Origin: a virus
Taxonomy: Duplodnaviria; Caudoviricetes
Length of the DNA: 55,003 nt
Direction: 5' to 3' (one strand)
IMG/VR virus record: IMGVR_UViG_3300049489_001135
Coordinates: 1 to 55,003 of that record
Position 1 is the first letter of the stretch, and each line of letters starts with the position of its first letter. A program made the position numbers and the translations under genes. Below the pieces are notes generated by a model, which did no database searches, was not told the DNA's origin, and saw nothing but the letters and a program-made list of their open reading frames with translations. Below are positions 1-55,003 of this stretch, one piece after another.

Positions 1-153
1 GAGGGCGGCGTGGAAGCCTTGTTGAAAATCAGTTTCAGCAAGATTATATGGAATCCAATCTTCAGCATCAATTGCCTCTCCAGGATACTTCTTATCGGCA
101 TAATTCTCTGCCAACTCCTCACACTTCTCCTCAATCTCTTTGCGCGTGGTCAT
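1..153 (-). CDS. partial small hypothetical protein (MTTRKEIEEKCEELAENY...GFHAAL), runs off the window start
   Basis: Hand translation; ATG at 153 preceded by GAGGAG; frame open to base 1. Confidence 0.6.
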   Translation of the reverse strand, partial: MTTRKEIEEKCEELAENYADKKYPGEAIDAEDWIPYNLAETDFQQGFHAAL

Positions 154-372
154 AGCACTCCTCATATTTTACAGACAAATAAAAAGCGAATCTCCAGAAT
201 CTAACCATCTTATAGGTATAGTTACCTGAATGTGATTCATAAAATACTAAAGCAAAGCTCATCGCTCGACTCCTCTGCGCGTGGTCATTTGCCTCTCCAT
301 TCCCACATGCACATACCAATGTATATGCCGCCAAATAGTGTTGCTATTATCATTAGCCATTGTACTAGCAAC

Positions 373-618
373 TCACTCATCGCTCGGGCCTTTCTGGGTT
401 TTATTAAAAGGTATATGTTCAATTTTTATACATCCTGTTCCATAGGTGATTGCGTCTAATTGTGCTTTCATCATTTCGCTTAAAAATTTTGCATATACAT
501 ATTCATTTTTTGGTTCAACTTTTTTGCTTAAAAATACTAAAAATCTTGCTAATTGTTTTCTTAACTGAAACCATTTAGGATTTTTTGTTACCTCTATTTC
601 AAACATAAAATCTCCCAT
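373..618 (-). CDS. hypothetical protein
   Basis: In tightly packed - strand gene run; promoter directly upstream. Confidence 0.6.
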   Translation of the reverse strand: MGDFMFEIEVTKNPKWFQLRKQLARFLVFLSKKVEPKNEYVYAKFLSEMMKAQLDAITYGTGCIKIEHIPFNKTQKGPSDE

Positions 619-625
619 CTGCTAC

Positions 626-654
626 AGTATATTGCAATTAAAGTGCCTAGTCAA
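626..654 (-). promoter_or_regulatory. sigma70-type promoter with a sigma54-like motif in its spacer
   Basis: TTGACT-17 bp-TATACT; spacer contains AGGCACTTTAATTGCA (633-648). Confidence 0.6.
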
Positions 655-859
655 TAGCACCAGAATGCCAATCACGAGGTTTTGGCTGTTCAAGATTTAA
701 GGGCATGCCTAAAGATTGTACATAATTTTCAAATGCAATTAAAGTGCAACTTATTGGAAATACGTGGCTGTCCAACGCGGTATTAGTGGTAGTTTTTACC
801 AAATATAAAGCATTATCATATATTTTTTGCAGAGCAATTTCATCTAGTTTTATATGCAT
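647..859 (-). CDS. hypothetical protein
   Basis: Abuts neighbours in the - strand run. Confidence 0.6.
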   Translation of the reverse strand: MHIKLDEIALQKIYDNALYLVKTTTNTALDSHVFPISCTLIAFENYVQSLGMPLNLEQPKPRDWHSGAID

Positions 860-860
860 G

Positions 861-1322
861 TTATTTGCCTTTATTGGGCGTAGAGTGTAGCACGGAAACC
901 GGGGTCAACGCGGAGCGCGGTATTTTTCGACCCACAGTGGTCCATCTAGAGTTTTTAATTTCAACAAGCGACGGATTATTTACCAAAATATATGTCTGTA
1001 GTTCATACAGCAAATCGTGCACATTAAATACATAAGCTATGCCAGGATTTTGAAAGTAATATACAAACCACTCACAGCCGTCTTGTTCTGCTTTGTAAGG
1101 GCCGCCTAATTTGCCAGATTCTATATCGCCTAAATATTCGATAAAAAAATTACTAGTTTTTGAATGGTCATAGCGGTCGCATTTTATTTCTACAAGCTCT
1201 CCATTAGGTAGCACGGCATCAGCACCTTTGCCGTTTAACAACACTAATTCGGGCCACAATTTTTGCACGGCAGCTTCGCCAGATTTACCGGCTTCTAAAT
1301 CACGCTTAAAATTTGGTTTCAC
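861..1322 (-). CDS. PD-(D/E)XK superfamily nuclease-like protein
   Basis: GKSGE...ADAV...VEIKCD...NFFIEY pattern typical of small phage restriction-fold nucleases. Confidence 0.65.
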   Translation of the reverse strand: MKPNFKRDLEAGKSGEAAVQKLWPELVLLNGKGADAVLPNGELVEIKCDRYDHSKTSNFFIEYLGDIESGKLGGPYKAEQDGCEWFVYYFQNPGIAYVFNVHDLLYELQTYILVNNPSLVEIKNSRWTTVGRKIPRSALTPVSVLHSTPNKGK

Positions 1323-1576
1323 TTTTTTCTCCCTGGAGTGCTAGGCACATGCTCTATTGATAATATTAATCTGTAACAAAATAAATCTAATTCTAAAAAT
1401 ACTCCGCAAACGTGATAATAGTCTTTTTTACGCCGCACCAATGCTTTAAAAGTATTGCCATATATTCCAAGCCAGCGATTATTTTCTATACCGTCTTTAT
1501 AGCACAATGCCTCAAAAGATAGGCCATGTGAAAGATTAAGTTTATGATACATCAAAACTCTCCGATAACATGCCAA
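1319..1576 (-). CDS. hypothetical protein
   Basis: Overlaps neighbours; true start probably the internal Met. Confidence 0.5.
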   Translation of the reverse strand: MACYRRVLMYHKLNLSHGLSFEALCYKDGIENNRWLGIYGNTFKALVRRKKDYYHVCGVFLELDLFCYRLILSIEHVPSTPGRKK

Positions 1577-1833
1577 TCAGAATTTTTTTCTACAACGCCT
1601 TCGCGCTCTACGTATCCTATGCGTCTAGCCGTGCCAGTATCAAGTCCAAGCAATCCTGAGTGGCCGCCCTCATATTCTTCGTAGTCATCTGTTGCAATAT
1701 AACGCACAAAAGGAATTAAGTTGGTTATTGCGACTAAATTCCAACCTTCGGAGCTAATACCTAGTTCATCAGTATATATGTTGTACATAATAAGCAGCGG
1801 CACATCTGGAGTATCTCTAATAAATATGCTCAT
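1552..1833 (-). CDS. hypothetical protein
   Basis: Tightly packed ORF. Confidence 0.55.
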   Translation of the reverse strand: MSIFIRDTPDVPLLIMYNIYTDELGISSEGWNLVAITNLIPFVRYIATDDYEEYEGGHSGLLGLDTGTARRIGYVEREGVVEKNSDWHVIGEF

Positions 1834-1834
1834 A

Positions 1835-2029
1835 TTATCTGGCGTTCCTTTCTAAGCTTAGCTCTTGTAAGCAACGTATTGCTACAATAAAACTTTTGTC
1901 ATTAGCACGGTCCATGATTTTGTGAATCTTAAACATGCCATGTAGCGCAATGAATTGCAAGATAATTAGCACGGCTAGTCCCAATATGAGACAATTTTTA
2001 GCAGATTTAAAAAACTGTAGAATTTGCAT
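1835..2029 (-). CDS. small membrane protein
   Basis: One hydrophobic segment CLILGLAVLIILQFIAL. Confidence 0.6.
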   Translation of the reverse strand: MQILQFFKSAKNCLILGLAVLIILQFIALHGMFKIHKIMDRANDKSFIVAIRCLQELSLERNAR

Positions 2030-2030
2030 A

Positions 2031-2576
2031 TCAATCCTTATGTTTAATAGTAAAGGTCCATTCTAACTCAAATAGACCGTTTTTGGAAATTAAATTTTTA
2101 GGTACTGGCAGCAAGTGGCAGGTCCAGAGAGTATCTATAGCAACTTGTTTAAGCTTTTGTGAACAATTATTTTGCACAGTTACAATGCTGATAATTGTGC
2201 CGTTTGGTAGTGCGTCTATATTTAGCACGGTGCTACAAGCTTTTACAGGAAGCCGGGCTCGGTCAATATTTGAGTGCCAGTTTGGGTCAATATGGGCATG
2301 TAGTCGTTCAATGAAATGCAGGGCCGTTAAGGTTGTGCCTAGGTCGCGTTTTTGTTTAAGGTAGTCGGGGCTACCTACTCGAGGGCCGCTTGCCGGATTT
2401 AAGTTTAGCTTCTTGCCAGCAGGTTTTTTGGTTTTCTTTTTGTCCCCGGTGCTATAATTTATTGCAATCGGCTGCAACTGTCTTGCATTCTTCCGCGTAC
2501 CAAAGCTATACAACGCAGCACCGTGTAGCAGCGAAGAAAAAAGAAGACAAAAAACCACGCGCCGATTAGTCGCCAA
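2031..2576 (-). CDS. TonB/TolA-like energy-transducer family protein
   Basis: N-terminal TM helix with SxxxH (FSSLLHG), Lys/Pro linker, C-terminal TonB_C-like pattern (IDALPNGTI...VAIDTL...LPVPKNL...EWTF). Confidence 0.65.
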   Translation of the reverse strand: MATNRRVVFCLLFSSLLHGAALYSFGTRKNARQLQPIAINYSTGDKKKTKKPAGKKLNLNPASGPRVGSPDYLKQKRDLGTTLTALHFIERLHAHIDPNWHSNIDRARLPVKACSTVLNIDALPNGTIISIVTVQNNCSQKLKQVAIDTLWTCHLLPVPKNLISKNGLFELEWTFTIKHKD

Positions 2577-2627
2577 CTACTACCCATAAAGCTATAATTA
2601 TTAAACAGATTACAAATACCATGCCTT

Positions 2628-2657
2628 AAGCATACTTTAGTTGCCTACTTCTTGCAA
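2628..2657 (-). promoter_or_regulatory. sigma70-type promoter for the TonB-like gene
   Basis: TTGCAA-17 bp-TATGCT; opposite strand reads TTGCCTACTTCTTGCA, a degenerate sigma54-like motif. Confidence 0.55.
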
Positions 2658-2659
2658 GC

Positions 2660-3370
2660 TTAATGACTGTCTTCTCGCATAAAATCTGGAAAGTTTTCTG
2701 ACCACCAGCCCGGGTCTAACCGTAGTCCATTGGGCAGCTCAACTGGCATACCGCGTACCATGGATTCGTCGGCCAATTGATGCTTAGTATAATCAGGATG
2801 TAGCATGCCGTTTGCATGTGACTTATTCCAAGCCAGCATGTCGTTCGATAGCTTTTGTATGTGGTAGTATAGCCAGTATAGGCTTTTTCGCAATTTATAT
2901 TTTTGCCGACACCCGGCATGAATCTCGCGATACGTTTTGCCCTCATTTAGCCGGGCCAATATATAGGCGTCCATTCTGCGGCTTTTAAATTGATAATGCG
3001 TAAGGTAATTTTGAAGCAGGCGAAAAAACTGGGCACGGCTTGGGCTCCAAGGTTTGCCTTTAGCCATACTACCTCGCAAGTGGTCTGAGTTCTGACCAAG
3101 GCCGGTTTTATGGTCTACCCATTCAATATCTTTGAAGCCCATTTTGGCTAATTTATCGTACCATTTTTTTTGCAATTTGGTAAATTTTGAAGGGTCGGTT
3201 TTTGTAGCAGCGGGGATGGGGAGGCCAGCGGCGCGAAGCTTTTTCTTGGTTATTTTTCTTTGCCGTTTTTTGGTATTCTTTGTTAGCCCGCCCTGCTTAT
3301 ATTGCTTATGGGGACCGTTTATATTTGAGGAAAATTTTTTGGTGGGGGGTGCCTTCTTTTTTTGTGCCAC
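2660..3370 (-). CDS. basic protein with probable helix-turn-helix; candidate transcription regulator
   Basis: Lys-rich N-terminus; ILARLNEGKTYREIH...SLYWLYYHI resembles a sigma region 4/LuxR-type HTH; RBS AAGGA; first gene of the leftward arm. Confidence 0.5.
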   Translation of the reverse strand: MAQKKKAPPTKKFSSNINGPHKQYKQGGLTKNTKKRQRKITKKKLRAAGLPIPAATKTDPSKFTKLQKKWYDKLAKMGFKDIEWVDHKTGLGQNSDHLRGSMAKGKPWSPSRAQFFRLLQNYLTHYQFKSRRMDAYILARLNEGKTYREIHAGCRQKYKLRKSLYWLYYHIQKLSNDMLAWNKSHANGMLHPDYTKHQLADESMVRGMPVELPNGLRLDPGWWSENFPDFMREDSH

Positions 3371-3415
3371 TATTAGGTCCTTTTTTTAGACCCCCGGGGT
3401 ATCGAGGGCTTTATT

Positions 3416-3803
3416 AGCATTCTCCATGCCAAATTTTTGCGGGTTTTTTTTCTGGCCGTGCAATTTCCGTGCCATATTAGGCAACCGGGGTGGCATATTT
3501 CTTGCATACATCTGCATAAAATAGGCCAAAAATCTCGCATACTTATTGCATTTTTATGCAAAAAACATGCCACGCGTATATATTATAATCATTTGGCACG
3601 AATATTGCAAGACAATTTGCCTACTTTCTGCATATGATTTGCCATCGATTTGCTCATTCCACGGCACGCCACGAACGCAAAATGCAGGAAATAGGCAGGC
3701 AAATGGCCGAAAATCGGCAAAATCGCGCCGAGTTAACAGATTTTGGGTAGTTTGGGGCATTTTTCTGGCATTTTTTGGCAGAATGGGTGGCAGGGGGAAT
3801 GCA
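3416..3803. promoter_or_regulatory. array of sigma54 (RpoN) -24/-12 motifs on both strands
   Basis: Eight TGGC-N8-TGC copies: 3416-3431(-), 3459-3474(-), 3491-3506(+), 3513-3528(-), 3557-3572(-), 3594-3609(+), 3629-3644(-), 3788-3803(+), plus degenerate copies. Confidence 0.75.
3582..3610 (-). promoter_or_regulatory. sigma70-type leftward promoter
   Basis: TTGCAA-17 bp-TATAAT, overlapped on the opposite strand by TGGCACGAATATTGCA. Confidence 0.6.
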
Positions 3804-3895
3804 AGGTGGCTTGACGCTCTTTTTCACGTCTATATATAAATAAATTTTTGTAGCACATGGATTAAAATGAGACAAAAATATTTTTGCAAATTTGT

Positions 3896-3922
3896 TTAAG
3901 TTTTTTTTGCATGGTCCGATAA
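3896..3922 (+). promoter_or_regulatory. sigma28 (FliA)-like promoter
   Basis: TTAAGTTT-11 bp-TCCGATAA versus consensus TAAAGTTT-N11-GCCGATAA; 40 bp upstream of the first rightward ATG. Confidence 0.5.
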
Positions 3923-3961
3923 GTATGTATAAGCCAATTAAGGCAGAAACTAGGAGTAAAT

Positions 3962-4078
3962 ATGTTTCAAATATTATGTGGTATGGTTTGTAGTATAGTG
4001 GTAATAGCATTTATGTACTCTCAAGGCGATTTTGCCGAGCGAAAAAATCGCAAAATTTCTAGCCGAGATAATGAGTAA
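3962..4078 (+). CDS. 38-aa membrane micro-protein, first rightward gene (absent from the ORF track)
   Basis: MFQILCGMVCSIVVIAFMYSQGDFAERKNRKISSRDNE; strong RBS TAGGAG. Confidence 0.6.
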   Translation: MFQILCGMVCSIVVIAFMYSQGDFAERKNRKISSRDNE

Positions 4079-4081
4079 ATT

Positions 4082-4279
4082 ATGGACAATATTAAAAGTA
4101 TGTTCCAAAAATTTATAGCAGATTTAGAGCAAAGACTGAATGCAGACGATGCGCCGTGGGCACGTGGCTATTTTAGAGGGCAGATTGATGCTTATAAAGT
4201 AGCTTTAATGCTTATAGATACAGAAATTTTGCTTAAGTCTGTAGCAGAAAAATCCGAAGAGATTAATAACAAGGAGTAA
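4082..4279 (+). CDS. hypothetical early protein
   Basis: Packed + strand run. Confidence 0.65.
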   Translation: MDNIKSMFQKFIADLEQRLNADDAPWARGYFRGQIDAYKVALMLIDTEILLKSVAEKSEEINNKE

Positions 4280-4282
4280 ATT

Positions 4283-4519
4283 ATGGTTTATAGAACTAAG
4301 TTTCAAGGTGAGCAGGTAGAAATTGAATATGGTATCGACTCATATGGTGAATTTTACGTTGAGGGAGCATGGTACGTGCCGAGTGAAGTACAATTGGATG
4401 CCTTAGAGCAGCACGAAATTGTAGCTCAATGTAAAGCAGGTATGATTGAAAAACTTGGGTGGCAATTTAGCACACCTGATGCTAAATCGGATGCTTATTA
4501 CAGCAAAAATAGGGAATAG
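4283..4519 (+). CDS. hypothetical acidic early protein
   Basis: RBS AAGGAG. Confidence 0.7.
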   Translation: MVYRTKFQGEQVEIEYGIDSYGEFYVEGAWYVPSEVQLDALEQHEIVAQCKAGMIEKLGWQFSTPDAKSDAYYSKNRE

Positions 4520-4521
4520 CC

Positions 4522-4674
4522 ATGAAAAAATATTTAGTAGCTAAATTAAGTGCTAAACAGGTGGAAACTATTAAACAACTTAAAGGCTTAATAGTCTCAA
4601 AAGGAGACAGCAATTTGATAGAAGTTTACTTGCCGACTAAACATGTTAAACTATTTGTAGTAAAGGGGAACTAA
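4522..4674 (+). CDS. 50-aa hypothetical protein (absent from the ORF track)
   Basis: MKKYLVAKLSAKQVETIK...VKGN exactly fills the gap; AGGGA upstream. Confidence 0.6.
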   Translation: MKKYLVAKLSAKQVETIKQLKGLIVSKGDSNLIEVYLPTKHVKLFVVKGN

Positions 4675-4677
4675 ATT

Positions 4678-4935
4678 ATGCGCAAAAGATTTTATTTAGA
4701 AATTCAAACTAGTGGTGATGAAGTTTCGGGCTTTGAAGACAGATATAATTGGTTAAATTATGATACTATTGTAGCCGAGGGGAATACGCTTGAAGAGTGT
4801 TTAGAAGATGCAACAGTATTCACCATGGACCAAGACGGCGGTGAGGGTCCTCAAATTGAGGGCGATGCAGATTGGGTGCAGGAATTAGTAGTAGATGCAT
4901 TTATAACTAAACTTTTAAAACAAAAGGTAGGCTAA
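4678..4935 (+). CDS. hypothetical acidic protein
   Basis: RBS AAGGGG; Asp/Glu-rich. Confidence 0.7.
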   Translation: MRKRFYLEIQTSGDEVSGFEDRYNWLNYDTIVAEGNTLEECLEDATVFTMDQDGGEGPQIEGDADWVQELVVDAFITKLLKQKVG

Positions 4936-4938
4936 TTT

Positions 4939-5421
4939 ATGGGTTACACACATTATTGGTCTTTTGAGGCACCTAAGCGTGGCACTGCGCAGGTAGTTGA
5001 AAAAAATTATCAGCGTGCTATAAAACAGTGCAATAAAATTATCAAGCATTATGCAGCGCAGCACGGTGGGCTATCTGGCTATTCAGCGCACGCCAAAGGC
5101 TACGGTGGATTGCATGTTAATGGTAGCCGTGAAAATGCCCATGAGGATTTTATCGTTCGGGAACATTTTTCTCAAAATGATACAGGCGATTTTTGTAAAA
5201 CCGCTCAAAAGCCTTACGATGTAGTAGTAGTAGCGTGCCTAATAGTATTAAAGCATTATTTGCCAGATAATATTCAGGTAGACAGCGATGGTGAAAAATC
5301 AGACTGGATTAATGGGCTAGAACTGGCACGTAAAGTATTAAAGCTAAAATCATTGCAAATACCTGTATCAATACGAGGCAATGCGTTGAAATTAGTTGGC
5401 TATATTTTTGAGGCGGTTTAA
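4939..5421 (+). CDS. conserved phage hypothetical protein
   Basis: MGYTHYW...HEDF...FCKTAQKPYD...SDG pattern that I recognise from phage early regions. Confidence 0.7.
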   Translation: MGYTHYWSFEAPKRGTAQVVEKNYQRAIKQCNKIIKHYAAQHGGLSGYSAHAKGYGGLHVNGSRENAHEDFIVREHFSQNDTGDFCKTAQKPYDVVVVACLIVLKHYLPDNIQVDSDGEKSDWINGLELARKVLKLKSLQIPVSIRGNALKLVGYIFEAV

Positions 5422-5469
5422 TATTAACTTATAGGCATGCAATACCGTATGCCTAGAATGGGGGAAATT

Positions 5470-6276
5470 ATGAGTCAATTAGCAATAAAGAATCCAATTT
5501 TAGCAACTAATGCGGCGCCAACAATGAGCCAAAAGTATGGGTTTGTTAATTCTGCAGCAGTACTAGACGTGTTTAAAGCTCAAGGCTGGATTGAGTCTCA
5601 AACTATTTACTCAAAAGTGCTTAAAGCAGATAAAGCAGGGTTTCAAAAGCATATGGTATGGTTAAAAAATCCTAATTTGCCTTTAGTGCACGGTCTCAGT
5701 AAATCTAACCAAACTGAAGTGCAACTATGTTTAGTAAATAGTCACGACGGCACGTCTAGAATGAGCATTTTTCTAGGCTTAATGCGTGCAGCGTGCTTAA
5801 ATCAATTAATTGGTGGAACAATTTTTAAGTATTTCCATGCAGTGCATAGCCAAAATGTAGTTCAGCGATTGCCTCAAGGCATTGATTATGTAGTTCAAGG
5901 CATTCCAGAATTGATTGGTAGCATTCAAGATTTACAGCAAAAAACTTTAAACCTAGACCAAAGGATTGAATTAGCCTCTAAAGTGCTACCTTTACGCTTT
6001 GAAAATGTTAAAAATTTAATTGATTTTGATTTGCGTATTGTTGAGCAATCTTTAAGGACTCAAGACGACGCTCAAGATGCGTATACCGTGCTAAATAGAT
6101 TGCAAGAATATTTGATTAGAGGTGGTATTCCTTTTAGCTACATTAAGCACGTTAAAGATTTAAAGGGCAATATTATCGGTCAACAAACCGTAAATACTAG
6201 AACTAAAAAAATTGCATCAATTTCTAGGCAAATTGAGCTAAATCAGGCATTATTTAATGCAGTAAAGGTGGCTTAA
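5470..6276 (+). CDS. DUF932/DUF945 family protein
   Basis: SQKYGF...KHMV...LVNSHDGTS...GLMRAACLNQL...NRLQEYLIRGG...LNQALF; start moved to the Met at 5470 after GGGGA. Confidence 0.8.
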   Translation: MSQLAIKNPILATNAAPTMSQKYGFVNSAAVLDVFKAQGWIESQTIYSKVLKADKAGFQKHMVWLKNPNLPLVHGLSKSNQTEVQLCLVNSHDGTSRMSIFLGLMRAACLNQLIGGTIFKYFHAVHSQNVVQRLPQGIDYVVQGIPELIGSIQDLQQKTLNLDQRIELASKVLPLRFENVKNLIDFDLRIVEQSLRTQDDAQDAYTVLNRLQEYLIRGGIPFSYIKHVKDLKGNIIGQQTVNTRTKKIASISRQIELNQALFNAVKVA

Positions 6277-6278
6277 TT

Positions 6279-7100
6279 ATGAACACGTTAATCAAAAACC
6301 AAAAACGGCGTATTGAGGCACTTAGAAATTTTAGCACGTTGTCTGAAAAACAGCGTGCAAATTTGCTTAAAAAATTGCAATCAAACAATTTATTGACTCC
6401 AGATTTTGCAAATACTAAAACTGCAAAAAACATGGGCTTTGGTTATCTAAGCATGATTTTGCATTTAGCACCTAGCAATTTGAGTGGCTACAATACGTGC
6501 CCCGCTGCCAGTGCTGGCTGTAAAGCTGCATGCTTAAACACTGCAGGCCGTGGGCGCTTTGAGTCAATTCAACTAGCACGTATTCAAAAAACTTTATATT
6601 TTGTTAAAGCACGCGAAATTTTTATGCATCAATTGTTTAGCGAGTTGCAGGCATTGGAGCGCCGTGCTGCCAAAGCAGGTCTTAAGGCAGTGGTCCGATT
6701 AAATGGCACCAGTGATTTACCGTGGGAAAATTTGCGACTCGATGGGTTAAATGTGTTTGAAAAATTTCCTAACATTCAATTTTACGACTACACAAAGGTC
6801 CTTAAGCGCATAGAATATTTTGCAAAAAATCCAATTGCAAATTATGATTTAACGTTTAGCGCCGCAGAGGACAACGAGGCCAATTGGCGTGCTGCTTTAA
6901 GCCTTGGATTTAATGTAGCAATGGTATTCATTGCAATACCAGAACAATATTTTGGTATTAAGACAATAAACGGCGATGCGCATGATTTAAGATTTACAGA
7001 TTTAAAGGGCGGCTACATTGTGGCGCTCAAGGCCAAAGGTCAAGCGAAAAAAGATGTATCTGGCTTTGTTAAACATATTTATGCAATAAAGGCAGCCTAG
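6279..7100 (+). CDS. GP88 family protein (radical-SAM-like Cys cluster)
   Basis: LAP...CPAASAGCKAACLNTAGRG, RLNGTSD, QFYDYTK, LTFS, NGDAHDLRF, LKAKG. Confidence 0.8.
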   Translation: MNTLIKNQKRRIEALRNFSTLSEKQRANLLKKLQSNNLLTPDFANTKTAKNMGFGYLSMILHLAPSNLSGYNTCPAASAGCKAACLNTAGRGRFESIQLARIQKTLYFVKAREIFMHQLFSELQALERRAAKAGLKAVVRLNGTSDLPWENLRLDGLNVFEKFPNIQFYDYTKVLKRIEYFAKNPIANYDLTFSAAEDNEANWRAALSLGFNVAMVFIAIPEQYFGIKTINGDAHDLRFTDLKGGYIVALKAKGQAKKDVSGFVKHIYAIKAA

Positions 7101-7101
7101 C

Positions 7102-7275
7102 ATGCAACAATATATCTTTATACATAGGCGCCTAGGCTATCGATTTGCAGTAGAGGCATTAAACTTTTATCATGCAGTAGACTTATTGCAGTCAATATTG
7201 GGTGCTGAAAAATATTGGATTGCAGACTATATTTGCCTATCTGGTGGTATAGAGGTGGGCTATAAAGCGGCCTAA
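7102..7275 (+). CDS. 57-aa hypothetical protein (absent from the ORF track)
   Basis: MQQYIFIHRRLGY...GYKAA, starts just after the upstream stop. Confidence 0.5.
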   Translation: MQQYIFIHRRLGYRFAVEALNFYHAVDLLQSILGAEKYWIADYICLSGGIEVGYKAA

Positions 7276-7297
7276 TTTAATCAAAAAAACTATTCTA

Positions 7298-7726
7298 GTG
7301 GCCGGATTGCTTAATTGTAGTCCGGTTTTTGGCATTTGCACGCCTACAGATTCAATGCTTAAAATTTTGCATAATGGTGCTACAAAGCACGGTATAGAGC
7401 CCTCATTAGTGGTTGCAATTGCTAATGTTGAGTCTTGCTTTGGCAAATATAAGCACAATAAACATTCGCATGATTTTGGTTTAATGCAGATTAACCGCAG
7501 AAATTTGGCATCTATTGGACTATCAGAGCATGAGGCATTGCACAATGATAGCAGAAATTTGCACGCGGCGTTGACCATGCTACAAAAATTGCAACGTCAA
7601 GGCTTAAGGCGTGGCGTGCCGTGGCAGTGTCGCTATAACATAGGCAACCAGACTTCGAATGCAGCTTTAAAAGCCTGCAATTCCTATTTAAGCAAATTAA
7701 AAAATGCTGGATGGAACGAACAATAA
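7298..7726 (+). CDS. lytic transglycosylase (SLT domain)
   Basis: AIANVES (catalytic Glu), DFGLMQIN, RYNIG; frame is open further upstream and gives a signal-peptide-like stretch. Confidence 0.85.
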   Translation: MAGLLNCSPVFGICTPTDSMLKILHNGATKHGIEPSLVVAIANVESCFGKYKHNKHSHDFGLMQINRRNLASIGLSEHEALHNDSRNLHAALTMLQKLQRQGLRRGVPWQCRYNIGNQTSNAALKACNSYLSKLKNAGWNEQ

Positions 7727-7837
7727 AAAATTTGCACTTAACCTTAAGCCTTTAAATGCGAAAAATACTAAAGTGTAGACCTTAAACATACTTTGTGCAA
7801 TCTTTAGACAACGTACTGCAATAAAACGTTTTAAAGT

Positions 7838-7853
7838 TGGCCGTACTATTGCA
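7838..7853 (+). promoter_or_regulatory. sigma54-type motif
   Basis: TGGCCGTACTATTGCA in intergenic DNA. Confidence 0.5.
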
Positions 7854-7966
7854 ATACATATCAGAGTAGTGCGCTTAAAAATGGCACGTAAAATTCTGAT
7901 GCGTATTATTTTGCAACATATATCAGGCTGGGAATTTTAAATTTGAAAATTGGTTTTTGAAAAATC

Positions 7967-8051
7967 GGTCTGGACTTTTGAAATTATATTTTGGAAACGA
8001 AAATGCAAATCAAAAATCGGAATTTAAAAATTTGGTCTGGACTTTTGAAAT
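7967..8051 (+). repeat. 18-bp direct repeat in A/T-tract-rich DNA
   Basis: GGTCTGGACTTTTGAAAT at 7967-7984 and 8034-8051. Confidence 0.85.
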
Positions 8052-8116
8052 ATTTTTTTGCAATTCAATTTCAGAAATTCTACAGTAATTACGCATATTT
8101 ACGAAAGGCGGCTGCT

Positions 8117-8578
8117 ATGATAATGTCCACATTGCTCTGTCTCATGCTCACAAACTGCGCAGAAAAAATTCCTCGAACATTTCAAGTGCCCGATAGCGTA
8201 CTACCACATATTTTAGAGTTTGAATTGCAAGCGGCGTTGCACGGTAAGCCAATACATATTACTGATTTGATTGTAAAATTAAAGCCGGAGTTGAGCAATG
8301 ATGCTGCAGTTGGCATGTGCTATTATGGCACAAGTAAAGAGCCACCTGAAATACATTTTTTGCAGTGGTATTGGAATTTAGCAAATGATGCTCATAGAGA
8401 AAATTTAGTGTTTCACGAGTTAGGGCATTGTGTGCTGAATAGAGACCATGTTAATCGCATAAATTTAGATGGTGTGCCGGAAAGTATTATGAATTATTCT
8501 CTCATGGAGCCGTATCAATATGAGATGAATCGAGCTATTTTGTTGCAAGAATTGTTTAATGATGTTAATCTACATTAA
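8117..8578 (+). CDS. lipoprotein zinc metallopeptidase (metzincin-like)
   Basis: Lipobox-like LTNC; HELGHCVLNRDH (HExxHxxxxxxH); SIM Met-turn. Confidence 0.8.
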   Translation: MIMSTLLCLMLTNCAEKIPRTFQVPDSVLPHILEFELQAALHGKPIHITDLIVKLKPELSNDAAVGMCYYGTSKEPPEIHFLQWYWNLANDAHRENLVFHELGHCVLNRDHVNRINLDGVPESIMNYSLMEPYQYEMNRAILLQELFNDVNLH

Positions 8579-8597
8579 GATTTAAAAAGGAGAATTT

Positions 8598-9128
8598 ATG
8601 CAAGAAACTATAGTGCGAATGCTAGGAATTATTTCAGTGGTTACTGTAGCATTAATTATGCTTATGCTACTTACTGCATGCGGTAGTAAGCCGAAAGTTA
8701 GTAACCAGGATGAACAAATTAAGCAGTTACAACGACAATTGCAGCAGCAAATAGTTTTGGGCCAGGAGCAGGCAGAGTTATTGCAGGAAATTTTAGCAGC
8801 GGATGCGGGGACGCAGGCACAGCTTGTTTATGTAACCCAAGCGCTAAATGTTGTTCAAGGAAACGTGAACTCATTGCTTCTTCAGGTAGCTGAATTGCAA
8901 GATTATAGTAACATTGTTGAAATGATAGACCCTTGTGGTGATAATATTAACAAGATTGATGAAGTCTTGTTGGCATTAAGCAGTGGCGAAATTTTGGCTA
9001 GCTTTTCAGACAATGCTAATGGCTTGAATACTAGATTTGGTTTGTTAAAAGCTGGTAATTATGTTACAACTGATGGGACAAATTGTCATTTTCAAGTGCT
9101 GTCTAATGGCAATGTGGTTTGGAACTAA
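8598..9128 (+). CDS. coiled-coil lipoprotein
   Basis: RBS AGGAG; lipobox LTAC; Gln-rich coil; C-terminal PCGD...TTDGTNC domain. Confidence 0.75.
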   Translation: MQETIVRMLGIISVVTVALIMLMLLTACGSKPKVSNQDEQIKQLQRQLQQQIVLGQEQAELLQEILAADAGTQAQLVYVTQALNVVQGNVNSLLLQVAELQDYSNIVEMIDPCGDNINKIDEVLLALSSGEILASFSDNANGLNTRFGLLKAGNYVTTDGTNCHFQVLSNGNVVWN

Positions 9129-9137
9129 GGAGTAAAT

Positions 9138-9371
9138 ATGAATGCAAAAGAAGCAAATAATTTGGCAAAACAAGGTGATTTTGGAAATCAATTACTTAGT
9201 GCTATTAGCGACATTAAAGAAGCTGCTAAAGAAGGTTCGTTTAGGGTGCTATTAAATTCTAATTCATATACAAGTGAGGCACTACGTTTAGAACTAATTA
9301 AATTAGGGTATTTTGTAAGATTTGGTTCAGATAATACTTTGATTGTAAGTTGGGCAGATGTTAAGGATTAA
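9138..9371 (+). CDS. hypothetical protein
   Basis: RBS AAGGAG. Confidence 0.7.
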   Translation: MNAKEANNLAKQGDFGNQLLSAISDIKEAAKEGSFRVLLNSNSYTSEALRLELIKLGYFVRFGSDNTLIVSWADVKD

Positions 9372-9777
9372 ATTGTCGTTTTCGGCAATTGGGACGTTTA
9401 ATGGTAGGCCGATTGTTTGTGTCTATATGTGACCAATTTTTCGTAGCGGTAGGTTGTTCTTGCCACAAATTAAGCTTTTCAAGTAAGTCTTGTTGAGGGT
9501 CTAAAGAAAGCCACGCATCAATAGCACCATCAGGGTCAGCAAAATCACAAGCTTTGCACACCATATGAGCGGATTTTTTAGCACCATTTGCGGCTGCATT
9601 TTGGGCCGGGCTTCTATACCCGCTAGAAACTTTAAAAGGCTTGCCACCAGCTTTTAGATACGCAGTCTCAAGGTCAAATAACGCTGCATGTAAGGCTTTA
9701 AGATTGGCCTTTTGGTCTGCAGGTAATTCATCATATTTTATACGCCCCATGAGGATAGCGTCTATTGTCAAGGCCAT
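9361..9777 (-). CDS. peptidase M15 family zinc peptidase (candidate endolysin)
   Basis: SSGYRS...N...GAKKSAH...ACD...WSHID. Confidence 0.85.
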   Translation of the reverse strand: MALTIDAILMGRIKYDELPADQKANLKALHAALFDLETAYLKAGGKPFKVSSGYRSPAQNAAANGAKKSAHMVCKACDFADPDGAIDAWLSLDPQQDLLEKLNLWQEQPTATKNWSHIDTNNRPTIKRPNCRKRQFNP

Positions 9778-9781
9778 GGTA

Positions 9782-9820
9782 TGGCTATTTGTTTGCAATT
9801 TTTGTAGCTTATGATATGCT
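9782..9820 (+). promoter_or_regulatory. sigma70-type promoter overlapped by a sigma54-like motif
   Basis: TTGCAA-16 bp-TATGCT with extended TG; TGGCTATTTGTTTGCA at 9782-9797. Confidence 0.5.
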
Positions 9821-9826
9821 GGTGAT

Positions 9827-9997
9827 ATGAGTAATATTAGGCAGATAAATGTAGCACGCGAATTAAAACGGCAGAAAAAACGTCGCGAATTTACGCGCAG
9901 GATTTTTTGGTGGTTAATTGCTTTTGCTATTGCATTTTTTGCTGCTAAACACGTTGCAAATACAAATCAAAATAGTTCAACAATTACAAGTAGTTAG
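9827..9997 (+). CDS. 56-aa membrane protein, possibly leaderless (absent from the ORF track)
   Basis: Basic N-terminus then IFWWLIAFAIAFFAA; ATG lies 7 nt after the -10 box. Confidence 0.55.
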   Translation: MSNIRQINVARELKRQKKRREFTRRIFWWLIAFAIAFFAAKHVANTNQNSSTITSS

Positions 9998-10005
9998 GAG
10001 ATGCC

Positions 10006-10782
10006 GTGCCAAATGATTTACTAAACACAGACCCAGAATATGGACTACCACACTATTTAGGAAAAAATGGTGTTTATGATGGCGGAGACTGTTGTGCAAA
10101 TACATTTAGTGTAAATTATGCTAATGTAGTTACTTATGGAGAAGAATTGTTTCCAGCAGCATTTTTTCTGTTGACTACTGCAGATGGTTGGCCAGTTCGT
10201 AGCCCGGATTCTAGTAAGTGGTATGGGCGGCGTAAAAGATGCTCTCGGGACCAACTTACGCCATATTTATGCTATGCTGCTATTACAGATGATAAATATT
10301 TTTATAGTTTGCTAGGAGCTATGACAAAACATGCTTTCTGCCTTGCTAATAACTCCATACGAAATTTTGTATATGAAGATGAGCAAGAACACTTGCAAAA
10401 AAGCACACCAGACGTGAAGTGGCGCCCAAAATGGAAGCTTCCCGATTTACTCGGACCTGATATTTGGCAGATTTGGGCACGCGGATTAATACTTAGAAAT
10501 AAGGCATGGAATATTTTACGGCCCATAGTTTGGCTTGGTGATTTACAAAATTTTTTGGCAGTGTTGCCATACGTTTTTAAGCCGAGAGTAGGCATAACCG
10601 ATGAGAGAAATTTGGCATTAAAAGTTCATTTTGCAGCCAATTTTGCACCCACAATATTATCCAAATATACCTACAAATTGTACCAAAGCACAAAGCCGCA
10701 GGAAGCATTTACAAAATTTTGGACGCAGCCAGGAGAGCCCGCAGTTCACATTTTTATGAACAGGCTTTATAGCAAGGATTAG
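10006..10782 (+). CDS. hypothetical protein
   Basis: RBS AGGAG; 258 aa. Confidence 0.75.
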   Translation: MPNDLLNTDPEYGLPHYLGKNGVYDGGDCCANTFSVNYANVVTYGEELFPAAFFLLTTADGWPVRSPDSSKWYGRRKRCSRDQLTPYLCYAAITDDKYFYSLLGAMTKHAFCLANNSIRNFVYEDEQEHLQKSTPDVKWRPKWKLPDLLGPDIWQIWARGLILRNKAWNILRPIVWLGDLQNFLAVLPYVFKPRVGITDERNLALKVHFAANFAPTILSKYTYKLYQSTKPQEAFTKFWTQPGEPAVHIFMNRLYSKD

Positions 10783-10870
10783 CAACGATTTTAAAAAGCC
10801 GAGTGATTACAGATGGTTAGACAATACCGGGCTTAAAATAGCACCAAAACAGAGAAAAAGGACCAAAAAA

Positions 10871-11098
10871 TTGACGACCAAAATTTTAATATCAGACCTT
10901 GAGCAGGCTATAAAGTATCTTAAAACTCGTTCTACGGCCTATACAGTGCACGTAAAGTGCGAGGACGTGGAAATGACTATTAGCACGGTGGACGCAGCAG
11001 GGCAAGCATTGCAGATTCGCCTGTTTGATGCAGATAAAAGCCAATCTAAGGCTAAAGTAGTGGTAACTGAGACTTTAGATTCTTTATGCAAGAAGTAG
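10871..11098 (+). CDS. hypothetical protein
   Basis: RBS AAGGA, TTG start. Confidence 0.65.
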   Translation: MTTKILISDLEQAIKYLKTRSTAYTVHVKCEDVEMTISTVDAAGQALQIRLFDADKSQSKAKVVVTETLDSLCKK

Positions 11099-11104
11099 GA
11101 TAAC

Positions 11105-11338
11105 TTGGGCAAAGTAGTGTTTCTTTCTGAGACAAAATTGCAAATAAGATTGCGTTGTTTGGCTTGCGGCCTTATCATGAGAAAGCAGGCTGTAAGCAGG
11201 TATCATTGGTGCAGGTGTGATAGATGTAGCAGTGAGTACGTTACGACTTGTTTGCAGTTGAAAGTAATTGATGGGCAGAGGGTATTAGCAGCTAATCCAA
11301 AAGGGAAACTTTCGATAGCGCGGTTTGAAAAAGCCTAA
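11105..11338 (+). CDS. zinc-ribbon protein
   Basis: CLAC...CDRC. Confidence 0.6.
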   Translation: MGKVVFLSETKLQIRLRCLACGLIMRKQAVSRYHWCRCDRCSSEYVTTCLQLKVIDGQRVLAANPKGKLSIARFEKA

Positions 11339-11385
11339 TGATTGCAAGTAGTTAGCTATGGCCGGGCTTAAAAAAGGAGAAAAAT

Positions 11386-11637
11386 ATGTTAATATCAGCT
11401 TTATTCGTCGGTCTCTGCCTAGGATTTAGTGCCTACCACCTGTTTGTTGCTCGCTATATTTTGCAACAAGGTATGTCAATTGGTATGCAATACGCTGCTA
11501 AAGATTTGCTAGAATTTATGCATTCTTTAGAATCTAATGATAAAGCGTATTTAGAAGACTTGATGCAAAATTTTAGCTATAATCGCAAACTGCGTGAATC
11601 GTTGGCCAGAGTTAGGCAAAGTAAAGGCAAGGAGTAG
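11386..11637 (+). CDS. membrane-anchored hypothetical protein
   Basis: RBS AAGGAG; hydrophobic N-terminus. Confidence 0.7.
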   Translation: MLISALFVGLCLGFSAYHLFVARYILQQGMSIGMQYAAKDLLEFMHSLESNDKAYLEDLMQNFSYNRKLRESLARVRQSKGKE

Positions 11638-11639
11638 GT

Positions 11640-11891
11640 ATGCATTATGCTGTAACATGTTGGGTGACTTTTGCAGTAATTTGGCAAGGTAAACCTAATA
11701 CTGCAAATTATGAGCTTAAGGGTTATGAAGTAAAAGAAATAAACTCTTCTTATAGCTTGGTAGATTTTACGGCAGCTATGAAGGCTACTGGTTTGCAGTA
11801 TACCGGCAATACTGTGCGACCAATAAACATGACACTTTGTAAATACACAAATCCTGAAAATATAAAGTTTTTTAATTCTAGAGGCAAATAG
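11640..11891 (+). CDS. hypothetical protein
   Basis: RBS AGGAG. Confidence 0.65.
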   Translation: MHYAVTCWVTFAVIWQGKPNTANYELKGYEVKEINSSYSLVDFTAAMKATGLQYTGNTVRPINMTLCKYTNPENIKFFNSRGK

Positions 11892-12618
11892 ACTACTAAA
11901 TTTAGTAGACCTTGCTAGCAAACAGTAACTCATTTTAGCCATTTTTGGCAAATTGTACATTATAAGTTACTGTTTTGGCGGTGTTTTTGCCTATTTTCGG
12001 CAGGAAGTGGGCTTTTTTGTGCCGTTTTCTAGCAGTATTACTGCGTTGGCGGCAAATTTTGAGCACCAAATTCCTGCGTAAGTAATTACCTTAGCAAATT
12101 TTGTACATACTTCTTGCCTGATTCCGCACAAAGTAGCTCGGAAACTTTGTTTAAAGCTTGACAAGCAGGCTAACGTATGTATATAGTATGATATGGCTCT
12201 GCTAAGGAGAAGGCAGAGGTGTAACTAAGAATAAGACATAAAAAAAACTTATGGCTGGTATAAATCGCTAAGTATCAGTACCCTGGTAAACACCAGCAAA
12301 GTTCACTACTTACAAAGGCGCTAAAAAAAACATAAAAACTTTTCATATGTTTTTCCAGCCAAAAAATACTTGTACCCCCCTGTTTCGCATAGTTTTGCTT
12401 ATACTTCCATAAGTTTTGCTTATAGTAGAGCTTGATTCTTTAAAATATTTAATATTTCACATTCCAATTTTGAATACCATAAATAGGGTAATACCAACCA
12501 CAATTAGGGTAATATAGACCTTTTATTGCCCTATTTAGGCAAAAAGTTATAGCAACTGGGGAAAATAAAAAAAGAATTTGCTTGCCTATTTCCTGCCTCT
12601 AATATACTCTTAAAGCAT
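11892..12618. other. long non-coding region; candidate replication origin/control region
   Basis: Directly upstream of helicase and primase; AGTTTTGCTTATA x2 (12391, 12412) and TAGGGTAATA x2 (12484, 12505); TTGACA-18 bp-TATAGT at 12158-12187. Confidence 0.45.
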
Positions 12619-14139
12619 ATGAAAACTGGATTTCCTTTCTACTATGTAGGCGAATTGGCCGCATATTATGACGCTAGACGTGGCGGCAAGCTTATGCAAT
12701 TAGCTGCAGCTGCTAAACGTTTATCTCAATATATGCCGGACGAATATGGGACCGACTTATCTGCCAGGATTGCACTGGAACAAGCAGCCTTAGTGCCGAT
12801 AACCATGGCTCAAGTTTCTGAGTTAAAGCGCAAAACTTCTGGCGAGCTAGACTGGCAGCAAGTATATGAAGAAATGCAAAGTATGTTTCCTTTTTATAGC
12901 CATTTAAATGCAAACGGTGAGCGCCAAATTTATTTTGCAAATGCACTAAATGAATTAACACCAGTATCTTATAAAGATGATGACTCACTGATTAACAGCA
13001 TTATGTATAACAAAGAAATTTGGACTAATATTAGCAAGTTTTACACAAACACAGAGCTACTAGCTGGACATCGTTCAAAAGTAGACCTACGTACATTTTT
13101 AATTCGTATTATTAAATGCCATTTGTTGCTCGATAGAGAACATTGTATATTTGAACAACCGAAGCGTTTTTCTTGGAAGCCCGAAGAATTGGCATTTAAA
13201 AAGTTTGACCCAAGCGTGCTAAAAGATGGCCCTACTCCTACCTGGGATGAATTTTTAAATCGACTTGATTATCCAGAAGTATTTAAGGCATGGGTTTGGT
13301 CCGTTTTTGACCCAGATAATAACATTAGACAAGTTATGTGGTTAACTGGCTCTGGAAATGATGGAAAATCTGCTATTCAAAAAGCATTACTAGAAATTTT
13401 TGGGCGAGATAACTCTGCGGCCTGCCAAAAAGGCGATGAATTTGCTAAATGGTTTGGTAAAAAAGTGTACGGTAAAGGATTTGTAACGTACGCTGACTGC
13501 GACAATATTCACCTACTAAACTCTCAGGCTATTAAGCAGTTGACCGGCGGCGATATTACCAGCATTGAAGCTAAAGGAGTTGACAGCTTTAGTGCAGAGA
13601 TTTATGCAAAGCTGCTTATTAGCTCCAACATGCCACCAAGAATTAACCCAGAACTTGAGGCACATACTAGCCGACTAATTCGCCTAAAAGTGGCACCCAT
13701 TGCTGCAGGGCAACCTAAAGATGAGCAATTTAAAACTAGATTGATTGCTGAAGGGTATGCGTTTTTGTGCAAATGCCGCGAAGCCTACGACAAGTATATT
13801 AATAATGGTCAAGATGCGCTCATATTGCCAGAAGAACTGACTAAGGGCATTATCGATGAGTGTGCTAATGAAACTTACTATTTACTGCTTGAATTTGTCG
13901 ATAAATACATTGAGTTTGGAGAAAATTACTATTGCAAACCTTCTGCATTATCTCCAAAACTAAAAGAATTTTTAACCTTAGAAAATTATATAGCAGCAGA
14001 TAAAGCACGTTATTTTATGAGCGATTTTGATGCTAAACTTGGACTTAAAGGCGTAAAGCTTTCTAGAGTTGAAGTTGGTAGAAACAAATTTACTGCCTAT
14101 GTAGGCTTTAGATTTAAAGATTCAAAGGACTCTTTATGA
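12619..14139 (+). CDS. SF3 (D5/P4-like) DNA helicase
   Basis: Walker A GSGNDGKS; IKQLTGGD, AKLLISSN motifs. Confidence 0.85.
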   Translation: MKTGFPFYYVGELAAYYDARRGGKLMQLAAAAKRLSQYMPDEYGTDLSARIALEQAALVPITMAQVSELKRKTSGELDWQQVYEEMQSMFPFYSHLNANGERQIYFANALNELTPVSYKDDDSLINSIMYNKEIWTNISKFYTNTELLAGHRSKVDLRTFLIRIIKCHLLLDREHCIFEQPKRFSWKPEELAFKKFDPSVLKDGPTPTWDEFLNRLDYPEVFKAWVWSVFDPDNNIRQVMWLTGSGNDGKSAIQKALLEIFGRDNSAACQKGDEFAKWFGKKVYGKGFVTYADCDNIHLLNSQAIKQLTGGDITSIEAKGVDSFSAEIYAKLLISSNMPPRINPELEAHTSRLIRLKVAPIAAGQPKDEQFKTRLIAEGYAFLCKCREAYDKYINNGQDALILPEELTKGIIDECANETYYLLLEFVDKYIEFGENYYCKPSALSPKLKEFLTLENYIAADKARYFMSDFDAKLGLKGVKLSRVEVGRNKFTAYVGFRFKDSKDSL

Positions 14140-14903
14140 CACGAGATAAGTTTTTTAGCACGCTATTTGAACCTGGAGAACTTACTTGCTACGCGCATAA
14201 TATTTATGAAACGGAATTATATGAATTTCCTATAGATGAAGATGTGTTTTTTAGCATTAATCCTATGCATACTAAGCGCCTTGATTCTAATGTTACGTGC
14301 TATAGAAACATTCTTTTAGAACTAGATAATATGCCACTTGAACAGCAAATAGCGTATATACAGCAAAAATTGCCTGTAACTTCTATAGTATACAGTGGCG
14401 GTAAAAGCTATCATTTTATTATATCACTAGCAGACCCTTGTAACACCAAAGAAGAATACGACAATTTAGTAGCGCGAATTCATGCTTACATTCCTGAAAT
14501 TGATAAGGCAACTAAAAATCCTTCGCGTTTTTCCCGCATCCCCGGTGCTACACGCCCAGACACTCAAAAAACTCAAGAACTGATATTTTTAGGCACCAAA
14601 GTAACCAAATTTGAGCTATATAACGTGCTACCTGAAGTAAAACAATCTAAGCCCCAGAGTGTGCAACCTGAAGGCTTTTTTAGCTCGCTAATTGTAGACG
14701 CAATGTTTAAACCTGACTCTGTAATGCAGAAAGTCGGTTTAAGCGGTCGCAATCAATTTTTCTTTTGGCTAGGACAACGGCTGAAAGAAGGAAATGCAAA
14801 CACAGAACAAAAGCTAAAAATCATTGAACAAACTTATAACAATTTAAAAAATAAAGCTGATTTTAAGTTGACAGAAGCAAAACAAGCTGCGAGGATTAAA
14901 TAA
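14136..14903 (+). CDS. AEP-superfamily DNA primase
   Basis: LLELD, SGGKSYH, DKATKNPSRFSRIPG; C-terminal GRN PriCT-like region. Confidence 0.75.
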   Translation: MTRDKFFSTLFEPGELTCYAHNIYETELYEFPIDEDVFFSINPMHTKRLDSNVTCYRNILLELDNMPLEQQIAYIQQKLPVTSIVYSGGKSYHFIISLADPCNTKEEYDNLVARIHAYIPEIDKATKNPSRFSRIPGATRPDTQKTQELIFLGTKVTKFELYNVLPEVKQSKPQSVQPEGFFSSLIVDAMFKPDSVMQKVGLSGRNQFFFWLGQRLKEGNANTEQKLKIIEQTYNNLKNKADFKLTEAKQAARIK

Positions 14904-15172
14904 TGCCAAATAGAACAATATGCTCAATTATTGAAGAATGCCGAAGCTGCACAAAAACTGGAAATTATTCCTACTTGCCTGGCCTACTTGAAGAAATTCA
15001 AAGTGCCGCTAACCGCATGGAAGCAGCTCTTTGGGACCAAAAAGATTTAGAGCGCTTACGAGAAAAACGTAAAGAACTTGAGGCAGAAATTAAACAACTT
15101 AAAAAAGAAAAACAGGTATTAGCACCAGACGAAGATGAGCCTAAGATTGTAGGGCCTTTTGACACTTTCTAA
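14903..15172 (+). CDS. hypothetical coiled-coil protein
   Basis: Coupled by TAATG overlap. Confidence 0.7.
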   Translation: MPNRTICSIIEECRSCTKTGNYSYLPGLLEEIQSAANRMEAALWDQKDLERLREKRKELEAEIKQLKKEKQVLAPDEDEPKIVGPFDTF

Positions 15173-15956
15173 GGGCATAAATATTTGTAGCAACGCAGCA
15201 TACCATGCTGATAGAGAATATCTTAGTAGTTCTAAGCTAAAAACTATTCTTGAAAGCGTTGAAAAGTTTAAAACAGAATTAGACAATCCTTCCCCCGCTG
15301 CTACAGGTGCCCACCTAGATTTAGGCACATACGTCCATTCTTTATTGCTAGAACCTGAATTAGTAGCTACAGAATATGCAGTATTTCCTGGCTTTCGTCG
15401 TGCAGGAAAAGATTTTGAGATATTTAAAGCACAAAATTCTGGCAAAAATATTATTAGTTTATCTATGCAAAATACTGGGCAACGCTTAGCAGCAAGTACT
15501 AAGGCGTGCCCTGCGGCACTTGACTTGCTAAAAGGTGGACAAGCAGAGTTATCTATAGCAGATGAAGTATATGGGGTAAAGTGTAAGGCACGGTTTGATT
15601 ATATTAATGTCGATAGAAGTTTTTTGCTTGATGTAAAGACCAGTAGAGACAGTGCAGGTAAAGAATACTTTAAAGATACAATTAAGCAATATAAATATGA
15701 CCTTTCTGCTGCACTTTACTTGCAAATTGCTGAGCAATATTATGGTAAAAAATTTGATTTCTATTGGTTGGTCATTAGTAAAAGTGAGATAGAAACCAGA
15801 GTTTACAAAGCATCTGAGCGCACTTTGAAGCAAGGACATGACATGGTAAAGCAAGCTCTAGAAAAATATAGGTTGTGTGTTGAGACTGGTATTTGGCTTG
15901 ATACTGTAGCAGAAAAGAAAGAAAAAGAAATACAAAACGAAATCGAGGAAATTTAA
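15159..15956 (+). CDS. RecE/exonuclease VIII-like PD-(D/E)XK nuclease (DUF3799-like)
   Basis: YHAD..LSSSKLK, GTYVHSLLLEP, KARFD...DVKT, Y.YDLSAALY. Confidence 0.85.
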   Translation: MTLSKGINICSNAAYHADREYLSSSKLKTILESVEKFKTELDNPSPAATGAHLDLGTYVHSLLLEPELVATEYAVFPGFRRAGKDFEIFKAQNSGKNIISLSMQNTGQRLAASTKACPAALDLLKGGQAELSIADEVYGVKCKARFDYINVDRSFLLDVKTSRDSAGKEYFKDTIKQYKYDLSAALYLQIAEQYYGKKFDFYWLVISKSEIETRVYKASERTLKQGHDMVKQALEKYRLCVETGIWLDTVAEKKEKEIQNEIEEI

Positions 15957-15957
15957 T

Positions 15958-16155
15958 ATGCTAATTAAATTATTTTTTAAAAATCTAATTGAAATATTTA
16001 TTTTTTTAGTAATAGTTGGGATAATTGTTACACCAATAGTTGGATTAATTATTTTTTGTATGGAATCATTAGGTTGGCAGTATGCAATACTTGTTGGATT
16101 TTTTAGTTTTACAATATTAGGTACTTTTTATGATTATTTAACTAATGGAGTATAA
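15958..16155 (+). CDS. two-TM membrane protein
   Basis: Almost wholly hydrophobic. Confidence 0.65.
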   Translation: MLIKLFFKNLIEIFIFLVIVGIIVTPIVGLIIFCMESLGWQYAILVGFFSFTILGTFYDYLTNGV

Positions 16156-16393
16156 CATGAAATTACACACTTTTTACATGCACAAAGATGCCATGGACAT
16201 TTGTTTATACACAAATAAGATTTCCGACTTGGGCAATAAATTACTGCTACATGTTGCATGGTATAATCTGGGGTATAATGGCTTTCCTTGGCTTATTCAA
16301 GAAGAATATATAACCTTAAAAAATACAGAAAATTGGGTTGACATATCTGATAAATTTATGCATACTAGACTTAAATCAGGATTACCACAATAG
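16145..16393 (+). CDS. hypothetical protein
   Basis: Packed ORF. Confidence 0.6.
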   Translation: MEYNMKLHTFYMHKDAMDICLYTNKISDLGNKLLLHVAWYNLGYNGFPWLIQEEYITLKNTENWVDISDKFMHTRLKSGLPQ

Positions 16394-16400
16394 GAGATAT

Positions 16401-16931
16401 ATGAGCGGCAAAAAATTTGACCAAGAAAAACCAGATATGAGTTTACTAAGCCCATTTGCTTTAGAAGAAATTGCTAAAGTAATGACATATGGTAAACAAA
16501 AATATGGTGCCAATAATTGGCGGTCAGGTTTAGCGTTTTCTCGGCTTATTGCTGCTGTATTACGGCATGTAAATGCATACCAAAAAGGTGAAATGGTTGA
16601 CCCTGAGACAGGCCTATCTCATCTTGCTCATGCAAGTTGCGGTCTTTTTATGATGTTAGAATTTGAAGCAACGTGTCCAGCATTAAATGACCTTTATCAT
16701 TGCAATAAAAATGGTATTAGAGAAATGTATGAAGAACAATTAGAAGAAATGGAAAAAGGTATTAAAAATATTATGAATGAATTAAGTGTTCCAAAAATTG
16801 TTGTAGAATCTGAGCAACTAGAACTACCAATAGACCCTTGGCCAAATGTAGAATTTACAGAGCAAGACAGTATGCCTAAATGTCCAGTAGTTGACACTTA
16901 TAAACAATATACACCAAAGATGCAGCCATGA
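16401..16931 (+). CDS. dATP/dGTP diphosphohydrolase domain protein (DUF5664)
   Basis: GKKFDQEKP, VMTYGKQKYGANNW, LRH, DPETGLSHLAHA; start after AGGAG. Confidence 0.85.
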   Translation: MSGKKFDQEKPDMSLLSPFALEEIAKVMTYGKQKYGANNWRSGLAFSRLIAAVLRHVNAYQKGEMVDPETGLSHLAHASCGLFMMLEFEATCPALNDLYHCNKNGIREMYEEQLEEMEKGIKNIMNELSVPKIVVESEQLELPIDPWPNVEFTEQDSMPKCPVVDTYKQYTPKMQP

Positions 16932-17140
16932 AACGTTCAGAAATGGTAGATAAAGTGATAGAGTTTTTAAACCTTTGTTTTGAGGGCGAAGGTAATCAAG
17001 GCAGACAATATACAGCATCTGCACTTGTAAGTTTATTTGAAAAAGAAGGCATGTTGCCGCCATTCAGCCAAAAAGTTTATCAAAAAAATTGTAAAATTTT
17101 ACAAGAGCCACATGGCAATAGTTGGGATGAGGAAGCATGA
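16928..17140 (+). CDS. hypothetical protein
   Basis: ATGA-coupled. Confidence 0.7.
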   Translation: MKRSEMVDKVIEFLNLCFEGEGNQGRQYTASALVSLFEKEGMLPPFSQKVYQKNCKILQEPHGNSWDEEA

Positions 17141-17496
17141 ATGTTGTAAAAAATGAAATGACTTTTTTTGTAGATATCGACGAAACTTTAGTAAAATGGT
17201 CTCGCAATGAAAGGGGTGCTATGACTATAATTGACCCAAATGATGGTGTTCAAAATAGAGTAGTGCCTCACTGGCCGCACATTAAAATTCTAAAAAACAA
17301 AAAAACTCGAGGTGCTCATGTTGTTGTTTGGTCTGCTGGTGGTTATGCTTGGGCTGAAGCTGTGGTTACTGCCTTGGGTTTACAAAATTATGTCGACCAA
17401 ATTATGACTAAACCTAGTTCTTATATGGACGATAAGATAGCAACAGAGTTCATGGGAGAAAGAATTTATTTGCCAATTGATAGCAATTATAGGTGA
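17137..17496 (+). CDS. capless HAD-superfamily phosphatase
   Basis: FVDIDETL, VWSAGG, K, YMDD. Confidence 0.8.
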   Translation: MNVVKNEMTFFVDIDETLVKWSRNERGAMTIIDPNDGVQNRVVPHWPHIKILKNKKTRGAHVVVWSAGGYAWAEAVVTALGLQNYVDQIMTKPSSYMDDKIATEFMGERIYLPIDSNYR

Positions 17497-17499
17497 TTT

Positions 17500-17844
17500 A
17501 TGTGCACTGCGCGATTTGATATTAATACAGGCATAAAAGAATATACCGTTGAACAAATTAATTTACATATTAAATATGGATATAAATTTGAAAGTTGGGA
17601 AATATCTAATGCATTTTATGTATTATTTAACGGAACTTTAACCAACTGTAATGAAAAAATTTTAGCAAGTACTATGATAAATAAACTAGAAAATTTGCTA
17701 AGTACATTGGAATTTAATAGTATTGATTTTAAAAAAATGATTGATAAAGACGATGAACTGGCTTATATAGCAGCTCATACTTTCTTAAAAGCTTGTTTAA
17801 ATACAGCTAAAAAACATCCAAGTACTTTTTTATATATTTATTGA
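17500..17844 (+). CDS. hypothetical protein
   Basis: RBS AGGTG. Confidence 0.65.
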   Translation: MCTARFDINTGIKEYTVEQINLHIKYGYKFESWEISNAFYVLFNGTLTNCNEKILASTMINKLENLLSTLEFNSIDFKKMIDKDDELAYIAAHTFLKACLNTAKKHPSTFLYIY

Positions 17845-17869
17845 CAAACTATATAACTTATTATATGCT
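17841..17869 (+). promoter_or_regulatory. sigma70-type promoter
   Basis: TTGACA-17 bp-TATGCT. Confidence 0.7.
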
Positions 17870-17924
17870 TAAACCACTGCAATAAAGCAGTCAAAAAGAC
17901 ATGGGCATAGCCCTAGGAGAAAAT

Positions 17925-18338
17925 ATGCAGCAAAATACAGAAACCAAATTTGAGAGCACCACTAAGTCACAAAGCACTGCTGGAAATGGCAAATTACTTA
18001 TTGTGCGCGGCGGTCAAATTTTAAGCAAAAATGCCGCAGGTGAACAAATCAAGAGCCCGCTACTTACTGGCGAAGAAAATGCTTTAACTGGCATTTACGA
18101 AGGCTCTGTGCCAAATAAGTTTGATGAGACAAAATCAGACCAAAAAATTCGCATGGAAGATGGAACTCTAGTTATTTTGTCTGAAACTGCCAATTTAAAG
18201 CGTGGTTTTGCTAATGTAACGGAAGGCGAGTTGGTTCGCGTAGTGTACGGTGGCAAGCGTAAAATGACTAAAGGCGCTAATGCTGGAAAGTCTGTCCATG
18301 ATTTTGACGTTCAAAGAGCCGTAAACGTAGAAGATTAA
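17925..18338 (+). CDS. putative OB-fold single-stranded DNA-binding protein
   Basis: Own promoter and terminator just before polA; G.Y.G...GELVRVVYGGK...HDFDV pattern. Confidence 0.45.
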   Translation: MQQNTETKFESTTKSQSTAGNGKLLIVRGGQILSKNAAGEQIKSPLLTGEENALTGIYEGSVPNKFDETKSDQKIRMEDGTLVILSETANLKRGFANVTEGELVRVVYGGKRKMTKGANAGKSVHDFDVQRAVNVED

Positions 18339-18362
18339 TAGCCAACCTAGTGTACCAATATG

Positions 18363-18394
18363 AGCCATCTTTAGAAATAAAGGTGGCTTTTTTT
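18363..18394 (+). terminator. Rho-independent terminator
   Basis: AGCCATCTTTA-GAAA-TAAAGGTGGCT then T-run. Confidence 0.85.
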
Positions 18395-18417
18395 ATTTAA
18401 TGTGGTAGGCTTAAAGC

Positions 18418-20637
18418 ATGATTATAAAAAACCAGTTTCAATTACATGCTTTGTTGCAGTTTATTGATAATAATGATATTTTAGCCTACGATATTGAAAC
18501 TACAGGATTGTCAACTCGCAAAGATAGCATTATTGGCTACGCAATTGCAAACGACAAGCAAGGTTTTTATGTGCCAGTTAAAGCCTGGAATAAAGCTACT
18601 GAAACGCTAGACAACTGTGGCATTTCCCTTGACTCCCATTTCTTGGTGCTACAAAAATTAGCAACTAAAAAACTTTTAGCCTTTAACGCGGCTTTCGATT
18701 TGCCGTTTACGAAAAACAATTTAGGCGTAGATTTACTGCCTAGCCTATATGCCGACGTTATGCTTATGAGTCATACCGCCGACGAAAACCGCAAAAGCTA
18801 TGCATTAAAAGAAATTGCTGCCGATATGTATGGCAAGCAAGCAAAAGATGAACAAGCCGATATGCTTGCAAGTATTAAGGCTAATGGTGGTACGGCAAAA
18901 GAATATTTTAAAGCTGACTTAGAGCCTATGGCTATTTATGCCGTGAAAGATGCTGTGCTTACTGCAAAACTTTATTATGATTTACTGCCGTTACTTGAGC
19001 AAGATGGGCTAGTTGATTTCTTTTTTGAGCAAGAAGTTATGCCGTTATATCGTGAAGTAACCATACCCATGGAGCAGACTGGCATTGCACTTGACTTGCC
19101 TTATATGCGCAGCACGCTAGAAGAAATTACAGTAGATATTGAAAAACTTGAGGCACGTATCCAAGCTGCAATTGCGCCGCACTTGGGCATTTTTGAGCAG
19201 TGGTTTTTGAGGAAAGATTTTCCCTATACACGCAGTGGAGCGTTTCTGCAAATGGCTATTACGTACTATAAGGGAGATTTGCCTAAAACAACTAGTGGTG
19301 CATATAGTGTAGCAGCAAAAAACATAGAAAACATGGCACCTGGACTATTGCGTGAATTTTTACTTGGTAATGCTGAATTGCCCGAAAAAGATATTGTAGC
19401 AATTCAACGCCAATTGTGGGCAGCGGAAAATCGCAAGTACATGTTTAATCTAAACAGCAGGCATCACCTTAAGAAACTATTTTTTGATACGCTAGGTGAA
19501 AAAACTATTAACCGCACACCTACTGGCCAAAATCAAGCAGACGAAGAGTTTGTGTCTTCTATGACTGGCAAATATGAGTGGACTAAAGATTTATTAGTAT
19601 ACTATAAACTTGTTAAGCTAAAAGGCACATATATTGAGCGATTTTTAGAGGAGCAGGAAAACGGTCGATTCTACCCCCGATTCTTGCAGCATAGAACTGT
19701 GTCGGGCCGCATGTCTGGCGATTTCCAGCAGTTACCTAGGCCCGTAGAAGATGCAGATGAAAATGATTTAGTAGCACGCTATACAAATCGCATTAGAAAT
19801 TTTTTTATTGCCGATGAAGGTTCGGTGCTAATTGACGCCGACTATGAGTCATTAGAGCCGCACATTTTTGCTCACGTTAGCAACGACGAATCAATTAAAA
19901 ATATTTTCCGCAAAGGGCTGGATTTTTATTCAGAAATTGCTATTAAGACCGAATCTATTCAAGATATGTCTGCTGATAAAAAAGCACCGAATTATCTTGG
20001 CAAACTAGACAAGCCGCGCAGACAAACGGCTAAAGCCTACGCTCTAGGCATTGCATATGGTCTGACCGGATATAAGCTTCAATATGAGCTAAACATACCA
20101 CTACCGCAGGCAGAAAAGCTTGTTAAAGGATATTTGGATGCGTTTCCAAGCCTGCATGCGGCCATGAAACAATCGCACATGCAGTGTTTAGAGCAGGGGT
20201 ATGTAAAAACCCAGGCAGGTCGCATTCGTCGTTTCCCTCGTGCTATAGAAATTTACCAAAAATATGGCAAGGTAATTTTAGACGATTTAGAATTATGGAA
20301 AGCCTTGCACGACAGTCCAGGACTTTATGAGCGTGCTAAAGTTGAGCGTAGAGAGCTAAAGAACTATCTTAATAACGCATTTAACGTGCAGATTCAAGGG
20401 CTGGCTAGCAGTGTTGTGAATAAAGCATCTATCTTGCTTGCAAAAGCATTTAAGCATCAAAATATTCTAGCAATCATTGTAGCAAATGTGCACGATGAGC
20501 TACTTGTAAGTTGTAAGGCAGAATTTGCTACTCAAGCAGCCGAAATTATGCAACAAATCATGGAACATAATCCAGAAATTTCAATTCCTTTAAAAGCCGT
20601 GCCGAATATCGGCCAACGTTATGGAGAGATAAAATAA
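18418..20637 (+). CDS. polA: family A DNA polymerase with 3'-5' exonuclease
   Basis: ExoI DIETTG, ExoII FNAAFD, ExoIII YAVKD; motif A DYESLE, motif B KAYALGIAYG, motif C VHDE. Confidence 0.95.
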   Translation: MIIKNQFQLHALLQFIDNNDILAYDIETTGLSTRKDSIIGYAIANDKQGFYVPVKAWNKATETLDNCGISLDSHFLVLQKLATKKLLAFNAAFDLPFTKNNLGVDLLPSLYADVMLMSHTADENRKSYALKEIAADMYGKQAKDEQADMLASIKANGGTAKEYFKADLEPMAIYAVKDAVLTAKLYYDLLPLLEQDGLVDFFFEQEVMPLYREVTIPMEQTGIALDLPYMRSTLEEITVDIEKLEARIQAAIAPHLGIFEQWFLRKDFPYTRSGAFLQMAITYYKGDLPKTTSGAYSVAAKNIENMAPGLLREFLLGNAELPEKDIVAIQRQLWAAENRKYMFNLNSRHHLKKLFFDTLGEKTINRTPTGQNQADEEFVSSMTGKYEWTKDLLVYYKLVKLKGTYIERFLEEQENGRFYPRFLQHRTVSGRMSGDFQQLPRPVEDADENDLVARYTNRIRNFFIADEGSVLIDADYESLEPHIFAHVSNDESIKNIFRKGLDFYSEIAIKTESIQDMSADKKAPNYLGKLDKPRRQTAKAYALGIAYGLTGYKLQYELNIPLPQAEKLVKGYLDAFPSLHAAMKQSHMQCLEQGYVKTQAGRIRRFPRAIEIYQKYGKVILDDLELWKALHDSPGLYERAKVERRELKNYLNNAFNVQIQGLASSVVNKASILLAKAFKHQNILAIIVANVHDELLVSCKAEFATQAAEIMQQIMEHNPEISIPLKAVPNIGQRYGEIK

Positions 20638-21026
20638 TGGGCACAGAATATCGTGGATTTGAAAAATTACTTACAAATGGTATTCCAATTGAGCAAAAAG
20701 AAAGGTTATTAAATATGCAAGACACCATACACATACAGGGCTACAAAGCCAAAATTATTAGCCGAAATTATCAAAATGGCCAAGTAACTTTTGAGTTTGA
20801 CCACGCAGTGCCGCCGGGCTATACTGTAGTAAATATTATGACCTTTGAGCAGCTAGAAAAAGTACGTGACCCAGATTTGATAGCAGGTTATTGGGGCGGG
20901 ATGGATTTTGGTGGTGATATTAATAGTCCTTTACGCTGTACTTGTGGTAATGATTCTTTAGCAGCGGGAAACAAAGGAAAACATAGCACTTGGTGTGATA
21001 AATATAGCAAATGGAGTGACCAATGA
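20637..21026 (+). CDS. hypothetical protein with C-terminal CxC...HxxxC metal-binding motif
   Basis: CTCG...HSTWC. Confidence 0.65.
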   Translation: MGTEYRGFEKLLTNGIPIEQKERLLNMQDTIHIQGYKAKIISRNYQNGQVTFEFDHAVPPGYTVVNIMTFEQLEKVRDPDLIAGYWGGMDFGGDINSPLRCTCGNDSLAAGNKGKHSTWCDKYSKWSDQ

Positions 21027-21430
21027 ATTTTAAATCATTATTTTTCCCCGCATTAGCTGCTATAGTTGCAGGCCTACTAGTGCACTACTTCCTGCCCAGA
21101 ATCGAGACTAAAACCGTGACACAGACGCGAACAGTTGTACAAACAGACGTGCGTACAATAACTAAAATTGTAGAGCGTCCTGATGGCACTAAAGAAACTA
21201 CTATAGATAGCACGGACCGTAGTACCAAAAATGCATCAAAATCAAAAGTAAGCACAAAATATAGCACCAAAAATTGGCATATATCAGCCGCATATTTAAC
21301 AGATTTTACTGCAAAAGAAGTGCCAGTGTATCAAATTGAAGCGCAAATGAGAATTTTAGGCCCTTTTTACGCAGGTGCTTTACTTTCTTCCGAGCACAAA
21401 GTAGGATTAGTTATTGGATTAGAATTTTAA
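21023..21430 (+). CDS. exported/membrane protein (spanin-like role possible)
   Basis: N-terminal TM, Thr-rich linker, beta-rich C-terminus ending in aromatic residue (GLEF). Confidence 0.55.
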   Translation: MNFKSLFFPALAAIVAGLLVHYFLPRIETKTVTQTRTVVQTDVRTITKIVERPDGTKETTIDSTDRSTKNASKSKVSTKYSTKNWHISAAYLTDFTAKEVPVYQIEAQMRILGPFYAGALLSSEHKVGLVIGLEF

Positions 21431-21461
21431 TGCCTAATAAGACAGAAAGTAGGAGTAAAAT

Positions 21462-21826
21462 ATGAAATTAGATGCAAGTGAAATTGAAATAAATGGGGTA
21501 AAATATGTGCCAAAATCTTCACAAGATGCGCAAGTTATGGCAAAAAATACTGATGGTTTAAGTTATGTAATTATTCGGAGCCAATCAGCAGGCGTATTTG
21601 CGGGGTATCTAAGCAAAAGAACTGGCGACGAAGCAGTATTATTAGAAAGCCGACGAATTTTTTATTGGACTGGCGCAGCAACTTTGTCACAATTAGCTAT
21701 TGATGGAACTTCTATTCCAACAAAATGTCAATTTCCAGAAGCAATTTCAAGCCATACAATATTGCAAGTTATTGAAGTAATTCCTGTAACAGAAAAAGCA
21801 AAAAAATCTATTGAGAGTGTAAAAGT

Positions 21827-21839
<13 letters not shown>
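21462..21839 (+). CDS. DUF6948-like protein
   Basis: YVIIRSQSAGVFAG...RRIFYWTGAATLSQLA.DG...IEVIP. Confidence 0.7.
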
Positions 21840-22156
<317 letters not shown>

Positions 22157-22161
22157 AATAT

Positions 22162-22190
22162 TTGACAAATAGGCTACAACAAGATAGTAT
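22162..22190 (+). promoter_or_regulatory. sigma70-type promoter
   Basis: TTGACA-17 bp-TAGTAT. Confidence 0.6.
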
Positions 22191-22217
22191 AAATTAAGTA
22201 CAAAATTTGGAGTAACT

Positions 22218-22403
22218 GTGGCATATAAATTTATAAAAACAATTGACCCGAAAAATAAGCATAGTTTAGCAAACATTGTATTTGAATTGCCAGAAAATGA
22301 CTATGATTTAACAAAATTGCTAGAAGAATTTCGATGCTTTTTAGCAGCTTGTAGTTTTTCTGTGCCTGGAACCATTGAATATATTGAGCAGGAGGAGGAT
22401 TAA
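22218..22403 (+). CDS. hypothetical protein
   Basis: RBS GGAG, GTG start. Confidence 0.65.
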   Translation: MAYKFIKTIDPKNKHSLANIVFELPENDYDLTKLLEEFRCFLAACSFSVPGTIEYIEQEED

Positions 22404-22464
22404 ATGCCTATTGCAGCAAATTTATTAGCAATATTATACAAGAAAAAACGGAGCAAAAAATAGT

Positions 22465-22656
22465 ATGGAAATTTTAGGAATAGGTTGTATTTTTATTGTT
22501 GGAATAGCGCTGTTTTTAATGTTAATGTGTATAATTGGAACATTGATTGATAATCATGAAAAAACAAAAACATTGTGGAACGATAGTTCAATTGTTTGGC
22601 AAAAACTTAATCAACTAGAACATAAAACTAATAAGCAAAAACGGAGCAAAAAATGA
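22465..22656 (+). CDS. small membrane protein
   Basis: N-terminal TM helix. Confidence 0.6.
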   Translation: MEILGIGCIFIVGIALFLMLMCIIGTLIDNHEKTKTLWNDSSIVWQKLNQLEHKTNKQKRSKK

Positions 22657-22862
22657 TAGTACGAATATACTCTAAGCATGCCGTACTTGATGAAGCAACC
22701 ACGAACTATACCGATGTTTATGGCAGCGAATATACTATAAGCAATAATGTATTGCAAATTTTAAGGCCTACTGATGAGCGCGGAACGTTGCATGTACCGT
22801 TAAATAATATAGGTGCTTTTTTGGTGCTAGATGAAACAAAATTTGGAGCAGAACATGGATGA
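22653..22862 (+). CDS. hypothetical protein
   Basis: ATGA-coupled, RBS GGAG. Confidence 0.65.
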   Translation: MIVRIYSKHAVLDEATTNYTDVYGSEYTISNNVLQILRPTDERGTLHVPLNNIGAFLVLDETKFGAEHG

Positions 22863-22974
22863 TAAAATAGTATTAATTATCGTTTGGAGCGGTTTAATTG
22901 GTTATTGTATTGGCAAAATAATTTTTTAATATGGTATATTATATGCCATATTATGCAGAAAATAGGAGCAAAGT

Positions 22975-23334
22975 ATGAAGTTAAAAATTCAACGCATGTC
23001 AGGCCTACCTGCTGACCCAGAAGATGCTCGCAAATTTGATGAAGAATTTCGTGTAGGGTATGTAGCAGCGGAAACCAAAAATGCAAAATCAACAAACGAA
23101 AATGGCACTATAAATTTAATGTCAGTAGATATGCTTTCTATGCAAGCTGATGTACAAGTGCTTGAGGAAAGTTTGCGTGAAAAATACAAGATACAAGGTG
23201 AATGTGATTTTCCTGTAAATGCAGAAGCATGGCAGGCGCTTATTAAACAATATGGCTCGGCACTTATGCTTGCACCATCAAGAGCAAATCCAGAAGAGTT
23301 AATTTTGGTAGTTATGGATGTGCCACTTGATTAA
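22975..23334 (+). CDS. hypothetical protein
   Basis: RBS AGGAG. Confidence 0.7.
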   Translation: MKLKIQRMSGLPADPEDARKFDEEFRVGYVAAETKNAKSTNENGTINLMSVDMLSMQADVQVLEESLREKYKIQGECDFPVNAEAWQALIKQYGSALMLAPSRANPEELILVVMDVPLD

Positions 23335-23605
23335 CGATATTGCAATATGGGCGTTATCATTAGCAGTAATTATATTGGCCATTAATTTAATATTACTAAA
23401 AAAACAATTAAACATAATATACAAAGATTTTCATGATAAAATTAAATATATAGAACAAAAAATTCAACAATTAGAATATGAATCAAGTTCTATGCGTTCA
23501 AGAGTCCAAAGAGATGCACAATATACAACAGATGTATACATTATGATAAAAAAGCAAAAACAAATTATTGCAGAACTATGCGATTTTGTGTATAAAGATA
23601 ATTAG
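23318..23605 (+). CDS. membrane-anchored coiled-coil protein
   Basis: N-terminal TM then coiled coil. Confidence 0.6.
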   Translation: MCHLINDIAIWALSLAVIILAINLILLKKQLNIIYKDFHDKIKYIEQKIQQLEYESSSMRSRVQRDAQYTTDVYIMIKKQKQIIAELCDFVYKDN

Positions 23606-23701
23606 TAGCAAATTTGGCGGCCAGTAGCCAAAACAAAGCTGGACGATTATTGCACATCGTAGGTGCAACTGAGGACCGCCGTTCCAAGACACAGAAACGG
23701 T

Positions 23702-23850
23702 ACGTGTAGCGGCGTGGAATAGCTGCCTAGCCTGACCACTTAAATGTGAGGGCTTTCAAGGCTGGAGACACGCACTTATACCAAAGATTTGCCTACGGGT
23801 ACTGAATGCAATGGCAAAAGCCAGAGTCACGACTGGCCTACACGTTTTTT
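23702..23850 (+). ncRNA. tRNA-like structured RNA candidate
   Basis: ACGTGTAG (23702-09) pairs with CTACACGT (23838-45); adjacent GCCAG/CTGGC arm; GCGTG/CACGC and TTTGCC/GGCAAA stems; 3' T-run. Confidence 0.5.
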
Positions 23851-24128
23851 CTTGCAAGTATTTTCTGCCTGAAGCTGACAGGCTTAAAAAGATGAGATTA
23901 TACTGGTGGTTCCGCAGTATAAAGGCGTCTTGGAGTTTTTTAAAGGATTTTATGAACATTAGACCTAAAAGAAAACGCGGCTATTATAGGGCATTAAAAA
24001 GACAAGAGCCTTGGGCTTTAAGAGAAAAAATGATGAAAGATTGTATGAATGCCTTAAACAAAACACTGTATACTGATGCAATAAGATACACTATGACAGG
24101 TATTTCTGAAACGATTCAATCCAAATAG
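23811..24128 (+). CDS. hypothetical protein (true start probably MRLYWW near 23892)
   Basis: Last + strand ORF; its listed 5' part overlaps the structured RNA. Confidence 0.45.
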   Translation: MAKARVTTGLHVFSCKYFLPEADRLKKMRLYWWFRSIKASWSFLKDFMNIRPKRKRGYYRALKRQEPWALREKMMKDCMNALNKTLYTDAIRYTMTGISETIQSK

Positions 24129-24561
24129 TTACACAAATTTCGTATTTTTCTTCGCTGCTACATCGTTTTGCACTATTTAAGCTTATAAGGTACTTGTCAT
24201 CAGCATTTAAATTGGGGCAACCATATGGAAAACTTTGCACATGATACTTAGGCAAAAATATCAAATCTGTCAAAATTTTTTCTACGTTTGTTATGTCAAA
24301 CATTTTGCTACTAATTAGTCCCCTTTGGTTGCAAAATATCTGCCTTGGATATTTACATACTATCTGCATCCGATACACATGCTTTTCGGCATCAAAATTT
24401 GCACGCAAATCAGCTAAAGCCGTCTGAGCGTCTGGCTTAGATAACTCAAATAGCGCAGAAGATTCCCACTCACGATAGGCAGCGGTTTTGCGACTATGGT
24501 CTTTATAATACATTGCATTTACTGAGAAAGGTTTAAGGGCCAGTTTAAAATTTCGTCTCAA
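24091..24561 (-). CDS. RusA-like Holliday junction resolvase
   Basis: PFSVNAMY...DITNVEKILTD...DDKY. Confidence 0.7.
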   Translation of the reverse strand: MRRNFKLALKPFSVNAMYYKDHSRKTAAYREWESSALFELSKPDAQTALADLRANFDAEKHVYRMQIVCKYPRQIFCNQRGLISSKMFDITNVEKILTDLIFLPKYHVQSFPYGCPNLNADDKYLISLNSAKRCSSEEKYEICVTIWIESFQKYLS

Positions 24562-24604
24562 ACGGCCCCCAGAAGTAGCGTTGCACTACTATTGCGCAAC
24601 TATA

Positions 24605-24632
24605 AGTATATCTTATGGCATGGTTATTGCAA
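24605..24632 (-). promoter_or_regulatory. sigma70-type promoter overlapped by an opposite-strand sigma54 motif
   Basis: TTGCAA-16 bp-TATACT on -; TGGCATGGTTATTGCA at 24616-24631 on +. Confidence 0.55.
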
Positions 24633-24887
24633 GACTTTTTTGCGTTTTTTGGTCTTTTTTCTTGCATTTTTCTTCCGTGCCACACTTTTAGGCATAGATT
24701 TAGCCTGAAAATCTGGGTATAAGGCTCGCTTTACCACTAAAAGTATATCATCGTCAACGTGATTGTCTGTGCTTTTAGAAACTTTTTCTAGGCCCAATAT
24801 AAGTACGTCTTTTAGCAAACGTTCGGTCACTAGGCTTACTAGCAAATGTTGTAGCGCGGTCCGTAGCAGCGAAAACATAAAAATCAT
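24624..24887 (-). CDS. small protein with amphipathic N-terminus and basic tail (lysis-associated?)
   Basis: KSTDNHVDD motif; position at the end of the late operon. Confidence 0.55.
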   Translation of the reverse strand: MIFMFSLLRTALQHLLVSLVTERLLKDVLILGLEKVSKSTDNHVDDDILLVVKRALYPDFQAKSMPKSVARKKNARKKTKKRKKVLQ

Positions 24888-25696
24888 TTTTTGCCTTTTG
24901 CTAAGTTAGCTTCTTGCATACGCTTAAGTACTTCTGCAGCACTTTGCCGATTAGTGGCAGGTTTAATACCACGTGGCACAATTTCACTAGCACCTTGTAT
25001 AATTTTAGCACCAGGAATATTAACTGCCATGGTTTTATCTATAGTTGGAGGGTTAATAAGTGGCACGATTTCTTTTCCACCTTTTAGCACTCTAGTAGCA
25101 TCTGACTGCACTGGCACTCTAGCACCTGCCAATATAGTTCTTTCAATAGGTATATTTCTTGTAACAGTGTTATCTAGTCCCGCAAGTGCTTTATTTACAT
25201 TTTGTGCACTAGCCTTGCCTACCGCATTTAAAGTGCTAATGTCTCCAGTTGCTAAAATACTTGATGCAATAGACTTAGCAATTGCTTGAGATTCAGGGTT
25301 TATTAGCGGCTTTAAATATTTTAATTTTGGACTTGGAAAAGCAATGTCTGCTGCATATCCTATGTCTTTAGCAAGTCCCTCATTTTGCATACTTTCTGGC
25401 AATTTTTTATTCAATCTTACGCCAATATCTGCAAAACTTTCTGCATTACCAGCACCTCCAGACAATATATCAGCAGCTTTTGTTGCATATTCTTGAGGCT
25501 TATTAAGCACCGTAAGTACTGGCATGGCTTTTTGCAATGATGGTGCTGCACGCTCGATTATAGGTGCTGCGTAAGTTGCAGCTTTTTTGCCTAATAATTC
25601 AAACATGCTTTTTTCTTGCTTAGATTCAGGCTTTTTAGCAGCGCTTTGTAGCACGTCAAGAGCTTTTTTTGTTAAATCAGCCACTATTTCCCCCAA
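24884..25696 (-). CDS. hypothetical protein
   Basis: 270-aa ORF coupled to neighbours. Confidence 0.7.
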   Translation of the reverse strand: MGEIVADLTKKALDVLQSAAKKPESKQEKSMFELLGKKAATYAAPIIERAAPSLQKAMPVLTVLNKPQEYATKAADILSGGAGNAESFADIGVRLNKKLPESMQNEGLAKDIGYAADIAFPSPKLKYLKPLINPESQAIAKSIASSILATGDISTLNAVGKASAQNVNKALAGLDNTVTRNIPIERTILAGARVPVQSDATRVLKGGKEIVPLINPPTIDKTMAVNIPGAKIIQGASEIVPRGIKPATNRQSAAEVLKRMQEANLAKGKK

Positions 25697-25929
25697 ATCC
25701 AGGCCAGCGAGCTAATAAATGCACCAACCGCTCCAAAAAATGCAAGCAATTTTGTAGCACCACGAACCTGCTCAACATGTTTAACAATGGGCACCAATTC
25801 ATCTTCAATTTGATTCGTACGTGCTATGTGAAATTCTAATTCACTATTATATTTGCCAAGTCGCACATCAATGCTAGCCAATTTTTCGTCAATTTTATCT
25901 AGTTTATCTAATATTCTAGAGTCATCCAT
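25684..25929 (-). CDS. holin-like coiled-coil protein with C-terminal TM
   Basis: Coiled coil then LLAFFGAVGAFISSLAWIW. Confidence 0.55.
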   Translation of the reverse strand: MDDSRILDKLDKIDEKLASIDVRLGKYNSELEFHIARTNQIEDELVPIVKHVEQVRGATKLLAFFGAVGAFISSLAWIWGK

Positions 25930-26407
25930 TGGCTTTCCTTTGTAATAAATCTTGCAATATTTGTACAGGAGATTTCATGCCGTAGTATTGGCCAGTTAAC
26001 GCTCCAAGCACTTCACAACAAAAATATTTTTTAGTACTTTCTAGTTTGTTTTTGGCAGGTAGTGTAGCACCAAAATACGAAAGAAAAATTCGAAACGCAA
26101 GATAAAATACACCTAAATAGTCGTACTTTTTACCGACCATTTGTCTAAATTTATTAGCAATTATTTGGTATTCCGTGCTCTTAAGAGGAACTCTAGCAAC
26201 TTCTGAATGCAATTTTGACCATTTTTCGTAACTAAGTACTGTAACTCCACTGTGTCCAGTAGATTCATGGACCCATCTTTTGTTTACTAAAAGTGCAACA
26301 TGACTTGTTAATGGTTGATTTTTTGCCATATGCTTGGTCCCATGTGCTATTATTTTAGCGCCAATTTTTGAACTATAGCTAAATAAAGCATCAACAGTAA
26401 CTATCAT
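25922..26407 (-). CDS. permuted papain-like NlpC/P60 enzyme (YiiX/YebB-like)
   Basis: SHVAL...HES...GKKYDYLG...YFCCE (His before Cys). Confidence 0.75.
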   Translation of the reverse strand: MIVTVDALFSYSSKIGAKIIAHGTKHMAKNQPLTSHVALLVNKRWVHESTGHSGVTVLSYEKWSKLHSEVARVPLKSTEYQIIANKFRQMVGKKYDYLGVFYLAFRIFLSYFGATLPAKNKLESTKKYFCCEVLGALTGQYYGMKSPVQILQDLLQRKANG

Positions 26408-26775
26408 AATTTAGCCGCTAATATCCAAAGACTATCTAACTGCGCAGAAGTCCATCCTAGCATTGCGCCCATCTGAGAAACTAAATCTCTATTACGTTGA
26501 AAAGCTATAGAGTATTCCCATTCAATTCTAGCCAACGATTTAGTAGGTTCTGGCAAAGAATTTAAGGCATCCTCTATTTGTTGTAGATTTACTCCCATTA
26601 GTATTAAAGCTTGTCTAATTTGTCTAGGAGTTACATCTGGTAAACTTGACTGCTCTATAGTAGATTTTTCTTCTTGCACTATTTCTGCAGAAAATTGTTG
26701 AGCAAATAAAATTGCATCTTGTTCTTGCAAAAACTCAGTTTTAGTATTTTCATGTGTTACAGTATATACAATCAT
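26404..26775 (-). CDS. tail-fibre-associated protein
   Basis: VTPRQIRQAL...IEWEY...LDSLW..AAKL pattern; follows a fibre gene. Confidence 0.65.
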   Translation of the reverse strand: MIVYTVTHENTKTEFLQEQDAILFAQQFSAEIVQEEKSTIEQSSLPDVTPRQIRQALILMGVNLQQIEDALNSLPEPTKSLARIEWEYSIAFQRNRDLVSQMGAMLGWTSAQLDSLWILAAKL

Positions 26776-26776
26776 A

Positions 26777-28087
26777 TTATCCTCTAGGAGCGGTAAATGT
26801 AATGTTTAAATCGCCCCAATCTACAAAAGCTTGCTGAGCACTAACTCCAGCAGTCTTTAGAATTTTCCAACCAAATCCAAACAATTGAGCACCAGTTGGA
26901 ATATTAGTAGCATGAGAACCAACTAAAACTCCATCAATATAAAATTGAGCCAAAGTAGCATCTTCATTAACATATACTGCAAATATTTGAGGATTATTTA
27001 CTAACACTGGACTAGATGTTGTAGTAGTTGTTTGCACATTTGCTGCACTGGTGACAATTTCCCAATTTACATTTACACCATTTCCTAAAAATCTAAAATA
27101 AACACCGTCAATATGTTGTTGTGTAGCACCGGTATTATCTAGGAATCCAAAAGTAAATTCAAAAGGGTCCGGTACAGTTCCAGCACTTGGCAGCCATAAT
27201 CTACTGGAACAATTCATAATACTATATCCAGCAGCAAAAGAAGTTAAGCCAGTAGAAACTGTAGAACGTCCTGTTGTAGTGGTTCCGGTAGACATTTGCA
27301 TTACGCCTAAAGCTTTTAACGTATTATTTATTCCAGTACTAACTATAGTAGAAGCTGCTCCTGCACCGCTATTTCCAACAGAAAATCCATAAGAACCAGA
27401 AGTTACCGCAGCACCTGTAAAATCATCTTTAAATGCAACAGATAAATCAGGATTATATGGAGGAAGTACTCCTGGAGTAATAGTAGTGATTCTGCCACGA
27501 GAATCTACAGTAACATTAGCGGAATTGTATGTGCCAGCAGTTACTCCTGTTGTAGATAAGCTAAGTGCAGGATTATTAGCGACACCATTCCCATCTGCCA
27601 CTAAAATATCAGAATTTCCTGTAATACTTCTAGTAGCAACAGTGCCTGCACCTGTTCTTGAAATTAAACCAGTTGTTCCAAGCCCAGCCAAAGCTGTTAA
27701 ATCAGAATCTAATGGCTGCTTAACATCTAATTGTGCTTGTATGTTTGAAGATACTCCAGATAATCTACTAAGTTCAGTAGTAGTAATAGCACTAGTGGCA
27801 ATTTTTCCAAAACCGTTTGAAATAACGGCAACATCTGTTGGTAAATTTGCACTGACAATAGTTGTAGCTGCACCAGTTATTGTTGCTTGCTTTTCGCTAT
27901 CAAGTTCGTTAATAGCACCTTGAACATCTGTAGCAGAAATATTTCCGGCAGGGGTATTAGACACAATTCCTGCAGAATAATCTCCAGCTTGAGACACCAC
28001 TATGCCGGTACGACCGTTGAAGCTATCTACACCGGCTCCACCACCGCCGCCAGACGTTACTGGAAGCTTAATATATTGGCTTGCCAC
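26777..28087 (-). CDS. tail fibre/receptor-binding protein
   Basis: VDSFNGRTG, ATDVQGAINEL, KQPLDSDLTALA, TVDSRGRIT repeats; lectin-like C-terminus. Confidence 0.8.
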   Translation of the reverse strand: MASQYIKLPVTSGGGGGAGVDSFNGRTGIVVSQAGDYSAGIVSNTPAGNISATDVQGAINELDSEKQATITGAATTIVSANLPTDVAVISNGFGKIATSAITTTELSRLSGVSSNIQAQLDVKQPLDSDLTALAGLGTTGLISRTGAGTVATRSITGNSDILVADGNGVANNPALSLSTTGVTAGTYNSANVTVDSRGRITTITPGVLPPYNPDLSVAFKDDFTGAAVTSGSYGFSVGNSGAGAASTIVSTGINNTLKALGVMQMSTGTTTTGRSTVSTGLTSFAAGYSIMNCSSRLWLPSAGTVPDPFEFTFGFLDNTGATQQHIDGVYFRFLGNGVNVNWEIVTSAANVQTTTTTSSPVLVNNPQIFAVYVNEDATLAQFYIDGVLVGSHATNIPTGAQLFGFGWKILKTAGVSAQQAFVDWGDLNITFTAPRG

Positions 28088-28089
28088 GA

Positions 28090-28467
28090 CTAAACTCCCT
28101 TAACGTAACTGCGAGCAACAGTTAAAGTGCCTGAACCGCTAGTTTGTGTCCATACTACTCGTACCCAATTGTGTCCGGCATTTTGCACATCCCACATTAC
28201 GTTACCTGCTGCTGAGACTGTAAAAGCACTGTCAGCAATATCTGTCCAATTCATTAATCCAGCATCTTGAGCAGATTGAGTAGGAGCATTAATATCTCCA
28301 CGGTCGTTACTAGCTTGAAGTTTAAAATTTCCACCTGGAGTTCCAGTAAATACAAGTTGAATACTATAATTTACTATATGACCTAGCCAAATAGGATTTA
28401 AGGTTTGATTTGTAGATAAATCCAAAGGTCCTGAATCATCTAGCAAGTTTTCATTATTTACACGCAT
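28090..28467 (-). CDS. small beta-rich virion protein, paralogue of 31781-32134
   Basis: SIQLVFTG.P.G...QASND...W...VRV.WT.TSGSGT. Confidence 0.7.
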   Translation of the reverse strand: MRVNNENLLDDSGPLDLSTNQTLNPIWLGHIVNYSIQLVFTGTPGGNFKLQASNDRGDINAPTQSAQDAGLMNWTDIADSAFTVSAAGNVMWDVQNAGHNWVRVVWTQTSGSGTLTVARSYVKGV

Positions 28468-28520
28468 ATTTTTCTCCTTCTTTCCATCTTTCTTTTCGTG
28501 CTACAAATTATTGCAAAAAA

Positions 28521-29981
28521 TTACCAACTAATACGAACATATCCTGGGCCACCGGCTCCACTTGTAAAACCAGTTCTATTACCGCCTCCGGCATTAGCAC
28601 CAGTACCTCCGCCTCCACCACCACCAGAACCTCGCGAACCTTCTTGCCCACAATTTACAGAAGTTGGTGTGGAAATAGTAGTATATCCACCAGCTACTCC
28701 AACGCCTCCGGCTCCACCGATATTAATACTAGCACCACCACCGCCGCCATTGCCGCCGCGAAATCCAGTGGTTCCTAGGCCTCCATTGCTTGCTATAGAA
28801 GTTTGTCCTGTACCGCTTAATGAAGTTGGTCCACCACCAATATTACTTCCAGAGCCAGCACTTCCATTTCCACCACGTGAAGCAATAGGTGCTGCAATAT
28901 CTTGATTATTACCAGCTATGCCCACGCCTCCAGCACCGCCACCATTTAAACCCGTAAAACATACTCCACCAGCCCCGCCGTCAGCACCTGGAAATCTATA
29001 GGTTCCAGATAGACAAGAAATTTCTGTTTGGCCACCGCCACCACCTGAAGGAGCAGTAGCTCCACTTACAAATTGTCCTAAAGCACGAGAACCGCCATCA
29101 CCAAGAGTTACAGAAATAGTTTCACCAGGAGTTACAGAAATATTTGTGCTTATTACTGTGGCACCACAACCTCCAGCACCACCGCCTCCACCATGAACTG
29201 CAGCGCCAGTAGTCGGAACACCACCACCACCGCCGCCACCACCTCCGCCACCACAGCCAGTAACGGCAATAGTGGTAATATCTGCAGGCACTACAAAAGT
29301 TTTAGCTTCTGGAGTTGCTGACCAATCTTGACCAGAAAAACTTGTGAGCACTATATTTTGAAACCAAGTAGTATTTTTATTAACTGTTCCTTCATTTACA
29401 ATAGCTGCAAAATTATTTAAATCACCAAAAGTAGTAGTGCCTGTAGCACGGACCGGAGGACCAGAAACTCCAACCAAATATACTCCATTTTCACTATCTA
29501 CTGCTTGGTCTTTTAATAAAACTAAATCACCAACTACTAAAGTTACACTATCAATTGCATTTGAACCATTCGCAAATACATTTGTTAATGGAATATTTAC
29601 ACCAATTGATGCTACACTTACTTGATAATAGCTTTTAAAGTAAAACTCTTGGGTGCGATTATTGCCAGAAAGTTGTACCCATTGAGAGCCGTCATATATC
29701 CACAAACCTTCGGCCCTGCTAGTACCATCTGCGTAAAATACTTTACCAGTAGCAGGAGTTGGGTCTGAAGCTTGTGGCAAAAACGTTAAGTCATTTACAG
29801 TACTTAAAGCCCCAGAAGTTTGAACTTGTTGCCAAGCACCGCCCTGATAAACCCAAGGACCTGCTATTCTAGGTGTACCATCGGAGAAGAAAAAGTCTCC
29901 TTCAGCAGGATTAACTGGGTCTACACTTTGCGGAGTATACCTAATACGCTTTGCACTGGGACTTTGACCTGAAAATGACAT
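28521..29981 (-). CDS. tail fibre-like protein with glycine-rich C-terminal domain
   Basis: LVLLKDQ...ENGVY; FVVPADIT...GGGGGGG...GGPGYVRISW. Confidence 0.8.
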   Translation of the reverse strand: MSFSGQSPSAKRIRYTPQSVDPVNPAEGDFFFSDGTPRIAGPWVYQGGAWQQVQTSGALSTVNDLTFLPQASDPTPATGKVFYADGTSRAEGLWIYDGSQWVQLSGNNRTQEFYFKSYYQVSVASIGVNIPLTNVFANGSNAIDSVTLVVGDLVLLKDQAVDSENGVYLVGVSGPPVRATGTTTFGDLNNFAAIVNEGTVNKNTTWFQNIVLTSFSGQDWSATPEAKTFVVPADITTIAVTGCGGGGGGGGGGGVPTTGAAVHGGGGGAGGCGATVISTNISVTPGETISVTLGDGGSRALGQFVSGATAPSGGGGGQTEISCLSGTYRFPGADGGAGGVCFTGLNGGGAGGVGIAGNNQDIAAPIASRGGNGSAGSGSNIGGGPTSLSGTGQTSIASNGGLGTTGFRGGNGGGGGASINIGGAGGVGVAGGYTTISTPTSVNCGQEGSRGSGGGGGGGTGANAGGGNRTGFTSGAGGPGYVRISW

Positions 29982-29991
29982 ATTTTAATCC

Positions 29992-31779
29992 TTAAACTGA
30001 AGTTATAACTTCCCAAGTAGTGCCGTTGTAAACTTTTAACTTGCTAATAGACGTATCATAAAATACCATACCAGCAAATGGTGTGCTAGGGTCAGAAGCA
30101 TTAGCTGGCATTTGTAATCCAGCATCTGTCTGTCCTGCAAAAGTTAAATTTCCAACGCCATCGGTCATAATTGGAGCACCTAAAGAACCATCGGCGCTTG
30201 GTAGTGTCCAAGTTGTACTAGCACCTAGTCCAGTAGGAGCAGTAAGTCCAGAATATTGGCCTCCATTGGAATATATTTTTAATAAGGCCGGAGTAGTATC
30301 TGGACCTTGTCTAAATTCAAATTCTCCAACATTTGAATAAAAATTCATAGTTGATAAACTTTGAACTAATAATAGATTTCCTTGGACTCTTGTAATTGCA
30401 GGAGAAAAATTTCCTAATATTACATCATCAGACGAATCAATTTTTGCAATTCCAATATTTGCATTATCTGCAGCATTTCTTCCAAGTAAAAATTGGTCAT
30501 TAGGTAATGTAGCAACTGCAGGAGCCGACCAAGAACCAGAACCACTATTATCTATAGAAGTCCATACATGACCTACAATACCTTCTGTACCATCTTGTAG
30601 TTTTATATTACCAGCACTGCCAGAACCGCTTGCTTGTCCTACTTTAACTATTGTATCACCAGAAATACCATCCACTACGCTTCCAGAACCAATAGTTACT
30701 GCACCACTTGGACCAGAACCTGCAGAAATATCACCAGAAGTAAGAGATGCAAGTCCAGAACCAGCAGCTTGGTCATTATTACTAGATTTTAAAGTTAAAT
30801 TTCCGGTAGCAGCGCCACTGCCTGCTCCACCAGTTCTAATAAGTAAATCTTGACTTGCTCCAGCACCATTATCTTCAGTAACAACAGATGCAGGACTAGC
30901 AGTATCAAATACAATTCTAGGAGTAGTTGAAGTAATTCTGATTAAATTTCCAGCGAGAGTTAAAGAGCTACTTCCTGCATTTACATTTGCAGAGTATAAT
31001 TCAGAAAATCTAAATGAACTAGTTCCTAAACTATATGTATAATCAGTATCTGGAACAATATTAGCATCAACTGGAGTAGCCCAAGTAATGCCTCCTCCGC
31101 CTGCAGGTTGCCAACTTAAAATTCCATCGCCAGCAACATCTGTTAATACATCTCCAGCAGCGCCATAGGCATCTGGTAACGTAAATACAACAGTTCCAGC
31201 CATAGAATCTGGAGCTTTCAGTGCCACAGAATTTGCAGTATTTCCATCATATAAAGAAACTTGAGCACCAATTGTGTTGGAAGTATCTCCATACACATCT
31301 ACAAGTCCATTTAAAGGAGTTAATCCTATACCATTTAATCCAACAATATCTACATAATCTCCGCCAATATTTGTATTAATAGTGCTATCACCAATCTGAA
31401 CAGAATCATCACTACCGGCCCGAATTAAATCTATACTAGCATTATCAGCTAAATTTCTACCTAAAAGTGCAACACCATTTTTTAAAACAAGTGTTTTTGT
31501 AGCAGCCATATTTAGGTCTTGATTTACGTTTGTAGTAATCAAGTTGCTCATAGCAGTATTAGCCCCAGAACTAGAGCCATTTGCTGCAGCAGTAAGTCTA
31601 CCTTGTGCATCTACTGTAATATTAGCAGATGTATAACTGCCAGGTGTTACTGCAGTATTTGCTAGGGATAACGTGCCTGTAGTAGTAATTGGACCGCCAG
31701 TTAATCCTGTACCAGAACCTACAGAAGTAACTGTTCCAGAACTGCCACTAGACACTGGAGGAAAAGTAAAAGTTGCCAT
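29992..31779 (-). CDS. tail fibre protein
   Basis: GTVTSV..GTGLTGGPITTTGT, TVDAQGRLTAA, internal repeats, MVFYD..LKVYNG.TW. Confidence 0.8.
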   Translation of the reverse strand: MATFTFPPVSSGSSGTVTSVGSGTGLTGGPITTTGTLSLANTAVTPGSYTSANITVDAQGRLTAAANGSSSGANTAMSNLITTNVNQDLNMAATKTLVLKNGVALLGRNLADNASIDLIRAGSDDSVQIGDSTINTNIGGDYVDIVGLNGIGLTPLNGLVDVYGDTSNTIGAQVSLYDGNTANSVALKAPDSMAGTVVFTLPDAYGAAGDVLTDVAGDGILSWQPAGGGGITWATPVDANIVPDTDYTYSLGTSSFRFSELYSANVNAGSSSLTLAGNLIRITSTTPRIVFDTASPASVVTEDNGAGASQDLLIRTGGAGSGAATGNLTLKSSNNDQAAGSGLASLTSGDISAGSGPSGAVTIGSGSVVDGISGDTIVKVGQASGSGSAGNIKLQDGTEGIVGHVWTSIDNSGSGSWSAPAVATLPNDQFLLGRNAADNANIGIAKIDSSDDVILGNFSPAITRVQGNLLLVQSLSTMNFYSNVGEFEFRQGPDTTPALLKIYSNGGQYSGLTAPTGLGASTTWTLPSADGSLGAPIMTDGVGNLTFAGQTDAGLQMPANASDPSTPFAGMVFYDTSISKLKVYNGTTWEVITSV

Positions 31780-31780
31780 A

Positions 31781-32134
31781 TTAAGCTCCTACTGTCTTGC
31801 TAGTAAGTCTAGCAACTATTGTACCTGTACCGCTTGTATAACCATATTGTAAGCGTATTGAGGACATTGGAAGTAATTCAAATATTAAAATATGACTGCC
31901 AGAATTTCCTGTAATATTTATGGGAGCACCAAAATCTACAACATACCAATCATCGTTATCGCCATTTTGAGCTTCTACAATTACTTCACCTACAGGACTA
32001 GAGCCTGACCAAGTAATGTGAATACTAGCGTTATCTTGGTTAATTACTGAAGTAGTATTGCTTACAATTGGAGCAGACATATCTCCATTGTTTTCAAACA
32101 TGTTATAGGATTTTAGTACGTTTTTTCTTCCCAC
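31781..32134 (-). CDS. small beta-rich virion protein
   Basis: SIHITWSG.SP.G...EAQNG...W...IRLQY..TSGTGT; RBS AAGGAG. Confidence 0.7.
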   Translation of the reverse strand: MGRKNVLKSYNMFENNGDMSAPIVSNTTSVINQDNASIHITWSGSSPVGEVIVEAQNGDNDDWYVVDFGAPINITGNSGSHILIFELLPMSSIRLQYGYTSGTGTIVARLTSKTVGA

Positions 32135-32191
32135 GAATATCTCCTTTTGGGCTAAGGCTTTTGGCCTCGATAGGGTCTCTATTGCTATATG

Positions 32192-34507
32192 TTAGGACCT
32201 GTTGGCCACTTTTTGGGTTTCTGTCTGCATACGAGCAGCACTGTTTAAATTTTGAAGTCCAGTTTGAGAGCCCATGCGAAATGCACCTTGCTGGGCTTCT
32301 ACCTGCATAGGGTCATTTTGAGGCATAAAATTAGCCTGTAAACCTGCAATATTTGTAGGTTCTAGCGATAAATCAGTAGGTACGTCTAGCAAAATCCCTA
32401 GCTGCACTTTCTTATTGTATGGAATTTTCTCATCTTCGGTCGTCACTTTATCAATAATTTCTTGTCTTAGCTGCTCATACATTGCAGGATATACTGCCTT
32501 AAGAGCTTCCACATGTTCTCGCGTCAAAGTGCCTCGTTCCATATCATCAAATACGCTTAAAGGATGTTCTACGGCCTGCATGTAGCGTTCAAATTTAGCA
32601 ATTTCCATGCTTGATGGCTGATATTCTCGAGCAAAAACATTTGGCTGGCTTGGGTCTTTTGGCAACTTGTTTTCCAAAAATTTTGTAGCATTAATTAGCA
32701 CAGTATGGGTTTGATTGGAAATTTCAGGAGCTGCCTGTGCTATGCGTGCCGTAGATTTAGCTAAATGGTCAACCATTAGTTGCTCATCATTAGCAAGTGC
32801 TTCTAAGTTTTTGGCAGTGTTTGTAAATGCCTCCTGCTTGCTCTTGGGCGCTTCTCTAGTCTCATAATTTACGGCATAACCAGAATTTATTAAAGTGCGC
32901 AAACTAAGTTGCTTAGTAGGCTTTTTTGCCTTGGACACAAAATTATTTACAGAAGACTTTAGAGCATTGTTAAAAGATGTAGTTTGTGCTTGTATATCAG
33001 CTAATACTGCCGCTGCACGCCTAGCATCTGATTTTAGCAATTGTTTTAAACCAATGGCCGCTGCACCAAGTGGAGTGCTACCGGCCATGGCACCAATAGC
33101 AGTGCCTTTCACAACATCAGATAAACTTACAGCGCTGCTTTGGTTAATTTTTTTAGGCAAATATTTTTCAACAGTAGATGCCATGCTATAGGTTTTGTTG
33201 GCAGATTTTAAATCTGCAGCCATTTTTGCTACAGCTTCATCAGCACTATTGGATGCAATTTTATTAGCAGTATCATCTACAATACCACGCAATTCAGAGC
33301 GCAAAGTATTTGCAACATTTGCTTTAAAACTTTCAGCAGCTCCTCCACCTTTAAATTTTATACCTGCATATGTTTTTCTTAGATTATCTAATTCTAGCAA
33401 TCCAACAGGCCCAGCATCTGCATGGCCAACAAGCTTATTCAAATCTTTCTGAAACGCTTTTAACACATCTAATTCGGCTTTAGCGGAGCCTGGTGCTGCT
33501 TCAAATTTTGCTGCAAAATCATCTAGCCTACTTTGCAATTTAGTGGCAACTTCTACCCTTGAAGGCAATGTTTCTGGCAACACTTGGCCTGTAGATTCTA
33601 ATGTTTCAATAATATTGCCAATTTGTTTACCAGCCTGCTCTTTTACTAAAGTATTTTTAGCAAGCCTATCTTCTGCAGTTTGCAGCACGCCTAAGTCAAG
33701 TTTATTTACTAAATAATCAGGCAAATCTTGTTGAAAAGTTGGATGATATTTTGCTTCTTTTAGCGCCTTAGCAGGAGTAAGGCCAATAAGCTCGCTTGCT
33801 GCTAGCTCAGGGTCTACAATATTTTTTGCACCAGATGCCAGCTTATTAGTCAGTGGAGCAATGCCTTTTTTAGCTAGTGGCACTGTAGCTTTAGCACCAC
33901 CATATGCACCGCCCATTAGGCCACCTAATAAGGCACCAGCTCCGGCACCCGCTACTAAATTTTCTGCATTTAAATCTGCACGGCCTAAAGCACTTTCACT
34001 AATCACATTTCCTACACCGTAAATAGCACCTTCAGTGCCTATGGCAGTAGCTTTTTTGACTATTTCTTTAGCAGCTTGGGAACGAATTTTGCCGCTTACT
34101 AATTTTTCTAAACTTTGAGCAGTTAAAGCACCGGCTGCTTCTGTAGCACGTAATGGTGCAGAAACTCCTTTAGCAAGCGCAGAAGTGCCACCTGATACTA
34201 ATGCCGGACCAATAACCCCTAAAGCTGTTCCTGCCCCCGCTGCTATAGAAGACCGCTCTCTAGTTTCTCTAAGTCTCTCAGGAGATACGCCAAAAGTATT
34301 AACAAGTGCTTGGTCCGATAATCCTAATGTTGCAGCAGACAATGCAGAGCCTGCAGCAGCCTCTAGCGCAGAATCTCCATACTTAACATCTTTAGCAATC
34401 TCTGCGTCTAAAATATTCTCGTCTAATAGCTCAACAGTATCGCCAGACTCTATGGCGCTAGCATCAGAAACAATATCATCAAATATATTTGTAGAGTCAT
34501 CAGCCAT
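32192..34507 (-). CDS. internal virion (DNA ejection) protein
   Basis: Large Ala/Gly-rich helical protein with hydrophobic GxxxG segments, at the podovirus ejection-protein position. Confidence 0.65.
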   Translation of the reverse strand: MADDSTNIFDDIVSDASAIESGDTVELLDENILDAEIAKDVKYGDSALEAAAGSALSAATLGLSDQALVNTFGVSPERLRETRERSSIAAGAGTALGVIGPALVSGGTSALAKGVSAPLRATEAAGALTAQSLEKLVSGKIRSQAAKEIVKKATAIGTEGAIYGVGNVISESALGRADLNAENLVAGAGAGALLGGLMGGAYGGAKATVPLAKKGIAPLTNKLASGAKNIVDPELAASELIGLTPAKALKEAKYHPTFQQDLPDYLVNKLDLGVLQTAEDRLAKNTLVKEQAGKQIGNIIETLESTGQVLPETLPSRVEVATKLQSRLDDFAAKFEAAPGSAKAELDVLKAFQKDLNKLVGHADAGPVGLLELDNLRKTYAGIKFKGGGAAESFKANVANTLRSELRGIVDDTANKIASNSADEAVAKMAADLKSANKTYSMASTVEKYLPKKINQSSAVSLSDVVKGTAIGAMAGSTPLGAAAIGLKQLLKSDARRAAAVLADIQAQTTSFNNALKSSVNNFVSKAKKPTKQLSLRTLINSGYAVNYETREAPKSKQEAFTNTAKNLEALANDEQLMVDHLAKSTARIAQAAPEISNQTHTVLINATKFLENKLPKDPSQPNVFAREYQPSSMEIAKFERYMQAVEHPLSVFDDMERGTLTREHVEALKAVYPAMYEQLRQEIIDKVTTEDEKIPYNKKVQLGILLDVPTDLSLEPTNIAGLQANFMPQNDPMQVEAQQGAFRMGSQTGLQNLNSAARMQTETQKVANRS

Positions 34508-34508
34508 A

Positions 34509-36107
34509 TTATTTACCTTGCGTTAAGTTATAAAGACGTTCAATTTCTTCTACTGATTTTCCAGTTTCCTGTGCTTTTTTCTGAAAATATACTTCCTTAG
34601 AAAGCAAACGACCATCATTAGTTTTGATAAAAGTTTCAGGCCACACTTGAGCTTTAATATTTGAATTATCCGCTACTCGCTGTAATTCTGCACGCAAATC
34701 GTGAATAATAAAATTCATTTTAGCAGCTTGCACTGGAGGTAAATTGAATATTCCAAATTCCCCAATGGCTTTATCTAAAGCTTTTCGTTCAGTGTCACTA
34801 AGCGCACCTGGACCAGTATATGGCAAGCGAAGCGCACCAACAATAGCAGTGCGCATAGTTTCACCAGCGGCGCGGTCTTTTAATGCTGCCATGACTCCTT
34901 TTTCTCCTAAAGTGCGCAACAACCCTTTTTCAACCAAAGCCTTATATGGCTCTAATTTATTCATAGCAGCAGTTATAGACGCTTGTGATTCTTGAAACTT
35001 TTGAGCAGCGCTAGGATTAATAGCCTTATATGTTTTTCCACGAACTTGTACTAGACTTTTTTGCTCAGTTTCATTCATATTTTGAGCAAGCTGGGGGTCA
35101 ATAGCTTCGCCACGATATGCAGCCGCTAAAGCAGACTTTCCAGCATTTTTTTCAAATATTTCTTGTGCCTTTAAAGCTTGAGCACTTTCAATTTTAGCTC
35201 GCTCGACAGCCATTTCTTCTTGCTTTGCTTGAATCATTTGTTGTTGATATTGGTCTTGTGAACGTGCCTTTAGATTATCAAGTTTAGCATTAGAAATGTC
35301 TATTAGTTGCTTTTTTAGTGCTAGTTTGCCATCAGCCGTTAATTTATCTTTTTCTGCCTGTAAAGCTACTTGCCTATCAATAAAATCCATAACTGGATTA
35401 GATTTAGCACCAGTAAGCCCCTGAGACACAGCGCCGATAAATAGCGCAATAGATGCGCCTAATTTATTCTCAAAAGAATTACCTTGTAATACTTCTGGTA
35501 GGCTTTGAAAACGAACTGAATTATCTTGCTTACCAATTTCAGCTTGAATTTGTCTTTCTCTTTCTGCCAACTCATCTTGTTGTTTTATCAATGCAGCTTG
35601 AATTTCTGATTGAGCCATTTTAGTGGCTTCATGTTCTGCAACTGCATTTTGTACTGGTTTTATAATTTCTTCCGCTGCTACAGCTCTTTGCTCTTGAGTA
35701 GGTTGAATACTTGCTACAGGTTGTTCTACAACCGCCTCAACAGGCTGTGCTATTGCCTGCGCATTAACAACAGGCTGTTGGTCTACAACAGTTTCAGTAG
35801 GTATGCCATATTCTTCTTGAGCAAATTTTCTAATGTCTAAAGGATTAGGAATATTTTGTGCAGTTCTAGCGGCACCAATCATTTCAGAAGTAGGTTGATA
35901 TGGCACGTATGCCGGAGCAACTTGTGTAGCGGCTAGAGATTCAGGAGGATTTGGTTGTAAGCTTTCAGGCACTGTTTGCTCGACAATTGGCAATGCAACT
36001 TGGTCTTCTGCGGCCAATTCATTTGCAGTTTGTTGGTCAATTTCTCCAGACTGTAGTGCATTATTAATGTTTAAAATACGCTGTGCAGTTTCTTGGTCAG
36101 TTGCCAT
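34509..36107 (-). CDS. internal virion (DNA ejection) protein
   Basis: Gln/Ala coiled coil; GPGALSDTE motif; position. Confidence 0.6.
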   Translation of the reverse strand: MATDQETAQRILNINNALQSGEIDQQTANELAAEDQVALPIVEQTVPESLQPNPPESLAATQVAPAYVPYQPTSEMIGAARTAQNIPNPLDIRKFAQEEYGIPTETVVDQQPVVNAQAIAQPVEAVVEQPVASIQPTQEQRAVAAEEIIKPVQNAVAEHEATKMAQSEIQAALIKQQDELAERERQIQAEIGKQDNSVRFQSLPEVLQGNSFENKLGASIALFIGAVSQGLTGAKSNPVMDFIDRQVALQAEKDKLTADGKLALKKQLIDISNAKLDNLKARSQDQYQQQMIQAKQEEMAVERAKIESAQALKAQEIFEKNAGKSALAAAYRGEAIDPQLAQNMNETEQKSLVQVRGKTYKAINPSAAQKFQESQASITAAMNKLEPYKALVEKGLLRTLGEKGVMAALKDRAAGETMRTAIVGALRLPYTGPGALSDTERKALDKAIGEFGIFNLPPVQAAKMNFIIHDLRAELQRVADNSNIKAQVWPETFIKTNDGRLLSKEVYFQKKAQETGKSVEEIERLYNLTQGK

Positions 36108-36108
36108 A

Positions 36109-37116
36109 TTACACCTTTTTTCTAGCTTGCTTAGAAATTACTTCTTGCATGTCTAATTTTTTAGCAGATTTTTTTATAGCCTCTTGTTCTAAAATTTGAG
36201 CAACAAATCTTTTTGCTTTTTCGGGACTAGTTGCTACACTACGTGGAATAACTATCTCGCCTGGAGATAGCATGTGAGGTACTTTATCATTGGCAACAGA
36301 ATCTCCAGATTTTTCTGCTGTACCTTGTACTATTCCACCTTGGGCTTTAAATTTTAATTCTGGTCCAGTAGACCCAACTTGTGTGCCAGTTGTTGTTGGT
36401 TTTGAACCATAATATGAGCTTGCCAATTGTCCAGCAGCAGACAATAATGAACCTTCCATTTGTCTTTGATTTTGCACATTTCTAGAAGCAATATCTGCAT
36501 TTAAAGCATCAGCTTGAGCTTGTAACTGTGCCTGTTGAATTCTAGCACCAGTTTTAAATCCATAGCCGCTTTGTAAATTTTGGTTTATGCTTTGTCCTAA
36601 AACATTGCTTTGATTTAGCACAGCATTTTGTGCAGCTTGTTGTTCAGCAAGTCTAGCAGTTGCAGCGTCTTGTGCTAAGTTACGTCCAGCTTCTCCTTGT
36701 TGCTGCAATAATTGGCGCTGAGTAGTGCCAACATTTCTGCCACGCATTGCAGATGCTGCTGCAAGCTGTTGTGATAAATTTCTATTAGTAGCGCTTCTAA
36801 GTTGTGCTTCTGCCAAACTAGGGCCACGTCCCATAGCACGCTCAGATAATGCTTTAGCTACATCGGCAGCTTGCAAATTACCCTGCTGGGCAGTCATCAA
36901 ATCTCGTTGTTGAGTAGCAAGATTTGCGTAAGTATCGCCTTGCTTAATTACTCCGCCTAGATTTGGAGCACTAATTTTCTTTTCCTTAAGTGGGTCTACT
37001 GCATTTCCAATTGCTCCTCCAATTGCACCGCCTGCGGCCGCACCGGCTGGTCCCCCAAAAAAACCTCCTACGGCTGTACCAACTGCTGGTAATATTGACC
37101 TCGCTACACCACCCAT
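36109..37116 (-). CDS. internal virion/pilot protein
   Basis: Gly-zipper N-terminus, Gln/Ala-rich; GGIV.G....GDS..ND.V..MLSPGEIVIPRS. Confidence 0.65.
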   Translation of the reverse strand: MGGVARSILPAVGTAVGGFFGGPAGAAAGGAIGGAIGNAVDPLKEKKISAPNLGGVIKQGDTYANLATQQRDLMTAQQGNLQAADVAKALSERAMGRGPSLAEAQLRSATNRNLSQQLAAASAMRGRNVGTTQRQLLQQQGEAGRNLAQDAATARLAEQQAAQNAVLNQSNVLGQSINQNLQSGYGFKTGARIQQAQLQAQADALNADIASRNVQNQRQMEGSLLSAAGQLASSYYGSKPTTTGTQVGSTGPELKFKAQGGIVQGTAEKSGDSVANDKVPHMLSPGEIVIPRSVATSPEKAKRFVAQILEQEAIKKSAKKLDMQEVISKQARKKV

Positions 37117-37119
37117 AAA

Positions 37120-37455
37120 CTATACCTCTTTTTGGCTTAAATCTTTAGTTAAATAAATCATATCTTTATCACAACTTTCTAATTGAAATCCGCCTGCCAA
37201 AATTGCTTTTAGGCTTATGGTAGAACCGTTTGCGGGCGGAGAGCAACTTGTAACCAGTTTTAATTTCCCCGCTGCTATAGCAACTTGCTCAATATGCTTT
37301 AACATGCTCCAAGCTTGCCCAGTCATTCTTTTTTCAGGCACCACATACATATCTTGCAAGTAAATACTTTCTGGAAAAATTTTCAATACTACAAATCCGT
37401 GAGGAAACTCTACTAACTCAGCATTTTCTCGCTCTTTTAAGTAATCTTTATACAT
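37120..37455 (-). CDS. GNAT-fold acetyltransferase-like protein
   Basis: YLQDMYVVPEKRMTGQA; usual position between nozzle and ejection genes. Confidence 0.75.
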   Translation of the reverse strand: MYKDYLKERENAELVEFPHGFVVLKIFPESIYLQDMYVVPEKRMTGQAWSMLKHIEQVAIAAGKLKLVTSCSPPANGSTISLKAILAGGFQLESCDKDMIYLTKDLSQKEV

Positions 37456-37469
37456 GGTTAGCTCCAATA

Positions 37470-37485
37470 TGCAATAAATATGCCA
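37470..37485 (-). promoter_or_regulatory. sigma54-type motif
   Basis: TGGCATATTTATTGCA in the short gap between nozzle and GNAT genes. Confidence 0.55.
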
Positions 37486-37487
37486 TA

Positions 37488-40400
37488 TTATTCTAACCCA
37501 TATTTAGCAGCATTGTCAATTTTAAACAAGCCTGTTTTGCCACCGACTAATAGCGTCATGGCACTTAGCGACAATCCTTCACCTGCTGCAGATTGTTCAT
37601 CCTCAACAAGTATGCGTAAGGCTTGGCATTTTTGAAATTTAAAGTCGAATCGGGCTTGATATGGCTTTCCAGCGCCGCCGTAAGGCACGGTTGCAGGTAG
37701 TCCATAGGGGCTATAGCCACCATAAGGCGTTGCATCAATTATGCGGTCAGTTGGCACTATAGACTTAGTTTGAGCATAAGCTTCAATGTAATTAAATGCT
37801 GCAGAAATTTTTAAAGTATGAGCAGACTTATAATCACCAAGTATCATAAGCTGATATACTCGCTGCGCTCCTTGAAGAGCAGACATATTTAGCCAGCCTG
37901 TTTCTAACTGCAACTTAATTGGAGAACCATTGTCACCATAGGACGTAGGATTTTCTTTGAATAATTCCCTAGACGTTCGTAAATAATAATACTGATTATC
38001 TACAACTTCAGCGTCCATAGCACGATGATTATCAAAAGTAGCCCATAATTTAAGAAAATAATTATATACTAAACAATCGCCATCAGAAGTTGTAAATCTA
38101 ATTTGATTAAAATCAGAAATTACTTTAGCACTGGTAATTGTCAGTCCATTGTAAGCTTCTACAGGTGCTCCAATATATTCTAGGCTTAAATCTCTGCCTA
38201 GCAAGTAAATGCCCTTAGTAGACTTAAAAAATATTCCAATATTTGTAAATACAACAGACTTAGGGTCTGTACAACCAACATCACTACTGACAAGTTCAGG
38301 GTCAGTAAATAAATTTTGAGCACCAGTATTTGTTGGCCCCGCACCGCTAAAAAATTGAATACCTTTTTCTTGGAATATAATAATTTTATCGTCCATGGCA
38401 GATAGGGCTGTAATTAGACCGGGCTCTGGGTCAATATTTACTACTAAATCATCATTAAATTCTACAGGAAAGCCTTCCAGCCTAATTTTACTATATTGCA
38501 CCAAAGACGCTTCTTTATTTGCAACAATTAAACGTCCAGACGTTGTGTGTACAGTCATAACTGTTGTAGCTGGTGCTGCAGTGTTGTCTAGCACACCGCC
38601 ATTTGTATATAAAGGCTGTCTTGAAATAAGCTCTGTATCAGATATAGTGTCTGTAACTGTGATGTAATCTACAGATTTATTATTAAAATTTGGAGCATTT
38701 ATATTTGTAACAATATAATAAATATTGCCGTTATCTTCTGTGCGATAAAGTTCAATGATTACATTTTCCTTAGAAGTAAGCCTTAAAGTTGGCACGTCCA
38801 CTTTATAAGAAGTTACAAACGCGCCATTTTCTAAACTAGTGGCTAAACCATCGCCTTCGCCACCGTCTGCTAAATTTTGAGCGCCGCCACCTGTAGCACG
38901 TAAATCAGGACTTAAAGTACTTGCATCTGTTACAGTAACACTTTTGCCAGTAACTGCTCCATATGTTAATAATTGAGCAAGCTCTGCAGTAGTTAAATTT
39001 ACAGGTATTGCACCATTATTTACACCATTATTTGGAGTAATAGTTAAGGTAATGTTTGTAGCAGTGCCAGTATATACAGCTAAAATTGTATTAGTTGGAT
39101 TTGCTGCTGCAGCAGCGACCTGTAAAGTAAACTTTACGCCATTTTTTGTAGTACCAGGAGTACGACTGTAAACCACTACAGGCACAGTAGTTGCCAATGA
39201 ACCACTTGGTGCAACACCTGAACCGGATGCTAATGTAGCAGAAAAAGACCCAGCAACTATATTGCTCGCAGAACCGCCAGTAGCAGTCCAATCTCTAAGC
39301 AAAAAGTTTGTATCAGTTAATGTAATTGATTTGCCAATAACTGTGCCAGAATTTATTAATTCAGCCAATTCTGCAGTAGTTAAAGTCACTGGCACAGCAC
39401 TATTATTTGTACCATCATTTGGCGTAATGGTAAGTACTGCCGCAGATAGTGTTCCAGACATAGCAGCTAAAATTGTATTAGTAGGATTAGCAGCCGGTGC
39501 ATTTATTGTAACAGTAAGCGAGTATCCGTTTGCATATGCTCCTGCATAAGAGTAGCCAACAGAAATACTTGAATCAGTGGCTAATGTACCAGTTGGTAAA
39601 GACGAACTGGCAAATGCAACTGTTAAGTCAGTAGTTGTAGCACTTCTATGCTCCTGGCCAACATTATCAGTCCAGCGATAAAGCGCCTTGTAGCCATAAT
39701 TCCCCGGTGCTAAAGACCCTTGCACAGAAGTGTCCTGTGTAATAGTTTTTAAAGTCTCAGGAAATACATTAAATCCATGCTCAACAACGCTATCACCGTC
39801 ATACATTTGTAGCAATCCGCCACTTATATGCAGATTTTGTGCAAAGAAAGCCGTCTCATAGGGAGATTCAAAATCAAAATCTAATGTAGTAGCAGTGACA
39901 CCTAGCAGTCCATAGAATGTACCATTTTCGCTAATAAGCTTATTTTTATATTGCGAAGTAATTATAACTTTATTTTCATCATAAGTCATAGTTTGAGGCA
40001 ACACACCAGTAGTTGTATGCACACCACCAACACCCTGCGACCATTTTGCCACCACAGTTGCATCAGAATCTGCCACAAAATACGTTGATTGCAAAGTGCT
40101 TACAAATATTAGCGGCACGTAGACAGTCTCATTATGTGCAAATATTTTAGAGCTAAGGCCGACAGAGCGCATAAATACGCCATTATTAGTAGCGCTTCCT
40201 GCTACAGTAATTGTAGAATTTTTTATATAATAATTAGTAGTTTCTGCAGCCGATACTTGATAATATAGTGAATAAACACCAGAAGCCGTTTGAATGCTAC
40301 TTAATGCAGTCACACCTGCAACCGACTCAACTAAAGTATTGCCTAAAATAGCGCCAGTTAAATTAAGAGGAAAAATACAATAAGAAACATTTGAGCCATT

Positions 40401-41237
40401 AGAGTAGCTAATAACCGTACGAAATGAGCTATCAATATAGGCATCTAAAGCATGAGAAGCGCTGGCACCAGTTACACCAACAATGCTGGAAGCTACACCA
40501 GCAGAGTCTATGCCAAAAACTTGTAGATTAGCCCCAACTTGAGTGCTATTATAAGCAATAATAATTTTACCTGGACCGCTGATTATATCCAATTTTGGTG
40601 CCGCAGTGTTTACGTTACTTGCAAGTAAAGTGGCAGAACTAAGCGCAGTAGGGGTTAAAATATTAAAACGTTTATAGTACAAATTAGCACCAGAAACATA
40701 AACAATATATACAAAATTTTGTATAGAAGCTACTTGAGCAATTTCTGCACCAGTTGCTACAACATCATCACTTACTAGTAAACTTTTAGTGGCAATATCT
40801 TGCACAGAATATCTAATATCATTTGAAATAGTATTATGATAAGTATGTACGTTTAAATTTTCAACAGTTAATAGGTCTAAGTTATCGTGGTTGTACGAGT
40901 TATTTAGCACTGGAGTTGTAAAAGGATATACATTGTATATATCGCCTTTTTGTTCAAATTTCTGTAAACTATCTGAAAATGAAAATAAACTACTTGGATT
41001 AAAAACTATAAGCTCATTATTATACTTTGAAAGTGCTTTAGCATCTTCTAATCGCTCACCAGTAGTTAAATATAAAAGTAGTGAGTCATAGCCGTTGCGC
41101 TTTCGGGCACTTAGCACAGTCTCAAATACAACGTTAACAGCGCGACGAAGTTTGCCCTCAATCTGTTGCTTAACATCTACTTTAGTATCAATACCTTGGC
41201 CAAAAGATATTGGTATAATTTGTTTATTTAAAGCCAA
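37488..41237 (-). CDS. tail nozzle/tubular protein with inserted repeated domains
   Basis: 1249 aa beta-rich; VGC.DP.SV...GIFF.S.KGIYLL; follows adaptor genes. Confidence 0.75.
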   Translation of the reverse strand: MALNKQIIPISFGQGIDTKVDVKQQIEGKLRRAVNVVFETVLSARKRNGYDSLLLYLTTGERLEDAKALSKYNNELIVFNPSSLFSFSDSLQKFEQKGDIYNVYPFTTPVLNNSYNHDNLDLLTVENLNVHTYHNTISNDIRYSVQDIATKSLLVSDDVVATGAEIAQVASIQNFVYIVYVSGANLYYKRFNILTPTALSSATLLASNVNTAAPKLDIISGPGKIIIAYNSTQVGANLQVFGIDSAGVASSIVGVTGASASHALDAYIDSSFRTVISYSNGSNVSYCIFPLNLTGAILGNTLVESVAGVTALSSIQTASGVYSLYYQVSAAETTNYYIKNSTITVAGSATNNGVFMRSVGLSSKIFAHNETVYVPLIFVSTLQSTYFVADSDATVVAKWSQGVGGVHTTTGVLPQTMTYDENKVIITSQYKNKLISENGTFYGLLGVTATTLDFDFESPYETAFFAQNLHISGGLLQMYDGDSVVEHGFNVFPETLKTITQDTSVQGSLAPGNYGYKALYRWTDNVGQEHRSATTTDLTVAFASSSLPTGTLATDSSISVGYSYAGAYANGYSLTVTINAPAANPTNTILAAMSGTLSAAVLTITPNDGTNNSAVPVTLTTAELAELINSGTVIGKSITLTDTNFLLRDWTATGGSASNIVAGSFSATLASGSGVAPSGSLATTVPVVVYSRTPGTTKNGVKFTLQVAAAAANPTNTILAVYTGTATNITLTITPNNGVNNGAIPVNLTTAELAQLLTYGAVTGKSVTVTDASTLSPDLRATGGGAQNLADGGEGDGLATSLENGAFVTSYKVDVPTLRLTSKENVIIELYRTEDNGNIYYIVTNINAPNFNNKSVDYITVTDTISDTELISRQPLYTNGGVLDNTAAPATTVMTVHTTSGRLIVANKEASLVQYSKIRLEGFPVEFNDDLVVNIDPEPGLITALSAMDDKIIIFQEKGIQFFSGAGPTNTGAQNLFTDPELVSSDVGCTDPKSVVFTNIGIFFKSTKGIYLLGRDLSLEYIGAPVEAYNGLTITSAKVISDFNQIRFTTSDGDCLVYNYFLKLWATFDNHRAMDAEVVDNQYYYLRTSRELFKENPTSYGDNGSPIKLQLETGWLNMSALQGAQRVYQLMILGDYKSAHTLKISAAFNYIEAYAQTKSIVPTDRIIDATPYGGYSPYGLPATVPYGGAGKPYQARFDFKFQKCQALRILVEDEQSAAGEGLSLSAMTLLVGGKTGLFKIDNAAKYGLE

Positions 41238-41247
41238 GTTTTCCTCG

Positions 41248-41904
41248 TTAAATTATGCTCCACCCATCGGCCCCATTGGAAGTGTACATACGTGCCACTC
41301 CATCAGAGTTTAAGGTGTCATTTGCATTTCCATCAATTTCATCGGAGCCATCTGGATTTACAGTAGCAGGAAAAGATTCACTAGAATTTGTTGCATCTTT
41401 TATAATATAAAATCGGCCAGGAATTACTGCAGAAGCTGGAGGCAATGTAATAATTCTAGACACAGAGCAGTCTAAATTAATAATCACATAGGGGTCTGCA
41501 GGATTAATTGTTAAATTTGATGCAACATTATTAAACTGAAAATTATCAGAACTAGTTGGCACGGTAATAATACTAGAGCCGTCTGTAATTTGAACAGCGA
41601 TTCCTGAACCAGTTGTGTAATATAAATTGCCATCTACCGTATAAATACTTGATGCATTTGAAGCACCGACTAATGTGCTGGACTGAGTTTGAAATTTAGT
41701 GCTTTTTAAATTAAAGGCACTATTAAACTGAAAATCAAGGTCAGAACTTAAATTCAAACCACTAGGAGTAATTGCAACACCTTTGCCGGAAGAATGGTCG
41801 TGTGCATCAATAGTCTGAAAAGCAGCATTTACTTCATTTGCCCAAGTAGGACCTAAAGTTACAGTTACAGTTGGCAAAGTTAAATTCATATTAGCAGTTG
41901 ACAT
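41248..41904 (-). CDS. virion structural protein
   Basis: IDAHDHSSGKG; ITLPPAS...FYIIKD. Confidence 0.7.
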   Translation of the reverse strand: MSTANMNLTLPTVTVTLGPTWANEVNAAFQTIDAHDHSSGKGVAITPSGLNLSSDLDFQFNSAFNLKSTKFQTQSSTLVGASNASSIYTVDGNLYYTTGSGIAVQITDGSSIITVPTSSDNFQFNNVASNLTINPADPYVIINLDCSVSRIITLPPASAVIPGRFYIIKDATNSSESFPATVNPDGSDEIDGNANDTLNSDGVARMYTSNGADGWSII

Positions 41905-41905
41905 A

Positions 41906-42217
41906 TTAAAACACCCATAAATTAACAGTTACATTAGCATTACAATTTAATGCTAAAAATTTAGATTTAAACACATTCGCGTCTTGACTATCCCAAACGT
42001 CCACATTAGAATTTTTACCAACCACTATCCAGCCCTTTAATGGCCGCCCAAGTTTATGTTCAATATTGTTTACGGTCCCCGCTGCTAAAGGTATTGGCCC
42101 TAAAAATACACCATTTACTATTAAATTTTTACTAACATTTTGAGCCCAGTTTTCAACATTATCTTGCAATTTAGCTAGGCTTGCAATATCAGTACTAATT
42201 TTCTTTAAATCCTTCAA
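41906..42217 (-). CDS. virion structural protein
   Basis: IEHKLGRPLKGW H-type motif. Confidence 0.65.
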   Translation of the reverse strand: MKDLKKISTDIASLAKLQDNVENWAQNVSKNLIVNGVFLGPIPLAAGTVNNIEHKLGRPLKGWIVVGKNSNVDVWDSQDANVFKSKFLALNCNANVTVNLWVF

Positions 42218-42219
42218 AA

Positions 42220-42924
42220 CTACCGCCTAAAGCCATAAAGATACGGATTTTCATCATATATGTCTGTAACACTTTCAGGCTCATTTGCATCACGATTGTC
42301 AGCCATTGCTTCAATACGCTGCTTTAATGCCTGTTTTTGCGCCATAAGGACAGACACATCATCTTCTTGTTTTTGCATCATTTTAATAGCACAATCGACA
42401 ATAACATATTCTACAAAGTTATTTACATCTTCAAATACATCTGTATCATTTACTAAAGTTTGTGCAACAGGATAATACCAAATTCTAAAGCTACTATTGG
42501 ACTCAGGAAATCTATTAAACCTAATATTGCTCCCTACCAGTCTATACTCTATGTAAGGTAAACCAAGCAAATTAAAAGCATAGGCAGTACTGTTATCAAT
42601 TCTACGATTGAAATTAAATCGTTTTACAGTACTCCAGTCTTGAGTGCCCCGCTTAATGTCTACACCACGAAGTTTATAAAACTTAGGCGCTCCAGAATAA
42701 TTACTGCCATCAGGAAGCGGATATTCTAATAAAGTAGCATCTCCTTGAAACACTACTTCATTCATGTAATATTCTTCACAATATGCGGCAACTAATAGGT
42801 CATGCAATTCGGCAAGGGATGCATTAACATAGTTGGTCAACTCGCTATCAGAAACGAATTGACTTTCAACCATGTCAGCACGTTGTCTTGATTGAAGACG
42901 AATATCAGCTAGAGTAATGGCCAT
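42220..42924 (-). CDS. head-tail adaptor (gatekeeper) protein
   Basis: TLADIR...SELTNYVNASL; YPLP..FYKLRGVD; position. Confidence 0.7.
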   Translation of the reverse strand: MAITLADIRLQSRQRADMVESQFVSDSELTNYVNASLAELHDLLVAAYCEEYYMNEVVFQGDATLLEYPLPDGSNYSGAPKFYKLRGVDIKRGTQDWSTVKRFNFNRRIDNSTAYAFNLLGLPYIEYRLVGSNIRFNRFPESNSSFRIWYYPVAQTLVNDTDVFEDVNNFVEYVIVDCAIKMMQKQEDDVSVLMAQKQALKQRIEAMADNRDANEPESVTDIYDENPYLYGFRR

Positions 42925-42944
42925 AATAGGCTCCTATTTGGTAA

Positions 42945-43202
42945 TTACTCGGCCTGCGATTCAGCAGACTCTTCTTCAGCTTCGTATTCGTCCATGCACA
43001 TGCTTACAAAACTTTTCATGGCAGACATCAAAGCTGCAGCATCTTTAGATTCGACCGCAGCTAAAATTTCTTCAGCCGCAGCTTGGTGTCCAGCAGATGT
43101 GTCAACCATGTCTCCCATTTCGTTTTTAGCTGCTTTTTTCATACTGCCATCTATTGAGGCAATAATAAGTCCAGCAGCTTTTTTCTTATCGTCCATAAAC
43201 AT
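42945..43202 (-). CDS. hypothetical protein
   Basis: In structural operon. Confidence 0.7.
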   Translation of the reverse strand: MFMDDKKKAAGLIIASIDGSMKKAAKNEMGDMVDTSAGHQAAAEEILAAVESKDAAALMSAMKSFVSMCMDEYEAEEESAESQAE

Positions 43203-43207
43203 AAAAG

Positions 43208-43579
43208 TTATTTTGCACTAGAGTTTTTAAGCTGCAAAGCTACGCGCAAAACCGAGCCATTAGATGGGTCAGTTTCTACTGCTCCAGCTACTGTTCTAAA
43301 AGTTATAGTTTTAGCAGATGTATTAACAGCTTGAGCTGCAATTTGTGCACTTAAATCCTGAGCGGCTGCAGATTGAATGCTTACATGAGCGTCCATAAGT
43401 CTAATGTATTGGTCTTGCAAAGTTAATACGTATAAACCGGCAGAAGTACGACTAATTGAAGCCACTCCAAGAGGTTGCACTAAAGTAGGTGCACCAGAAG
43501 CGCCGATTGAGATTTCAGCGTAAATTTCTTTTACTTCTTTAGCAAGAGCTTGTTTTCTGTTAAAATTGCGATTTGCCAT
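43208..43579 (-). CDS. putative capsid decoration protein
   Basis: Small beta-rich protein downstream of the capsid gene; RBS AAGGA. Confidence 0.55.
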   Translation of the reverse strand: MANRNFNRKQALAKEVKEIYAEISIGASGAPTLVQPLGVASISRTSAGLYVLTLQDQYIRLMDAHVSIQSAAAQDLSAQIAAQAVNTSAKTITFRTVAGAVETDPSNGSVLRVALQLKNSSAK

Positions 43580-43657
43580 TGTATGTCCTTTAGTCCATTT
43601 TTAGTCTCGGGCCAGCTTAATTGCTGCCGGAGCATGGGACGATACAATACTCAATTG

Positions 43658-43927
43658 TTAGCCTTCCATGTCCTTTAGTACAGATTTATACCCAAATTTT
43701 ACATATACGCGACAATCAAATCCAAAAATTCCATAGTTTATAGGAGCATTTAAAAAGTCTTTTAATTGCAATTTACGGCCTAGTTGCTGTTCTATACAAG
43801 TAATACATATACATTTTTTACGCTCCTGTTCAGTAGTAAGCTTATTTCATAAATTGAATTTTAACATATATGGCTCATTAGAACCATTACATCTATAACA
43901 ATTACTTCCGTACCAAGATTTTTTCAT
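43658..43927 (-). pseudogene. CxxC-CxxC zinc-finger ORF interrupted by one in-frame TGA
   Basis: MKKSWYGSNCYRC...YMLKFNL*NKL...CITCIEQQLGRKL..KDF.NAPIN...MEG; TGA at 43847-43849; ATGA-coupled to the upstream gene. Confidence 0.7.
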
Positions 43928-44580
43928 TTTTGCTCCATGATATTATCTATTACTATAAAAACATAGCCCGCAGTATGTGTACGCTTGCCATTTACAACAT
44001 CTCGAACCGATTCTCTTCTTAGGTTAAAATGCTTTGCAGCTCTAGATATAGAATTAAACTCTAGTCCACTTTTCAGTTCTTTAATCTTTTTTGAATTAGT
44101 AGCCTGTAGTGATTTCCTAATTTTATCTTCTTCTGTATATACTGGCCTAGATGGTTTTTCTAGTTTAGCTAATCGCATAAGATTAAGCGTTTCCTCTGAA
44201 AAACAGCCCTTTCTGCCTTTATTCCAAGGTTCGATATGAGTCGTACTGCGCATAATTTTCATGCGTTCGCCAGATATTTTTCTTTGTTCTGCAGTATTTG
44301 TACCATATCCTGGTTTTTTATTTAGCCCAATATCGTATGCTTTTAAAGTTTTAATATAATACATTTCAGCATCTCTAGATTCCTGATAAGTAGCAACTTC
44401 AACCAAAATCTCCCAAATCCAATCTTCCATTTTAGTAGTTTGCAAAAATGTTTGAAAAGCCTTTTGCTTTTTATCAGTAAGGCCCCAATGTTGACCAATT
44501 CTAATTTCTAATTTTTGACTAGTCTGTCCAATATAGAACTTTCCAGATGGTTTATGAGTAGCTTTATAAACAATAAACAT
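43924..44580 (-). CDS. free-standing GIY-YIG homing endonuclease with NUMOD-type DNA-binding repeats
   Basis: IVYK...FYIGQT...R..QH...E...GLN; PWNKGRKG..SEET; FNSISRAAK...GYVF. Confidence 0.9.
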   Translation of the reverse strand: MFIVYKATHKPSGKFYIGQTSQKLEIRIGQHWGLTDKKQKAFQTFLQTTKMEDWIWEILVEVATYQESRDAEMYYIKTLKAYDIGLNKKPGYGTNTAEQRKISGERMKIMRSTTHIEPWNKGRKGCFSEETLNLMRLAKLEKPSRPVYTEEDKIRKSLQATNSKKIKELKSGLEFNSISRAAKHFNLRRESVRDVVNGKRTHTAGYVFIVIDNIMEQK

Positions 44581-44607
44581 ACTATTATGCTCCTATGTGT
44601 TAATTAA

Positions 44608-44636
44608 AGAATACATGAGCCAGGATATAATGTCAA
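44608..44636 (-). promoter_or_regulatory. sigma70-type promoter of the endonuclease cassette
   Basis: TTGACA-17 bp-TATTCT. Confidence 0.7.
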
Positions 44637-44637
44637 T

Positions 44638-44667
44638 AAAAAAAGCCCCGGATTTTAACCCGAGGCT
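44638..44667 (-). terminator. Rho-independent terminator after the capsid gene
   Basis: AGCCTCGGG-TTAAAA-TCCGGGGCT then T-run. Confidence 0.85.
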
Positions 44668-44696
44668 CTATAAGCTAACTAGTTGATAATACTAGT

Positions 44697-45902
44697 CTAG
44701 CTCAAACGTAGATTACAGTTCCAACCTGGCGCTCGACTTCCAACCTGCGCATAATAGCCCACGCGTACAGTAACCGCATCTGCATCTGAAGCGCGTAACA
44801 TCTTAAGACCATCGGTATCGATGATTTGAGGTGCACGGCCCAAGCTATACAATTTCCAAACGTTCATCTGTAACAAGAAGCAACGGTCAGAAGGACAGTT
44901 TTGGTCAGCAATAACTTTGATTGGTCCACGAGGTCCGTTTACAAGCATTCCACGGAAACCGATTTCAGCATTAGCTCTAAGGTCAACGTATTGAACTTTA
45001 GAACCAAGAGCTTTTTCAAGGTCAGCGTATTTGCTGTAAGACATGAAAGCGTGGTCAGGTTTTCCACCTTCGCGAGCAACGCGTGAAGCAGCACTGATAA
45101 GAGCTTCTTCGATTGGTAAATCAGAACCATCAAAGCGAACGCCAGCAAGGCGAGTAACGTCTGAAGTTCTGTCAACACCAAAAAATGGAGCATTTGTTGG
45201 AGCGCTATTTGGCAACCAAGCTTGAAGTCCAGAAAGACCCAAGTCATAGTTTCCTTGAACAAAGATGTAATCATTAGCAGCAACACCAGCACCACCAGCA
45301 ATGGCAGTCATGGGCTCAACTGTAAGAACACCGTTGTCACGGTCTACGGCTTGTACTTGAACTCGGCCAGACTTAACTGTACCACCACCGTCTGCGGTAG
45401 AGAATACAAGTTGTTGTCCAACTTCAAAGTTAGTAACATCATCTGGAACGGTCAATTGGATAGAAGTACCAGTAGTTGCAGATTCATTTTGTCCAATAGA
45501 ACCAGAACCGCTGCGATACATTTGGATTGCAAGCATACGTGCAGAAGAGTGGATTGCTCCATCGATTTCTGTAGTAGCAGCTTCCATAAACGCATTAGCA
45601 TTACCAATAGAAGCTTTAAGAGTTTCGTTATCGATAGAAGCAATACTATATGCTCTTACACGAGTAAGTACGAAATCTTTTAACTTGCTAGAAGTTTGGT
45701 TAGCTTGTGCAGTTTGGAAAATAGAAGAAACACCCTGGGGGTCTCCATAGATGATTGGAATTGGTAAGTTTTTACCACCAAAATCAGTCATTTTTGGCAT
45801 AAGAGCCAATAGAGGGTTATCTTGATATGTCATATTTTCGACGCGGTCTGCAGTGTAATGCTGCTTAAGTGCTGCGTCAAATGAGCTTAAATCTAAAGCC
45901 AT
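44697..45902 (-). CDS. major capsid protein
   Basis: 401 aa after portal and scaffold, followed by a terminator; ALKQHY...PLLA, FGVDR, IADQNCP. Confidence 0.85.
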   Translation of the reverse strand: MALDLSSFDAALKQHYTADRVENMTYQDNPLLALMPKMTDFGGKNLPIPIIYGDPQGVSSIFQTAQANQTSSKLKDFVLTRVRAYSIASIDNETLKASIGNANAFMEAATTEIDGAIHSSARMLAIQMYRSGSGSIGQNESATTGTSIQLTVPDDVTNFEVGQQLVFSTADGGGTVKSGRVQVQAVDRDNGVLTVEPMTAIAGGAGVAANDYIFVQGNYDLGLSGLQAWLPNSAPTNAPFFGVDRTSDVTRLAGVRFDGSDLPIEEALISAASRVAREGGKPDHAFMSYSKYADLEKALGSKVQYVDLRANAEIGFRGMLVNGPRGPIKVIADQNCPSDRCFLLQMNVWKLYSLGRAPQIIDTDGLKMLRASDADAVTVRVGYYAQVGSRAPGWNCNLRLS

Positions 45903-45967
45903 TTTTTAATCCTTTTTTGTGCCTATTTTAGGCAAGTTTAGTTAAAGTTAAGTTATAAATTATGCCG

Positions 45968-46927
45968 TTAAGAATTCCATTTAAGCAGCTTTGCAGCTTC
46001 TCGTTTGGACTCTTCATCTGTTAACGTCCTGCTACCTTTTGTTGGCACTTCGGCGGCTAAAGTGTTGGTTAAGGTTGTAGATTCTGGCGCCTTAACACTT
46101 GGTTCGACTTTTGTAGCGGGAGGCTCGAACATGCCTTTTGTCTTGTTTAAATTACGGTATTTTTCAATTCTAGCTTTTTCTTGGTCAAGCAAGTACTTCT
46201 CGACCATATCACATGCTTCTTTGTTAGAAAGTATGATGCCTTTGCCAGTTTCTTCATCAATTGTGGCCTCACAATGTTGCTCAATAACTTCATATACTAA
46301 TTCCATGGCATCATTTGCACGAATTAGCTCATAGTCTGGGGTATTATTGGCAAAATCAGTTAGTTGCTGTTTATAAGCATTTAATGCAGCTTCTATTTGA
46401 GCCTGTTGTTCGGCCTGCTCTTTTTGAGCAAGTTTATCTTCCATTGCTTTAACTTTGGCCTCCATCTTGGCCTCAATTTCTGCAGCAATTTGTTCAGGAG
46501 ATTTTTTGCCATCATTTAAAGCAAGTTCAGCAACGGACTCTAAAGAAATTTTATCTTCGGTCATGTATTTGTATGGGTTTTTTCTAAATTCTTCTCGGCT
46601 AATATATTTTGATTCGTCTTTTGTTGCATTTTCTATAGCAGCTAATCTCTCTTCTAGTTCTTTAGCGCGCTGAGCCAAAGCCTTTTCTTGAGCCTTTAAT
46701 GCTTTTTCCTGCCGAGAAAGTGCTGCAAACTTAGCAGCTACCCTAGCCTCTTCAACAGTTTTAGGAGTTTCTTCTACAATTTTAGCAGGTTCTTGGACCG
46801 TTTCTTGGCCTGATGCTACATTCTGTGCAAGTTGTTCTACAACATTTTGCGCTGTAGTTTCTGCAACTAATGTAGCAGCAGGGGATTCTGTAGCCGCAGG
46901 TGCGCCACTATCTGTAGTAATAGACAT
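45968..46927 (-). CDS. capsid scaffolding protein
   Basis: Acidic coiled-coil protein between portal and capsid genes. Confidence 0.75.
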   Translation of the reverse strand: MSITTDSGAPAATESPAATLVAETTAQNVVEQLAQNVASGQETVQEPAKIVEETPKTVEEARVAAKFAALSRQEKALKAQEKALAQRAKELEERLAAIENATKDESKYISREEFRKNPYKYMTEDKISLESVAELALNDGKKSPEQIAAEIEAKMEAKVKAMEDKLAQKEQAEQQAQIEAALNAYKQQLTDFANNTPDYELIRANDAMELVYEVIEQHCEATIDEETGKGIILSNKEACDMVEKYLLDQEKARIEKYRNLNKTKGMFEPPATKVEPSVKAPESTTLTNTLAAEVPTKGSRTLTDEESKREAAKLLKWNS

Positions 46928-46986
46928 AAAAATACCTCACTTTTTTAAGCAGACTTAATTGCCTGCTAAGCCCAAAATGGGCAAAA

Positions 46987-48849
46987 CTATTCTGGTAATA
47001 TAGGCTGAACTGGCGTGGCTTGTTCAGCGTTTGGTCCGGCTAGGTTAGCTGGCACCAAGTATTGTTCTTCTTGCCCGACTTGAGGCAATGCCGGTGCGTT
47101 TGGCTGTGCACTGGCAGTTGCAGCTTTTTGCAACAATGCTGCGGCATCTTCAATCCATCTGCGAAACAGTTCTAATTTTTCATCTGGTGCACCTTGACTG
47201 CGGTACATAAGATAAGCTTGTTGCATTTTTGTAATGCCCATTTGCAAGTTTTGATAAGGCTCGGGAGTTTGATAATTTCCTTCATCAATAATCATTTCAA
47301 TGGAGCGCTCAATGTCTTCAACGCCTGCGTTGTTAAAATTATAATACTGTTGCAAATCAGGGAAATTAAGCAATTTCATGCCGTCTTCTTTGCCAATAAA
47401 TCCTGCAGCAAGTAATTCTTGTATGTCCTGTAATCGGCCAGCAGGCGTGCTTGAAAGACTAGACGTTGGAAATACTTGCATAATATATTGGTCATCTTCC
47501 ATGCTTACATCTTTCCACTTTATTGTTCGTAAAAAGTGGTTGTCTTTAGCACGGATTTTATAATCTGGGTCATCTTCAGCAAGGTCTTTTACTAAGTCAA
47601 TCATGATTTTAGCAGCGAGCATGAATGTTTGCTCATAGCGCTTAGCAACTTCCATAAAACGTTCAGATTCTATGTCGTTAAATTCGCGCAAAGCTTTGCC
47701 AGAATCAAGGCCAGAAGGCTTTTGCGCATTAGCTGCTAATTGAGAAACACCAGCAATCTCATAGGCGCGTGCATATAATCTGTCTAAATGGTTAAAAAGT
47801 TCTGGAGGAATATTTGCCAGTGGTCCATGAGTAGGCGGTTGGCCAACATACTTTACAATACCGCCAATTTTATTATTCAAGTGCGCCGAAACAATGTTTG
47901 AAGAAGCTTCTACAAAGATTTTAGGCACAGAAACTAGGTGCATGCTTACTTGTATTGTACGAAGTATTTTATTAATTTCAAGCTGTAGGCCAGTCAATTG
48001 TTCAGCAAGCCCTTGTCCCCAAAATCCTAAAGGCCGTTCGCACCAACGGTGTAGCACGAAAGGAAAATAATCTTTATTATACTCTTCTTCAAATAATGTA
48101 GCAGTTTCTATGCAGATAGTATGTCTACCGTCTTTAGCTTTTTTACCGCTTGGTAAATGCCAGGATTCTACAACAAGTACCATGTTTGATTTTTTATCAT
48201 AAGTATTAGAAGCCCAACTTGAGCTACTTTCAGAGCCTAGTGCGCTGATTTGTTCTGCAAATTTTGGAAAAGCAGATTTTAGCACGTCTACATTAATAAA
48301 CTTTTTCTGGTGCATGCTGCGTGGCTCGCCATAAATACTTTCTGAATCGTCAACAACTAGCTCGCCAATAAAAATGCGCTCGGCTTTTACTTCACCGTCT
48401 TGCTTGTATATTTTAATAGCCCCGGTGCCATTAATGCAGCTATCTTTAAAAGCTTGGGCAGATTTTGCATAATATTTACATGCGTCAAATTGGCCTTCAA
48501 TAAATTGGGTCAATTTCATTGCACGGCGCTGCATAGTAAAATCGCCACCATCAGTCAAGAAAGATGGTTTAGGCATGTTTTTGGTAATTTTTGAAGTAAC
48601 GGTATCAACCATGCTCTGTATAATATTCCAAGTTACACGTTGCTGGCCAAGGTCAGTGCTTTCTGTGCGTAAGGTATTATAGGTGCGCAAAGCATACGGC
48701 TCTAAATTGCCATATAATCGCATATTACGATAGTTAGAAGAATCTATGTAGGATTGGTCGGCATCTAGCCGCTTTACAATAGCAAATACGGAGGCTGCAA
48801 TATCTGCTTTATCTTGTCTCCACCAATAGTAATCTTTGTTTTGGTACAT
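46987..48849 (-). CDS. portal protein
   Basis: 620 aa after TerL; NIIQSMVDT, PF......G.FWGQGLAE.L..LQ.EIN, SGKALR. Confidence 0.9.
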   Translation of the reverse strand: MYQNKDYYWWRQDKADIAASVFAIVKRLDADQSYIDSSNYRNMRLYGNLEPYALRTYNTLRTESTDLGQQRVTWNIIQSMVDTVTSKITKNMPKPSFLTDGGDFTMQRRAMKLTQFIEGQFDACKYYAKSAQAFKDSCINGTGAIKIYKQDGEVKAERIFIGELVVDDSESIYGEPRSMHQKKFINVDVLKSAFPKFAEQISALGSESSSSWASNTYDKKSNMVLVVESWHLPSGKKAKDGRHTICIETATLFEEEYNKDYFPFVLHRWCERPLGFWGQGLAEQLTGLQLEINKILRTIQVSMHLVSVPKIFVEASSNIVSAHLNNKIGGIVKYVGQPPTHGPLANIPPELFNHLDRLYARAYEIAGVSQLAANAQKPSGLDSGKALREFNDIESERFMEVAKRYEQTFMLAAKIMIDLVKDLAEDDPDYKIRAKDNHFLRTIKWKDVSMEDDQYIMQVFPTSSLSSTPAGRLQDIQELLAAGFIGKEDGMKLLNFPDLQQYYNFNNAGVEDIERSIEMIIDEGNYQTPEPYQNLQMGITKMQQAYLMYRSQGAPDEKLELFRRWIEDAAALLQKAATASAQPNAPALPQVGQEEQYLVPANLAGPNAEQATPVQPILPE

Positions 48850-48857
48850 TTATAAGC

Positions 48858-49151
48858 CTAAAATGTGGACAGGTATAAGTCTGGGTCTTCGTCGGAAAAC
48901 GGCAGAGTGTCTGTCATAGTTAGAGAGGTGTCCTTGGCTTCATTACCCAGTGTTGGCGAATTCGGTACATTATTGCTATTAGTTAGCACGGTTTCGCCGT
49001 TTTGTATCTTATTGGCGTACAATTGTACTAATTCGTAATCAGATAATTCTATTTCTATGTCAGCGATTTTAATGCGTTTTAGGCCATTTTCTTTAGCAAT
49101 TTGAATAACTTCTGTCAGTATTTCTAGGTTGTCCTGCACGCGTGACTCCAT
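48858..49151 (-). CDS. hypothetical protein
   Basis: Between terminase and portal genes. Confidence 0.7.
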   Translation of the reverse strand: MESRVQDNLEILTEVIQIAKENGLKRIKIADIEIELSDYELVQLYANKIQNGETVLTNSNNVPNSPTLGNEAKDTSLTMTDTLPFSDEDPDLYLSTF

Positions 49152-49172
49152 ATGATATAGTTATATGTTATA

Positions 49173-50621
49173 TTAAAATTCATCATCTGTTACGCCAATA
49201 TCGTCAAAATCAGCTACATCGGTAAATTCTGACATGCCAGATTTTCGTTGTTCAAACTTTTCCATTTCTTTTTGCTCTAACATGTCCATGTACTTATCAG
49301 TATTTATTGCTATTTTTTCTGCAGGAGATTGCTTAAAGTAGTGGCGACATTCACGCCAAGCGTATAGCACGGAATCTCCAACGTCGGTATGGTAAACGTC
49401 CGAAATTTTTGGCCGGGCTGGGTCATCGTAGTTCCATTGCACGAGATTACAATCTTCAGCAAAGCGACTGTTTGGCATTGCTTTAAATTTACCGCTGCGT
49501 AAATCATCGTTTAGCATGGCAATAAACTCAAATTTTCTAGCCTTGTCTGCGGCATCAATTGGCAACTGATGCCGGATACGTATCTCTTCTTGAATTTTTT
49601 TACCCAGTGCTCCAGCATCCATTACCATTTTTACTGGCTTATACTTGCTCTGTAATGCCTTAATTTGTGTAACTAAACCAGTAATGTCCTGCTTAGTGGT
49701 AATCAATTCTTCTACCAAGTAAACTTCGCCGGTAAAGTGGCTGTAACCTAGCACGGCTATGGCATCTGCGTCCTTATAGCCAATATCTATGCCAAATATG
49801 TAGGTAAGATTTTCTGGTATGCTAAAGGTAGTGTTTAGCACCGCGTCAAATTTAAAAACAAGACTGTCTAAATCTTTAATCCATTGGCCAAAATATTCTC
49901 GCTGAATACTTGCATCATTTGTAGTCAAACCACGGCGTGCTGCTAGTTCCTTGATAATATCCAGCGGTTCTTTGCCAGATTTAAGCTTAATATGCGGATT
50001 TTGTTGCATGGTCCAGTGATGATGGCTCCACTCAGGATTGTGTGATGCATCATAGAAATATCCGGCAGGAATTGGGCCAGGTGTGCCAATAAGTATTAGC
50101 TCACCATAGTAATCGGTTAAAGCAGGCTCAATAATGTCCTCAACTAGGTCTTTAATATAAGCACGGAAGGCTTGGGATTCATCTATATACACCTTGCGAA
50201 ATGAAAGTCCACGAAATTTTTCGGCTTCGCCTGCATCTTTAGCACCAGATACGTAGATAATGTTACCATTTGGCATGTGCAGTGATAAATCTGAGTTATC
50301 AGGATGCCCTTGCAAAGCATATTCTTTATTTATCTTTAAAATTTCTCGCCAAATAATACGTTTAGCATTTATTCGACTAAGTGTGATATAGGCTACATCA
50401 CCTTTTTTAGTCATGGCCGTGTTCATTAAATCTGCAGCACATGCTAGTGTTTTTCCGCTTCTGCGGGAGCAAACTGCAGTTTTAAATCTAGCTGGGTCAT
50501 TAATGAATGCAATTTGCTTGTCAAAACAGAAATCTTCAATAGTAAAGCTACGAGCCAAGGACTTAGCCTTAGCTCGCTTTGCAATTTCCTGCTTTAAAAT
50601 ATCAGACCTAATGCGACTCAA
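49173..50621 (-). CDS. terL: terminase large subunit
   Basis: Walker A SRRSGKT, Walker B YIDES, IGTP, REYFGQW, nuclease GIDIG..D, DVGDSVLY. Confidence 0.95.
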   Translation of the reverse strand: MSRIRSDILKQEIAKRAKAKSLARSFTIEDFCFDKQIAFINDPARFKTAVCSRRSGKTLACAADLMNTAMTKKGDVAYITLSRINAKRIIWREILKINKEYALQGHPDNSDLSLHMPNGNIIYVSGAKDAGEAEKFRGLSFRKVYIDESQAFRAYIKDLVEDIIEPALTDYYGELILIGTPGPIPAGYFYDASHNPEWSHHHWTMQQNPHIKLKSGKEPLDIIKELAARRGLTTNDASIQREYFGQWIKDLDSLVFKFDAVLNTTFSIPENLTYIFGIDIGYKDADAIAVLGYSHFTGEVYLVEELITTKQDITGLVTQIKALQSKYKPVKMVMDAGALGKKIQEEIRIRHQLPIDAADKARKFEFIAMLNDDLRSGKFKAMPNSRFAEDCNLVQWNYDDPARPKISDVYHTDVGDSVLYAWRECRHYFKQSPAEKIAINTDKYMDMLEQKEMEKFEQRKSGMSEFTDVADFDDIGVTDDEF

Positions 50622-50650
50622 ATGTTCCCCGATTTTAGTTGCTACAAAAA

Positions 50651-50929
50651 CTAGCGAACAGAATCACCAGGATTTCTGTCTTTAATTTTACCACGGTTTA
50701 ATTCACTACCAACAGCCTCTATAGGCCGTGCATAAGCAATATTGGTGCAAAATACAATAATTTCATCTTTTTCGGTCTTTACCTTAACAGCATTCATTTC
50801 TGGATAATATTCTAGTTCTAAACCTTGTAGTCCCAGTTCCTTAGATTCAGTAAAGAACTGATGATTTTTATTTTGAAATACTACATACTGATAAGTGTGA
50901 ATAGCCTTTAATTTAATTGTTTTAGACAT
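50651..50929 (-). CDS. hypothetical protein
   Basis: RBS GGAG. Confidence 0.7.
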   Translation of the reverse strand: MSKTIKLKAIHTYQYVVFQNKNHQFFTESKELGLQGLELEYYPEMNAVKVKTEKDEIIVFCTNIAYARPIEAVGSELNRGKIKDRNPGDSVR

Positions 50930-50932
50930 GAT

Positions 50933-51679
50933 TTACTCCGATTTCTTGCCGATAGAAGGCAGTTTATATTGAACTCTTGCATCACTAACACCAACTGGAG
51001 CCCGAAATAGTGGGCAGCCAGAAAACTTAAATGTAATAGCACCAAACATTGATTGCATGGATACGGTATTCATTTTCATAATAAGCTCTTGAGAGCAAAC
51101 AATGTCTACAATGTTATCGGCAGCCCGAAAGCGAATAGAATCTTCTGCGTCCAACCATAATTCTTTGCTTACCAAACCTTTATAGTCAGATAATTGCATT
51201 TGCATACGCTTAGCATTTGCCACTTCAAGGCTAAGTACTCGGCGTTTTACATAATACAGTGTTGTCTCAAGAGAACCTACTTCTACAGTGCCTTCAAGGC
51301 CAGCATACGCTTGGTGAAACATTAAAGTGCCGTTTTCTGTAACAAGACGCCTGCCTGGTAATTGTTCTACTATTGCAGAAGCCATGCTGGCTGCAAAAAT
51401 GCTGACAGTATGTAAATTAGGAATTAATTTAGCAAATTGAATAAACATAAAGCCTGCTTCAATAGAGCCGCCCGGAGAATCTAGCACCAAATACAGTGGA
51501 TAGTTTTTTGTGCCGCGTTTTAGCACCAGTTTAGCAAGTTCAAGCTGCGCAGTTATAGCACTACGCCCAGAAACTTCGCCACGATACACAACAGTATTAT
51601 TGCTGTTTAATTGTACTTGTTCTGTAGCAGCAAAACTACTCAGCGGCAACAGCAGGGCTAGTGTTAGTAACATTTTCAT
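50933..51679 (-). CDS. ClpP-like (S14) protease with signal peptide
   Basis: MKMLLTLALLLPLSSFA; LDSPGGS, AASMA, MFHQ, WLDAED. Confidence 0.8.
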   Translation of the reverse strand: MKMLLTLALLLPLSSFAATEQVQLNSNNTVVYRGEVSGRSAITAQLELAKLVLKRGTKNYPLYLVLDSPGGSIEAGFMFIQFAKLIPNLHTVSIFAASMASAIVEQLPGRRLVTENGTLMFHQAYAGLEGTVEVGSLETTLYYVKRRVLSLEVANAKRMQMQLSDYKGLVSKELWLDAEDSIRFRAADNIVDIVCSQELIMKMNTVSMQSMFGAITFKFSGCPLFRAPVGVSDARVQYKLPSIGKKSE

Positions 51680-51848
51680 TTGTATTCCTATTCTGGCCGT
51701 TAAGCCGGTTAATTTCTTCTACTAAAACTTTTTTCTCAATCAATAGGCCGCCTATGGCCCGAATTAAATCATTTTTGCTCATACTTTTTAAGTTCTTTTT
51801 AACTTCTGAAAAGTATTGTTGCATTTGTTTTGCATCTTGTTCGGTCAC
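51636..51848 (-). CDS. hypothetical protein
   Basis: RBS AGGAG. Confidence 0.65.
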   Translation of the reverse strand: MTEQDAKQMQQYFSEVKKNLKSMSKNDLIRAIGGLLIEKKVLVEEINRLNGQNRNTNENVTNTSPAVAAE

Positions 51849-51856
51849 GTAGTCTC

Positions 51857-52333
51857 CTATATTAGTTCGGTTGCTAAATTAAGTTTAAGTGCTTCTTCAG
51901 GCGATAAGTAAGTTTCGGCAGCATGTAATTTAAGCCAGGTTTTAGCATCGGTTCCAGTGTATTCTTGTAATAGTTCGCACCAAAACTCTTCGCTTTTTTC
52001 CATGTCTTTTGCAAATTTTCTTATTTCAGTACTTTTTCCTTTAGTTTTATCAGAACTTTCATGAACGAGCATAACCGCCGCTTTAGAAAGTCTGCGCACA
52101 TTGCCAGCAGCAAATACAATAACAGCCGTAGAATGTACAGCACCAAAACCATACGTATGAACATCCCTTCCAGATGCCTTAATAAAGCCTGCAATTGCGC
52201 GACCAACATGCTCATCTCCACCGTCCGAGTTTATAATAACATTAATAGGACTTTCAGTTTGTTTAGTAAATTTTTTTACAAAATATTGAAACATTGCATC
52301 GTCAATGTTACCAGAAATGATAATATTACTCAT
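51857..52333 (-). CDS. ClpP-like (S14) protease
   Basis: ISGNID, INSDGGD, VHSTA, MLVHE, ETYLSPEEALKLNL. Confidence 0.85.
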   Translation of the reverse strand: MSNIIISGNIDDAMFQYFVKKFTKQTESPINVIINSDGGDEHVGRAIAGFIKASGRDVHTYGFGAVHSTAVIVFAAGNVRRLSKAAVMLVHESSDKTKGKSTEIRKFAKDMEKSEEFWCELLQEYTGTDAKTWLKLHAAETYLSPEEALKLNLATELI

Positions 52334-52805
52334 CTTGAACCTTTGGCTTGCTAAGTTCATACGCATAATAGCTTAGATATGGGTTATATACCATTTTGTA
52401 CTTTTTCTCTAGTGGCTCACTGGTGAATGTTCTGTGCGTGTAAAATAATGGTGTTTCTTTGGTAATACTTAATGCTTCAAGTAGCATTTTGGCGACACCA
52501 AATTTTCGGTAAATTTCTTTTACATATATAAAGTGAATTACTGGCACGTCTTCTACAGATTCGTGAGCAATGTAGCCATAAATTTGAGAAATGTCTTGGG
52601 CGTTGCAGGCAATAATAATTTCGGCCTGCTTACAAAGACCCTCTAGCACTTTGTGATGTTGTGCAAAATAAACTGGGTTATCACAGCCGCGAGTATTTTG
52701 ACTATGTCTATAGCAGCGAAGCCAAGAATTAAATACAAAGGGAACGTCTACTTCAGTGGCGGGTCGAAGTCTTACTTGATTCTTCAGGTCCGTTTTTTCG
52801 CTCAT
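52326..52805 (-). CDS. GNAT-fold acetyltransferase
   Basis: LRPAT..D; HFIYVK..YRKFGVAKMLL. Confidence 0.8.
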   Translation of the reverse strand: MSEKTDLKNQVRLRPATEVDVPFVFNSWLRCYRHSQNTRGCDNPVYFAQHHKVLEGLCKQAEIIIACNAQDISQIYGYIAHESVEDVPVIHFIYVKEIYRKFGVAKMLLEALSITKETPLFYTHRTFTSEPLEKKYKMVYNPYLSYYAYELSKPKVQDE

Positions 52806-53022
52806 CTTTGCTCCTTTTTGCGTCCCAGTATGTGCTGATTTCTACAACTAGTACAGCACCTTCAAATTCTGGGTCTGGTTTTACAATCACGTTATATGGC
52901 AAACTAAGTCTTTTGGCAATGCTTCGATTTTCTACTACAGTTTCTACTAGCATATAGTCTAGTAAGGCATGTACTTCGTGGGCACTGTCTAAATTAATTG
53001 TTGCCTTTTTCGGCTTGGACAT
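52753..53022 (-). CDS. hypothetical protein
   Basis: Overlapping run. Confidence 0.6.
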   Translation of the reverse strand: MSKPKKATINLDSAHEVHALLDYMLVETVVENRSIAKRLSLPYNVIVKPDPEFEGAVLVVEISTYWDAKRSKDERKNGPEESSKTSTRH

Positions 53023-53206
53023 TTGCAGCCTTTAGTTGGGTTTCCATTTTCTTGATTTCCGGTGCTATAGAAGCCAGCGCTTTAATTTGCGCTTCAATTT
53101 CTCTAACTTGAGAATCAATATCATTTTTTTGAGTAGTTAAAGCACCAAGTTGTACACATAAATTGGTATATTTTTGGTCAATAAGCTTTTGTGCGTCCAT
53201 TTTCAC
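52994..53206 (-). CDS. small coiled-coil protein
   Basis: RBS AAGGAG. Confidence 0.65.
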   Translation of the reverse strand: MKMDAQKLIDQKYTNLCVQLGALTTQKNDIDSQVREIEAQIKALASIAPEIKKMETQLKAANVQAEKGNN

Positions 53207-53224
53207 TCCTTTAAGCCTTTTAGT

Positions 53225-53252
53225 AGCATATCAGTTGGCACGAAAATTGCAA
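53225..53252 (-). promoter_or_regulatory. sigma70-type promoter overlapped by an opposite-strand consensus sigma54 motif
   Basis: TTGCAA-16 bp-TATGCT (extended TG) on -; TGGCACGAAAATTGCA at 53236-53251 on +. Confidence 0.6.
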
Positions 53253-53294
53253 GGTTTTTTTGCATATTTTAAAACTTTTTATAAGCCTTTGATA

Positions 53295-53525
53295 TTACAA
53301 GAATATTAGCTGAATAAAGTCTACTGGCTGCCTTAGGTCTTCAAAATACTCTCTGGCACATTGCTCCATGATTTGGCGCTCTTGTAAGCCTCGAAACTGC
53401 CTAATACCGTACTCATCAAAGTTGTAATATTTTTCACAGTTATCACTGAATATAAGCCCAAATTCTAGGCGGTTATCGCGCTCAAATGTTGCGTATACTA
53501 GCACTCTAACCGGCTCAATAATCAT
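53295..53525 (-). CDS. hypothetical protein
   Basis: ATGA-coupled. Confidence 0.6.
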   Translation of the reverse strand: MIIEPVRVLVYATFERDNRLEFGLIFSDNCEKYYNFDEYGIRQFRGLQERQIMEQCAREYFEDLRQPVDFIQLIFL

Positions 53526-53848
53526 GGTTTTTCGGATTTTTTTTGCAGCAAAGTTTGAGCTAGCTGAGCAAGTTCTTCATCAGACAAATTGCTAAAATCA
53601 TCTGCCTTAGAACGTTCGCGGCTTTCCTTAGACAGTTCCACCAATGCTTTAATATATCCTTGCAATACGCGGGCTTCAGCCAGGCCTAAAGTATTACCGG
53701 CAGCAATAGCTTTGTTGGATTTTGCAGCAATTTGCGTAAGCTGGTTTTGTATGATTCTAAGTGCATCCCCTATTAGGGTTTCTGCCTCTGGTACTACTAG
53801 CACACTATTTGGTTTAATTACTAATCGTCGTGGAGAATCGGATGACAT
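53522..53848 (-). CDS. hypothetical helical protein, possible terminase small subunit
   Basis: RBS AGGAG; C-terminal DFSNLSDEEL; function speculative. Confidence 0.4.
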   Translation of the reverse strand: MSSDSPRRLVIKPNSVLVVPEAETLIGDALRIIQNQLTQIAAKSNKAIAAGNTLGLAEARVLQGYIKALVELSKESRERSKADDFSNLSDEELAQLAQTLLQKKSEKP

Positions 53849-53904
53849 GTCTGCTCCTAGTATGCCGAAGTGGGCATATTATTAGCAGGTGTTAGATTCT
53901 AGGC

Positions 53905-54072
53905 CTAAAAATTTTTAAAAACGTAGGCAAGTTTTCTGCGTAAAATTTGAAGCTTAGACTCTGCACGTTTTTCTTCAAAACTTACGCCAGATAGTGCAGC
54001 TTTAAAACTTTGTAAAGCCATTAAAGTTTGTTGTTTTTTAAGTTGTGAATCATTGTACGTAATTTTATCCAT
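53905..54072 (-). CDS. 55-aa hypothetical protein (absent from the ORF track)
   Basis: MDKITYNDSQLKKQQ...FKNF; RBS AGGAG. Confidence 0.6.
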   Translation of the reverse strand: MDKITYNDSQLKKQQTLMALQSFKAALSGVSFEEKRAESKLQILRRKLAYVFKNF

Positions 54073-54142
54073 GACTTGCTCCTAAAATATACCCTAAAGT
54101 ACTTAAAATATTATTATGCCCGATAATACTTAAATTGTAAAT

Positions 54143-54448
54143 CTATTTGTTATTCAAAACCTCTTCGATTTGCTCGAGTATTTCTTTAATTCTATTAGCA
54201 CCGTTTTCTTTTAATCTTTTTGATTGGTGTTCTATAGGTACATTAAAATCAATAATTTCTTTAGCCCAATAGTTTTGTTGTTTTTGTGAAGTTTTAAGAG
54301 CATTCACCGCCAACTCAAGCGCCCTCGTTAGTTTGTCGAGGTCTGTGAGATTTAATGCGATTGACGTTTCGCCGTAAGCCTTGTCGTAAGAAATACGAGT
54401 CCTCACCTCAGCAATGTACGCGGTGATTGGGGTCATTTGCGTCTCCAC
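54143..54448 (-). CDS. hypothetical protein
   Basis: ORF; probable start MTPI after GGAG. Confidence 0.6.
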   Translation of the reverse strand: METQMTPITAYIAEVRTRISYDKAYGETSIALNLTDLDKLTRALELAVNALKTSQKQQNYWAKEIIDFNVPIEHQSKRLKENGANRIKEILEQIEEVLNNK

Positions 54449-54578
54449 TTATCTGAAATGAATTTCTTACGCTCTAACCAAAACAGAATTCTCTCAAGAA
54501 TAAATGCCCCTACAATAACTAATAGACTTAGCCCCACTATACCAAAAAATAAAACATCTCTAGCAGTATAGATAAACA

Positions 54579-55003
54579 TCACTTCATCCCCTTTGCTTGC
54601 TCGAGAGCGTCACAATGTACGCACGTTATTGTTGAGTTTTTACTACAGCAGCAAGATTCTTTAATGTGGTCTATAAGGTGCCAATTCTTTGCTCTTAACA
54701 GCTTTACTTCTTCAAGTTCTGCCATTTTTCTTAGCCGTTGATTTTTCTTTTCTGTTCTGTCCAACGCCTCCTCGTAGACCTTGAGCTTGGCATTGAGCGC
54801 ACGAATCTCAGCCCGAGCACTCATTAGCTCAGAAAAGTCGTTTAGGAGTTTTTTGTTCTCAGCCTTAAGTTGGTCGCGCTGTTGTTTCATTGAATAAAAA
54901 TCTTCGGCTAAATACCAATACTGTCTATTCTCACAATCAACTCGGTCAAAGTCCCAAATTTTTGGTGGCGCATAAGGCTTTGTTCTAATCTTTTCGGTTG
55001 CTA
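54579..55003 (-). CDS. partial coiled-coil protein with Cys-rich end
   Basis: Frame of the listed 54579-54890 ORF stays open to the window end; CCC...CVHC. Confidence 0.6.
   Translation of the reverse strand, partial: ATEKIRTKPYAPPKIWDFDRVDCENRQYWYLAEDFYSMKQQRDQLKAENKKLLNDFSELMSARAEIRALNAKLKVYEEALDRTEKKNQRLRKMAELEEVKLLRAKNWHLIDHIKESCCCSKNSTITCVHCDALEQAKGMK

What the first reader, a model, noticed from the sequence alone, without database searches (positions are those of the whole stretch)
3416..3803. Dense two-strand array of sigma54 (RpoN) binding motifs at the transcription divergence point: candidate RpoN-holoenzyme sponge or switch
Seen: eight exact TGGC-N8-TGC copies in under 400 bp. 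They are TGGCATGGAGAATGCT (3416,-), TGGCACGGAAATTGCA (3459,-), TGGCATATTTCTTGCA (3491,+), TGGCCTATTTTATGCA (3513,-), TGGCATGTTTTTTGCA (3557,-), TGGCACGAATATTGCA (3594,+), TGGCAAATCATATGCA (3629,-) and TGGCAGGGGGAATGCA (3788,+). Near matches also occur at 3535, 3617, 3639, 3683 and 3704. Spacers differ while the GG-N10-GC register is fixed, which suggests selection on binding rather than simple duplication. A rough base-composition estimate gives well under one chance copy in this span. Known: the sigma54 consensus is TGGCACG-N4-TTGC(A/T); sigma54 holoenzyme forms stable closed complexes and needs an AAA+ enhancer-binding protein (bEBP) to fire. No GAFTGA-type bEBP is visible in this window. 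Inference: one promoter per direction would suffice, so the array may titrate host sigma54-RNAP once the genome replicates, silence the phage until a host bEBP signals a permissive state, or act as a roadblock.
Basis: partly seen in the sequence, partly recalled or inferred. Interest (0 to 1): 0.9.

Follow-up and report, generated by a model that had tools for sequence, protein, structure and literature searches.

The report
Phage array of sigma-54-type promoter sites
The control region between the two divergent gene trains of this uncultured freshwater phage is packed with sequences that match the binding site of the bacterial sigma-54 RNA polymerase, often as mirror-image pairs, and the same mirror-image module turns up in many other uncultured phages but hardly ever in bacterial genomes.

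Summary
Eight exact TGGC-N8-TGC sites lie at 3417-3802, out of 28 in the 55-kb window. Six score at least 10 of 12 against TGGCACG-N4-TTGCW, versus 0.08 expected in shuffles.

The repeated unit is an ordered two-part 16-mer with a fixed 11-bp register. It sits in the only divergent intergenic region of a complete phage genome that encodes no rpoN and no bEBP.

Three syntenic relatives (L001, L020, L022) carry the same kind of array at the same place. Inner sites form face-to-face pairs. This palindrome matches at least 120 IMG/VR contigs but only 11 stretches in 596 Gb of prokaryote genomes. A swapped-element control matches none.

Unconstrained positions follow real sigma-54 sites. The neighbouring 236-aa helical protein does not co-occur with the module.

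Best reading, confidence 0.5: host sigma-54 holoenzyme sites that act as bidirectional promoter cassettes, with an unknown activator. A sponge role, a phage-protein operator, and a pac site or origin remain possible. Nothing was tested biochemically, and the host is unknown.

The parts
3416..3431 (-). Sigma-54-type site TGGCATGGAGAATGCT, 10 of 12. It is the leftmost site and points at the 236-aa gene. Inferred start near 3405, about 35 nt before the GTG at 3370.
   Evidence: start point inferred from the rule that the C of the GC is position -12
3459..3474 (-). Perfect consensus site TGGCACGGAAATTGCA, 12 of 12, pointing left. Inferred start near 3448.
3491..3528 (.). Face-to-face pair 1: TGGCATATTTCTTGCA (+) and TGGCCTATTTTATGCA (-) with a 6-nt gap. 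Inferred start points near 3517 (rightward) and 3502 (leftward).
   Evidence: repeats D1, I1
3535..3572 (.). Face-to-face pair 2: TCGCATACTTATTGCA (+, lacks the GG) and TGGCATGTTTTTTGCA (-, 11 of 12) with a 6-nt gap. It is a 44-bp tandem copy of pair 1.
   Evidence: (D1: 75% identity)
3594..3609 (+). Perfect consensus site TGGCACGAATATTGCA, 12 of 12, pointing right. It mirrors 3459-3474 about a centre near 3532. On the minus strand it overlaps a sigma-70-like TTGCAA-17-TATAAT (3610 to 3582).
   Evidence: (I2: 84% complementary)
3629..3644 (-). Weaker site TGGCAAATCATATGCA, 9 of 12.
3682..3787 (+). Run of GGCA, GGCC and TGCA blocks spaced 10-12 bp apart and separated by A/T tracts. It includes GG-N10-GC matches at 3686, 3693, 3704, 3744 and 3755. 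Role unknown.
3788..3803 (+). Rightmost site TGGCAGGGGGAATGCA, 10 of 12, pointing at the rightward genes. Inferred start near 3814. A TTGACG (3811-3816) and a TATATA (3833-3838) follow it.
   Evidence: the sigma-70-like hexamers are my own reading and were not listed
2660..3370 (-). First leftward gene: a 236-aa basic protein with a helical core (residues 106-196) that weakly resembles sigma region 4 and LuxR-type HTH domains. It heads the gene train that runs on into the packaging and head genes.
   Evidence: (no Pfam or PHROG family)
3962..4078 (+). First rightward ORF (38 aa, AGGAG 7 nt upstream). It starts the train that holds the DUF932, GP88, SLT, primase and DNA polymerase genes.
   Evidence: the ORF itself is my reading
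53236..53251 (+). Isolated perfect site TGGCACGAAAATTGCA in an intergenic gap, antisense to the surrounding minus-strand genes. On the minus strand it reads TTGCAA-16-TATGCT just upstream of gene 52994-53206.
24616..24631 (+). Isolated site TGGCATGGTTATTGCA, 11 of 12, intergenic and antisense to the minus-strand genes. On the minus strand it reads TTGCAA-16-TATACT upstream of gene 24091-24561.
37470..37485 (-). Isolated site TGGCATATTTATTGCA, 10 of 12, intergenic, 14 nt before the ATG of gene 37120-37467.

Best explanation
The 3416-3803 array is a cluster of RpoN (sigma-54)-type -24/-12 elements read by the host's sigma-54 RNA polymerase. It forms the bidirectional control region of the phage.

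The outer sites (3416 and 3459 leftward; 3594 and 3788 rightward) would fire outward. Leftward lies the train that starts with the 236-aa protein and runs on into the packaging and head genes. Rightward lies the early and replication train.

The inner sites form two tandem mirror-image pairs. Each pair would be a compact bidirectional cassette. By the -12 rule the two start points lie 15-19 bp apart and diverge. Each start lies inside the partner's recognition element, so only one polymerase can occupy a cassette at a time.

The phage encodes no canonical enhancer-binding ATPase. Opening must therefore come from a host bEBP acting from solution on these T-rich, near-consensus sites, or from an unknown phage factor.

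Shown: the sites, their enrichment, their ordered geometry, their conservation in relatives, and the wide, virus-specific spread of the paired module.
For: (1) Enrichment: 6 sites at >=10 of 12 in 581 bp, versus 0.083 in 2000 shuffles and 0.075 per 581 bp in the rest of the window.

(2) Ordered unit: in the arrays of the window, L001, L020 and L022, GGCA followed by TGCA at exactly 11 bp occurs 19 times. The reverse order occurs 2 times, GGCA-GGCA 3 times and TGCA-TGCA 2 times.

(3) Conservation: the syntenic relatives L001 and L020, and L022, hold arrays in the equivalent 600-800-bp region upstream of the homologue (divergent junction shown for L001 and L020; L022 is a 2-kb locus and was not checked). 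The 16-mer TGGCACGATTCTTGCA is exact in L001 (7497), L020 (2697) and L022 (808, 860), and L022 756 has CGGC in place of TGGC, although protein identity is only 30-44%.

(4) Orientation: the outermost sites point at the flanking genes in the window, L001 (left side), L020 and L022 (right side).

These fall into 56 DNA-level groups and 33 groups by shared neighbouring proteins. A swapped-element palindrome of the same composition matches 0 contigs.

(6) Free positions of 236 distinct half-sites follow sigma-54 sites. Position 7 is G 141, A 87, C 5, T 3. Position 8 is T-poor (13 of 236). The base before TGGCA is T in 135 of 236. In the 29 intergenic ChIP-supported Salmonella sites printed in PMC3844500, position 7 is G 19 and A 10, and position 6 is C 17, T 11, G 1 (counted by hand). 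Window sites differ from the hycA and zraP sites in that table at 1 and 2 of 16 bases.

(7) Context: the pairs lie between divergent genes in 49 of 102 non-edge loci, against 14% of all gene junctions, and in gaps with a median of 558 bp. In the largest family, every member of the four largest conserved neighbouring-gene clusters is transcribed away from the pair (48 of 48, 43 of 43, 31 of 31, 29 of 29).

(8) Two MAGs whose bins hold array-bearing contigs encode rpoN.

(9) Sigma-54-type promoters in a phage have precedent: phage YuA (record annotation; passage in PMC10914365).
Against: The host is unknown, so the presence of rpoN in it is untested. Three further MAGs that hold single matches showed no rpoN, though their completeness is unknown.

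No bEBP is found in the window, in 4 related records, or in 50 array-bearing virus records. The 2 hits there were weak partial AAA+ matches; the one I read looks MoxR-like (my own reading; no family search) and has no GAFTGA. No enhancer sequence could be identified.

Sites spaced about 22 bp apart cannot all hold a holoenzyme at once.

Two of the three best sites outside the array (53236, 24616) point against the local genes. A third (37470) would leave only about 4 nt of leader.

The spacer is identical in three distant relatives, which is more than a sigma-54 site needs.

Sigma-70-like promoters that could drive both gene trains also lie in the region (and my own reading).

No RNA data exist.
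Confidence: 0.5

Rival explanations
1. The sites do bind sigma-54 holoenzyme, but their main job is not to make RNA. Stable closed complexes on many near-consensus sites, multiplied by genome replication, would soak up the cell's small sigma-54 pool. They could also occlude the overlapping sigma-70-like promoters.
For: There are more sites than two promoters would need: 8 exact plus near matches here, and up to 12 within 400 bp in other phages. No activator is encoded. Three strong sites (3594, 24616, 53236) lie on the opposite strand over the -35 and spacer of sigma-70-like promoters that point with the genes. The 3788 site ends 8 bp before a TTGACG. Mirror-image packing allows only one polymerase per pair, which suits competition.
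Against: No binding or titration data exist. The sigma-70 overlap is not seen at the equivalent sites of L001 or L022, by my reading. The module's placement at divergent junctions, with all neighbours transcribed away from it, is what promoters would show. A decoy could lie anywhere.
Confidence: 0.12
2. The 16-mers are operators for a phage-encoded DNA-binding protein and only resemble sigma-54 sites. The obvious candidate is the adjacent 236-aa helical protein. It would bind the mirror-image pairs and set the balance between leftward and rightward transcription.
For: The protein's gene always adjoins the array in the window, L001, L020 and L022. Its core (residues 106-196) gives weak structural matches to sigma region 4 and LuxR-type HTH domains: Z 4-7, rmsd 2-5 A, 50-88 residues aligned. 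The sites form palindromes, as operators do. The spacer is conserved beyond what sigma-54 needs. The site spacing of about 22 bp suits a small protein better than a polymerase.
Against: None of the 131 other loci with the paired motif (L023-L153) holds a relative of the protein by tblastn at E <= 1e-3, within the stretches fetched. Of 22 loci with a relative, 18 have no array upstream (L002 has one site; L021 begins 12 bases before the homologue, so it could not show an array). The largest other family has an unrelated AT-hook protein in that position. The central gap varies from 2 to 6 nt, which a rigid dimer would not tolerate. The match to sigma-54 sites at free positions would have to be coincidence. 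The structural matches lie in the range the tool calls common, and Foldseek found nothing.
Confidence: 0.15
3. The array is a packaging (pac/cos-type) site or a replication origin. On this reading the repeats are bound by the small terminase or by an initiator at the head of the packaging module.
For: In both the window's lineage and the largest marine family, the array lies just upstream of a small basic protein that precedes the large terminase and the portal. In more distant relatives the 236-aa homologue sits 1-2 kb upstream of the large terminase. One of the weak fold matches is the N-terminal HTH of a small terminase (Z 4.9). Phased repeats with A/T tracts (3682-3803) and an AT-rich block (3574-3593) resemble what is known of pac sites and origins (from memory).
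Against: The same motif would have to be kept by unrelated terminase or initiator proteins in 33 or more protein-level groups and across GC 0.32-0.62. Pac sites and iterons usually differ between phages (from memory). The strict -24 then -12 order and the likeness to sigma-54 sites would be unexplained. No genome ends were mapped.
Confidence: 0.1

Closest known systems
Bacterial sigma-54 (RpoN) -24/-12 promoters, such as the ChIP-supported Salmonella sites listed in PMC3844500
   Same: Same GG-N10-GC register and the same extended consensus, with two 12-of-12 sites in the array. The preferences at positions 6, 7 and 8 are the same. Back-to-back divergent sigma-54 promoters also exist in bacteria: the table lists adjacent hycA/hypA sites and adjacent zraP/hydH sites.
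   Different: The sites occur as a dense two-strand array and as face-to-face pairs 2-6 nt apart. That arrangement is at chance level in 596 Gb of prokaryote genomes: 11 stretches, 4 of them in high-GC actinobacterial records whose two arms are identical or nearly so. No enhancer-binding protein or recognisable enhancer accompanies them. Function is untested.
Sigma-54-type promoters of Pseudomonas phage YuA
   Same: A phage without its own RNA polymerase that uses host -24/-12 promoters. Three promoter-trap fragments are annotated '-24/-12 consensus' in the YuA record. A passage in PMC10914365 mentions a sigma-54-like promoter.
   Different: In YuA these are single, weak matches inside the late region. 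My scan found no site above 10 of 12, no array and no pair. There is no sequence relationship to the window.
Symmetrical bidirectional sigma-70 promoters (Warman et al. 2021; from memory, not read here)
   Same: One short, nearly palindromic element would give two diverging start points less than 20 bp apart.
   Different: That case rests on the symmetry of the -10 element of sigma-70 promoters. Here two complete sigma-54-type elements are interleaved. The start points are inferred, not mapped.
Phage operator arrays and terminase-binding repeats (lambda OR/OL, lambda cosB R sites, SPP1 pac; from memory)
   Same: Several protein-binding repeats in both orientations, in the control region next to the first gene of an operon or next to the small terminase gene.
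   Different: Those sites are specific to each phage's own protein. This motif is shared by many unrelated phages and equals a host factor's consensus.

Membership tests
sigma-54-dependent promoter | GG and GC doublets exactly 10 nt apart (-24/-12) | tested here: met
   There are 8 exact TGGC-N8-TGC sites at 3417-3802. The ordered 11-bp register dominates, 19 against 2, 3 and 2.
sigma-54-dependent promoter | Extended consensus TGGCACG-N4-TTGCW, with the base preferences of real sites | tested here: met
   Sites score 12 of 12 at 3459(-) and 3594(+), 11 of 12 at 3557(-), and 10 of 12 at 3416, 3491 and 3788. The free positions of 236 half-sites follow the Salmonella ChIP-supported sites.
sigma-54-dependent promoter | Placed upstream of a gene and oriented towards it | tested here: inconclusive
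   Met for the outermost sites here and in L001, L020 and L022. Not met for 53236(+) and 24616(+), which are antisense. The inner pairs are ambiguous.
sigma-54-dependent promoter | The host encodes rpoN | not testable with these tools
   The host is unknown. The record is a virus from freshwater and sediment metagenomes. Two MAGs whose bins hold array-bearing contigs have rpoN, and three others showed none. Binning is weak evidence of host.
sigma-54-dependent promoter | A cognate enhancer-binding AAA+ activator and an enhancer | tested here: not met
   PF00158 is absent from the window and from 4 related records. In 50 array-bearing records there were only 2 weak partial AAA+ hits. A host activator cannot be excluded, and no enhancer was recognised.
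sigma-54-dependent promoter | Holoenzyme binding and rpoN-dependent transcription | not testable with these tools
   No RNA runs hold the phage. Biochemistry is needed.
operator array of the adjacent phage HTH protein | Protein and sites co-occur across phages | tested here: not met
   None of the 131 loci with the paired motif has a relative of the protein. Of 22 loci with a relative, 18 lack an upstream array (L002 has one site; L021 has almost no upstream sequence).
operator array of the adjacent phage HTH protein | The neighbouring gene encodes a sequence-specific DNA-binding protein | tested here: inconclusive
   No Pfam or PHROG family matches. The AlphaFold2 model has mean pLDDT 59.5, with a confident core at residues 110-190. 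Matches to sigma region 4 and LuxR HTH domains reach Z 4-7. Foldseek found nothing at E <= 0.001.
pac/cos site or replication origin | Genome ends or replication starts map to the element | not testable with these tools
   The record is classed 'linear, no end repeats'. Synteny shows that it wraps. No end mapping is possible.

The most novel reading that the evidence does not exclude
A large, mostly uncultured set of phages (33 or more lineages, GC 0.32-0.62) has taken over the host's sigma-54 polymerase through a virus-specific mirror-image promoter cassette, and does so without a canonical enhancer-binding ATPase. Two mechanisms would fit. A small phage protein of unknown family could open sigma-54 closed complexes, giving an activator-bypass mechanism. 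Or the arrays could capture the scarce sigma-54 holoenzyme, both to drive phage genes and to shut down the host's sigma-54 regulon.
Probability: 0.2. Interest if true: 0.9.

Novelty: new variant of a known kind. Interest (0 to 1): 0.72.

Why it matters
Sigma-54 promoters are held to be silent without an ATP-driven enhancer-binding protein, and phages are rarely thought to depend on them. This work shows that a near-consensus sigma-54 motif, packed into mirror-image pairs and arrays, marks the main divergent control region of this phage and of many unrelated uncultured phages. Bacterial genomes almost never use that arrangement.

If sigma-54 really reads these sites, two things follow. Phage development in these hosts would be tied to the state of the host's sigma-54 activators, such as nitrogen status or membrane stress. 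And the missing activator becomes a direct question: either host bEBPs act promiscuously, or phages carry a new kind of sigma-54 activator.

Either way the module is a simple sequence marker for phage control regions in metagenomes.

Tried and rejected
Searches that gave no relatives:
- Megablast of window 1-12000 against cultured phages: no match.
- blastn (word size 11) of the array from the window, from L031 and from L048 against cultured phages: no match.
- tblastn of the major head protein: no match.
- The polymerase and the terminase have only distant cultured relatives, below 40% identity. The phage cannot be placed near a cultured one, and the host was not found this way.
- Single-protein scans of IMG/VR with the 236-aa protein and with DUF932: nothing. 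The alignment-based scan did work.
- Genome-contig scan with the protein alignment: nothing.

Other negatives:
- No tRNA and no Rfam family in the window.
- Sequencing runs: no RNA holder is listed. There are four DNA runs from freshwater, sediment and aquatic metagenomes. Their contigs match the window across the array where they cover it and show no variants there, so there is no population-level footprint.
- A MAFFT alignment of the three intergenic regions was too noisy to use as a footprint.
- Foldseek against the PDB found nothing at E <= 0.001 for the 236-aa model.

Ideas I dropped:
- That the basic unit is a single pentamer phased every 11 bp. The ordered pair dominates, although a short phased GGCA run exists at 3682-3803.
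- That the palindromes are RNA hairpins. The spacers of the two arms are not complementary.
- That sigma-70 promoters on the opposite strand explain the motif. That overlap holds for three window sites but not, by my reading, for L001 or L022.
- That YuA has the same architecture. It does not.

Limits of what I counted:
- Whether the pairs are enriched near contig ends was not counted, because locus flanks are uneven.
- The gene calls come from a crude longest-ORF script (minimum 50-60 aa). ORFs spanning the pair were masked.
- For one search I gave 50 of the 120 array-bearing loci, chosen for long contigs.
Supplements of papers were not opened; those of PMC3844500 and PMC10914365 might list more sites.
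- Not-in-print claim: four full-text searches and two more found no paper describing sigma-54-type site arrays or mirror-image pairs in phages. Subscription-only papers, including Ceyssens et al. 2008 on YuA, were not seen.
- From memory and not checked here: the Barrios et al. 1999 extended consensus, the cellular sigma-54 copy number, Warman et al. 2021, and the properties of T-rich nifH-type promoters.
Full report
WHAT IS THERE

The window is a whole IMG/VR virus record of 55,003 bp. CheckV estimates it 100% complete, and it is classed linear with no end repeats. A crude ORF call gives minus-strand genes at 131-3370, plus-strand genes from about 3962 to 24128, and minus-strand genes from 24091 to 54890. 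The region 3371-3961 is therefore the only divergent junction.

Family searches identify the main genes. On the right-hand train are DNA polymerase A, primase, DUF932, GP88 and an SLT lysozyme. On the minus strand are the large terminase, portal, head protein and proteases.

Synteny with two relatives shows that the record wraps. In L001 and L020 the homologue of the 236-aa gene (2660-3370) is followed directly by homologues of window 53.7 to 47 kb, including terminase and portal. So the leftward train starts with the 236-aa gene and runs into the packaging and head genes.

THE OBSERVATION

All eight TGGC-N8-TGC sites are present at 3417-3802, out of 28 in the window. Shuffles gave a mean of 10.3. 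Against TGGCACG-N4-TTGCW, with GG and GC required, region 3380-3960 has 6 sites at 10 of 12 or better. The mean in 2000 dinucleotide shuffles was 0.083, and no shuffle reached 6. The rest of the window has 0.075 such sites per 581 bp.

Two sites are perfect: 3459(-) and 3594(+). They are mirror images about a centre near 3532 (inverted repeat I2). Between them lie two tandem 44-bp units (repeat D1). Each unit is a plus-strand site followed 6 nt later by a minus-strand site. The leftmost sites (3416, 3459) point left towards the 236-aa gene, and the rightmost site (3788) points right.

WHAT THE UNIT IS

I asked whether the unit is a single pentamer phased at one helical turn or an ordered two-part element. 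In the arrays of the window, L001, L020 and L022, GGCA followed by TGCA at exactly 11 bp occurs 19 times. The reverse order occurs 2 times, GGCA-GGCA 3 times and TGCA-TGCA 2 times. The unit is therefore the ordered 16-mer, with the geometry of a sigma-54 promoter. A short run of phased GGCA blocks separated by A/T tracts does exist at 3682-3803. It is not explained.

RELATIVES

The 236-aa protein matches no Pfam or PHROG family. It has 9 relatives in the metagenome protein set. Scans with their alignment fetched 19 IMG/VR loci and 3 metagenome loci.

The closest syntenic loci, L001 and L020, and also L022, have a 600-800-bp region upstream of the homologue that holds the same kind of array. 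In L001 and L020 a gene on the far side runs the other way. L022 is a 2-kb locus whose far side was not checked. The 16-mer TGGCACGATTCTTGCA is exact in L001 (7497), L020 (2697) and L022 (808 and 860). The L022 site at 756 has CGGC in place of TGGC. Site subtypes such as TGGCCTATTT..TGCA recur. Protein identity to the window is only 30-44%.

The more distant loci with a homologue show no array upstream of it. L002 has a single site there and a small cluster elsewhere. L021 begins 12 bases before the homologue, so it could not show one. In the more distant relatives L003, L013, L015 and L019 the homologue sits 1-2 kb upstream of the large terminase, and in L003 and L015 it follows the polymerase.

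THE MIRROR-IMAGE PAIR IS WIDESPREAD AND VIRUS-SPECIFIC

Their GC ranges from 0.32 to 0.62. By blastn they fall into 56 groups. By any shared protein within 3 kb they fall into 33 groups.

The same pattern matched only 11 stretches in 596 Gb of prokaryote genomes:
- Four are in high-GC actinobacterial records. In two of them the two arms are identical, and in the other two they differ at one position.
- One is the same contig as an IMG/VR hit.
- Two (L152, L153) are multi-site arrays on MAG contigs.

Two controls of the same base composition were run. With the two elements swapped, 0 viral contigs matched. In back-to-back order, 17 matched.

Around the pairs, sites scoring at least 10 of 12 reach 6.7 per kb, against 0.20 per kb elsewhere in the same loci. 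Of the 120 loci, 93 have three or more sites within 400 bp. The window's array is thus a typical member of a class, not a one-off.

WHO READS IT

In 236 distinct half-sites, the positions my pattern left free behave like real sigma-54 sites:
- Position 7 is G 141, A 87, C 5, T 3.
- Position 8 is T in only 13 of 236.
- The base before TGGCA is T in 135 of 236.

The table of 29 intergenic ChIP-supported Salmonella sites printed in PMC3844500 (read as passages) gives, by my hand count, G 19 and A 10 at position 7, and C 17, T 11, G 1 at position 6. The phage sites show 156 C and 80 T at position 6. Window sites differ from the hycA and zraP sites in that table at 1 and 2 of 16 bases.

A phage-encoded reader would have to be shared by all these lineages, and I found none. 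The 236-aa family is absent from all 131 other motif-bearing loci, within the stretches fetched. The largest family has an unrelated AT-hook protein in that position.

The 236-aa protein's model is mediocre, with mean pLDDT 59.5. Its core at residues 106-196 gives only middling matches to sigma region 4 and LuxR-type HTH folds (Z 4-7). Foldseek found nothing.

A host factor with a universal consensus is the simplest reader. Nothing here shows binding.

WHAT IT DOES

The pairs lie between divergently transcribed genes in 49 of 102 non-edge loci, compared with 14% of all gene junctions in the same loci. The gaps they lie in have a median of 558 bp.

In the largest family (48 loci) the pair sits between two blocks. 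On one side are a small basic protein, the large terminase and the portal. On the other are an M15 peptidase, GP88 and others. Every member of the four largest conserved neighbouring-gene clusters is transcribed away from the pair: 48 of 48, 43 of 43, 31 of 31 and 29 of 29.

If the C of the GC is taken as -12, the two start points of a pair lie 15-19 bp apart and diverge, and each lies inside the partner's element. This is inference. On this reading a pair is a compact bidirectional promoter that one polymerase at a time can occupy, and arrays are repeated cassettes plus single outward sites.

The reading has clear weak points.
- No canonical activator is encoded. PF00158 is absent from the window and from four related records. 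In 50 array-bearing records there were only two weak partial AAA+ hits. The one I read looks MoxR-like (my own reading; no family search) and lacks GAFTGA.
- No enhancer could be recognised.
- Three strong window sites (3594, 24616, 53236) lie on the strand opposite to sigma-70-like promoters that point with the genes.
- The site at 37470 would leave almost no leader.

KNOWN COMPARISONS

Sigma-54-type promoters in a phage are known from YuA. Its record annotates three promoter-trap fragments with a -24/-12 consensus, and a passage in PMC10914365 mentions a sigma-54-like promoter. My scan of YuA found only weak single matches and no array. Six full-text searches found no description of such arrays or pairs in phages.

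HOST

The host is unknown. The phage occurs in freshwater and sediment metagenomes, with no RNA runs. Its genes have strong Shine-Dalgarno sequences. Two MAGs whose bins hold array-bearing contigs encode rpoN, and three others showed none. This is weak evidence either way.

VERDICT

The most likely reading, at 0.5, is host sigma-54 sites forming bidirectional promoter cassettes in the phage's master control region, with an unidentified source of activation. The rivals are sigma-54 titration or occlusion (0.12), a phage-protein operator (0.15), and a pac site or origin (0.10). The novelty is a new variant of a known kind, and interest is high because the module is widespread, virus-specific and apparently undescribed.

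Noticed in passing
window 3322-3357; L001 about 7751-7790; L020 about 2888-2915; L022 about 1020-1060: A run of C followed by AAAAAATTTTTT recurs near the start of the 236-aa gene. In the window it lies inside the 5' end of the ORF. In the three relatives it lies upstream of the gene, so it may be a DNA element rather than coding sequence.
   Followed up: no
window 53236-53251(+), 24616-24631(+): Two strong isolated sigma-54-type sites lie in intergenic gaps of the minus-strand gene train and point against it. They share the extension ATTGCAAG..TTTTTTGC with the 3594 site. On the minus strand they read as sigma-70-like promoters (TTGCAA-16-TATGCT and TTGCAA-16-TATACT) just upstream of genes. 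No site scoring 9 of 12 or better lies at the syntenic places of L001 or L020.
   Followed up: partly
window 3556-3610: Two sigma-70-like promoters face each other, with their -10 hexamers overlapping in TATATATTATAAT. On the plus strand I read ATGCAA-17-TATATT. On the minus strand one search lists TTGCAA-17-TATAAT.
   Followed up: no
L002 1-480: A long run of roughly 12-nt tandem units of the AAAGTTGAYCAGA type lies upstream of the 236-aa homologue, in two blocks.
   Followed up: no
window 50933-51679 and 51857-52366 (both minus strand): Two genes with ClpP-like or head-maturation-protease matches lie upstream of the large terminase, next to an acetyltransferase-like gene (52326-52805). This order is kept in relatives.
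   Followed up: no
L022 549-694 and 756-875: The array in this relative is built from tandem duplications. There are five in-phase copies (29-bp step) of a minus-strand unit with TGGTATAAATCTTGCA or TGGCATGAATCTTGCA, plus a sixth TGGTAT copy 28 bp before them. There are also three 52-bp copies of a plus-strand unit with TGGCACGATTCTTGCA; the first of these reads CGGC.
   Followed up: partly
L143, L144, L148, L150 (actinobacterial genome contigs): The few chromosomal matches in high-GC Actinobacteria are inverted repeats whose two arms are identical (L143, L144) or differ at one position (L148, L150). They are probably an unrelated element.
   Followed up: no
GP88 family: window 6279-7100; 17 other loci: GP88 (PF17338, cysteine-rich, function unknown) is the only protein cluster within 3 kb of the arrays that is shared between the window's lineage and other array-bearing loci found by the pair pattern (18 loci in all).
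   Followed up: no
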